A stretch of DNA of 24,000 bases. Origin: Chloroflexota bacterium (GTDB lineage: Bacteria > Chloroflexota > Dehalococcoidia > Lucifugimonadales > Australimonadaceae). Numbering within the stretch: position 1 is the first letter of the stretch; the number at the start of each line of letters is the position of its first letter. A program made the translations under genes and the position numbers. This document shows, piece by piece, positions 1 through 24,000 of the stretch. Under the pieces are notes generated by a model, which worked only from the letters and a program-made list of their open reading frames with translations, was not told the DNA's origin and searched no databases. The stretch lies in contig JAYNIL010000005.1 in the NCBI GenBank assembly GCA_038109085.1, positions 11,869-35,868 on the forward strand. The letters are read 5' to 3'.

Positions 1-1624
1 GGACGTTGGCCACGGCGGCGTGGGCGGCCATCGAGCCCACGTTGGTCACGCGGGAGCCGCCGATGCCCGAGTCGTCGTCGAAGGTGCCGGTAGCATCGTT
101 CACCACCGTTATCTCGTCCACGCTGATGCCCATGTCCTCGGCTACCACCTGGGCCACCACCGTCACCGCGCCGGTGCCCTGGTCGAACAGGGGCGTGTGG
201 AGCGTCACGGAGCCGTCGGCGCCCAGCACCACCCGGGCGTTGGCCCGCCCGGAGCCAGGGGTGCGCTCGCCGATGGCCACGCCGCGCCCGTAGGCCAACG
301 TGCCCTCGGCGCGACGCTTGCCCCCCTCGTACCCGGAGGCGATGAGCGCCGCCTCCAGCGTCTCGGCACCTCGGTTCTCCACGAAGGCGTGGCCGGTGCC
401 GATGGGCTCCCCGTCGCGCGCCAGGTGCTTCAGGCGGTAGGCTGCCGGGTCCTCGCCCGCTGCCGCCGCCACATCGTCCATGTGCGATTCCAGGGCGAAC
501 AGCGCCTGGGGCTCGCCTGGCCCGCGCATGTGCCCGCACGGGACGGTGTTGGTGTAGACCATCTGCTCGATGACCCGCACGTTGGGGATGCGGTACACAC
601 CCGCCGCTGCGGCCGCACCGCCCAGGTGCCCAGCGGGCTTGAACCCGGCGTAGGCCCCGGAGTTGAAGATGATGTCCGCCTGCAGCGCCACGGGGGAGCC
701 GTCCGCCCGTATCCCCGTGCGCAGCCGGATTAGGGAGGAGTGGCGCGGGTTCGCCGCCATCAGCTCCTCGGCGTAGTCGAACACCATGCGCACGGGCCGC
801 CCGCCCACCGCCCTGGTGGCGTAGTAGCCCAGGGGCATGTTCATGGCGGAGCCCTTGCCGCCGAAATCGCCGCCGATCAGCACCGGGTGCACTACGATGC
901 GGTCCTCGTCGATGCCCACGGCCTTGGCGGTCTGGGAGCGCGCCGAGTAGGGAGCCTTGCACGGGGCCCAGATGTGCAGGATGCCCTCGGCGTCCATGGC
1001 GCACACCTGCGAGTGCGGCTCCATGTAGCCCTGGTGCACCACCGGCGTGGTGTAGGTGCCCTCGATGACGCGCACGGCCTCTGCGAAGCCCGCCTCCAGG
1101 TCTCCCTGGCCCCAGTCGAAAGTGCACACGGCGTTGGTGGGCGTCTCCAGGGGCTTGACCAACCCCTTGATGGAGGTGATCTCCGGATGCACCAGCGGTG
1201 CGCCGGGGGCGAGGGCAGCCTCCGGGTCGGTGAGGGCGGGGAGCACCTCGTAGTCCACCGCGATGAGCGCGGCGGCGCGGGCGGCAATCTCCTCGTCGTC
1301 GGCCACCACGGCGGCCACCTGCTCACCGGCGAAGCGCACGATGCCCTGGGCCAGCACCGGTATGTCGATGGTGCGCCGGCCCCACAGCGAGTTGGCCGGC
1401 AGATCATCGCCCGTCACCACCGCGTGAACGCCGGGAAGCGCCAGGGCGGCGGAGGCGTCGATGGAGCGGATACGCGCGTGCTGATACGGGCTGCGCAGCG
1501 CCTTGGCCCACAGCGCCCCGTCCTGGGGGATGTCCTGGGCGTAGCGTCCGGCGCCGGTCACCTTCTCGCGGGCTTCCACCCGGGGGATGGATGCCCCGAT
1601 GGCGTGGGGTGCGGGGGTGGTCAT
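1..1624 (-). CDS. Xanthine dehydrogenase / aldehyde oxidase family molybdopterin-binding large subunit, N-terminal ~540 codons (3' end lies beyond the window)
   Basis: Absent from the supplied ORF track because it is open at the window edge. Hand translation of the minus strand from ATG 1624-1622 (AGGAGG = complement of 1631-1636, 6-nt spacer) reads MTTPAPHAIGASIPRVEAREKVTGAGRYAQDIPQDGALWAKALRSPYQHARIRSIDASAALALPGVHAVVTGDDLP..., later VHQGYMEPHS, GGDFGGKG and CGHMRGPGEPQ. No stop occurs down to position 2. These motifs are typical of the Mo-pterin subunit family. The 237-aa and 313-aa plus-strand ORFs here are antisense shadows. Confidence 0.85.
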   Translation of the reverse strand, partial: MTTPAPHAIGASIPRVEAREKVTGAGRYAQDIPQDGALWAKALRSPYQHARIRSIDASAALALPGVHAVVTGDDLPANSLWGRRTIDIPVLAQGIVRFAGEQVAAVVADDEEIAARAAALIAVDYEVLPALTDPEAALAPGAPLVHPEITSIKGLVKPLETPTNAVCTFDWGQGDLEAGFAEAVRVIEGTYTTPVVHQGYMEPHSQVCAMDAEGILHIWAPCKAPYSARSQTAKAVGIDEDRIVVHPVLIGGDFGGKGSAMNMPLGYYATRAVGGRPVRMVFDYAEELMAANPRHSSLIRLRTGIRADGSPVALQADIIFNSGAYAGFKPAGHLGGAAAAAGVYRIPNVRVIEQMVYTNTVPCGHMRGPGEPQALFALESHMDDVAAAAGEDPAAYRLKHLARDGEPIGTGHAFVENRGAETLEAALIASGYEGGKRRAEGTLAYGRGVAIGERTPGSGRANARVVLGADGSVTLHTPLFDQGTGAVTVVAQVVAEDMGISVDEITVVNDATGTFDDDSGIGGSRVTNVGSMAAHAAVANV

Positions 1625-1825
1625 GCGCTTCCTCCTGGCCTGTTGGGCGTTCGTGGGCACGGCCCGTGCGGGCGCGCCTAGTCTAAGCAAAAGAGGCGAG
1701 CTTTGGCGATGCGCCTCTCGCGTGGCGTCCATTGACGGGCCCCGGGGGCGGTGATACACCCCTGGCGCCCTCAGGGGCAGCAACAAACGCAACGCTGCGC
1801 CGCGCGGGCGCGCTGGAGGGAACGC

Positions 1826-2617
1826 ATGAGCACCGAGATCAAGCAGGTGAAGGAGCAGGTGGCCGTCGCCAACCGCATCCTGTCGGAGCTGGGCCTGGCC
1901 ACCGGGGTGTTGGCCTCCCTGGGCCACGTGAGCATGCGCGTGCCCGGCCAGCCCGACCTGTTCGTGGTGAAGGGGCGCGGCTACGACGTGGACGCCTTGG
2001 CCCTGGTCAAGCCCGAGCAGATGATCGTGGTGGACACCGACGGCAACATGGTGGATGGCCCGCGCGGGACCTCCCAGTGCTACGAGGTAAAGATGCACTC
2101 GTGCCTTCTGCGCGAGCGCCCCGAGGTGCAGGCGGTGTGCCACGTGCACCCGCGCTTCACGGTGCTCATGGGCCTGCTGGAGGTGCAACTCCAGGCCATG
2201 TGCAACGAGGGCCACCAGCTGGTGCGCGACCCGCTGCCCGTCTACCCCCACTCCAAGCTGATCCTCTCGGACGAGGACGGCATGGGTGTGGTCAAGGTCA
2301 TGGGGAACCGGGCAGCCGTGCTGCTGCGCGGGCACGGCGCCGCCACCGTGGGCAAGAACATGGAGGAGGCGGTCATGAACATGCTCCAGCTTGAGGAGCA
2401 GGCGCGCATGAATTACTACGCCTTCTGCGCCCTGGGCCGCGACTACAAGGGCATCCCGCCCGAGGACATGGACGAGTTCTCCGTGGGCTTCAAGGCGATG
2501 GGCCAGATGCCCCACCTCAAGGAGCCCCTGGCGCGCGGCGCCGCTCCCGGAGCGGGCGGGCGCCCCGGCGGGGTGTGGGCCTACTACGCCCAGCGCGTGT
2601 CGGTGGACCTGGGGTAG
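1826..2617 (+). CDS. Class II aldolase / adducin-domain protein
   Basis: ORF 1751..2617. The preferred start is ATG 1826, preceded by GGAGGG, giving MSTEIKQVKEQVAVANRILSELGL... Contains HVHP and LLRGHGAATVG, typical of the class II aldolase/adducin fold. Stop is TAG. Confidence 0.85.
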   Translation: MSTEIKQVKEQVAVANRILSELGLATGVLASLGHVSMRVPGQPDLFVVKGRGYDVDALALVKPEQMIVVDTDGNMVDGPRGTSQCYEVKMHSCLLRERPEVQAVCHVHPRFTVLMGLLEVQLQAMCNEGHQLVRDPLPVYPHSKLILSDEDGMGVVKVMGNRAAVLLRGHGAATVGKNMEEAVMNMLQLEEQARMNYYAFCALGRDYKGIPPEDMDEFSVGFKAMGQMPHLKEPLARGAAPGAGGRPGGVWAYYAQRVSVDLG

Positions 2618-2727
2618 ATGGCAGGCCCCATCCGCATCGAGCGTGACGGCCCCGTCTTCGCGCCTCGCTGGGCGCTCAATGTGGGGCCGGTAGCCCCGTT
2701 CGTGCTACATCCGTTCACGGCGGGGCT

Positions 2728-2756
2728 CTGGCACCGGCCGGGCGCGCCGCTATAAT
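2728..2756 (+). promoter_or_regulatory. Sigma70-like promoter CTGGCA-N17-TATAAT placed for a leaderless E1alpha transcript
   Basis: TATAAT sits at 2751-2756 and the A of ATG 2763 is 7 nt downstream of the -10 element. There is no SD between them (ccgccc). The -35-like CTGGCA is at 2728-2733. Confidence 0.45.
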
Positions 2757-2762
2757 CCGCCC

Positions 2763-3809
2763 ATGGCACGCAAGGCTTCACGGACGGCGGCGGGCGGCCT
2801 CGGTCTGCCGGACGGACTCAGCGGCGAGGACCTGCTGGACCTCTACGGCACCATGGTGCTGGTGCGGGCGCTGGACGAGCGCGTGTGGGCCATGAACCGC
2901 CAGGGCAAGGCGGCCATCGTGGCCTCCTGTCAGGGGCACGAAGCAGCGCAGCTCGGCTCCGTGTGGGCCATGCGCGCCGGGGCGCCCGCTCACTTCTCCT
3001 TCACTTACTACCGGGACTTGGCGGTGCTCACCGCCGAGGGACTCACGCCCACCGAATCGCTCCTAGGCTTCCTGGCCAAGGACGGCGAGCCGCTCTCCGG
3101 CGCACGCCAGTTCCCCCAGCACGGGGCCATGCCGAAGCGCCACGTCATCAACCTGTCCAACGTGGTGGCCACGCACGTCCCCCACGCCGTGGGCTGGGCG
3201 CTGGCGGCCAAGATGCGCGGGGAGCCCATCGCGGTGGCCGCCTTCTTCGGCGACGGCGCTTCCTCCCAGGGTGAGGTGCACGAGGCGATGAACTTCGCCG
3301 CTGTGCAGAAGCTGCCCGTGGTGTTCATCTGCGAGAACAACGGCTACGCCATCTCGGTGCCCCAGGCCTCACAGATGGCCGTGAAGCACGTCTCCACGCG
3401 CGCCGAGGGCTACGGTATGCCTGGCGTCACCGTCGACGGCACGGACGTGCGCGAGGTGTTCCAGGCGGTCTCTGCTGCCTCGCGTCGCGCGGCGGCGGGG
3501 GAGGGGCCGACGCTGGTGGAACTGCTGGTGGAGCGCTACCTGCCCCACACCTCCGATGACGACGACTCGGTCTACCGCAAGAGGGCGGAGATAGAGGAGG
3601 CGCGTAAGCGCGACCCCCTGGCCAAGCTCCAGGCGCTGCTCCTGGAGGCAGGGCTGCTGACGCCGCAGCGGGACGAGCAGCTGCGCCAGCGCGCCCGCGA
3701 CGAGGTGGAAGCGGCGACGGATGCCGCTGAGGCCGCGCCCTTCCCGGCGCCAGATGATGTGTTCGAGCACCTGTTCGCGCCGGATGCGGGGCAGGGGGGC
3801 GGGCGATGA
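2763..3809 (+). CDS. 2-oxoacid (branched-chain/pyruvate type) dehydrogenase E1 component alpha subunit, TPP-dependent
   Basis: 348-aa ORF. TPP-binding motif GDGASSQGEVHEAMNFAAVQKLPVVFICENNGYAIS and the YLPHTSDDDDSVYR loop are present. Its stop overlaps the next start (ATGA at 3806-3809). Confidence 0.9.
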   Translation: MARKASRTAAGGLGLPDGLSGEDLLDLYGTMVLVRALDERVWAMNRQGKAAIVASCQGHEAAQLGSVWAMRAGAPAHFSFTYYRDLAVLTAEGLTPTESLLGFLAKDGEPLSGARQFPQHGAMPKRHVINLSNVVATHVPHAVGWALAAKMRGEPIAVAAFFGDGASSQGEVHEAMNFAAVQKLPVVFICENNGYAISVPQASQMAVKHVSTRAEGYGMPGVTVDGTDVREVFQAVSAASRRAAAGEGPTLVELLVERYLPHTSDDDDSVYRKRAEIEEARKRDPLAKLQALLLEAGLLTPQRDEQLRQRARDEVEAATDAAEAAPFPAPDDVFEHLFAPDAGQGGGR

Positions 3810-4789
3810 GCACCATCACGGTCATCGAGGCGGTGCGCGAGGCCATGGCGGAGGAGATGCGGCGCGACGAGCGCGTGTTCATCTTCGGCGAGGACGTGGG
3901 CCGCCGGGGTGGCGTGTTCCTGGCGAGCAAAGGCTTCATCGACGAGTTCGGCCCCGCCCGCGTGTTGGACACCCCGCTGGCCGAGGCGTCCATCGCCGGG
4001 GTGGCCGTGGGCGCGGCCATGGCCGGCATGCGCCCTATCGCCGAGGTTCAGTTCGCTGACTTCGTCTGGCCCATCGTGAACCAGATCATCGGCGAGGCGG
4101 CGCGCGCCCGGTACGGCACCAAGTCCAAGGTCTCGGTGCCGTTGGTGGTGCGCAGCCCCTACGGTGGGCAGGTGCGCGGTGGCCTGTTCCACTCCCAGAG
4201 CGTGGAGGCCTACTTCGCCCACACGCCGGGGCTGAAGGTGGTGGCCCCCGCCACGCCCTACGACGTGAAGGGGCTGCTCAAGGCGGCCATACGCGATGAG
4301 GACCCGGTGGTGTTCCTGGAGCACAAGCGCACCTACCGCTCGGTGCGCGGCGAGGTGCCGGACGAGGACTACGTCCTGCCCATTGGCGTTGCCGATGTGA
4401 AGCGCCCCGGCACCAACGCCTCCATCATCACCTACGGGCTCACGCTCCACTACGCGCTCGCGGCCGCCGACAAGCTGGCGGTCGAGGGCGTGGAGGTGGA
4501 GGTGGTGGACCTGCGCACCCTCAAGCCGCTGGACGCGGAGACGGTGCTGGCCTCGGTACGCAAGACCTCCCGCGCACTTGTGGTGCATGAGGACAACATC
4601 TCCCTTGGCGTGGGCGCCGAGGTGGCCGCGCTCATCGCCGAGCACGCCTTCGAGGCGCTGGACGCCCCGGTGATGCGCGTGGCCGGGCCCGACATCCCCG
4701 CCATGCCCTTCGCCCCCACGCTGGAGGCCGCGTTCATGCCCACCACCGAGAAGATAGAGGCGGCGCTGCGCCGCTTGCTGACGTACTGA
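3806..4789 (+). CDS. 2-oxoacid dehydrogenase E1 component beta subunit
   Basis: 327-aa ORF with FGEDVGRRGGVF and TPLAEASIAGVAVGAAMAGMRPI, showing the transketolase-like pyrimidine-binding plus C-terminal domain layout. Translationally coupled to E1alpha. Confidence 0.93.
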   Translation: MSTITVIEAVREAMAEEMRRDERVFIFGEDVGRRGGVFLASKGFIDEFGPARVLDTPLAEASIAGVAVGAAMAGMRPIAEVQFADFVWPIVNQIIGEAARARYGTKSKVSVPLVVRSPYGGQVRGGLFHSQSVEAYFAHTPGLKVVAPATPYDVKGLLKAAIRDEDPVVFLEHKRTYRSVRGEVPDEDYVLPIGVADVKRPGTNASIITYGLTLHYALAAADKLAVEGVEVEVVDLRTLKPLDAETVLASVRKTSRALVVHEDNISLGVGAEVAALIAEHAFEALDAPVMRVAGPDIPAMPFAPTLEAAFMPTTEKIEAALRRLLTY

Positions 4790-4813
4790 TTTTGCGTGAG
4801 ATGAGCTAGCCCC

Positions 4814-6226
4814 ATGCAGACCATCATCAATCTCCCCCACGTCGGCGAGTCGGTGACCGAGGGAGTCATTGGCAAGTGGCTGGCCGCCCCAGGGCAGCGC
4901 GTGCGCCGCTACGACCCGCTGGTGGAGGTGGTGACGGACAAGGTATCCATGGAGGTGCCCTCGCCCTTCACGGGGGTGCTGACGAGCCTGCTGGTTCAAG
5001 AGGGCGACACCGTCCCCATGGGCCAGCCAATCTGCGAGATGAACGTTGAGGGTGCGCCCGTCGCGCAGGCCGAGGCCGCTGCTCCGGCCGTCCCGGCCCC
5101 GGCGCCCGCAGCCCCGGCACCCCAGGCCACCGTGAACGCCCCGGCTGCCCCTGCGGCGCTGCGCACCTTCGAGTTTCTGGACAGCGTGCGCGCCGTGGGC
5201 CCCACTGGCTCCGGCGAGGGTGGGCAGGGGCGTCCAGACGCTCTCCAGGACGCCGCGCAGGTAGCCAGCACACCGCAGCCTCCCGCTCCCGCCCCGGTGG
5301 GCGCGCCAGCGCCGGTGAGCGCGGCGGGCGGCCCGTGGCTCTCCCCCCTCGTGCGCAACCTGGTTCGCCTGCACGGGGTGGACGTGGGGGCACTCACCGG
5401 CACAGGGATGCGCGGGCGCATCACCAAGGCCGACGTGGAGCGGTATCTCGAGCAGGTACGCCGCACCGGCGGGGGGGGCGCTCCGGCACAGCCCATCGCC
5501 CGCACCCCGCAGCCCGTAATGGACCCGGCCGTTGAGTCATCGCGCATGCAGATGACCCCGCTGCGGCGCACCATCGCCGAGCACATGGCCCGCGCCTCCC
5601 GCGAGATACCGGCAGCCTGGACGCTGGTGGAGGTGGACTGCACGGGACTTGTGGCCGCGCGCGCCGCGCACCGGCAGGCGCTGGAGTCCAACGGGGGTTC
5701 CGGCACATACCTGCCATTTACGGCCTGGTGCGTGGCGGGGGCGCTGCGTGCGCACCCGCGCCTAAATGCGCGCTGGGAGGACGAGGGCATCACGCTGATC
5801 CACCGCGTCCATCTGGGCATCGCCGCCTCCACCGAGGGGGGGCTCATCGTCCCCGTGGTGCACGATGCCGACCGGCTGGGCATCCTGGATCTGGCGCGGG
5901 CGATACGCACCGTGACCGACGCGGCTCGGACGGGCAAGCTCACGCTTGAGCAGGTGCGGGGCGGCACGTTCACCCTGAACAACACCGGAGCACTGGGCTC
6001 GGTGGCCTCCGTGCCCATCATCAACCACCCCCAGGCGGGGATCCTGACCACGGAGGCGATGGTCAAGCGCCCCGTGGTGGTGGCCGGGGATGCCATCGCC
6101 GTGCGCCCCATGATGAACCTGTGCCTCACCTTCGACCACCGCATCTGCGATGGTGCCGAGGCAGCCGCGTTCCTGCAGGATGTACGCCAGCGCATCGAGA
6201 GACTCAGCGCCGGGACGGCGCTCTAG
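4814..6226 (+). CDS. Dihydrolipoamide acyltransferase (E2) of the 2-oxoacid dehydrogenase complex
   Basis: 470-aa ORF. Contains an N-terminal lipoyl domain (VVTDKVSMEVPSP), Ala/Pro-rich linkers, a peripheral-subunit-binding domain (LSPLVRNLVRLHGVDVGALTGTGMRGRITKADVERYL), and a catalytic domain ending LTFDHRICDGAEAAAFL. Confidence 0.93.
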   Translation: MQTIINLPHVGESVTEGVIGKWLAAPGQRVRRYDPLVEVVTDKVSMEVPSPFTGVLTSLLVQEGDTVPMGQPICEMNVEGAPVAQAEAAAPAVPAPAPAAPAPQATVNAPAAPAALRTFEFLDSVRAVGPTGSGEGGQGRPDALQDAAQVASTPQPPAPAPVGAPAPVSAAGGPWLSPLVRNLVRLHGVDVGALTGTGMRGRITKADVERYLEQVRRTGGGGAPAQPIARTPQPVMDPAVESSRMQMTPLRRTIAEHMARASREIPAAWTLVEVDCTGLVAARAAHRQALESNGGSGTYLPFTAWCVAGALRAHPRLNARWEDEGITLIHRVHLGIAASTEGGLIVPVVHDADRLGILDLARAIRTVTDAARTGKLTLEQVRGGTFTLNNTGALGSVASVPIINHPQAGILTTEAMVKRPVVVAGDAIAVRPMMNLCLTFDHRICDGAEAAAFLQDVRQRIERLSAGTAL

Positions 6227-6258
6227 GTTTCCCGCTCAGCTTGCGCCTGGCTCGGATG

Positions 6259-6275
6259 GAGGGGGACACCCCCTC
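6259..6275 (+). terminator. GC hairpin downstream of E2 (GAGGGGG-ACA-CCCCCTC)
   Basis: 7-bp perfect stem with a 3-nt loop, 33 nt after the E2 stop. No U-tract follows. Two further small hairpins lie at 6311-6327 (GGAGAGG-TGC-CCTCTCC) and 6363-6378. Confidence 0.35.
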
Positions 6276-6376
6276 GGCTCGCGCTGACACGCTGGGCCTA
6301 CACCCAGCGGGGAGAGGTGCCCTCTCCTACTGCACCCCTCTAGCCCGGACGAACGTCGGTTCAGGGGGAAGCCCCC

Positions 6377-6715
6377 CTAGTCTTCGCCCTCGATGAAGCG
6401 CTGGATGAGCCGGGCCAGCGCCTCGGCACTTGCGCGCTCTAGCCCGTGGGCGTAGGTAGGCACCGCCACCAGCCGTCCGTGGGGCAGGAGCCCGGTGACC
6501 TCCTCCACCTAGCGGTGGGGGACGATGGTGTCCTGCTCGCGCTGCGCCTGCAATCCCGTGGTCAGCGTCTGCCACTCGGTCTGCACGTCCTCCACCTGCT
6601 GCTAGAGCACGGCGACGTCGGTGGCCATGTCCTAAGTGGTGGTGTGGTGCTCCGGGTGCTACGGGTGCTACGGGTGCGCATCTGGAGCGTGAGTGGGGTG
6701 GGGTTCGGTGCTCAT
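6377..6715 (-). pseudogene. Gene remnant (alpha/beta-hydrolase-like C-terminus) with five in-frame TAG codons
   Basis: Minus-strand frame from ATG 6715 to TAG 6379-6377 reads MSTEPHPTHAPDAHP*HP*HPEHHTTT*DMATDVAVL*QQVEDVQTEWQTLTTGLQAQREQDTIVPHR*VEEVTGLLPHGRLVAVPTYAHGLERASAEALARLIQRFIEGED*. About 88% of codons end in G/C (13 of 112 end in A/T, hand count), so this is the coding-like frame. The tail resembles the Asp...His C-terminal third of alpha/beta hydrolases. There is no SD, and the N-terminal two-thirds of such a protein is missing. Confidence 0.4.
6646..6678. repeat. 9-bp tandem repeat GGTGCTCCG GGTGCTACG GGTGCTACG GGTGCG
   Basis: Read directly from the sequence. On the minus strand it encodes HP*HP*HPE(H), so it carries two of the five TAG codons of the remnant. 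Confidence 0.7.
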
Positions 6716-6819
6716 GGCGCAACGGTACGGCGCAGGGCGTTGCCAGTAAACCCAACACGCCGCCTGGCGCGCGCGCTCTGGGTGTGGCAGCATGGGGCAA
6801 TCCCCCCCAGGAGGCCGCC

Positions 6820-7992
6820 GTGCCCGCCGAGATGCCCCTGCGCTATGGCATGAACCCCCACCAGAAGCCCGCGCGGGCCTTTGTGGAGCAGGGCGGGTTG
6901 CCCTTCGTGGTGCGCAACGGCTCGCCGGGGTACATCAACCTGCTGGACGCCCTCAATTCCTGGCAGTTGGTGCGTGAGCTGAAGGAGGCGACGGGGCTGC
7001 CTGCCGCAGCCTCCTTCAAGCACGTGAGCCCCGCCGGGGCCGCCGTGGCGGTGCCCCTGTCCGAGGCGCTGGCCCAGGCCTGCTCCGTGGGGGGGTTGGA
7101 GCTCTCGCCCCTGGCCACGGCGTACGCCCGGGCGCGCGGCGCCGACCGGGTCTCTTCCTTCGGCGATTGGGCGGCAATGTCCGATGTGGTGGACGAGTCC
7201 GCCGCCTGGCTGCTCCGCCGCGAGGTGTCCGATGGGGTGGTGGCCCCCGGCTACACGCCGGAGGCGCTGGAGATACTCACCAAGAAGCAGAACGGGCGCT
7301 ACTGCCTGCTGGAGGCGGACCCCGCCTACGTGCCGGCGCCCCTGGAACGGCGAACCGTCTACGGGGTGCAGCTGGAGCAGGGGCGCAACGAGGTGAAGGC
7401 CTCGGACGAGCAGCTAGCCAACGTGGTCACCCAGGACAAGACCCTCCCCGATGGGGCGCGCCGTGACCTGAAGGTGGCCCTCGCCACGCTCAAGTACACC
7501 CAGTCCAACTCCATGTGTCTGGCGGTGGACGGGCAGGCCATCGGCGTGGGCGCGGGGCAGCAGTCCCGAATCCACTGCACGCGCCTGGCTGGGGACAAGG
7601 CCGACCGCTGGTACCTGCGCCAGCACCCCCGGGTGCTGGGCCTGCGCTTCCGCGAGGGGCTGGGCCGTCCGGAGCGTGACAACGCCATCGACGGCTACCT
7701 GCGCGACGACCTCTCTCCCGCCGAGGAGGAGGTGTGGCGCGCCGCCTTCGCCGAGGTGCCCACGCGCCTCACGCGGGAGGAGCGCCGGGAATGGCTGGAC
7801 GGGCTGCAGGACGTGGCCATGGGCTCCGATGCCTTCATCCCGTTCCGGGACAACATCGATAGAGCCGCCATGAGCGGGGTGCGATACGTGGTGCAGCCGG
7901 GCGGCTCCGTGCGTGACCAGGACGTGGTGGACGCCGCCGACGCCTACGCCATGGTGATGGCCCTCTCCGGCGTGCGCCTCTTCCACCACTAG
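6820..7992 (+). CDS. purH: AICAR formyltransferase-domain-only PurH paralog (no IMP cyclohydrolase/MGS domain)
   Basis: ORF 6784..7992. The best start is GTG 6820, 5 nt after AGGAGG at 6809-6814; ATG 6832 is the alternative. The protein begins at the AICARFT signature (PLRYGMNPHQ) and stays homologous to the C-terminus (GVGAGQQSR, GSDAFIPFRDNID, VVQPGGSVRD, RLFHH). KHVSPAGAAV replaces the usual KH.NPCG motif, and there is a ~70-aa insertion before GSDAF. Confidence 0.8.
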   Translation: MPAEMPLRYGMNPHQKPARAFVEQGGLPFVVRNGSPGYINLLDALNSWQLVRELKEATGLPAAASFKHVSPAGAAVAVPLSEALAQACSVGGLELSPLATAYARARGADRVSSFGDWAAMSDVVDESAAWLLRREVSDGVVAPGYTPEALEILTKKQNGRYCLLEADPAYVPAPLERRTVYGVQLEQGRNEVKASDEQLANVVTQDKTLPDGARRDLKVALATLKYTQSNSMCLAVDGQAIGVGAGQQSRIHCTRLAGDKADRWYLRQHPRVLGLRFREGLGRPERDNAIDGYLRDDLSPAEEEVWRAAFAEVPTRLTREERREWLDGLQDVAMGSDAFIPFRDNIDRAAMSGVRYVVQPGGSVRDQDVVDAADAYAMVMALSGVRLFHH

Positions 7993-7995
7993 GCC

Positions 7996-8688
7996 ATGGC
8001 CATCTCCGGACAGGCGGTGTGGCTGGGCGTGGGCGTGGACTACGCGTCTGCCCTGGCACTGCAGCACAGCCTCTGCGCCGACCGCGCCGAGGGGCGCACC
8101 TCCGACACCCTGCTGCTGCTGGAGCATGCGCCCGTCTACACCGCGGGGCGTCGCTCGTTGGACGAGCACGTCCTGGGTGCGCTCCCCGCGCCACTGGTGG
8201 AGAGCGATAGGGGTGGGCAGACCACCTACCACGGCCCCGGCCAGCTGGTCGGCTACCCCATCCTTGCGCTCACGGGCCTGGGCATGGGCCCACGCGCCTA
8301 TGTGCGGGCGCTGGAGGGCGCGCTCATCGCCGCTCTGGCGGGATGGGGCGTGCAGGCCTGGCGCGAGGAGGGGCTCACCGGGGTCTGGACGGACGGGGGG
8401 AAGATAGCCGCCATGGGCGTGCGGGTGAGCAGGGGGGTGGCGATGCACGGCTTCGCTCTCAACGTCACCACGGACCTGGGTGCCTATGGTCCAATCATCC
8501 CCTGCGGTATCGCCGACCGGCCCGTCACCTCGCTGGCGGCGCTCACCGGGGCTCCACCGCCCATGACCACGGTGCGCGCGGGCGTGACGGCGCACCTGGG
8601 CGAGGCGTTGGGCATCGCGTGGGCCGAGCGCGAACCGGGCGCGGTAGGTTGGCCGCGCGGGGACGGAGTGGCCCGGAACCCGCGCTGA
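7996..8688 (+). CDS. lipB: Octanoyltransferase (lipoyl(octanoyl) transferase) LipB
   Basis: 230-aa ORF with LLLLEHAPVYTAGRR, GGQTTYHGPGQLVGYPIL, KIAAMGVRVSRGVAMHGFALNV and IIPCGI. The start lies 3 nt after the purH-like stop. Confidence 0.9.
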   Translation: MAISGQAVWLGVGVDYASALALQHSLCADRAEGRTSDTLLLLEHAPVYTAGRRSLDEHVLGALPAPLVESDRGGQTTYHGPGQLVGYPILALTGLGMGPRAYVRALEGALIAALAGWGVQAWREEGLTGVWTDGGKIAAMGVRVSRGVAMHGFALNVTTDLGAYGPIIPCGIADRPVTSLAALTGAPPPMTTVRAGVTAHLGEALGIAWAEREPGAVGWPRGDGVARNPR

Positions 8689-8694
8689 GCATTA

Positions 8695-8723
8695 TTGCAC
8701 TGTGAGGTTTGCCTTCCTAGAAT
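8695..8723 (+). promoter_or_regulatory. Sigma70-like promoter TTGCAC-N17-TAGAAT
   Basis: TTGCAC is at 8695-8700 and TAGAAT at 8718-8723, with exactly 17-nt spacing. It is followed by the GGAGGGGG SD and ATG 8751. Confidence 0.45.
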
Positions 8724-8750
8724 CGGTCCCGACCAACGCAGGAGGGGGCC

Positions 8751-9452
8751 ATGCCCGCCGTCCGCGAACTCCTTGAGCTCCAGGGTATCGACGTTGAGCT
8801 GGCCGCCGGGCGCAGGCGCCTGGCGCAGATCGCCGAGGCGCTCGCCGATGACCAGGAGGTGCGCGCGCTTCGCGCCGAGGCGGTGCGCCTCACCAAGGCA
8901 GCCGAGGGCGTGGACGGGCGCCAGAAGGAGCAGGAGGAGGCCATCGCTTCCCTCTCGGCGCGCATCGAGGCGGCTGAGACCAGGCTGTTCGGCGGCACCG
9001 TCACAAGTCCCCGCGAGCTCACGGACCTGCAGACCGACATCGCCATGCTCCAGCGCCAGCGCGGCGAGCACGAGGACGTGCTGCTGACGGTGCTGGAGGA
9101 GGCCGAGGCGGCCCAGAAGGCGCGCCGGCGAGCAATGGGCACTTACAAGAAGGCCAATACCGAGCGCGAGGCGCAGACCGAGACGCTCCGGGACGAGCAA
9201 TCAGCACTCCAGGCCACGTTGGCGGGTCAGGAGGCGGCGCGGGCTACATGCACCGCCGCTCTCCCGCCCGCAGAGCTGGGCCTGTACGAGCAGGCGCGCA
9301 AGGCCAACGGCGTGCGCGGGGCCGCCCGCATGCGCAACGGCACCTGTGAGAACTGTCGCGTCGGCCTGCCCACCCGCCTGGCCCAGGAGGTACGCACCTC
9401 CCCCAATCCCGTCCGCTGCCCCTCTTGCGGGCTGATTCTGCTGGACGCCTGA
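8751..9452 (+). CDS. COG1579-type coiled-coil protein with C-terminal C4 zinc ribbon
   Basis: 233-aa ORF. Contains a long Ala/Glu/Arg/Gln-rich coiled coil, then CENCRVGLP...CPSCGLIL (CxxC-N21-CxxC). Confidence 0.8.
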   Translation: MPAVRELLELQGIDVELAAGRRRLAQIAEALADDQEVRALRAEAVRLTKAAEGVDGRQKEQEEAIASLSARIEAAETRLFGGTVTSPRELTDLQTDIAMLQRQRGEHEDVLLTVLEEAEAAQKARRRAMGTYKKANTEREAQTETLRDEQSALQATLAGQEAARATCTAALPPAELGLYEQARKANGVRGAARMRNGTCENCRVGLPTRLAQEVRTSPNPVRCPSCGLILLDA

Positions 9453-10834
9453 TGCGCGCCCTTGGCTACTTCACCATCGAGCAGGGGCCGGAAACGGGCC
9501 CGCGCGGGGCCAAGACCCTCGCGAATGCCTTCCAGCGCTATTGCGGCGAGGAGCGCCACCAGCCCATCGCCACCTACCACGACGTGGACGGCTCCGACGC
9601 ACGCCCGCGCTGGACTGAGATGGTGGAGGGGATCCGCGCCAAGGGTGCGGGTTACCTGGTGGTGGTGCCCCATGCCGGGCACCTGGGTAAGTCCCTGGAG
9701 GAGCAGGTGGGCCGGGTTCTGGAGCTGGACCGGCTCAACTGCTCGGTGGCCTGCACCGATGCGGAGTGGCCCGACCCGCTCCAGAATGCGCTGCACCTGC
9801 ACGACACGGGTTCGGCGTCCTCGCGCCGTGGCGAGCGCATCCGCCAGGCGATGCGGGCCAAGGCGGCCAATGGGCTGGGTCTCGGCAAGCCGCCCTACGG
9901 CTACCGGCTGCTGTGGGACGGGTCGTTTGCCGTGGTGCCCCAGGAGGCCGAGGTGGTGCGGGAGATATTCCGCCTCTACGGCGAGGAGGACGGCGGCGGC
10001 GTGCGAGCCATCGCCCAGGAGCTGAACCGCCGTGGTCTGCGCACCCGATCGGGCAGGGCGTGGAGCATGGTCACCGTGCGCGACCTGCTGCGCAACACTG
10101 CCTACATCGGAACGTACCGCCGCTTCGGCCTGCGCATTCCCTCAACCTACCAGGCGCTGCTGAGCCCCGCCGAGTTCCGCAAGGTGCAGGACCGCATGGA
10201 CGCGCGTAGCCCCGGCCGCCGGCACGCCAAGGCTGAGCCGTTCCTGCTCTCTGGGCTGCTGTATTGCGGGCACTGCGGCCAGCGCATGCTGGGTGTGGTG
10301 CGCCGCCAGAGCTGGCAGCGCAAGGGGTTCGGGCGGGTGCGGGGTGAGTACCGCTACTACCAGTGCCAATCGCGCATCAACCTGGGCAAGTGCGCCTACC
10401 GCACCACCCGCGCTGCGCCGCTGGAGGAGACGGTGCTCTCCCAGGTGCGCGAGCTGATGCCCGAGGAGCGAGCGCTGGAGGCCTCGGACGGGCAGGGGCT
10501 CGCCGCCGACGGCATGGCCAAGGCGGACGCACGGCTGCGCTCGTTGGACAAGCGCGCCGTTGAGCTGGTGCGCCAGGCCGCCACGGGCGCAGCGCCACTG
10601 GCTCAGCTACGCGCTGGCCTGTTGGGCGTTGAGCAGGAGCGCCGTGCCCAGCGCACGCGCCAACAGCGCATGGCGGCGGGCGAGAACGGCGTGCGCGCCC
10701 TTATGGAGGAGCAGCGCGACAAGCTCCACTACCTGTGGGAAGACATGGACGTCGCCGAGCGCCAGGAGGCCCTGCGCACCCTGGTGGAGAAGGTCGTGGT
10801 GAAGGACGGTGCAGCACGGGTGGTGCTGCGCTAG
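9452..10834 (+). CDS. Large serine recombinase homolog (resolvase-like + recombinase + zinc-ribbon + coiled-coil) with substituted catalytic residues
   Basis: ORF 9425..10834. The likely start is ATG 9452, overlapping the upstream TGA (TGATG). The recombinase domain (GKPPYGYRL...VVREIFRLY...AIAQELNRRGLRTRSGRAWSMVTVRDLLRNTAYIGTY) and zinc ribbon (LLYCGHCGQRM...YRYYQCQSR...GKCAYR) are clear. The N-terminal domain reads MRALGYFTIEQG and AGHLGK where YxRVSTxxQ and DRLSR are expected. Confidence 0.8.
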   Translation: MRALGYFTIEQGPETGPRGAKTLANAFQRYCGEERHQPIATYHDVDGSDARPRWTEMVEGIRAKGAGYLVVVPHAGHLGKSLEEQVGRVLELDRLNCSVACTDAEWPDPLQNALHLHDTGSASSRRGERIRQAMRAKAANGLGLGKPPYGYRLLWDGSFAVVPQEAEVVREIFRLYGEEDGGGVRAIAQELNRRGLRTRSGRAWSMVTVRDLLRNTAYIGTYRRFGLRIPSTYQALLSPAEFRKVQDRMDARSPGRRHAKAEPFLLSGLLYCGHCGQRMLGVVRRQSWQRKGFGRVRGEYRYYQCQSRINLGKCAYRTTRAAPLEETVLSQVRELMPEERALEASDGQGLAADGMAKADARLRSLDKRAVELVRQAATGAAPLAQLRAGLLGVEQERRAQRTRQQRMAAGENGVRALMEEQRDKLHYLWEDMDVAERQEALRTLVEKVVVKDGAARVVLR

Positions 10835-10862
10835 TCCTTTCCCCGTTGCTCTCCGGCCTATC

Positions 10863-10868
10863 TATAAT
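10863..10868 (+). promoter_or_regulatory. TATAAT -10 box for rnpB
   Basis: A perfect TATAAT ends 7 nt upstream of the first base (10875) that can pair in helix P1. No convincing -35 element was found. Confidence 0.4.
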
Positions 10869-10874
10869 GGAAGG

Positions 10875-11262
10875 GCGCCGAGACCCCCGGGCGGTCGCCG
10901 CCGCGCTTCGGCGCGGGGGAGGAAAGTCCGGGCTCCACAGGGCACGGTGCTGGCCAACCGCCAGGCGTCGCGAGGCGACGGACAGTGCCACAGAGACGAG
11001 AGCGCCTATGGCCCTACGGGGCACAGGCAAGGGTGAAAAGGTGCGGTAAGAGCGCACCAGGCCCTCTGGCGACAGGGGGTGCTGGAAAACCCCACCGGGA
11101 GCAAGGCCAAATAGGGGGACACCGGCTCCGGCCGGAGCGGCGGCCCGTCCGCGTCCCCGGGTAGGCTGCTTGAGCCCGCTGGCAACGGCGGGCCTAGAGA
11201 GATGACCGCCCCCTCGGTGCGCCGAGGGACAGGACCCGGCTTATAGGGGGTCTCGACGCACG
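10875..11262 (+). ncRNA. rnpB: RNase P RNA, bacterial type A
   Basis: Contains the universally conserved blocks GGAGGAAAGTCCGGGCTCCACAGGGCA, ACAGTGCCACAGAGA, GGCAAGGGTGAAAAGGTGCGGTAAGAGCGCACC, GGGAGCAAGGCCAAATAGGGGG, CCCGGGTAGGCTGCTTGAGCC and ACAGGACCCGGCTTATAG. Helix P1 pairs 10875-10888 with 11246-11259 (13 of 14 bp). Confidence 0.95.
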
Positions 11263-11263
11263 T

Positions 11264-11291
11264 AGCGGCGCAGCCTTATGGCTGCGCCGCT
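11264..11291. terminator. Perfect 12-bp hairpin (AGCGGCGCAGCC-TTAT-GGCTGCGCCGCT) between convergent rnpB and the metE-like gene
   Basis: Read directly from the sequence. It lies 2 nt after the rnpB 3' end and 18 nt after the metE-like stop. There is no U-tract on either strand, so it may act bidirectionally or be Rho-assisted. Confidence 0.5.
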
Positions 11292-11309
11292 GGCGTGAGG
11301 GGCCAATCC

Positions 11310-12347
11310 CTACTCCACACCCAGTTCTGCACGTACCAGCGCGGTGCCCGCCACCAGCGCCTGGAGCTTGCGGAAGGCGACCTCGCGCGGCAGGTACTTC
11401 ATGCCGCAGTCGGGCGCGGGAATCAGGCGCTCTGGCGGCACGTACTTGAGCGCGTTGCGCAGCCGTCCCGCCACGGTCTCCGGCGTTTCCGGCGTCAGGT
11501 CGTTCAGGTCCAGGACGCCCAGGATGATGGTCTTCTCGCCCAGCTCGCGCATGATGGACAGATCCAGTCCCGACTGGGCTGACTCGATGGCTATCTGCTG
11601 CACGTTGGCCTCGGCCAGCTCCGGCAGGAACGAGTAGCCGGAGGGGCGCTCGTGGACGATGTGCGCGTAGCCGAAGCACAGGTGCACCGCAGTGGTGCCC
11701 TGCACGCCCTCCAGCGCCCGGTTGAGCGCCTTTACGGCATACTCGCGCGCCTTGTCCGGCCGCGCCTGCATGTAAGGCTCGTCCAGCTGCACCACGTCGG
11801 CGCCCGCCGCGAACAGGTCGCGCATCTCCTGGTTCACGGCCTCGGCGTAGTCCATGGCCGCGGCCTCGTCGCTGTCGTAGTGGTCGTTCTGCGCCTGCTG
11901 GGTCATGGTGAAGGGGCCCGGCAGCGTGATCTTCACCTGCCGGTCGGTGTTGGCCCGCAGGAAGCGCACGTCCTCCACCTCGCGGGGTGCGATGCGGCGT
12001 ATGGGCCCGCTGATGCGCGGGACGGGATTAGGGTGTCCGGTGCGGTCCAGCGCCGTGCCGGGGTTCTTCACGTCGACACCGTCGAGGGAGTTGGAGAAGC
12101 GGTTGGAGTAGCTCTCCCGGCGCTGCTCGCCGTCGCTGATTATGTCCACCCCCGCGCGCTCCATGTCGCGTATCGCCAGGAGGGTGGCGTCGTCCTGCGC
12201 CTGCGCCAGCCATTCGGGCGCCACGCGCCACAGTTCGCTCGCCCCCACGCGGGGCGGCAGGCGCTTGCCCAGGGCCGCACGGTCCACCAGCCACTCCGGC
12301 TGGGGGTAGGAACCGACCACCGTCGTGGGCAGGAGCCGCTCGGCCAT
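11310..12347 (-). CDS. Cobalamin-independent methionine synthase family protein, short (MetE C-terminal-domain-only) form
   Basis: ORF 11310..12461. The preferred start is ATG 12347 (GGAGGTG SD, 5-nt spacer), giving MAERLLPTTVVGSYPQPEWL... Zn-ligand contexts VHLCFGY and PDCGMK are present. Stop is TAG. Confidence 0.85.
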   Translation of the reverse strand: MAERLLPTTVVGSYPQPEWLVDRAALGKRLPPRVGASELWRVAPEWLAQAQDDATLLAIRDMERAGVDIISDGEQRRESYSNRFSNSLDGVDVKNPGTALDRTGHPNPVPRISGPIRRIAPREVEDVRFLRANTDRQVKITLPGPFTMTQQAQNDHYDSDEAAAMDYAEAVNQEMRDLFAAGADVVQLDEPYMQARPDKAREYAVKALNRALEGVQGTTAVHLCFGYAHIVHERPSGYSFLPELAEANVQQIAIESAQSGLDLSIMRELGEKTIILGVLDLNDLTPETPETVAGRLRNALKYVPPERLIPAPDCGMKYLPREVAFRKLQALVAGTALVRAELGVE

Positions 12348-12424
12348 CAGCGCACCTCCGGCGGGGGCACTAGGCCTTCCCGCTCTCTCGCATGAACCAT
12401 ACACGCAGCGGGGCCCACGCAGCA

Positions 12425-12533
12425 TGAGGCCCGCAGGCACACCGCGGAGAGCAGGGGCCACCGCCCACCCACATCCCTCATCGAGGCGGGCGGTGGCAGG
12501 GGAAAGGTGTCGCGGGGCGCGCTGCGGGCCTCA
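12425..12533 (-). other. Structured intergenic RNA element: 12-bp long-range helix enclosing a 12-bp hairpin
   Basis: On the minus-strand transcript, UGAGGCCCGCAG (12533-12522, including the heliorhodopsin TGA) is perfectly complementary to CUGCGGGCCUCA (12436-12425). Inside it, CCACCGCCCGCC (12496-12485) pairs with GGUGGGCGGUGG (12469-12458). That pairing has one G-U on this strand, which would be an A-C mismatch on the other strand. Confidence 0.35.
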
Positions 12534-13304
12534 GCCCGTCGGGGCCAGCGTTGCCCCGAAAACCTGCCAGGCCAGCGCCGACTTGGCGGTGAGGCTCAGG
12601 AGGATGTAGGTGGACTCACCGAACAGGTAGGAGCGCCACGGCCCAACCCGCCGGTACTGGAGCACCATGTTCACCGCGAAGGCGTTGAAGAAGGCGAAGA
12701 GCGAGAAGAAGATCGCGTACACGAAGGCCGGAGGCTCCGCCGCCACGCCAGGGCTCCACAGGTAGATGGCGATGGCGGCCCACGGCGCCGCGCCCACCAG
12801 CACGCCGAAGTTATAGGAGAGCCAGCGCGGACGTCCGGGCGACTCGTAGTGCTCCATCAGCAGGCCAAACAGGATCATCCCTGCGTTGGCGGCCCCCAGG
12901 CCCACCAGCGCGGCCACATCGCCGATGCCCGTGAGCAGAGCGATGAGCAGCACCATGAGCGTGGAGCTCACGGAGTACTCGATCCAGCGCGCGTAGTTGC
13001 GGCCCTTGGCCAGGTTCCCGGTGTACCAGCCGAACACCCCCGGCAGCACCAGCACCGCGTGGGCGGCGGCGGAGAGCAGCAGGAAGCCCGCCACGCCCCA
13101 CGCCAGCGAGGCATCGAACAGGTGCGTCACGGTGGGCTCCCCCACGCCGGGCGGGCCGCTCATGAAGGTGGCGAACACCGGTAGGGTGAACTCCGTCGCC
13201 AGGGCGAGCACCACCACGGCCTGGGCCAGGTGGAACGCGCCCATCACCCCGTTATACAGGCGCAGGCGCCCCTGGGCCCGCTGCGTTATCGTCGTGGCGG
13301 TCAT
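12531..13304 (-). CDS. Heliorhodopsin (7-TM retinal protein)
   Basis: ORF 12531..13370. The preferred start is ATG 13304 (GAGGAGGA SD, 6-nt spacer), giving 257 aa. It aligns along its full length with heliorhodopsin 48C12 as I recall it. Matching segments are LYNGVMGAFHLAQAVVVLALATEFTLP, SGPPG, ARWIEYSVSSTLMVLLIALLTGIGDVAALVGLGAANAGMILFG, FVYAIFFSLFAFFNAFAV and YILLSLTAKSALAWQVFGATL (Schiff-base Lys). Confidence 0.9.
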   Translation of the reverse strand: MTATTITQRAQGRLRLYNGVMGAFHLAQAVVVLALATEFTLPVFATFMSGPPGVGEPTVTHLFDASLAWGVAGFLLLSAAAHAVLVLPGVFGWYTGNLAKGRNYARWIEYSVSSTLMVLLIALLTGIGDVAALVGLGAANAGMILFGLLMEHYESPGRPRWLSYNFGVLVGAAPWAAIAIYLWSPGVAAEPPAFVYAIFFSLFAFFNAFAVNMVLQYRRVGPWRSYLFGESTYILLSLTAKSALAWQVFGATLAPTG

Positions 13305-13366
13305 CCTCGTCCTCCTCGTTCTCACGCCCATCGCGTTCATCGTACCGACCAGCGGCCAAGCTGCCC

Positions 13367-14839
13367 TCATGGGGCAACTTGAGCATCGTCAACCCCTGCA
13401 GCAGCATCAATCTCCTCCGCCCGGCGCACCAGTGAGTGCGCCATGCCGTTGAATACGAATCGGTGCACACCGAGCAGCACAGCCCAGTAAACAACTCCGG
13501 ACAGACCTTTCGGAGCCCACCAAGAACGCTGGCGCAGCACCGACCCGCCGTCCGGGCCCCGCTCAACCTCCATTTCCAACCACGCCTCGCCGGGCAGGCG
13601 CATCTCGGCGCGCAACCGCAGCAATCGGCCCGGCTGGACGGCCTCCACGCGCCAGAAGTCCAGCTGTGCGCCGGGCTCGAGGGCAGGGCGGGGGTGGCTT
13701 GTGCGTCGCAGACCCGGCCCGCCCACCAGCCGGTCCAGGGCCCCGCGTAGCCGCCAGCCAAAATCCCAGTACCAGCCGTTGGCACCGCCTACTGAGGCGA
13801 TGGCTTCGAATAGCCGCTCCGGCGGGGCCATGCAGCGCATCGAGCGGTGCTCCACTATCAGCCCGCGGGAGGACTGGGTGCGCAAGGTAAGCGCACCCAG
13901 GGCTGGCATTGGCTCGCTAGCCCCGAAGGCCGGAGGCCGCAGCCCGTCCAGCGCCACCTGCACCGCCTCCTCGTACCCCAGGGGCCGCACGCTGGGGAAG
14001 AGCGCTGCCGTGTCATTGGGTTCGCGCACCACCACCTCGTTCCGCAGCCCCTCTACGATGTGTTTGGCGAACCCGGCGCGCAGGGGTGTGACCAGCCGCA
14101 CCCAGTAGGAGGAAAGGCGCGGGGTCAGTACCGGCACCCGCACCATCCGCCGGCGGAGCCCGCGCACGCTAGCATAGCGGGTCATCATCTCACCATATGT
14201 GAGCACCTCACTGCCGCCCACCTCCACCACGCGGTGCCCCGCGAAAGAGACATCCATACCCTTGACCAGGTAGGTGAGCATGTCGTCGAGGCCGATGGGC
14301 TGGACCCGTGTGTAGACCCAGCGGGGACACACCATGACGGGCACCCTTTCAGTCAGGTAGCGCACCATCTCGAAAGGCAGCGAGCCTGCGCCGACCACGG
14401 GGCCCGCTCGCAGCTCCAGCACCGGCACGCCCGCCTCGGCGAGCGCCTCGCCCGTCTCGTGACGAGACCGCAGATGCGGGCTGAGCGAGGGGCCGGGGGC
14501 TCCCAGAGCGCTCAGATACACGATGCGGCTAACCCCCGTGGTGGCAGCGGCCGTGGCGAAGGAGCGGGCCGCGTCCAGGTCCCGTTGGTGAAAATCGCTC
14601 GCCCCGGCGCCCATGCTGTGCACCAGGTAGTAGGCCGCGTCTATTCCCTCCAGAGCGCGTGCCACCGTCGCCGCCTCGCGGACGTCACCTTGGTGCACTT
14701 GCACCTGTGAGCCCCAGGGTGCGTGCACCAGGCCGGAGGGGTCACGGGTGATCACGCTCACCTCATGCCCCGCTTCCAGCAGCAGCGGCGTCAGCTTCCC
14801 GCCTACGTAGCCCGTTGCGCCCGTCACTAGAACCCGCAT
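13367..14839 (-). CDS. Atypical SDR (NAD(P)H-binding, NmrA/epimerase-like) fused to a C-terminal DUF2867 domain
   Basis: 490-aa ORF. N-terminus is MRVLVTGATGYVGGKL (Rossmann GxxGxxG). C-terminus has GANGWYWDFGWRLRGALDRLVGGPGLRR...DFWRVEAV...LRAEMRLPGEAWLEMEV, typical of DUF2867. SD AAAGGTGA lies 7 nt upstream. Its TGA overlaps an upstream in-frame ATG of the heliorhodopsin ORF (ATGA at 13367-13370). Confidence 0.85.
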   Translation of the reverse strand: MRVLVTGATGYVGGKLTPLLLEAGHEVSVITRDPSGLVHAPWGSQVQVHQGDVREAATVARALEGIDAAYYLVHSMGAGASDFHQRDLDAARSFATAAATTGVSRIVYLSALGAPGPSLSPHLRSRHETGEALAEAGVPVLELRAGPVVGAGSLPFEMVRYLTERVPVMVCPRWVYTRVQPIGLDDMLTYLVKGMDVSFAGHRVVEVGGSEVLTYGEMMTRYASVRGLRRRMVRVPVLTPRLSSYWVRLVTPLRAGFAKHIVEGLRNEVVVREPNDTAALFPSVRPLGYEEAVQVALDGLRPPAFGASEPMPALGALTLRTQSSRGLIVEHRSMRCMAPPERLFEAIASVGGANGWYWDFGWRLRGALDRLVGGPGLRRTSHPRPALEPGAQLDFWRVEAVQPGRLLRLRAEMRLPGEAWLEMEVERGPDGGSVLRQRSWWAPKGLSGVVYWAVLLGVHRFVFNGMAHSLVRRAEEIDAAAGVDDAQVAP

Positions 14840-14939
14840 GGATAGGTCACCTTTCGTCCGGACCTGGCACCCGTCGTGGCCGGTGCCAGCCTCAACTCAT
14901 GTCTGCATGGTATACGTGGGGCGTTGGGCCCTTTCGGGT

Positions 14940-15098
14940 CCCAATAAATCCGAAGATCAACTACGCAGCGAGGCTATGCCCTCAGGAGAATGTTATCCAA
15001 GCTGGTTTGTTCGCATTGATGTGTTTTGATTGAAACAAATAGGAATTATGTGTATAAAAAAATCCACAGTCAAGTCCTGGGCGTCGTAAGGAGTCAAC
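14940..15098. promoter_or_regulatory. AT-rich divergent control region between the SDR-DUF2867/heliorhodopsin operon and the B12-XRE regulator
   Basis: This is by far the most AT-rich stretch of the window. It contains inverted repeats TGTTT-N6-AAACA (15022-15037) and TTTGTT...AACAAA (15006-15011 / 15034-15039), and ATGTGT twice (15019-15024, 15048-15053). A weak minus-strand promoter candidate is TTGGAT-N18-TAGCCT (15000-14971). Confidence 0.45.
15030..15058 (+). promoter_or_regulatory. Strong sigma70-like promoter TTGAAA-N17-TATAAA for the B12-XRE regulator
   Basis: TTGAAA is at 15030-15035 and TATAAA at 15053-15058, with exactly 17-nt spacing. It is followed ~30 nt later by AAGGAG (15088-15093) and ATG 15099. 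The TGTTT-N6-AAACA inverted repeat overlaps the -35 element. Confidence 0.55.
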
Positions 15099-15976
15099 AT
15101 GCCAATTTCCTCCCACCGCCAACTCCCTTGCCTCACCAACCCGCTCGTCGTCGCCGACGCTACGAACGTGACAGGGGTGATGAAACGGGCCGTCGATTCC
15201 AACCCGCGCATGGAGGCTACATACGTGGATCTCCTGTGTCCGGCGATATAGGTGGTGGGTGAGCGTTGGGCGCCAGGGGCGCCATCACTCCGGAGCACCT
15301 CTCTACGGACCCAGCCCGGCGTCGAATGGAGTCGCTGCGTGAGCGCGTCCCCACTGCCGCGAGCATCGGTCGCTCTGTGCTGGTGGGGGTGGTGCAGCCG
15401 GAGCAGCAGGAGATGGGCGCGCGTATGGTTGCGGAACTGCTGGTCCTAGACGGCTGGTCAGTACATGTTTCGGCCAACCTGCTTGCGCAGGAGTTTGCCA
15501 CCCACGCCCAGTCCCTTTCTCCCGATCTAGTGGTCCTGTCCGTGTTGCTGGAGGGCTCCGCCCCCCAGGCCCGGCGCACAGTGGGTTTACTGCGTGAGAG
15601 GACGCCGGGCACCCCGGTGTTGGTGGCGGGGTTATCCGGACAAGAAATCAGCGCTGATGCCCACGCAGGTGACGAACGTGAGGTGCGTTGGCTCGCCCGC
15701 GACCTGGCGGGCACCTCAGCAAATGAGTACAACCTTGAGGCATTGCTGACTTGCGTAGGAAACGTAGAGCTCGATGCGCGCTGCGCGCGCGGCTGGGAAC
15801 GACAACAGCTGGCCCAGGCGGTGGGCATAGACCGGGCGTATTTGTCGGGATTGGAGAACGGGCGGAAGAATCCCACCCTGGGTATCCTTCTCCGGGTGGC
15901 TGCGGCGCTCAAGGTGCCGGTGGCACGGCTGATGGAGGAGAGGATACCAGTGGGCGGTACACTTTCCCGAAACTGA
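15099..15976 (+). pseudogene. CarH/LitR-like B12-binding module (helical bundle + Rossmann B12 domain) fused to a C-terminal XRE-type HTH; reading frame interrupted
   Basis: ATG 15099 with a near-ideal SD opens a 50-codon frame: MPISSHRQLPCLTNPLVVADATNVTGVMKRAVDSNPRMEATYVDLLCPAI. That frame hits TAG at 15249-15251 and continues as VVGERW. The rest (track ORF 15266..15976, TTG start) is in another frame: ...GAITPEHLSTDPARRRMESLRERV...SVLVGVVQPEQQEMGARMVAELLVLDGWSVHV...PDLVVLSVLL...VLVAGLSG, then the HTH GWERQQLAQAVGIDRAYLSGLENGRKNPTLGILLRVAAALKVPVARL. Joined, the two pieces reconstitute a B12-binding_2-like bundle (PAl..vGerW....EH). Confidence 0.55.
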
Positions 15977-16180
15977 TTGACGGGTTTCCCATCGCGGATG
16001 TGAGCCTCATGAGAGCAGCGGAACAAACACAGATGGCCCGGCTGGCGGCCAGGTTCTAAGGCAAACACCCCCTGTTGTAAGTGCCCGCCGGAGAGGGCGT
16101 CACGCAGGTGCGGATCGAGTTAGAGCGAGCTCGGTCGTAGGGATCTCACCGGCTCAGGGGGATCAGAGTGAGGAGTTCGA

Positions 16181-17494
16181 ATGAGCACGTGCCGAGAGCG
16201 TGAACTGGAGAGGCGGGCGACGGGGAGGCGAATCGCCGTGGTGGGTGGCGGTATCAGCGGCATTGCTGCGGCGCTGCGCGCCCGGGATAGTGGGCACGCG
16301 GTGACGCTCTTCGAGGCGGAGCCAATCTTGGGTGGTCACGCGCGCACGCTCTCCGTGGAGAGCGCGGATGGCCCGAGCAGCCTGGACACCGGCTTCCTCG
16401 TTTATAACGAGGCGACCTACCCCGGCTTCACCGGATTCCTCCAGCGGCTGGGGGTGCAGACACAGCGTTCGGACATGTCCTTTGGCGCCAGTTGCCCACA
16501 GCATGGGTTCGAATACGGGAGCCGTGGGCTGCGCAGCATGCTTGCCCAGCCGTCCAACCTGCTGCGCCCCGGCAGGGTGCGCATGTTGGCGGACTTCCTG
16601 CGTTTCTACCATGCGAGTGGGGCGGCGCTCCGTGAGCCCGCAGCAGCACCCGCCACCTTGGGTGGGCTGCTGGCCGATGGGTACGGCAACGAGTTCCGGG
16701 ACCACTTCTTAGTGCCGCTGATCTCCGCGGTTTGGTCTATGCCCGCAGGGCGTGTTGGGGACTTCCCTCTGGCGTTCCTGCTCCGCTTCCTGGCCAACCA
16801 CGGGCTGCTCTCAGTGGGCGGACGGTTGCCCTGGCGCACTGTGACCGGGGGCTCAAGGTCCTACGTCGATCGCGCTGCTGTGCTGCTGGGTGACGGGGTT
16901 CGCCTGGGGACCCCGGTGCGTACAGTGCGCCGTGACAGGTTAGGGGTCAGCGTGGTGAGCGGTTCGGGAACGGAGCGATTTGACGCGATCGTGCTCGCCA
17001 CCCACGCCGACGTTTCGCTTCGCCTGCTGGAGCGTCCGTCGTCGGTGGAGCGACGCGCACTAAAGGCGCTGGCGTACTCGCCCTCCCGGGTGGTCACCCA
17101 CACCGACGCGGGGCTGATGCCCCGCCGGCGCGCGGCGTGGTGTTCGTGGAACTACCGTTCAACATCCTGTGGCGATGGCGATTCTGGCGTGTCGGTGACC
17201 TACCATCTGAACCGGCTCCAAGGATTGAAGGTTCGGCAGAACTACTTCGTTTCGGTGAACCCCAGCAGTGAGCCTGCGCCGGGGACGGTGCTGGACGAGA
17301 CAGTGATGTCCCACCCGCTTTACACAGAGGCCTCGGTGGGTGCGCAGGCTGCGTTGCGGTCGGTGGGTGGCGCGTTGCGGACCGCCTACGCAGGGGCCTA
17401 CCTGGGCCACGGCTTCCACGAGGACGGCTACCGCTCCGGCGTCGAGGCGGTCGACGCATTGGCCGGCTTGACCGCGTTGGTGGGGGCGGCCTGA
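16181..17494 (+). CDS. FAD/NAD-binding amine-oxidase / phytoene-desaturase-like oxidoreductase (COG2907 type)
   Basis: 437-aa ORF with GAGGAG SD. Dinucleotide motif is RIAVVGGGISGIAAALRA...VTLFEAEPILGGHA. It is the usual partner of DUF1365. Its stop overlaps the next start (TGATG at 17492-17496). Confidence 0.85.
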   Translation: MSTCRERELERRATGRRIAVVGGGISGIAAALRARDSGHAVTLFEAEPILGGHARTLSVESADGPSSLDTGFLVYNEATYPGFTGFLQRLGVQTQRSDMSFGASCPQHGFEYGSRGLRSMLAQPSNLLRPGRVRMLADFLRFYHASGAALREPAAAPATLGGLLADGYGNEFRDHFLVPLISAVWSMPAGRVGDFPLAFLLRFLANHGLLSVGGRLPWRTVTGGSRSYVDRAAVLLGDGVRLGTPVRTVRRDRLGVSVVSGSGTERFDAIVLATHADVSLRLLERPSSVERRALKALAYSPSRVVTHTDAGLMPRRRAAWCSWNYRSTSCGDGDSGVSVTYHLNRLQGLKVRQNYFVSVNPSSEPAPGTVLDETVMSHPLYTEASVGAQAALRSVGGALRTAYAGAYLGHGFHEDGYRSGVEAVDALAGLTALVGAA

Positions 17495-18240
17495 TGGACG
17501 CACCGCTGCTGCTCACCGGCACGCTGACCCACCAGCGCTCTGGCCCTGCCGCCGGTGGGTTCTCCCACGCAACGCGCTACCTGCTCACAGACCTGGCCTC
17601 ACCCCCCTCCCGCCGATGGGGCCCACTATGGGGTGGGGAGGGTCTGGGGCTCTACGGCCTGCGCTCGCAGCATCTGTGGGACGGGGCCACTGGGTTCGCG
17701 GCCATCCGTAAGGGTCTCATCGGGTCTGGTGAGCGGGTGCTGCTGCTCACTCAGCCTCACCTGCTGGGCTATGTATTCAACCCCCTCTCGCTCTACTTGG
17801 TGGTGGAGGACGGGCCCCCGGTGGAGCGCGCCCGCGTGCGCCGAGTGGTGGCCGAGGTGAGCAACCGCCACGGCGGCCGCCACCGCTATGACCTCACCGC
17901 AAAAGCCCCGCTGCCGGGCCGGTTCGAGGCGTCCTTCTCCAAGGAGTTCTACGTCTCGCCGTTCCAACCGATGGAGGGTGAGTACCGTCTAGAGCTGACC
18001 TTCGGGGGGGAAGAGCTGAGAGTGCAAGTCAGCTTCCAGGGATTGGGAGGGGAGGGGCTGGATGCCCGGCTGAGCCTGCATGCGGAGCCCTTCACCGGCA
18101 ACGCGCTGGCCCGCACAGCGCTGCGTCAGCCTCTCACCCCCTGGGCCACCACCGCTAACATCTACGGGCACGCGGTAAGGCTGGCCCTGCGGGGCGCACG
18201 CTACCGGCGGCCATCCGAACGGGAGCAGCACGGTGGCTAG
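17494..18240 (+). CDS. DUF1365 family protein
   Basis: 248-aa ORF with GTLTHQRSGP..GFSHATRYLLTDL, LLTQPHLLGYVFNPLSLYLV, AEVSNRHGGRHRYDL and KEFYVSPFQPMEGEYRLEL, matching the DUF1365 pattern. Confidence 0.8.
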   Translation: MDAPLLLTGTLTHQRSGPAAGGFSHATRYLLTDLASPPSRRWGPLWGGEGLGLYGLRSQHLWDGATGFAAIRKGLIGSGERVLLLTQPHLLGYVFNPLSLYLVVEDGPPVERARVRRVVAEVSNRHGGRHRYDLTAKAPLPGRFEASFSKEFYVSPFQPMEGEYRLELTFGGEELRVQVSFQGLGGEGLDARLSLHAEPFTGNALARTALRQPLTPWATTANIYGHAVRLALRGARYRRPSEREQHGG

Positions 18241-19006
18241 GCGCAGGGTTTGGCGGGGCCAGCACGTGTGGGTCGTGGGCGGCGGCAGTGGCATTGGGCG
18301 CGGGGTCGCCGCGGCTCTCGCTGGTCGAGGGGCAGCGGTGACTGTGAGTGCACGGTCGGCGGACGCGCTCCGCCACCTTGCCGCGGAGGTAGCGGACGAC
18401 GGCGGGGCGGTTTTCCCGCTCCCTCTTGACGTAGGGGACGTCCTCGCCCTGCACGCCGGATGGGAGCGACTTTGCGCCGATCGCGGCGTGCCGGATGCGG
18501 TGATCTACTGCGCCGGTGCCTGGGAACCCGCCTCCGTGGTCAAGCTCGACTACGCTCTGGACACGCAGGTGTCGGCCAACTTCACTGGACTCGTGCGTGT
18601 GGCGGCGTTGGTTGTCCCAGCGATGCGCGAGCGTGGCGAGGGACTGTTGGTGGGGTTCTCCTCCGCCAGCGCTCTGCTGGCCTTGCCCCGTGCCGAGATA
18701 TACGGAGCGACCAAGGCCGCGGCCACTTACTTCCTGCGCTCCCTACGTTTGGACCTGCGCCGTTCGGGGGTGCGGGTGGTGACGGTGCACCCGGGGTTCG
18801 TACGCACCCCACTGACGGAGCACAACGATTTTGCAATGCCCGCGCTTCTGGAGCCGGAGCAGGCGGTGGCGGCCGTGCTCAGGGGCATCGAGCGAGGGCG
18901 TACCCAAGTGGACTTCCCTGGCAGGCTTCTCTGGCCCATCAAGCTCGCCGGTGCGCTCCCCCGTCCTGTGGGTGAGTGGCTCATCGCGCGTCTATTCAGG
19001 AGGTAG
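18233..19006 (+). CDS. Short-chain dehydrogenase/reductase
   Basis: 257-aa ORF. GTG 18233 overlaps the DUF1365 stop by 8 nt. Contains VVGGGSGIGRGVA and the catalytic YGATKAA. Confidence 0.8.
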   Translation: MARRRVWRGQHVWVVGGGSGIGRGVAAALAGRGAAVTVSARSADALRHLAAEVADDGGAVFPLPLDVGDVLALHAGWERLCADRGVPDAVIYCAGAWEPASVVKLDYALDTQVSANFTGLVRVAALVVPAMRERGEGLLVGFSSASALLALPRAEIYGATKAAATYFLRSLRLDLRRSGVRVVTVHPGFVRTPLTEHNDFAMPALLEPEQAVAAVLRGIERGRTQVDFPGRLLWPIKLAGALPRPVGEWLIARLFRR

Positions 19007-19008
19007 AC

Positions 19009-19440
19009 ATGGCCCGCTACACAGCCGTTATCCGGTCGGCGCGCAGCGCCTTCGACACCTTTGCCTATATGGCGGACTTTACCAACGCGGCCGCATGGGA
19101 CCCCGGCGTACTCGCCGCGCGGCGTCTAGACGAGGGCCCGGCGGCGATCGGGTCCCGGTTCGCCCTCGATTTCCGATTTGGAGGCTCAACCGTTCCACTC
19201 GAGTACAAGATCCTGGCGCTGGAGCCTGGACGTGCGGTCACCCTTCGCGCAGAGCGCCCCGCGTTCATCGTGGAGGACGTGATCACCGTCGAGCCCGACA
19301 GTTCCGGAGCGCTGGTGCGCTATCAGGCCACCATGAGCCTGCGCGGGCCGATGCGGCTGCTGTCCCCGGTGCTGGGATTGGTGTTCCGGCGCGGGGCCGC
19401 CCAGGCGGGTCGCTCGCTGGCTCGGCAGTTGGGAGGGTGA
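19009..19440 (+). CDS. SRPBCC (START/Bet v1/polyketide-cyclase-like) small protein
   Basis: ORF 18976..19440. The preferred start is ATG 19009, 6 nt after AGGAGG, giving 143 aa beginning MARYTAVIRSARSAFDTFAYMADFTNAAAWDPGV, typical of SRPBCC ligand-binding proteins. Confidence 0.7.
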   Translation: MARYTAVIRSARSAFDTFAYMADFTNAAAWDPGVLAARRLDEGPAAIGSRFALDFRFGGSTVPLEYKILALEPGRAVTLRAERPAFIVEDVITVEPDSSGALVRYQATMSLRGPMRLLSPVLGLVFRRGAAQAGRSLARQLGG

Positions 19441-19442
19441 GG

Positions 19443-20792
19443 GTGCCCTCCGCTGCGATCTGGTGGGCCCGAACGGACCTACGCTTGGAGGACAACCCGG
19501 CGTTGGCAGCCGCACTCGCCACCGGGTTGCCGGTCCAGGCAGTTTTCGTCTTAGAACCGGAGTTGTGGGCCCCGGAGCGCACAGGCCCTCACCGGTCGTC
19601 GTTCCTTGCCGATGCCCTCCGGGACTTGCATGCCGCGATTTGCGGTCTGGGCGGTGGGTTAGAGGTCATCCAGGGACCGCCTGCGCGAGCGATCGGGGGA
19701 CTCGCAGTGGCGATGGGGGGCGCTCCGGTCTTCACTCAGGCGGGGCATTCGCCCTATGCACGCCGTCAGGAGGCCGCCGTCGAACGGGCCGCCGGGTTGG
19801 TGCGAGTCCCGCCTGCAGCCGTCGCTGCGCCGGGGGTCATCACCCGGGATGATGGCACCCCGTTCACCTTGTTCGCAGCGTTCCATCGGCGCTGGAACGT
19901 CCGCCTGGGCACACTGCCCGAGCCCGCGCCATCCCCCTTGCCCGGACAGCTGTTGGCCGGTGATGCGGCGGGACTCGCCTCACTCCCCCGCCAGGAGCAG
20001 GGCGCGCGGTGCCCCGCCTCCCGCGTGGAGGCGGGGCACCGCCTCCACCGATTCTCAAGCGGCCCCACGCCCCCTGCACACCGCTACCTCAGAGACCGGG
20101 AGCGATTGGACGGGGCCGGAGGCTCCGCGCTCTCACCCTACCTGCGGTTCGGGCTACTGTCCGGCCTCGAGGTGCTGCGCGCCGGGGTGGCAGCACTCGC
20201 GTCCGCGCCGGCTCGATCCGCTGCCACCAGCGCGGAGGCCTGGTTGCGCGAGAACGCGTGGCGAGAGCACCTCGCGGCGCAACTCGCAGCGTGGCCCCAT
20301 CTCACCCGCGCCAATCACGACGCACGGATGGACCGGATCGCCTGGCGCGATGACCCTGATGGTCTTCGCGCCTGGCAGGACGGACGCACCGGCTACCCAC
20401 CCGTCGATGCGGCGATGCGCGAGCTGTCCGCGAGCGGGTGGATCAGCAACCGTGCCCGGATGCTTGCTGCCTCGTTCCTCGTCAAGCACCTGCTCATCGA
20501 TTGGAGGAAGGGTGAGCGCCACTTCAGGCGCCTGCTAGTTGACGCAGAGCCTGCCGCCAATGCCCTTGGCTGGCAGCAGGTAGCCGGATCAGGGCCCGGT
20601 GCGCAACCATGGTTCCGGGTGCTGAACCCGCTGGCGCAGGCCGAGCGCTTCGATCCGGACAACCGTTGGGTGCGGCGTTGGGTACAGGAAGCAGGTTCCG
20701 CTGAGTCAATCGCCCCACTGGTGGAGCATAGCTCAGCCAGGGAACGCGCGATCAGTGTGTACCGTATGGCCATGCGTGGGGAGAGGAAATGA
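19443..20792 (+). CDS. phr: Deoxyribodipyrimidine photolyase (class I CPD photolyase / cryptochrome family)
   Basis: Only the C-terminal 449 codons of track ORF 18831..20792 are real. GTG 19443 sits 5 nt after GGGAGGG and gives VPSAAIWWARTDLRLEDNPAL. Also present are SPYLRFG, TGYPPVDAAMRELSASGWISNRARMLAASFLVKHLLIDWRKGERHF and DAEPAANALGWQQVAGSG...PWFRVLNP. Confidence 0.9.
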   Translation: MPSAAIWWARTDLRLEDNPALAAALATGLPVQAVFVLEPELWAPERTGPHRSSFLADALRDLHAAICGLGGGLEVIQGPPARAIGGLAVAMGGAPVFTQAGHSPYARRQEAAVERAAGLVRVPPAAVAAPGVITRDDGTPFTLFAAFHRRWNVRLGTLPEPAPSPLPGQLLAGDAAGLASLPRQEQGARCPASRVEAGHRLHRFSSGPTPPAHRYLRDRERLDGAGGSALSPYLRFGLLSGLEVLRAGVAALASAPARSAATSAEAWLRENAWREHLAAQLAAWPHLTRANHDARMDRIAWRDDPDGLRAWQDGRTGYPPVDAAMRELSASGWISNRARMLAASFLVKHLLIDWRKGERHFRRLLVDAEPAANALGWQQVAGSGPGAQPWFRVLNPLAQAERFDPDNRWVRRWVQEAGSAESIAPLVEHSSARERAISVYRMAMRGERK

Positions 20793-21008
20793 ATGGATGA
20801 ATGGTAGTGACATCGGGACGCGGATGGAGAGCGAGCGCCCCCGCATGGGCGTGAGCGCATGCCTGCTGACCCAGCAAGCACCCGCTACAAAGGCGGTCAT
20901 ATGGCCTATGGCTTCCTGCTGAGCACTCTCGCGCCCTAGGACGAGTGGGTGCCGGAAGCCCTCTGTGGTAGCCTCCCGCTGTCACCCCCCCCCGCTGGAG
21001 GTTCGCGC

Positions 21009-21770
21009 ATGCCCCGCTCAGGCCGCCTCTCCGGTCGGGTTGCCCTGGTCACCGGCTCCTCACGCAACTTGGGCCGCGCGGTGGCCCTGGCCCTGGCCGC
21101 CGATGGAGCTGACGTCGCAGCCCACGGCTACACGGACCGGGCGGGTGCCGAGGCGACAGCTGAAGCATCTTTGGCGCTCGGAGTACGCGCGAGTGCGGTT
21201 AGCGCGGACATCGGCGACCCAGCCCAGGTGCACGCCATGGTGGCGCAGGTGGAGCGGGAGCTGGGCCCCGTGGACATCCTGGTCTCTTGCCCCGGCTACC
21301 GGCCAAAAAACAACCCTCTCGCCATAAGCCCGGAGGAGTGGCGCCGGGTGCTGGCCACCAACTTGGACGGTCCATGGTTCTGCGCACAGGCGGTTCTGGG
21401 GGGCATGGCAGAGCGTGGATGGGGACGCGTCATCAACGTGGCGGGTACCGGCGCATGGCTGGGTGAGGAGCGCGCGCCCCACGTGGCGGCGTCCAAGTCG
21501 GGCCTGGTGGGCCTCACCCGCGCGCTCGCTCGCGACTATGCCCACGCCGGGGTTCTGGTGAACCTGGTTTCCCCCGGTTTGCTTCATACCGAGGAGTCGC
21601 CCTACCGCATTCCGGGGCGGGACTACAAGGCCTTCGCCGCCAAGATGCCCACCGGGCGCGTCACCACACCGGAGGATGTGGCCGGGGCCATCGTGTATCT
21701 TTGCCTGCCCGAGCAGCGCGCCATCACCGGCCAGACCCTGCACGTGAACTCCGGGACGTACTTCGGCTAG
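21009..21770 (+). CDS. SDR family oxidoreductase (FabG-like)
   Basis: ORF 20949..21770. The preferred start is ATG 21009 after GGAGG. Contains VALVTGSSRNLGRAVALALA, NVAGTGAW and the catalytic-region HVAASKSG. Confidence 0.85.
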   Translation: MPRSGRLSGRVALVTGSSRNLGRAVALALAADGADVAAHGYTDRAGAEATAEASLALGVRASAVSADIGDPAQVHAMVAQVERELGPVDILVSCPGYRPKNNPLAISPEEWRRVLATNLDGPWFCAQAVLGGMAERGWGRVINVAGTGAWLGEERAPHVAASKSGLVGLTRALARDYAHAGVLVNLVSPGLLHTEESPYRIPGRDYKAFAAKMPTGRVTTPEDVAGAIVYLCLPEQRAITGQTLHVNSGTYFG

Positions 21771-22327
21771 ATCCGGTCTAATGGCTTGTGGGGCATGGGT
21801 GGCAGCTCGGCGCGCACGGCATCGCCGGTACGGATAACGCCGCCGGAGAGCACCACACCCATGATGCCGGCCTTGCGGATGAGACTCCCTTCCGCGTCGC
21901 GGTCCAGCGTCGCGGCCATGAGCCCGCCCTGCACTCCGTTCAGTTGAACGCATGGGTTGCGCAGCCCTGTCACGCCTACCACCGCTTCGCGCCCGATGTG
22001 CAGGCGCGTACCCTGCGGGAGGGAAAGCAGGTCGATTCCTCGGGTGGAGATGTTCTCCCCCATGCTCCCCGCCTCCACCCCGAAGCCGTTCGCTTGGAGT
22101 TCGTCCAGCAGCTCAGCGTGGATCAGGTGCACCTGCCGGTAGTTGGGACGTTCCGGGTCACGGGCCACATGGCTGCGGTGCTGCACCTTCGCCCCTGCGT
22201 GGATGTCGCCCTCTACGCCTAACCCCTCTAGCAGGCGTATCTCGGTCTGCTGGGGCTTGGACATCGTGTGCGCCCCGGAGCGGCACACCGCCACCACGGT
22301 GCCTCTGGCCGATAACTGCTCGCCCAT
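21767..22327 (-). CDS. MOSC domain-containing protein
   Basis: 186-aa ORF with a GGGAGG SD 5 nt upstream. Contains GLGVEGDIHAG, GSMGENISTRGIDL and VTGLRNPCVQL (conserved Cys). Confidence 0.85.
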   Translation of the reverse strand: MGEQLSARGTVVAVCRSGAHTMSKPQQTEIRLLEGLGVEGDIHAGAKVQHRSHVARDPERPNYRQVHLIHAELLDELQANGFGVEAGSMGENISTRGIDLLSLPQGTRLHIGREAVVGVTGLRNPCVQLNGVQGGLMAATLDRDAEGSLIRKAGIMGVVLSGGVIRTGDAVRAELPPMPHKPLDRI

Positions 22328-22562
22328 GCTCGCCTCCCGGCGCGGTGTGCGCTGGGCGCATCATACCCCCGCGTAAAATTGTTGTACGGATCAGCTCACG
22401 GTCAATGCGCGCCAGGTGTTGGGGCTGGGGGCAGGGCAGGACCCGGCGCGGTACGAATACGCCGATAGGTGCGCGCCGGAGAATAGCCGTGTCTAGGCAC
22501 CAATCCGCTCACCCCCCCGGCGCGTATGCGCTATGTGAGGGGCTTTCGCCCGGAGGCGTCCA

Positions 22563-23153
22563 TTGAACCGGCGGGAGGCCCTCACCGACACGGAGCTGGC
22601 GGCGCTGGTGGCCGCGGGTGACGAGGAGGCGCTGGCGGAGCTGTACGGGCGCTACGGGCGCATCGTCTACTCCATGGCCATGAGCTCGCTGCGCGAGCCC
22701 TCCGGCGCCGAGGACGTGACCCAGGAGGTGTTCGCCGCGCTGTGGGTGCGGGCCGGGCGGTTCGACGGTGAGCGGGGGATATTCCGCCACTGGTTCCTGC
22801 ATCTGGCTCACAACCGCATCGTGGATGAGCTGCGACGCCGAAAGCGGGCGGCGCGGTTCGGAGAGGAACTGCCCGACCCGGTATCGGGCGCAGGCCCGGT
22901 GGCCGGGTCGAACACCGCCGACGAGGCGGTGCGAGCGGTGCTCTTCGGCTCGGCGCGTGAGGCGCTGGAGCGCCTGCCGTCCGAGCAGCGCCAGGCTATC
23001 GTGCTGGCCTATCTGGAAGGGGCTACCCAGCAGGAGATATCCCAGCGCACGGGCGCTCCGCTGGGGACGGTGAAGACACGGCTGCGGCTGGGGTTGATGA
23101 AGCTGCGGGCGCACCTGATGCTCCCCCAAGGGACGGAGGGAACGGACGCGTGA
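22563..23153 (+). CDS. ECF-type RNA polymerase sigma factor (SigK-like)
   Basis: 196-aa ORF with a TTG start 6 nt after GGAGG. Region 2 is AEDVTQEVFAALWVRAGRFD...FRHWFLHLAHNRIVDELRRRK. Region 4 is LPSEQRQAIVLAYLEGATQQEISQRTGAPLGTVKTRLRLGLMKLR. Confidence 0.85.
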   Translation: MNRREALTDTELAALVAAGDEEALAELYGRYGRIVYSMAMSSLREPSGAEDVTQEVFAALWVRAGRFDGERGIFRHWFLHLAHNRIVDELRRRKRAARFGEELPDPVSGAGPVAGSNTADEAVRAVLFGSAREALERLPSEQRQAIVLAYLEGATQQEISQRTGAPLGTVKTRLRLGLMKLRAHLMLPQGTEGTDA

Positions 23154-23956
23154 GTGATTCCCGGCAGGAATGGGATGAGCTGCTCCCGGCCTACGCGCTG
23201 AACGCGCTGGAAGGCGAGGAGTTGGAGCGGCTTGAGGCGGCCCTGGAGGCTGACGCCTCGCTACGCGCGCGCCTGGCTGAGTACCTGGAATCCACCACGT
23301 GGCTCGCCGGTGCCTTCTCCCCACTTGCCCCTCCCGCCGCGCTGGAGCCGCGCATCCGCCGGGTGGTGCGCGCACTGCCGGTCTCCCTCTCGGCTCGGCG
23401 CGTTCGCGCCCGGCGCTCATGGCTGCCGTGGGCCGCAGCCGCGGTGCTGGCGCTGGCCGTGGGCGTGCTGGGCGGTGCCACCGCCTTCCAGCTGCACTCG
23501 GTGGACCAGCTCCAATCGCAGATGCAGGACCTGGCCTCTGACGCAGCGCAGACCGAGCAGCGCCTCCAGGAGCAGCGGGAGGTGACGGCGTGGGTGGCCC
23601 AGTCCGCCGTGACCCCGGCGGCGGTGCGCTCCGTGGACAGCTACGCCGAGCCGGACCCCGCGACGGACTACCCCTGGGGGATGCTCGTCACTAAGCCCGA
23701 CGGCTCGCGGGTGCTGATGATGCTCAACCTACCGGTGCTGGCGGCGGGCGAGGTGTACCAGGTGTGGCTGTGGGACGATGCGGGGGAGGCGGCCCGGAGC
23801 GTCGGCCACTTCTGGCCGGATGAGGACGGCTATGCGTTGGCGCATCTGACCATGCCTGCGCTGGACACCATCCACTGGCTAAGCGTGAACCGGGCCAAGG
23901 GAGGCGGGACGGCGCGTCCCTCGGGCGAGCCGGTTCTGGTGGGGACGGTGCGCTAG
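23150..23956 (+). CDS. Membrane-anchored anti-sigma factor (RskA-like)
   Basis: 268-aa ORF with a GTGA overlap onto the sigma gene. Contains the N-terminal anti-sigma helix region (LLPAYALNALEGEELERLEAAL), one TM segment (WLPWAAAAVLALAVGVLGGATAF), and an extracytoplasmic RskA-like domain (VYQVWLWDD...). Confidence 0.8.
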   Translation: MSDSRQEWDELLPAYALNALEGEELERLEAALEADASLRARLAEYLESTTWLAGAFSPLAPPAALEPRIRRVVRALPVSLSARRVRARRSWLPWAAAAVLALAVGVLGGATAFQLHSVDQLQSQMQDLASDAAQTEQRLQEQREVTAWVAQSAVTPAAVRSVDSYAEPDPATDYPWGMLVTKPDGSRVLMMLNLPVLAAGEVYQVWLWDDAGEAARSVGHFWPDEDGYALAHLTMPALDTIHWLSVNRAKGGGTARPSGEPVLVGTVR

Positions 23957-24000
23957 AGCTTCTGGGTTGCGGCCTTGGTCTTGGCGGATGCCTTCGCGCC
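23953..24000 (-). CDS. 3' end (15 codons) of an unidentified minus-strand gene entering from beyond the window
   Basis: The minus-strand frame is open from 24000 and reads GAKASAKTKAATQKL, then TAG at 23955-23953. It is too short to identify, and only the Lys/Ala-rich tail is visible. Confidence 0.2.
   Translation of the reverse strand, partial: GAKASAKTKAATQKL

Follow-up and report, generated by a model that had tools for sequence, protein, structure and literature searches.

Introduction

Heliorhodopsins (HeRs) have known roles with only a few partners, namely glutamine synthetase, photolyase, and an ABC transporter. Binding to and modulation of photolyase was described in PMC9769723, and that of glutamine synthetase and an ABC transporter in PMC11109279. 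In the photolyase case, the HeR of Trichococcus flocculiformis (TfHeR) binds its partner with a Kd of 21.7 µM and activates it roughly three-fold (PMC9769723). PMC11109279 also lists "SDR family oxidoreductase" as one of ten frequent HeR operon partners. That SDR group, drawn mostly from Rhodococcus and Nocardioides, was defined by annotation string alone and came without a function test; whether these SDRs carry a DUF2867 domain is not stated, and DUF2867 is named once, at an Anaerolineales locus of another group. A 2025 preprint (bioRxiv 10.1101/2025.11.27.691015) argues that HeRs are carotenoid-antenna light harvesters and not sensors, and proposes a set of fenestration positions as the carotenoid-binding site. 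Among photoreceptors of another chemistry, those that use B12 are defined by the motifs Wx9EH and D/ExHxxG (PMC9304148), and XRE-type fusions of B12 domains have been catalogued by database mining and are uncharacterised (PMC11796333). In the literature searched, we found no paper that links cobalamin photoreceptor-type regulators with heliorhodopsin, none that links heliorhodopsin with DUF2867 when searched by these two terms, and no function for any member of the YbjT/DUF2867 family.

Here we analyze a stretch of 24,000 nucleotides from a Chloroflexota MAG (GCA_038109085.1, contig JAYNIL010000005.1), hereafter the window, in which a first-pass annotation made from the sequence alone had proposed a functional HeR. 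NCBI's HeR model (NF038020) would name this gene automatically, and the rhodopsin itself adds little; the value of the locus lies in its genomic context. Together with its relatives, it points to a recurrent association, open to experiment, of HeR with YbjT/DUF2867 proteins, START-like proteins, and cobalamin photoreceptor-type regulators.

Results

The window encodes a genuine, intact, full-length heliorhodopsin that is ordinary as a rhodopsin (Table 1). The first-pass annotation had the coordinates of this open reading frame exactly and omitted the strand, which is minus. All three peptide stretches that it quoted occur in the minus-strand translation, while the plus-strand reading of the same interval was ruled out, since it is interrupted by a stop and yields no rhodopsin. 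We chose the 257-aa start because a Shine-Dalgarno sequence precedes it, homologs have this length (the nearest database relatives are likewise called at 257 aa), and the HeR profile begins at residue 14. A longer 279-aa start, from an in-frame ATG at 13370 that forms an ATGA overlap with the stop of the upstream gene, is backed by no homolog. The gene has a GC3 of 0.93, comparable to host genes, and its product is 94% identical to the ortholog in GCA_038147155.1.

Table 1. Features of the window around the heliorhodopsin gene, in order of position.
Feature	Position	Strand	Description	Basis
MetE-like (Meth_synt_2) gene	11310-12461	minus	co-directional, downstream of HeR	profile scans
Heliorhodopsin CDS	12531-13304	minus	257 aa; coordinates include the stop codon	Pfam, NCBIfam, alignment, AlphaFold2, Foldseek
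Shine-Dalgarno GAGGAGG	13317-13311	minus	6 nt 5' of the HeR ATG (13304-13302)	read from sequence
SDR-DUF2867 (YbjT-family)	13367-14839	minus	490 aa; co-directional, 62 nt before HeR	Pfam, AlphaFold2, Foldseek
Zinc-ribbon micro-ORF remnant	14840-15000	minus		alignment and codon-level comparison with relatives
Sigma-70-like promoter TTGACT-17-CATAAT	15045-15073	minus	towards zinc-ribbon remnant, SDR-DUF2867, and HeR	
CarH-like regulator pseudogene	15099-15976	plus	divergent; B12-binding_2, B12-binding, C-terminal XRE-type HTH_3	Pfam
Flavin amine oxidase	16181-17494	plus		Pfam/NCBIfam
DUF1365	17494-18240	plus		Pfam/NCBIfam
SDR	18233-19006	plus		Pfam/NCBIfam
SRPBCC/Polyketide_cyc2 (154 aa)	18976-19440	plus		Pfam/NCBIfam
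DNA photolyase	about 19440-20792	plus		Pfam/NCBIfam

The sequence and structure checks that the first-pass annotation had proposed for its assignment came out in its favor. Heliorhodopsin was the sole significant HMM match, with Pfam PF18761 scoring 301.8 bits (cutoff 26.7; E = 4e-90; profile positions 1-242 of 242) and the NCBIfam equivalog model NF038020 scoring 288.1 bits (cutoff 100; positions 1-244 of 244). The type-1 rhodopsin family PF01036 (Bac_rhodopsin) gave no match in the Pfam scan, even at E ≤ 1. The alignment with HeR 48C12 given in the first-pass annotation held over the length of the protein (HMMER E = 2e-60, query 13-255 against chain 11-255), and the 48C12 strings quoted there agree with the PDB sequence (6su3/9ljj) in that alignment. 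The residues named as key are all present, with H23, H80, E107, and K241 of 48C12 corresponding to H25, H82, E109, and K241. These four are invariant in an alignment of 24 relatives (62-94% identity), and the window protein keeps all 86 invariant positions of the alignment of relatives. K241, aligned to K241 of 48C12, sits in the motif SLTAKSALAWQ.

The AlphaFold2 model (pLDDT 86.1, pTM 0.84) places K241 inside the seventh helix (226-250), as the annotation had expected, with E109 in helix 3 (104-124), H25 in helix 1 (8-35), H82 in helix 2 (67-85), and a beta-hairpin between TM1 and TM2 (strands 40-47 and 58-66). When the model was compared with the PDB by Foldseek, the ten best matches were all heliorhodopsins (TM 0.83-0.88), whereas type-1 rhodopsins reached only TM 0.5-0.6, with E around 1e-3 and 10-18% identity. 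With no HMM match and a distant fold similarity, a type-1 rhodopsin or another 7-TM family was ruled out. Lys and Arg favor the loops and helix ends of the N-terminal side by 9:0, so that the positive-inside rule predicts a cytoplasmic N-terminus, that is, the inverted topology anticipated in the annotation. The proposed carotenoid-fenestration motif, mapped through the 48C12 alignment, is complete (Y164, V168, G171, F206, N207, A210). The family is large, with more than 4500 relatives at E ≤ 1e-10 and at least 578 HeR loci confirmed in a one-genome-per-species collection.

The gene upstream of HeR encodes a two-domain protein. PF13460 (NAD_binding_10), PF05368 (NmrA), and PF01370 (Epimerase) match across residues 1-119, and PF11066 (DUF2867) matches residues 330-466 at 92.5 bits (cutoff 27). 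The N-terminal half is an NmrA/NDUFA9-like atypical SDR with the motif GATGYVG, and DUF2867, whose fold is of the helix-grip/START-like kind, makes up the C-terminal half; close relatives bear the JGI name "YbjT (DUF2867 family) / YndB AHSA1/START domain", and the AlphaFold2 model has a pLDDT of 85.5. H122-L-R-S125-R126 replaces the classical YxxxK and is invariant across 28 family members, and the window protein retains every family-invariant column. Because this is an atypical SDR in which the Ser-Tyr-Lys (YxxxK) triad is absent, dehydrogenase activity cannot be assumed. The family is very large and includes HeR-free diderm phyla; all but one of 8000 scored candidates had E < 1e-20. The window SDR-DUF2867 and its ortholog share just 79% identity, and the drop in nucleotide identity falls exactly at the HeR boundary, so these two genes may differ in history in this genome.

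The arrangement of the minus strand suggests a short, presumably co-transcribed unit of promoter, micro-ORF, SDR-DUF2867, and HeR, with HeR as its final gene. The promoter, identified by consensus match alone, has 10 of 12 consensus matches (one site against 0.2 expected in shuffles), sits in an AT-rich spacer of a genome that is 69% GC, and keeps its -35 and -10 hexamers in the window and in loci L001, L004, and L005. In the 89%-identical relatives L004-L008, the stop of SDR-DUF2867 and the start of HeR overlap by 4 bp, where the window has a 62-nt gap. The micro-ORF is intact in relatives, where it encodes 51-53 aa with four Cys (CPRC...CLQC) and ends 2 nt before the start of SDR-DUF2867; the version in L001 matched the Zn_ribbon profile weakly, below cutoff. 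Its remnant in the window has ATG changed to TTG, the Cys9 codon to TAG, and Cys29 to Arg. A search for operator repeats in the divergent spacer gave weak or short repeats only, and we claim no operator. At the other end, an intrinsic terminator 3' of HeR was ruled out; a 14-bp hairpin there does no better than shuffles (z = -1.2) and has no T-tract, and the scanner found none. The MetE-like gene that follows probably lies outside the HeR unit. Gene calls in its relatives give 345 aa, and at that length the gene in the window would start at about 12347. It stands beside HeR only in the close relatives L001, L002, and L090, with an MFS transporter in its place in L004, and it was ruled out as a conserved HeR partner by its occurrence in none of 80 distant HeR loci.

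On the other side of the promoter lies the remnant of a CarH-like regulator with three lesions. There is an in-frame TAG at 15249-15251, ahead of the Wx9EH motif; a 1-nt deletion between W (15264-15266) and EH (15293-15298), which splits that motif across frames and leaves its halves 26 nt apart, not 27; and a change of the cobalt-ligand His to Gln (CAG at 15407-15409, in PEQQEMG). These lesions rest on a single MAG assembly, and L090 ends short of the regulator region. In L001 and L004 the ortholog is intact, at 283 aa, with ERW-x9-EH and EQHELG. Wx9EH is likewise intact in L027, and the axial-His motif of orthologs reads PEQHELG, PEQHEIG, or PGERHALG. The regulator is only 62% identical to that of L001, compared with 94% for HeR. 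The ancestral CarH-like protein would have been a repressor; because it is now a pseudogene, the HeR unit is probably constitutively expressed in this genome.

A light-stress cluster (16181 to 20792) lies 3' of the regulator remnant, and in L027 the same genes are found around HeR. The photolyase of the cluster best resembles class I / 8-HDF-type models. We also noted that GC3 is atypically low in the flanking region from 13.4 to 22.3 kb. Profile scans of all coding-like ORFs of the window found no gene for retinal or carotenoid biosynthesis, in line with what the first-pass annotation had stated. The only Amino_oxidase-family protein scored 28 bits against the crtI model (cutoff 238) over just the 40-residue FAD-binding N-terminus, which rules it out as a CrtI-type carotenoid desaturase; a second point against that assignment is that it accompanies DUF1365, SDR, and photolyase genes, as in L027.

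We then surveyed the neighborhoods of 80 species-level HeR loci, searching up to 10 kb per side. An SDR-DUF2867 homolog (46-62% identity) was found near HeR in 12 of them, always within 2.4 kb, in Acidimicrobiia, Chloroflexia, Thermoflexaceae, and Dehalococcoidia. Order and orientation of the two genes vary among the 12 linked loci, and the gaps are 29-36 bp in L066 and L029. B12-domain regulators with Wx9EH and D/ExHxxG/P occur near HeR in 15/80 loci. Photolyase genes do so in four (L027, L028, L018, and L068); the photolyase gene lies 16 bp 3' of HeR in L027, and 36 bp after HeR on the opposite, convergent strand in L028. Standalone SRPBCC genes are located 67-78 bp 3' of HeR in L018, L038, L048, and L079. 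Locus L027 has a co-directional AmOx-DUF1365-SDR-SRPBCC-HeR-PHR-YbgA-SDR-DUF2867 run, divergent from an XRE-type B12 regulator.

The reverse survey covered 80 SDR-DUF2867 loci. Photolyase was adjacent in six, and 13 had photolyase, B12-regulator, AmOx, DUF1365, or YbgA neighbors; therefore, the SDR-DUF2867 family belongs to light-response clusters generally. HeR was nearby in one locus of the 80, which rules out SDR-DUF2867 as HeR-specific. Because of this low count, the pairing of the two genes may reflect shared regulation and not physical coupling.

Discussion

On balance, we think it somewhat probable that the window holds a functional HeR in a promoter/micro-ORF/SDR-DUF2867 unit of a photoprotection island ancestrally under CarH-like control, with the SDR-START protein as its likeliest partner. 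HeR would be a seven-helix protein with a cytoplasmic N-terminus, in which retinal forms a protonated Schiff base with K241 and E109 acts as the counterion. Light would generate a long-lived photoproduct, and this would alter the Arg/Lys-rich cytoplasmic loops and thereby modulate cytoplasmic partner proteins, without ion pumping. The unit would form part of a photoprotection island together with the amine oxidase, DUF1365, SDR, SRPBCC, and photolyase genes, and the island would ancestrally have been controlled by the divergent CarH-like adenosylcobalamin photoreceptor/repressor. HeR would thus most likely serve a photoprotection regulon as a light sensor, with cytoplasmic partners as its targets, and we infer sensing instead of pumping. 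The most likely direct partner would be the co-operonic SDR-START protein, where any contact between the two is suggested by analogy with described HeRs.

While we favor this partnership, the same gene arrangement could arise if HeR and SDR-DUF2867 merely shared one light-stress regulon without interacting, with HeR acting elsewhere or alone, for example as a carotenoid-antenna light harvester. We regard this as a possible though less probable account. The reverse survey speaks for it, as light-type neighbors outnumber HeR among SDR-DUF2867 loci (13 versus 1 of 80) and the family clusters with photolyases and B12 regulators even without HeR, and so does the gene order, which is not fixed. However, the 4-bp overlap in L004-L008 and the short gaps in L066 and L029 point to tight co-expression, and every one of the 12 co-occurrences lies close to HeR. 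The antenna role in particular agrees with the full fenestration motif of the window HeR, but the preprint arrives at it from docking and sequence motifs and presents no energy-transfer measurements on bacterial HeRs. A direct role in DNA repair, in which HeR would bind the photolyase of the island and boost or spectrally broaden DNA photorepair as TfHeR does, is in our judgment unlikely. The published TfHeR-photolyase binding provides a precedent, the window photolyase gene is about 6 kb from HeR in the same island, and photolyase genes are adjacent to HeR in L027 and L028 and nearby in L018 and L068. However, the window photolyase is encoded on the other strand and in a separate transcription unit, it is of the class I / 8-HDF type whereas the TfHeR partner is a class II CPD photolyase, and photolyase accompanies HeR in 4/80 loci against 12/80 for SDR-DUF2867.

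The partner protein might also serve HeR and not be served by it. In that case, SDR-START, and the standalone SRPBCC proteins elsewhere, would supply or carry the HeR chromophore through retinol/retinal redox or through retinoid or carotenoid carriage. A helix-grip/START-like fold binds lipids and isoprenoids, and here it is combined with a nucleotide-binding SDR fold in one protein; SRPBCC genes directly follow HeR at four loci, and the window is without a retinal or carotenoid biosynthesis gene. However, the whole family has His and Arg where classical SDRs have their catalytic Tyr and Lys, the family is widespread in organisms without HeR, and the absence of retinal genes covers the window only, as blh or crt genes could lie elsewhere in the genome. 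Consequently, we view a chromophore-handling role as quite improbable. That HeR is itself a decaying or non-functional relic, like the adjacent regulator and micro-ORF, is very hard to credit. These two neighboring pseudogenes and the low GC3 of the flanking region would fit such a fate, but the HeR frame is intact, its identity to the ortholog is high, its invariant positions are kept (including H25, H82, E109, and K241), and it combines a GC3 like that of host genes with a strong Shine-Dalgarno sequence.

A bolder extension of the sensor reading, which we offer as a speculation and consider unlikely to hold in full, is that HeR and the YbjT-type SDR-START protein form an unrecognised two-component photosensory module of monoderm Chloroflexota and Actinomycetota. 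Once activated by light, HeR would control the nucleotide- or lipid-bound state of SDR-START, an NDUFA9/NmrA-like redox sensor, or else SDR-START would load the chromophore onto HeR; in either case, a CarH-type B12 photoregulon would enclose the module. If true, two chemically unrelated photoreceptors, retinal and adenosylcobalamin, would be wired in series, DUF2867/YbjT would gain a first function, and the known HeR effectors would be joined by a new class. The loss of regulator and micro-ORF in a genome that conserves HeR also provides a natural comparison for light regulation of HeR expression.

Among described rhodopsins, the window HeR is best compared with 48C12 from a freshwater actinobacterial fosmid (PDB 6su3, 6su4, 6uh3, 9ljj), with 43-44% identity in the structural alignment, TM 0.87-0.88, and an rmsd of 2.6 Å. 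Both proteins have the equivalents of H23, H80, E107, and K241, the R104/W105/E107/Y108 block (RWIEY), S237, the fenestration residues, the TM1-TM2 beta-hairpin, and the N-in topology. The window HeR differs in coming from another phylum (a Chloroflexota MAG), in a 2-residue deletion in the loop preceding helix 6, and at positions 211-214, where VNMV replaces LVQY; Q213 is thereby changed to Met, which is invariant in its clade. In 48C12, Q213 presumably lines the polar cavity near the retinal ring, and its change to Met could affect color tuning.

The other components also have described counterparts. The domain organisation of E. coli YbjT is shared by the window SDR-DUF2867, and the structures of NDUFA9, KstA11, SimC7, and NmrA-like proteins superpose in Foldseek on its N-terminal ~310 aa only (TMt 0.7-0.79); NDUFA9 is the 39-kDa subunit of complex I, and the N-terminal half resembles its fold. 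The intact regulator orthologs in L001, L004, and L027 share the four-helix-bundle and Rossmann B12 domains and Wx9EH/ExHxxG with CarH/LitR (TtCarH, PDB 5C8D; PMC9304148), and like CarH they lie divergent from light-protection genes. However, CarH has an N-terminal MerR domain, whereas the window remnant and the intact orthologs have a C-terminal XRE/HTH_3 domain instead, so even the intact orthologs would combine a CarH-like sensor module with a DNA-binding scaffold of another kind. In the published SDR group (PMC11109279), HeR and an SDR-annotated gene run in the same direction and often overlap by 4 nt, an overlap also seen in L004-L008. Like the window HeR, TfHeR is encoded in a DNA-photorepair context (PMC9769723). 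TfHeR shares its operon with DUF2238 and a class II CPD photolyase, whereas the operon partner in the window is SDR-DUF2867 and the photolyase, of a different class, belongs to a separate and oppositely oriented unit. For the window HeR we conditionally adopt the TfHeR model, in which HeR helps a soluble enzyme in a light-dependent way by means of its charged cytoplasmic loops.

The heliorhodopsin gene and its product

The first-pass annotation had read the gene under study, by eye, as a heliorhodopsin (HeR). Its coordinates proved exact, on the minus strand; the three peptides it had quoted all occur in the 257-aa translation of that strand, and the strings it had given for the reference heliorhodopsin 48C12 agree with the PDB 48C12 sequences in a HMMER alignment. 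A plus-strand reading of the interval was ruled out, as it is broken by a stop. The start codon (ATG, 13304–13302) is preceded by GAGGAGG at 13317–13311, and database records give a length of 257 aa for this protein as well as for the relatives 94% and 89% identical to it. An alternative in-frame ATG at 13370, overlapping the stop of the preceding gene, is supported by no homolog.

In the hmmscan comparison suggested by that annotation, PF18761 (Heliorhodopsin) was the single Pfam match (E = 4.2e-90, 301.8 bits, full 242-position profile), and the type-1 (bacteriorhodopsin) family gave none in the Pfam scan, even at E ≤ 1. The NCBIfam equivalog NF038020 (“heliorhodopsin HeR”) scored 288 bits (cutoff 100), and residues 13–255 aligned with 11–255 of the 48C12 chain (6su3/9ljj, E ~2e-60, HMMER). 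Equivalents of 48C12 His23, His80, Glu107, and Lys241 had been claimed; alignment places them at H25, H82, E109, and K241, all invariant across 24 relatives of 62–94% identity. An AlphaFold2 model built on the alignment of these relatives was confident (pLDDT 86.1, pTM 0.84) and has seven helices, with a beta-hairpin (40–47, 58–66) joining helices 1 and 2. H25, H82, and E109 lie in the first, second, and third helix, and K241 falls in the last, the TM7 position anticipated for the lysine. When the model was compared with the PDB using Foldseek, the top ten matches were all heliorhodopsins (TM 0.87–0.88 for 48C12 and 0.84 for TaHeR), with type-1 rhodopsins ranking below them (TM 0.5–0.6, E ~1e-3). 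Lys and Arg residues split 9:0 toward the N-terminal-side loops, and the N-terminus is therefore predicted to be cytoplasmic, giving the inverted (N-in) topology that is diagnostic of the family and that the annotation had proposed to check. Where 48C12 has Q213, the window HeR clade has Met.

Together, the HMM matches, residues, model, fold search, and topology support the heliorhodopsin interpretation. Of the defining features of the family that can be tested, none is missing from the protein, and it does not qualify as a type-1 rhodopsin; judged from its sequence, it is intact, with a complete chromophore pocket. It is a new rhodopsin of an existing family, and automatic annotation would name the gene HeR. 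Its relatives fall into 4533 database clusters (E ≤ 1e-10), and at least 578 HeR loci (best identity 68%) were confirmed among one-genome-per-species contigs, coming from Dehalococcoidia, Acidimicrobiia, Chloroflexia, and Limnocylindria.

The gene neighborhood and its conservation

Shadow ORFs were told from real genes by GC3, and the map was then drawn from Pfam and NCBIfam scans. A 260-bp AT-rich spacer separates the minus-strand genes from the plus-strand set.

Features of the window and B12 regulators at compared HeR loci
Feature	Position	Strand	Basis or remark
Molybdenum hydroxylase large subunit (cut by window edge) to CT398-like gene	2-1750 and 1751-9452	minus; plus	Ordinary metabolism
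Large serine recombinase	9425-10834		
MetE-like gene	11310-12461	minus	Pfam/NCBIfam
HeR, 257 aa	12531-13304	minus	ORF and translation
YbjT-family protein (SDR-DUF2867), 490 aa; NmrA/NAD_binding_10 N-terminal half, DUF2867 C-terminal	13367-14839	minus	Pfam/NCBIfam
Zinc-ribbon micro-ORF, broken	14840-15000	minus	Intact in relatives: L001 8308-8463; L004 from 1262
Sigma-70-like promoter TTGACT-17-CATAAT	15073 to 15045	minus	Directed at HeR unit
B12-binding/HTH_3 regulator remnant	15099-15976	plus	Pfam/NCBIfam
Flavin amine oxidase	After regulator remnant	plus	Pfam/NCBIfam
DUF1365 protein	After flavin amine oxidase	plus	Pfam/NCBIfam
SDR	After DUF1365 protein	plus	Pfam/NCBIfam
Standalone SRPBCC/Polyketide_cyc2 protein, 154 aa	18976-19440 (between SDR and photolyase)	plus	Pfam/NCBIfam
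DNA photolyase	After SRPBCC	plus	Pfam/NCBIfam
Second SDR and MOSC protein	Rightward of photolyase		Pfam/NCBIfam
ECF sigma factor (SigK-like) and RskA/zf-HC2 anti-sigma factor	22563-23956	plus	
Signature-bearing B12 regulators at L055, L062, L068, L069, L074, L076, L084	~220-235 bp downstream of HeR		
Signature-bearing B12 regulators at further HeR loci: L066; L024, L041, L061; L027			

The conserved gene pair and its promoter sit inside a photoprotection island. The sigma/anti-sigma pair flanks this island and is kept in the close relative L001 (GCA_038147155.1; 96% and 88% identity); PMC11519972 describes a Streptomyces LitR regulon that employs an ECF sigma factor, LitS. The first-pass annotation had seen no retinal-synthesis gene, and the Pfam and NCBIfam scans bear this out, with no retinal or carotenoid biosynthesis gene within the window. 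The amine oxidase was rejected as a crtI, its match being limited to the FAD-binding tip (28 bits versus a cutoff of 238). On the left side of the window lie genes for the molybdenum hydroxylase large subunit, a class II aldolase, 2-oxoacid dehydrogenase E1alpha/E1beta/E2, an AICARFT-like protein, a lipoate ligase, and a CT398-like coiled-coil/zinc-ribbon protein.

Nucleotide identity to L001, the closest genome, drops from ~90% to ~75% exactly at the HeR/SDR-DUF2867 boundary, and GC3 across 13367–22327 is 0.72–0.82 versus 0.87–0.93 in the flanks and 0.86–0.95 in the L001 orthologs. Selection may have been relaxed here, or the segment may have been acquired from a lower-GC relative by recombination; either could account for both patterns. 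The place of the window's amine oxidase–DUF1365–SDR–SRPBCC–photolyase block is taken in L001 by genes for a YbgA-like protein and a response regulator. Between recombinase and MetE-like gene, L001 (12009–19120) carries an SRAP/ImuB-like (IMS)/95-aa ORF/DnaE2-like error-prone polymerase cassette, whereas the window (9425–11310) is without it.

Relatives at 89–94% HeR identity keep a core of HeR, SDR-DUF2867, and a divergent 283-aa B12/HTH regulator. In L004–L008 the SDR-DUF2867 stop and HeR start overlap by 4 bp; the gene 3' of HeR is MetE-like or MFS, depending on the relative. Of 80 more distant, species-level HeR loci, 12 have a homolog with both SDR and DUF2867 domains (46–62% identity) no more than 2.4 kb from HeR, usually after it and in some cases divergently. 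B12-domain regulators occur near HeR in 15 of these loci and a MetE-like gene in none. One Chloroflexota MAG (L027, 1–10253) has the same gene set as the window but with HeR in the middle, the light island being merged into one apparent operon: amine oxidase–DUF1365–SDR–SRPBCC–(unidentified 1.3 kb)–HeR–photolyase–YbgA-like–SDR-DUF2867 all on the same strand, with an XRE-type B12 regulator transcribed divergently. Standalone SRPBCC/Polyketide_cyc2 genes also lie 67–78 bp downstream of HeR in L018, L038, L048, and L079; with DUF2867, these make START-like domains a recurrent HeR neighbor.

A reverse survey covered 80 metagenomic SDR-DUF2867 loci, with flanks of only ~2.5 kb. HeR was nearby in just one, photolyase adjoined the gene in six, and photolyase, B12-regulator, amine oxidase, DUF1365, or YbgA neighbors were present in 13. 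The SDR-DUF2867 family is therefore a general component of light-response clusters, which HeR joined in some monoderm lineages.

The SDR-DUF2867 protein

On record as an “SDR family oxidoreductase”, the window protein keeps every family-invariant residue, including a GxxGxxG nucleotide-binding motif. H-x-x-S-R, invariant across the whole YbjT/DUF2867 family, replaces the catalytic YxxxK, making this an atypical SDR. In its model (pLDDT 85.5), the N-terminal Rossmann half superposes on NDUFA9, KstA11, SimC7, and NmrA-like proteins, and the C-terminal half follows a helix-grip pattern (beta-alpha-alpha-beta-alpha) with a 44-residue terminal helix; annotations of relatives name YbjT (DUF2867) and an AHSA1/START domain. 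Literature searches on the DUF2867 family returned essentially nothing. The HeR-linked clade lacks the “VETxWSDAL” inter-domain segment found in remoter members of the family alignment.

The promoter and the decayed elements beside it

The promoter hexamers are conserved in four loci. Between promoter and SDR-DUF2867, relatives have a conserved four-Cys zinc-ribbon micro-ORF of 51–53 aa (CPRC...CLQC), which in the window has lost its ATG, has TAG as the first Cys codon, and has Arg for the third Cys. The intact regulator orthologs in L001 and L004 (283 aa) contain B12-binding_2, B12-binding, and a C-terminal HTH_3, along with ERW-x9-EH and EQHELG; CarH and other AdoCbl photoreceptors have Wx9EH and D/ExHxxG as signature motifs (PMC9304148). 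In the window copy, a TAG lies in frame at 15249–15251, Wx9EH is split by the loss of 1 nt between 15267 and 15292, and Gln replaces the cobalt-ligand His (CAG, 15407–15409); the copy's identity to the ortholog is only 62% versus 94% for HeR. Read from these lesions, the divergent B12-binding/XRE-HTH regulator appears to be a pseudogene. All of these lesions were read in one MAG assembly, the independent contig L090 ending before the region; an assembly artefact is unlikely because six independent lesions hit two adjacent elements.

Both signatures (Wx9EH plus D/ExHxxG/P) recur in the B12 regulators that neighbor HeR at other loci. Nine Chloroflexia species and one Acidimicrobiia have an N-terminal HTH_17, and three loci have no recognizable HTH. 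Across Chloroflexia and Acidimicrobiia there are three scaffolds (N-terminal HTH_17, C-terminal XRE HTH, and no HTH); cobalamin domains fused to HTH at either end were already catalogued (PMC11796333). No link of heliorhodopsin with CarH/LitR or B12-HTH regulators was found in the literature searched.

Discussion

Heliorhodopsins have been reported to bind and modulate photolyase (PMC9769723), as well as glutamine synthetase and an ABC transporter (PMC11109279). By analogy, we infer that HeR is non-pumping and would modulate soluble or membrane enzymes via its basic cytoplasmic loops, and we therefore propose partner modulation for the window protein. Green light would activate HeR, which would modulate a cytoplasmic partner, the leading candidate being the co-operonic SDR-START protein (SDR-DUF2867). 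In the ancestral state, the CarH-like regulator may have kept the unit repressed in darkness; the unit is now probably constitutive.

Other explanations should be considered. The genes may share regulation without contact between HeR and partner, HeR possibly serving as a carotenoid-antenna protein. A carotenoid-binding fenestration was proposed at F162, C166, G169, F206, N207, and A210 of 48C12 (2025 preprint, bioRxiv 10.1101/2025.11.27.691015); the window HeR has Y164, V168, G171, F206, N207, and A210, and the proposed motif is therefore complete. We regard shared regulation without contact as possible, if on the improbable side. That HeR is a photolyase helper seems unlikely; photolyase is near HeR in 4 of the 80 species-level loci. 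Chromophore handling by the SDR-START protein is more doubtful still, and it is very hard to believe that so well-preserved a HeR is a relic gene. Partner modulation yields a testable hypothesis, of more interest than the rhodopsin itself.

The HeR/“SDR” operon class, the MerR-regulator class, and the photolyase class were already listed in PMC11109279, so the context described here is a refinement and not a discovery. What is new is the identification of the SDR beside HeR as a YbjT/DUF2867 fusion, the fact that this fusion is itself associated with photolyase and B12 clusters, the finding of CarH-type signatures in HeR-adjacent regulators, and the apparent decay of such a regulator in the window genome.

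Follow-up and report, generated by a model that had tools for sequence, protein, structure and literature searches.

What does the gene at positions 15,099 to 15,976 (plus strand) of the window, the whole 24,000-nucleotide stretch of Chloroflexota DNA analysed here, encode: a working B12 photoreceptor with an altered cobalt ligand, or what is left of one? An earlier note on this DNA had described an unusual photoreceptor-like architecture in which a glutamine takes the place of the cobalt-ligating histidine, and had concluded that cobalamin would have to bind differently or not at all. The gene can be assigned to a type of regulator that joins B12-binding domains to an XRE helix-turn-helix (HTH) by its Pfam domains, its identity to orthologs, and its syntenic slot. 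The gene is judged to be a pseudogene, derived from a CarH-like family that is still uncharacterised and whose DNA-binding domain is of the XRE type.

Reading frame and domain order

The reading frame starts at ATG 15,099 and is ended after 50 codons by an in-frame TAG at 15,249–15,251. Homologous reading resumes at about 15,280 in the −1 frame and is closed by a TGA at 15,974–15,976; the coordinates, frames, and lesions given in the earlier note are thus correct. Joined across the lesions, the gene comprises about 292 codons and its product 292 residues. A Shine-Dalgarno sequence, AAGGAG, is found at 15,088–15,093 on the plus strand, 5 nt upstream of the ATG, and the GTAAGGAG at this site is kept at two orthologous loci, L002 and L003.

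Three domains can be recognized in the joined protein, all encoded on the plus strand. The first is a four-helix-bundle segment (15,153–15,331), which is seen in ortholog alignments and, marginally, in Pfam, where B12-binding_2 scores 22.5 bits over residues 19–78, just below its cut-off of 23. It is followed by a Rossmann-type B12-binding domain at 15,374–15,631 (Pfam B12-binding, 39.6 bits with a cut-off of 32.1, residues 93–178) and by a C-terminal XRE/Cro-type HTH at 15,776–15,925, which is supported by the family alignment and by Pfam (HTH_3, 49.3 bits with a cut-off of 23, residues 227–276). The domain order that had been proposed therefore stands. It also differs, as had been stated, from that of every characterised CarH or LitR protein, in which a MerR domain is N-terminal: Pfam finds no MerR domain in the joined protein, where the DNA-binding domain is the C-terminal HTH_3, likewise in all orthologs. 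NCBIfam ranks its CarH equivalog model first, with 39.6 bits where the cut-off is 400, a score that at the level of sequence indicates resemblance and not membership.

The lower-ligand motif reads V-Q-P-E-Q-Q-E-M-G in the window copy, with the second Gln encoded by CAG at 15,407–15,409, so the E-Q-Q-E-M-G reported earlier is indeed present. Relics of a second motif, W-x9-E-H, are also visible. Its Trp codon lies at 15,267–15,269 and its Glu-His pair at 15,293–15,298; the two are in different frames, and the spacer between them has been shortened by a 4-nt deletion.

Lesions and relaxed constraint

Three intact orthologs, P0002, P0003, and P0004, each of 283 aa, have the same three domains and are 58–59% identical to the window product over their full length. 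The matches (E 1e-85 to 1e-92 over 97% of the query) are, as sequence similarities go, far beyond chance. All three orthologs keep both E-Q-H-E-M/L-G and W-x9-E-H. P0003 comes from a metagenome-assembled genome (MAG) of Candidatus Australimonas brisbanensis, which belongs to the Chloroflexota (Dehalococcoidia, order UBA2963/Australimonadales) and represents a 1.9-Mbp planktonic estuary lineage (PMC11758582), while the other orthologs are found on metagenome contigs. A scan of genome collections for the patterns TQEHLATD and VGTVQPEQ returned Ca. Australimonas only; these patterns mismatch the decayed sequence of the window, whose own genome could escape such a scan. In the nearest reference MAG, a nanopore assembly, another copy, full of frameshifts, lies at the end of a contig (L006).

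Codon-by-codon alignment with the orthologs reveals three lesions on the plus strand, each of which can be derived from the orthologs by a simple change. In the DNA alignment, the in-frame TAG stands where the orthologs have GAG or GAA (Glu). The second lesion, also seen in the DNA alignment, is the 4-nt deletion relative to the orthologs, at about 15,279 (site 15,278–15,281), which shifts the frame inside the W-x9-E-H spacer. The third is the CAG (Gln) codon, which replaces the CAT or CAC of the orthologs, that is, the cobalt-ligating His of E-x-H-x-x-G.

It could be argued that these lesions are sequencing or assembly errors in a gene that is really intact, as the nanopore MAG and its frameshift-ridden copy show that error-prone assemblies exist in this lineage. 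Nevertheless, all three lesions are also present in L001, an independent assembly (run SRR26337569) that matches window positions 15,055–23,225 over 8171 nt with 99.9% identity, no gaps, and 8 substitutions, all of them at other positions. The window and L001 are two separate sequences, because the window's own allele is absent from the collection to which L001 belongs. Moreover, the lesions are two substitutions and a 4-nt deletion, with no homopolymer slips, and the neighbouring genes are intact. Errors would also leave unexplained the 2.4-fold excess in divergence, the drop in GC3, and the loss of invariant residues described below. Hence, this explanation is very unlikely; the lesions are real and not artefacts of assembly. 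The window and L001 may come from one population, and an intact allele could exist elsewhere. Scans of metagenome collections with protein patterns and with a 22-base DNA pattern found no intact allele in close relatives.

Alternatively, the gene might encode a variant photoreceptor that still works, with Gln in place of the cobalt-ligating His, cobalamin bound base-on or otherwise, and the lesions recoded. The Gln is truly present, and 5 of the 142 family sequences lack His at the ligand position. However, such a protein would require both read-through of the TAG and a frameshift, and recoding of this TAG was rejected because TAG is an ordinary stop in the window, where it terminates 12 of 21 genes. 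Furthermore, Gln is found at the ligand position in no other family sequence, while His is kept in 137 of the 142 and in all three intact orthologs, the closest relatives. The signs of relaxed constraint also oppose this reading, which is hardly credible. The Gln is thus better regarded as decay than as alternative cobalt ligation, since it is accompanied by a frameshift and a nonsense codon, by five further losses of near-invariant residues, and by excess divergence and compositional decay. As an altered-binding trait, the claim of the earlier note does not survive.

The loss of constraint can be seen in several ways. In an alignment of 142 sequences (the window copy, 138 full-length family representatives, and P0002–P0004), conservation reaches 90% or more in 25 columns, and the window breaks 6 of them (H104Q, L124V, G125S, P129L, G177A, and Q235R), with a family mean of 1.1 and only 1–2 in the orthologs. 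The last of these changes affects an almost invariant Ser-Gln of the HTH, whose Gln is present in 140 of 142 sequences and which reads Glu-Arg in the window. In relative-rate tests, 24–26 unique changes fall on the window branch versus 9–12 on the ortholog branches, and the window branch is the longer in 137 of 137 outgroup comparisons. The excess amino-acid divergence of the window regulator is 2.4-fold.

The flanking genes provide a control for this excess. The amino-acid identity of heliorhodopsin is 89.6% and 88.7% between the window and L002 and L003, respectively, and 89.5% between L002 and L003; for the epimerase the corresponding values are 79.3%, 78.6%, and 84.3%. For the regulator they are 58.9%, 57.5%, and 82.7%. 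More generally, flanking genes are 75–96% identical to those of the orthologous loci, versus about 58–59% for the regulator. Base composition shows the same tendency, with a GC content of 64% (GC3 72–75%) in the relic, 67–69% (GC3 78–82%) in the neighbouring genes of the window, and 72.5% (GC3 88–89%) in the intact ortholog regulators. Per-domain comparison finds excess divergence in all four segments (four-helix bundle, Rossmann domain, linker, and HTH) and no sign of selective retention of the HTH, although this segment is still 75% identical to the orthologs.

These last data bear on whether a shorter protein is still made. Downstream of the TAG, a 236-codon frame that covers the Rossmann domain and the HTH (15,266–15,976) remains open, and the gene caller predicts a 216-aa product in L001; an exact database look-up of the window's 216-aa product returned no record. 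Translation from TTG 15,266 or ATG 15,326 would yield a truncated Rossmann and HTH protein, which could serve as an XRE regulator that neither needs B12 nor responds to light, according to the logic of B12-independent CarA or class II LitR. The HTH also keeps most of its conserved residues. By contrast, there is no Shine-Dalgarno sequence before 15,326, and the strong one serves the 15,099 start, whose frame has already ended by 15,251. The near-invariant Gln of the HTH has become Arg, G177 and P129 are also lost, and the excess divergence extends to all domains, beyond the B12 part. The open frame itself carries no weight, because long frames arise by chance in DNA of 64–69% GC, and an antisense frame at 15,217–16,068 is open for 283 codons, longer than the sense frame. 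In addition, both partner genes are dead as well (see below). Although residual expression of a truncated protein may occur, given the open frame and the 75% identity of the HTH, a functional regulator of this kind is improbable. The gene is very probably the relic of a transcription regulator whose function has been lost.

A decayed module between intact operons

The regulator did not decay alone. On the minus strand, at about 14,847–15,000, comparison with the orthologous loci and weak Zn-ribbon Pfam hits identify the remnant of a Zn-ribbon gene (51–53 aa, with CxxC...CxxC, in the orthologs). In these loci, the gene reads MTNVLLRACPRCAGDV...CLQCGREL and heads the heliorhodopsin operon. In the window, its ATG has become TTG, its first Cys codon is a TAG (14,974–14,976), and its third Cys is gone. 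Downstream of the regulator, on the plus strand, tblastn finds the remnant of a 60-aa ORF at 15,955–16,119 (42% identity over 55 aa, E 3e-10), without a start codon and with two in-frame TAA codons (16,057–16,059 and 16,078–16,080). The intact version of this ORF, for which Pfam gives no hits, overlaps the stop codon of the regulator in L003 and L004.

Both flanking operons are intact. The divergent operon (minus strand, 12,531–14,839) consists of an epimerase/DUF2867 gene (13,367–14,839) and heliorhodopsin (12,531–13,370; 301 bits), and is about 79–90% identical to its counterparts in L002 and L003. The downstream operon (plus strand, 16,181–20,792) encodes an amine oxidase, a DUF1365 protein, an SDR, a Polyketide_cyc2 protein, and, as its last gene, a photolyase (19,443–20,792), and is 75–80% identical to L003. 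Housekeeping and other window genes, 20 or so, are intact too. A gene similar to cobalamin-independent Met synthase adjoins heliorhodopsin, and an ECF sigma/anti-sigma pair is located near the flanking operons. Since the regulator and two small genes have decayed while the operons on both sides have not, the segment from 14.85 to 16.18 kb can be considered a dead regulatory island.

The same slot is found around the intact orthologs. In L002, L003, and L004, the divergent 51–53-aa ORF, epimerase/DUF2867, and heliorhodopsin lie on one side of the regulator, and in L003 and L004 the amine oxidase, DUF1365, SDR, and Polyketide_cyc2 genes lie on the other. The placement of the gene between a divergent heliorhodopsin operon and a photolyase operon, to which attention had been drawn previously, is thus confirmed and conserved.

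Between the divergent genes there is an AT-rich control region (15,030–15,073) with overlapping promoter-like elements on both strands, recognized by scanning and by conservation in L002 and L003. On the minus strand, a promoter scan detects a promoter-like site, TTGACT-17-CATAAT, with its −35 element at 15,073–15,068 and its −10 element at 15,050–15,045. On the plus strand, the hexamers TTGAAA-17-TATAAA can be found by eye, with the −35 at 15,030–15,035 and the −10 at 15,053–15,058. The blocks TTGnAACA, TATGTGT, and ACAGTCAA are kept in L002 and L003. The region also contains a degenerate inverted repeat, TTGAAACAA / GTGTATAAA, which is a candidate operator. This repeat is best kept in L003 (9932–9960), where it reads TTGCAACAC-N11-GTGTTGTAA and spans the promoter elements; its role as an operator is a reading of the sequence pattern. 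The repeats that had been proposed at 15,006–15,058 fared less well, as only a weak TTTGTT/AACAAA can be discerned by eye and a repeat finder returned nothing significant; the conserved signal is better explained by the overlapping promoter hexamers and the degenerate inverted repeat.

A common family and its possible function

The domain combination turned out not to be unusual, in contrast to what the earlier note had proposed. A word-indexed search that gave only 3 intact homologs had pointed to a very rare family, a view overturned by an exhaustive profile search. Among 50%-identity clusters, this search found 154 representatives at E < 1e-30, at least 138 of which are full length (260–330 aa) and match the profile from end to end; in 90%-identity clusters, at least 284 belong to the family. 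Members, with B12-binding_2, B12-binding, and HTH_3, are about 280–310 aa long, and one cluster spans 70 contigs, Tara Oceans samples among them. In databases they carry generic names: 'methanogenic corrinoid protein MtbC1/DNA-binding XRE family transcriptional regulator', 'MerR family ... light-induced transcriptional regulator', 'cobalamin-dependent protein [Dehalococcoidia bacterium]', and 'helix-turn-helix domain-containing protein [SAR202 cluster bacterium]'. Conservation is high in the 142-sequence alignment, not only at the ligand position but also in G-x-x-W (Gly 135, Trp 131) and E-H (Glu 134, His 129).

Homologs that are both common and characterised had been named as grounds for dismissing the architecture. 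Common they are, but a literature search for XRE/HTH_3 proteins with B12-binding domains found no characterised member; judged from sequence databases and this search, the architecture appears common without having been characterised. The SignatureFinder study (FEBS J 2024, PMC11796333) states that light-responsive cobalamin-binding domains occur in fusions with an HTH domain, which may be attached at either end, so the architecture class has already been noticed there; in the accessible parts of that paper, the family with an XRE domain, its heliorhodopsin/photolyase context, and its small partners are neither described, named, nor tested.

The closest known systems share the sensor module but not the whole protein. 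In solved structures, the profile of the family's B12 domain best matches photocobilins (8j2x/8j2w, E 1e-40) and a MerR-family B12 domain from Chloracidobacterium (8jbs, E 6e-38), followed by CarH (5c8a/5c8d, E 1e-24); methyltransferase corrinoid proteins and MetH are also among the matches. An AlphaFold2 model of P0003, built from a 68-sequence alignment, has a mean pLDDT of 95.2 and superposes on 8jbs at 2.3–2.8 Å (TM 0.80) and on 5c8a at 2.8 Å (TM 0.82). In both sequence and fold, the nearest solved B12 domains are those of the photocobilins (SasPcob 8J2W/8J2X and AbDPcob 8J2Y) and CtMerR (8JBS/8JBT), and the B12 domains of photocobilins and of the Chloracidobacterium thermophilum MerR-family protein are reported to be light-responsive (PMC10979010, PMC11796333). 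Nevertheless, photocobilins have a C-terminal biliverdin-binding globin-like domain where the family has HTH_3; only the B12 domain aligns (positions 10–209). In CtMerR, a MerR domain is found at the N-terminus, and an XRE HTH is absent from both.

CarH and class I LitR (Thermus thermophilus, Myxococcus xanthus, and Bacillus megaterium; PDB 5C8A–5C8F) resemble the family in their module of four-helix bundle and Rossmann domain and in their association with carotenoid and photolyase genes. They also resemble it in W-x9-E-H and E/D-x-H-x-x-G, which intact orthologs have, and in an autoregulatory position at a divergent promoter. Sequence similarity is modest, as the scores of the family profile and of the window copy show, and there are clear differences. 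The family has a C-terminal XRE/Cro-type DNA-binding domain instead of the N-terminal MerR domain of CarH, the His beside the Trp (H132 in TtCarH) is Ala in the orthologs, and the window copy is a pseudogene without the cobalt-ligating His. CarA of Myxococcus and class II LitR are CarH relatives that lost B12 dependence and offer a parallel in this respect, yet they are intact, selected, and functional, unlike the window gene with its stop, frameshift, and signs of neutral decay.

The controller (C) proteins C.AhdI and C.BclI, as well as SinR, are repressors of the XRE type, which as dimers occupy inverted repeats that overlap with promoters. These proteins (PDB 1Y7Y, 2B5A, and 1B0N; E 1e-19 to 1e-13) are the nearest solved relatives of the HTH part and differ from the family in standing alone, with no sensor domain.

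The surroundings of family members also suggest a link to light in several cases. Clusters of carotenoid and photolyase genes are the classic CarH/LitR regulon. In L014, the regulator lies between a photolyase/DUF1722/epimerase group and crtE-crtI-crtB-carotenoid synthase-dxs, and in L008 a family member adjoins a polyprenyl synthase gene. Other contexts have no obvious link to light, such as a succinate-dehydrogenase-like operon (L007 and L013) and fasciclin (L010).

We infer that the ancestral protein had a CarH-like cobalamin-binding module followed by a C-terminal XRE HTH. Adenosylcobalamin binding and the response to light are proposed for the family by analogy, as are the polarity of the repressor and the operator itself. 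Like CarH, intact members would take up adenosylcobalamin in darkness and form oligomers by way of their B12 module. The oligomer would then set its HTHs on an operator that overlaps the divergent promoters of heliorhodopsin and of the regulator and photolyase genes, and both would be repressed. The operator bound in the dark would be the TTGCAACA-N-TGTTGnAA region, and weaker binding would be expected at the degenerate site of the window. In the light, the Co-C bond would be cleaved, which would make the oligomer dissociate and allow expression of the photoprotection genes.

It has to be considered, however, that intact members may respond in darkness to redox state or to the supply of cobalamin rather than to light, like AerR/PpaA-type co-regulators or corrinoid proteins, which would be compatible with the pseudogene verdict on the window copy. 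The JGI family name ('MtbC1 corrinoid protein/XRE regulator'), the profile matches to methyltransferase corrinoid proteins and MetH, the contexts unrelated to light (L007, L013, and L010), and the cobalamin-independent Met synthase-like gene beside heliorhodopsin are in line with this possibility. On the other hand, the W-x9-E-H motif of the bundle is conserved in the family. This motif brackets the adenosyl group in CarH and, to our knowledge, is absent from MetH and MtbC. Furthermore, the best matches in sequence and fold are B12 domains with an experimentally observed response to light, and carotenoid, photolyase, and heliorhodopsin neighbourhoods recur in two separate lineages. Dark sensing is therefore doubtful, though it retains an appreciable probability.

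With respect to the light-dependent mechanism, there is an even chance, in our estimate, that proteins with B12-binding domains and an XRE HTH form a distinct class of photoreceptor-repressors that use adenosylcobalamin and are common among the planktonic Chloroflexota (Dehalococcoidia and SAR202). In Australimonas, they would control heliorhodopsin and a photolyase/photo-oxidative-stress operon together with the Zn-ribbon and 60-aa partners, and the window would represent a genome that lost this module and kept its targets. In the window the switch is broken, and the flanking light-protection operons would most likely be freed from control by B12 and light, to be expressed constitutively or under other regulators, for example, the nearby ECF sigma/anti-sigma pair.

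As regards the window copy, the finding has little interest, since a His-to-Gln change that reflects pseudogene decay is a poor lead for new cobalamin chemistry; it has moderate interest for the family. Its value lies in a CarH-like B12 module on a different DNA-binding domain and in reversed order, and intact orthologs, identified with high confidence, can be tested as green-light switches. The function of heliorhodopsin is still debated, and the family offers a concrete way in which a B12 photoreceptor could regulate an operon for this protein. Lineages in which the regulator is intact (L002 and L003) and those in which it has decayed (the window and L001) provide a natural comparison of how heliorhodopsin and photolyase are expressed after loss of the switch.

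Control region and small flanking genes

The regulator and the heliorhodopsin operon diverge from a short stretch that carries two promoter-like sites, one on each strand, which overlap one another (15030-15073). Their -10 elements lie on opposite strands only 3 nt apart, and the GC content of this stretch is 39%, compared with 69% for the window. Because the sites overlap, both transcription units would compete for the same piece of DNA.

Each unit is also associated with a small gene. In the orthologous loci, the heliorhodopsin operon begins with a gene for a 51-53 aa Zn-ribbon protein with a CxxC...CxxC pattern (L002 9746-9901; L003 9740-9901), possibly a partner protein for the regulator. 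The copy in the window (14847-15000, minus strand) is decayed, with its start codon changed to TTG and its first Cys codon to TAG. On the other side, translation of a 60-aa ORF is coupled to that of the intact regulator in contigs L003 (10849-11031) and L004; in the window, the ORF is reduced to a remnant with two TAA stops (15955-16119, plus strand). A Pfam search with this ORF gave no match.

Ligand position, second copy and antisense frame

In the light state of Thermus thermophilus CarH, His132 serves as upper ligand. The equivalent column of the family alignment, which follows a conserved Trp (A58 in the Ca. Australimonas brisbanensis protein P0003), contains His in only 52 of 142 sequences and, in contrast to CarH, Ala in the Australimonas orthologs. 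Since this position is mostly not His, the alignment suggests that the light-state chemistry of the family may differ from that of CarH.

A second copy of the regulator, called as P0005, is found at a contig end in the Ca. Australimonas MAG (JAYQTA010000008.1, L006 7644-8481). Its N-terminus is 93% identical, and it contains many frameshifts; it is either an artefact of nanopore assembly or a second decaying paralogue. Over the pseudogene itself runs an antisense open frame of 283 codons (15217-16068, minus strand), longer than any of its sense frames; the simplest explanation for this frame is the high GC content of the DNA.

Other possible links to light protection

Downstream of the photolyase operon lies an ECF sigma factor and RskA-type anti-sigma pair (22563-23956, plus strand), respectively 96% and 88% identical to the L002 proteins. 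As an alternative to the B12-type regulator, this pair is a candidate for the control of photo-oxidative stress genes. As for the family, its member P0265 is located within a photolyase-DUF1722-epimerase and crtE-crtI-crtB-carotenoid synthase-dxs cluster (contig L014, 3047-12378). No other independent observation hints as clearly that light-protection genes are under the control of this family.

Genes beyond heliorhodopsin

Near the heliorhodopsin cluster, there is a large serine recombinase (9425-10834, plus strand). Directly downstream of heliorhodopsin, in L002 as well as in the window, is a cobalamin-independent methionine-synthase-like gene (Meth_synt_2/URO-D; 11310-12461, minus strand). 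The interval between the two is only 476 nt in the window, and in L002 (relevant segments 1-471 and 897-6200) it holds a dnaE2/imuB-type cassette and a SRAP gene. The methionine-synthase-like gene may be relevant to how these small genomes manage their need for B12.

Follow-up and report, generated by a model that had tools for sequence, protein, structure and literature searches.

The genes for furan fatty-acid synthesis have so far been studied in only a few Proteobacteria. In Rhodobacter (Cereibacter) sphaeroides, the last two steps of the pathway depend on UfaD (RSP1091), an NAD/FAD protein, and UfaO (RSP1090), a DUF1365 protein, which together are necessary and sufficient for them (PMC7380195). 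The two genes open the RSP1091-1087 operon and are followed by genes for a GPH symporter, RSP1088 and an SDR; the SDR (RSP1087) is dispensable for furan fatty acid formation (PMC7380195), and ufaM-phrA lies elsewhere in the genome. The pair and phr belong to the sigmaE-ChrR singlet-oxygen regulon (PMC5507510, PMC7074977). In Rhodopseudomonas palustris, the genes are arranged as ufaM-ufaO-ufaD (RPA2569-2571). A Pseudomonas cluster under the control of LitR (PplR/PmlR) comprises phrB, genes for an SDR, an FAD-oxidoreductase and hypothetical proteins, and ufaM; it is induced 25-33-fold by light (PMC9758184), and its equivalent in P. syringae is PSPTO_1121-1116. SDRs are core members of such known clusters (RSP1087, PSPTO_1119, PME6630).

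An operon of this type is found in a 24,000-nucleotide stretch of DNA from a Chloroflexota bacterium (hereafter the window, meaning the whole stretch). An earlier note on this DNA had pointed to both the furan fatty-acid role of UfaD/UfaO and the sigmaE-ChrR membership of the pair with phr in R. sphaeroides, and the literature cited above documents both. With a probability of roughly 0.6, the operon is read here as a furan fatty-acid and photorepair unit, once light-repressed and probably now constitutive, whose substrate would come from a methylase encoded on another contig (C37).

The five-gene operon and its products

Five same-strand (+) ORFs fill positions 16181-20792 and, according to ORF calls and Pfam, encode a flavoprotein, a DUF1365 protein, an SDR, an SRPBCC protein and a photolyase, in this order. 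The ufaD and ufaO genes overlap by 1 nt (TGATG at 17492-17496) and ufaO and the SDR gene by 8 nt (GTG at 18233, TAG at 18238-18240); 2-nt gaps separate the SDR gene from the SRPBCC gene (19007-19008) and the latter from the photolyase gene (19441-19442). The ORF coordinates agree exactly with the arrangement and the four junctions described in the earlier note. A purine-rich, Shine-Dalgarno-like stretch can be read directly from the sequence 6-12 nt 5' of all five starts. A consensus scan detected no promoter-like site within the operon, and terminator-like sites occur at chance level (3 seen versus 3.4 expected). Since relatives at 33-80% identity show the same gene order and overlaps, the arrangement is conserved rather than fortuitous. 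Moreover, purifying selection acts on all five genes, with dN/dS values of 0.12-0.23 versus the sister species and the relative L006.

The first gene (16181..17494, + strand) encodes a UfaD-like FAD-dependent flavoprotein of 437 aa, a candidate fatty-acyl desaturase assigned by Pfam, PDB match and identity to named loci. In particular, the protein matches Amino_oxidase (PF01593; 3.6e-21) and NAD_binding_8 (PF13450), carries a GxGxxG motif, and has its best PDB sequence match, over the full length, in the amine oxidase LkcE (4.8e-32). It shares 39-48% identity, in alignments covering 50% or more of its length, with flavoproteins encoded upstream of ufaO in 80 named loci, and the dN/dS of its gene versus the sister species is 0.12. 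The second gene (17494..18240, + strand), the only DUF1365 gene of the genome, encodes a UfaO-like protein of 248 aa that matches PF07103 at 1.4e-44 (153 bits versus a cut-off of 25) over profile positions 1-231 of 235 and retains every one of the 21 positions that are invariant in a 19-sequence alignment across phyla. Its AF2 model (pLDDT 83) is composed of a beta-barrel and C-terminal helices and has no significant fold match in the PDB. UfaO is 30-43% identical to homologues from other phyla in the 80 named loci, and identity within the family is just 33-41%. As in the window, a UfaD-type flavoprotein gene is located directly 5' of ufaO in 78 of these loci. With such identities, the proposal of the earlier note that the two proteins are homologous to the fatty-acid-modifying pair is upheld.

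The third gene (18233..19006, + strand) encodes a classical SDR of 257 aa (adh_short, 9.6e-35) with GGGSGIG and YGATK motifs, which is probably NADP(H)-dependent. Its top NCBIfam models, PRK07024 and PRK06101, also rank highest for the SDR encoded in the marine four-gene module (see below), and it is 33-42% identical to SDRs adjoining UfaD-UfaO-CMAS clusters, as opposed to 26-31% for unrelated SDR paralogues. The product of the fourth gene (19009..19440, + strand) is an SRPBCC/Polyketide_cyc2 protein of 143 aa (PF10604, 2.1e-14), a putative hydrophobic-ligand binder. Within the family, strong orthologues (E<=1e-23) of this protein are found in exactly those genomes that carry ufaO, and the SRPBCC gene adjoins an SDR gene in every context examined. 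We infer that the SDR and SRPBCC proteins might bind and reduce lipid species from the furan pathway and would act as an accessory pair handling pathway-derived lipids; they are two candidate accessory proteins of this pathway.

The fifth gene (19443..20792, + strand) encodes a class I CPD-photolyase-like protein of 449 aa (DNA_photolyase, 8.3e-29; FAD_binding_7, 1.7e-58), with Thermus thermophilus photolyase (1iqr) as its best PDB match (1.8e-65). It is the single FAD_binding_7 match and the lone CPF member in the 1.74-Mb genome. It scores below the NCBIfam equivalog cut-offs, and the equivalent of E. coli W384, a substrate-contacting Trp, is Gln in the window and His in the sister species. 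The fusion of the photolyase gene to the operon, remarked upon in the earlier note, is present here and in the sister species; among the contexts compared, it was seen in this genus only.

The UfaD-UfaO-SDR-SRPBCC module is kept in five genera of the family (G001, G007, G008, G022 and G023), in the company of genes for a B12-XRE regulator, phr, heliorhodopsin and a DUF2867 protein, and is also present on marine contigs. In the window, this island includes genes for a heliorhodopsin (12531..13370, - strand; PF18761, 5.5e-90) and, overlapping it by 4 nt, an NAD(P)-binding and DUF2867 protein of 490 aa (13367..14839, - strand; Pfam). The heliorhodopsin gene adjoins the module in L006, L007, L020 and L023, and the DUF2867 gene is found alongside the module in five related genomes; in five actinobacterial loci, it accompanies UfaD-UfaO-CMAS clusters. 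SRPBCC, heliorhodopsin and B12-XRE genes were found in 0 of the 80 named UfaD-UfaO loci. A compact, conserved module is now known from a Chloroflexota-type family and from marine metagenomes, set in an island that also encodes heliorhodopsin and a member of an unstudied family of B12-XRE regulators.

The unlinked methylase and the proposed pathway

The only CMAS gene of the genome is located on contig C37 (G000:C37:10388-11602). Together with its family orthologues, it groups with every ufaO-adjacent CMAS gene in one clade (SH-aLRT 99) of a tree that lacks a biochemically proven UfaM and in which Bradyrhizobium neighbours serve as proxies for R. palustris RPA2569; E. coli Cfa clusters with another CMAS paralogue, which is missing from the window genome. 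A search for a UfaM/CFA-synthase homologue elsewhere in the genome, suggested by the earlier note, thus returned one gene, which leaves unsupported the same note's idea that the SDR and SRPBCC proteins replace a missing methyltransferase. This idea is also undercut by the regular presence of SDRs in known clusters and by an actinobacterial contig (L126) on which CMAS, SRPBCC and SDR genes are joined with UfaD-UfaO in one operon.

The C37 CMAS gene is next to a desaturase-like gene with a weak Pfam match (27 bits), for whose product a PDB search gave no relative. Because two other families of the order have a desaturase-like - CMAS - CMAS - UfaD - UfaO cluster, the C37 pair can be tied to the UfaD-UfaO module. 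Among the named loci, a CMAS gene lies at most 1.3 kb from ufaO in 66 of the 80, and a phr gene at most 10 kb from it in 20. All ufaO-bearing genomes searched also encode a UfaM-clade CMAS, both in the family (7/7) and in other families of the order (4/4). Within the family, UfaM-type CMAS is far more widely spread than ufaO (31/36 versus 6/36 genomes) and therefore has a role of its own.

Only by analogy can the C37 enzyme be proposed to feed UfaD and UfaO in this genome. The unlinked UfaM-type methylase would supply a methyl-branched monounsaturated acyl chain, the UfaD-like enzyme would desaturate this chain to a conjugated diene, and the UfaO-like enzyme would convert the diene into a furan fatty acid by O2-dependent ring closure. 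For the UfaO family, this step takes 11Me-10t,12t-18:2 to 9M5-FuFA. Furan fatty acids quench singlet oxygen and radicals in the membrane, and the photolyase would mend UV lesions.

Alternatively, UfaD and UfaO might operate here without a methylated furan product, the module making or processing another oxidised lipid, such as a non-methylated furan, a keto or hydroxy fatty acid, or a quinone or carotenoid derivative. In the five family genomes and on the marine contigs alike, the module and its surroundings contain no CMAS gene, and the distribution of CMAS does not track that of ufaO; moreover, UfaO is divergent even inside the family, and the strict co-inheritance of SRPBCC with the module suggests that this protein makes an essential contribution. 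However, ufaM is also unlinked to the ufaD operon in R. sphaeroides, which does make furan fatty acids, and UfaD does not act in vitro on an unbranched 18:1 chain (PMC7380195). The constant presence of a UfaM-clade CMAS in ufaO-bearing genomes and the L126 operon likewise speak against another product. This alternative is rated as unlikely, though deserving of attention, and synthesis of a methylated furan fatty acid is preferred.

The decayed regulator block and expression of the operon

Directly upstream of the operon lies a decayed B12-XRE block, overlooked by the earlier note, which likely sets its regulation. The block contains a pseudogene (15099..15976, + strand) of a B12-binding (cap + Rossmann)/XRE-HTH regulator, identified through intact 283-aa homologues (P0008-P0010) with a four-helix cap bearing Wx9EH and a Rossmann B12 domain bearing ExHxxG. 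In the window copy, a TAG codon interrupts the frame at 15249-15251, a frameshift follows near 15279, and the cobalt-ligand His of ExHxxG is replaced by Gln; the sister-species copy (P0011) is likewise frameshifted. A second pseudogene (15958..16119, + strand) was detected by tblastn with the L006 product as query and is the remnant (43% identity over 54 residues, two in-frame stops) of a conserved 60-aa ORF that in relatives lies between the regulator gene and ufaD; both L006 and the sister species (L019) have an intact copy of this ORF. A third one (14854..15000, - strand; tblastn match), which contains an in-frame stop and has lost Cys residues, corresponds to a Zn-ribbon ORF of 51-53 aa (CPRC...CLQCG), which is intact in L005 and L006 and in relatives is the first gene of the divergent DUF2867-heliorhodopsin operon. 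A putative AT-rich divergent control region (15022..15073, unstranded) is proposed from sequence features and conservation. It comprises a leftward site, TTGACT-17-CATAAT, found by scan, and a rightward one, TTGAAA-17-TATAAA, with an inverted repeat spanning the rightward -35, and L005, L006 and L019 share the conserved block with the window.

In L006 and L007, the regulator gene, the 60-aa ORF and ufaD follow one another in tandem, separated first by a 4-nt overlap and then by a 43-nt gap; judged from this layout, the regulator is the predicted ancestral first gene of the ufaD transcription unit. A homologous B12-XRE regulator gene in L005 precedes a RudS-type gene, known from light-responsive operons (PMC11417400). 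By likeness to CarH/LitR, the B12-XRE protein may be a light-controlled repressor; the window has no functional B12 photoreceptor repressor at the operon's promoter, and relatives (L006) display the architecture of one. In the ancestral unit, the regulator gene and the 60-aa ORF would have preceded ufaD, and the divergent promoter would have been common to the Zn-ribbon/DUF2867/heliorhodopsin operon; given this shared promoter and regulator, the whole island was probably light-controlled. With the regulator block decayed in the genus, the upstream promoter, which is retained, probably drives constitutive expression of the five genes. The loss of the regulatory block with retention of the structural genes would provide a clean natural case of light-control loss in a small genome. 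A bolder suggestion, which must be regarded as doubtful, is that the SDR-SRPBCC pair, as a hitherto unrecognised accessory arm of furan fatty-acid metabolism, captures and reduces the reactive dioxo-ene products of singlet-oxygen quenching by furan fatty acids and that the island (B12-XRE, Zn-ribbon, DUF2867, heliorhodopsin and module) forms one monoderm light-defence regulon; if true, this would tie heliorhodopsin function to membrane-lipid protection.

A new promoter could have arisen inside the decayed 1.1-kb leader, and if it were read by an ECF sigma/RskA system, after the sigmaE-ChrR model, the operon might still be stress-inducible. An ECF sigma/RskA pair is indeed encoded at 22563-23956, 1.8 kb downstream of the operon; ECF sigma genes stand beside UfaD-UfaO-CMAS clusters in many named loci, with RskA-like partners in two, and a GATC-N19-CGTA string is present at 16113-16139, 42 nt upstream of the ufaD ATG. 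However, such a string is at chance level (1 found versus 1.28 by chance) and has no conserved counterpart 5' of ufaD in L006 or L019, and the ECF/RskA pair is also encoded in the close relative L005, where the operon is missing, and does not occur in the islands of other genera. Moreover, the nearby anti-sigma is RskA-type and not ChrR-type (ZAS + cupin), which argues against membership in a sigmaE-ChrR regulon. Such inducible expression seems improbable, and constitutive transcription from the retained promoter is favoured.

It could also be supposed that the operon is a decaying, disused remnant like its regulator, as three adjacent regulatory ORFs are pseudogenes, the GC3 of the block is lower than that of the flanking genes, L005 has no such operon, and the photolyase has lost a conserved Trp. 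Against this stand the five intact ORFs with their coupling retained, the low dN/dS, the full set of invariant DUF1365 residues, and the status of the photolyase as the sole one of the genome. Disuse is thus hardly credible, and a working furan fatty-acid and photorepair operon remains the preferred reading.

Comparison with known systems

The window operon resembles that of R. sphaeroides in that the flavoprotein and DUF1365 genes come first, an SDR gene is part of the operon, and the methylase gene is unlinked (PMC7380195, PMC5507510, PMC7074977). In R. sphaeroides, however, the photolyase gene, although part of the same stress response, lies beside ufaM and not in the ufaD operon, and a symporter and the lipoprotein-like RSP1088 are encoded where the window has SRPBCC. 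Regulation there relies on an ECF sigmaE and ChrR, whereas the ancestral regulator of the window operon was a B12-binding XRE protein; furthermore, the window organism is probably a monoderm, unlike R. sphaeroides. The UfaD-UfaO-CMAS clusters of Actinomycetota and Alphaproteobacteria encode homologous UfaD and UfaO, and the window CMAS belongs to their ufaO-adjacent clade, but the methylase gene that is mostly found beside ufaO in those clusters is unlinked here.

Like the Pseudomonas cluster, the window unites photolyase, SDR, flavoprotein and furan fatty-acid genes in one locus, and light induces the Pseudomonas locus via a B12-binding-domain-type repressor (PMC9758184, PMC5507510). That regulator is a MerR-type class II LitR, which acts with a LOV protein and is B12-independent, whereas in the window family the XRE-HTH is C-terminal to a CarH-like B12 module and the protein is dead in this genome. 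The AdoB12 repressors CarH and class I LitR share with the intact relatives of the window regulator both the cap and Rossmann B12 domain and a divergent photoprotection promoter; they differ in having an N-terminal MerR domain instead of a C-terminal XRE HTH, and the window copy is a pseudogene. The core biology, in which ufaD/ufaO, an SDR and a photolyase serve as light and singlet-oxygen defence, is already known, and the gain is incremental: the window operon represents the form taken in this lineage by a well-known bacterial light/singlet-oxygen defence cluster.

The operon and its surroundings

The five-gene operon on the plus strand (16181-20792) is real and conserved. It is best read as a set of furan-fatty-acid tailoring genes combined with an accessory SDR/SRPBCC pair and a photolyase gene. 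In particular, Pfam assigns the five ORFs to an amine-oxidase flavoprotein (Amino_oxidase/NAD_binding_8; UfaD-like), a DUF1365 protein (153 bits; UfaO-like), an SDR (adh_short), an SRPBCC protein (Polyketide_cyc2), and a photolyase (DNA_photolyase and FAD_binding_7), while an NCBIfam search of the five proteins provides no assignment more specific than these. The ufaD and ufaO genes meet at TGATG (17492-17496), the SDR gene starts with GTG at 18233 inside ufaO, the TAG stop of which lies at 18238-18240, and 2-nt gaps separate the SDR from the SRPBCC gene (19007-19008) and the SRPBCC from the photolyase gene (19441-19442). The operon and all four junctions had been described in an earlier note and are confirmed exactly by ORFs, sequence, and Pfam, which also matches the domain families of all five proteins.

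A purine-rich, RBS-like stretch is found upstream of all five starts. A consensus promoter scan revealed nothing promoter-like within the operon, and terminator-like sites occur in the scan at chance level (3 found versus 3.4 expected). On the 3' side of the photolyase gene, the fold of 20785-20950 is not above that of shuffled sequences (z +1.27), and the 156 nt following the gene show no excess of structure over shuffles either; the unit could end here or continue into the FabG-like SDR gene at 20949. Genes for a MOSC protein and for an ECF sigma/RskA pair lie farther downstream. An AATCC-N16-CGTAT string located approx. 35 nt 5' of the ECF sigma start (22502-22529) could be a candidate autoregulated ECF promoter.

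Upstream, a B12-binding and XRE-HTH ORF (15266-15976) lies between ufaD and a string of minus-strand genes, which encode an NAD-binding/DUF2867 protein (13367-14839), a heliorhodopsin (12531-13370; 4-nt overlap with the DUF2867 gene), and a MetE-like protein. The G+C content of the window is approx. 70%. Between 13367 and approx. 22300 (13367-22327), across the island and its right flank, GC3 amounts to 0.76-0.82 compared with 0.87-0.94 elsewhere in the window, and G+C falls to 0.615 where the regulator block has decayed (15001-16000). In two relatives, an ImuB/DnaE2-type error-prone polymerase cassette (PHP/DNA_pol3_alpha and IMS, with SRAP too in L005) adjoins the light island (L005:897-6200 and L006:17280-20852); the cassette is missing at the equivalent place in the window, at which the island is bordered by a serine-recombinase homologue (9425-10834).

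Concerning individual proteins, LkcE is the best solved relative of the UfaD-like flavoprotein, and no solved relative of the UfaO-like protein is found by sequence. The AF2 model of the latter is confident (pLDDT 83, pTM 0.83) and exhibits a beta-barrel with C-terminal helices; Foldseek returned no PDB match to it at E<=0.001, and the model weakly resembles calycin/FABP/nitrobindin-like folds (TM about 0.45 on the target). The photolyase is nearest to the Thermus thermophilus enzyme and carries GWQQ (20559-20582), with Gln at the position of Escherichia coli W384, where the sister species (L019) has His (GWQH) and the other genera of the family (L020-L023) have Trp (GWQW). As it is encoded by the sole CPF gene in the genome, either this position is dispensable in the window photolyase or photorepair is altered.

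Conservation of the module and decay of its regulator

The sister species (G001) possesses ufaD-ufaO-SDR-SRPBCC-phr in the same order as the window, with 63-80% identity, and dN/dS of the five genes between the two species is 0.12-0.23; therefore, the genes are maintained. In four genomes from three other genera of the family (G007, G008, G022, G023), the four-gene order is kept at 33-51% identity, and the B12-XRE regulator, phr, heliorhodopsin, and DUF2867 genes lie close by in varying arrangements. Since only the window and the sister species, among the family genomes compared, show the photolyase gene joined to the module, this fusion is specific to the genus. Across the whole family, however arranged, these genes are associated in one island. 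Among the 60 relatives searched, ufaO is present in 6 of the 36 family genomes, and strong SRPBCC orthologues are found in exactly those six.

Two metagenome contigs (L006 and L007) contain an intact regulator, a 60-aa ORF, and ufaD-ufaO-SDR-SRPBCC head to tail; a 4-nt overlap is followed by a 43-nt gap, after which the overlaps are those of the window. This unit lacks photolyase and is divergent from Zn-ribbon, DUF2867, and heliorhodopsin genes. In the ancestral unit, the B12-XRE regulator would have come first, with the operon genes distal to it. In the close relative L005, the flanking genes of which are 88-96% identical to those of the window, a TudS-DUF1722 gene (RudS-type tRNA s4U desulfidase; L005:10849-11841) follows the intact regulator in the slot of the ufaD operon. 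RudS-type genes are known from operons that respond to light and also hold LitR and photolyase (PMC11417400). The light-related cargo of the B12-XRE regulator seems to be interchangeable.

Homologues of this regulator are rare, numbering no more than a handful among 5.8 billion proteins. Intact homologues are 283 aa long and consist of a B12-binding_2 cap, a B12 Rossmann domain, and an HTH. In the window, the cap is out of frame (15099-15265) and cut by a TAG at 15249, there is a frameshift near 15279, and Gln replaces the His of the homologues' EQHELG; the copy of the sister species (P0011) is frameshifted too. Moreover, the 60-aa ORF that separates the regulator from ufaD (15958-16119, plus strand) is a pseudogene with two stops, and the Zn-ribbon ORF heading the divergent DUF2867-heliorhodopsin operon (14854-15000, minus strand; 51-53 aa, CPRC...CLQCG) is a pseudogene with a stop and lost cysteines. 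As the regulator and both small ORFs are broken, the entire 1.3-kb regulatory block is decayed, whereas intact structural genes flank it on either side. Conservation of the divergent control region (100 bp) can still be recognised between the window, L005, L006, and the sister species: a leftward TTGACT-17-CATA[A/C]T is retained, as is an inverted repeat that covers the rightward -35. In this genus, the five operon genes are probably now expressed without B12-XRE control. An ECF-type promoter 5' of ufaD was also considered; GATC-N16-20-CGTA was seen once versus 1.28 expected and was rejected as evidence.

The unlinked methylase and the accessory SDR-SRPBCC pair

The earlier note had suggested that the SDR and SRPBCC genes take the place of an absent CFA-synthase-like methyltransferase, and had called for a search for such a homologue elsewhere in the genome. 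The window genome (1.74 Mb, 96.7% complete) does contain a single CMAS gene, located on another contig (C37; L003:9286-11602 for the pair), where a gene with weak similarity to FA_desaturase_2 lies 17 nt upstream of it. A PDB sequence search with this neighbour found no relative, and its identity as a desaturase is tentative. The same pair leads the cluster desaturase-like - CMAS - CMAS - UfaD - UfaO in two further families within the order (L024, L025). Among 80 named loci carrying ufaO (Actinomycetota, Alphaproteobacteria, a few others), CMAS lies within 1.3 kb of ufaO in 66 and photolyase within 10 kb in 20, and the SRPBCC, heliorhodopsin, and B12-XRE genes are absent from all 80.

In a tree of 54 CMAS sequences, also built with FastTree, the C37 protein clusters, along with its orthologues in the family, with all ufaO-adjacent CMAS, Bradyrhizobium included (SH-aLRT 99), whereas E. 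coli Cfa clusters (99) with another paralogue of the family, which the window genome does not carry; a third clade is made up of the second CMAS found in actinobacterial clusters. Because the C37 protein belongs to the ufaO-adjacent clade, the methylase is unlinked, as in Rhodobacter sphaeroides, and not missing. All ufaO-bearing genomes searched also carry a CMAS of this clade. Its presence in 31 of 36 family genomes implies that it also works independently of UfaD/UfaO.

The SDR has PRK07024/PRK06101 as its best NCBIfam models, as does the SDR of the marine four-gene module, and is 33-42% identical to SDRs adjoining UfaD-UfaO-CMAS clusters versus 26-31% to unrelated paralogues. A profile search with the SRPBCC protein retrieved at least 159 homologues. 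Tara contigs contain overlapping amine oxidase, DUF1365, SDR, and SRPBCC genes; a Streptosporangiaceae MAG contig (L126) contains, in one operon, MerR, ECF sigma, RudS, amine oxidase, DUF1365, CMAS, two SRPBCC, and SDR genes, divergent from a photolyase gene, and its MerR is LitR-like; and a Conexibacter-type genome contains the SDR-SRPBCC pair alone. These contexts indicate that the pair is accessory and coexists with the methylase rather than substituting for it, so that replacement is not supported. With its compact, 'complete' form of the light-defence cluster, L126 would be useful for experiments. Comparison of the SRPBCC and DUF2867 domains by hhalign yielded a probability of 1.3% (E 0.039); homology would give two SDR and SRPBCC pairs in the island.

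Comparison with known photo-oxidative-stress clusters

In R. sphaeroides, RSP1091 (UfaD), an NAD/FAD-binding, phytoene-desaturase-like protein, makes an 11-methyl conjugated diene, and the DUF1365 protein RSP1090 (UfaO) closes the furan ring using O2 (Lemke et al., PMC7380195). Neither RSP1089 nor RSP1088 nor the SDR RSP1087 is needed for this chemistry (PMC7380195). Since RSP1087 is not needed for synthesis, it is proposed that the SDR-SRPBCC pair might bind and reduce oxidised furan fatty acid derivatives. The sigmaE-ChrR core regulon comprises phrB, cfaS/ufaM, RSP1087, RSP1088, RSP1090, and RSP1091, and one Pseudomonas syringae locus holds phrB, an SDR, an amine oxidase, an RSP1090 homologue, and cfa (PMC5507510, PMC7074977). 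The equivalent Pseudomonas cluster is reported to be raised 25-33-fold by light via LitR-type regulators (PMC9758184). The earlier note's assignment of the pair to UfaD/UfaO of furan fatty acid synthesis was thus right (PMC7380195), and the link to the sigmaE-ChrR regulon, photolyase included, is likewise documented.

Given these papers, it is already established that genes for a flavoprotein, a DUF1365 protein, an SDR, and a photolyase cluster together as a defence against light and singlet oxygen. The UfaM methylase of R. sphaeroides (RSP2144) is encoded apart from RSP1091 and RSP1090 (PMC7380195), just as the methylase of the window genome is unlinked to ufaD/ufaO. The window's arrangement is a variant of this known type of photo-oxidative-stress cluster.
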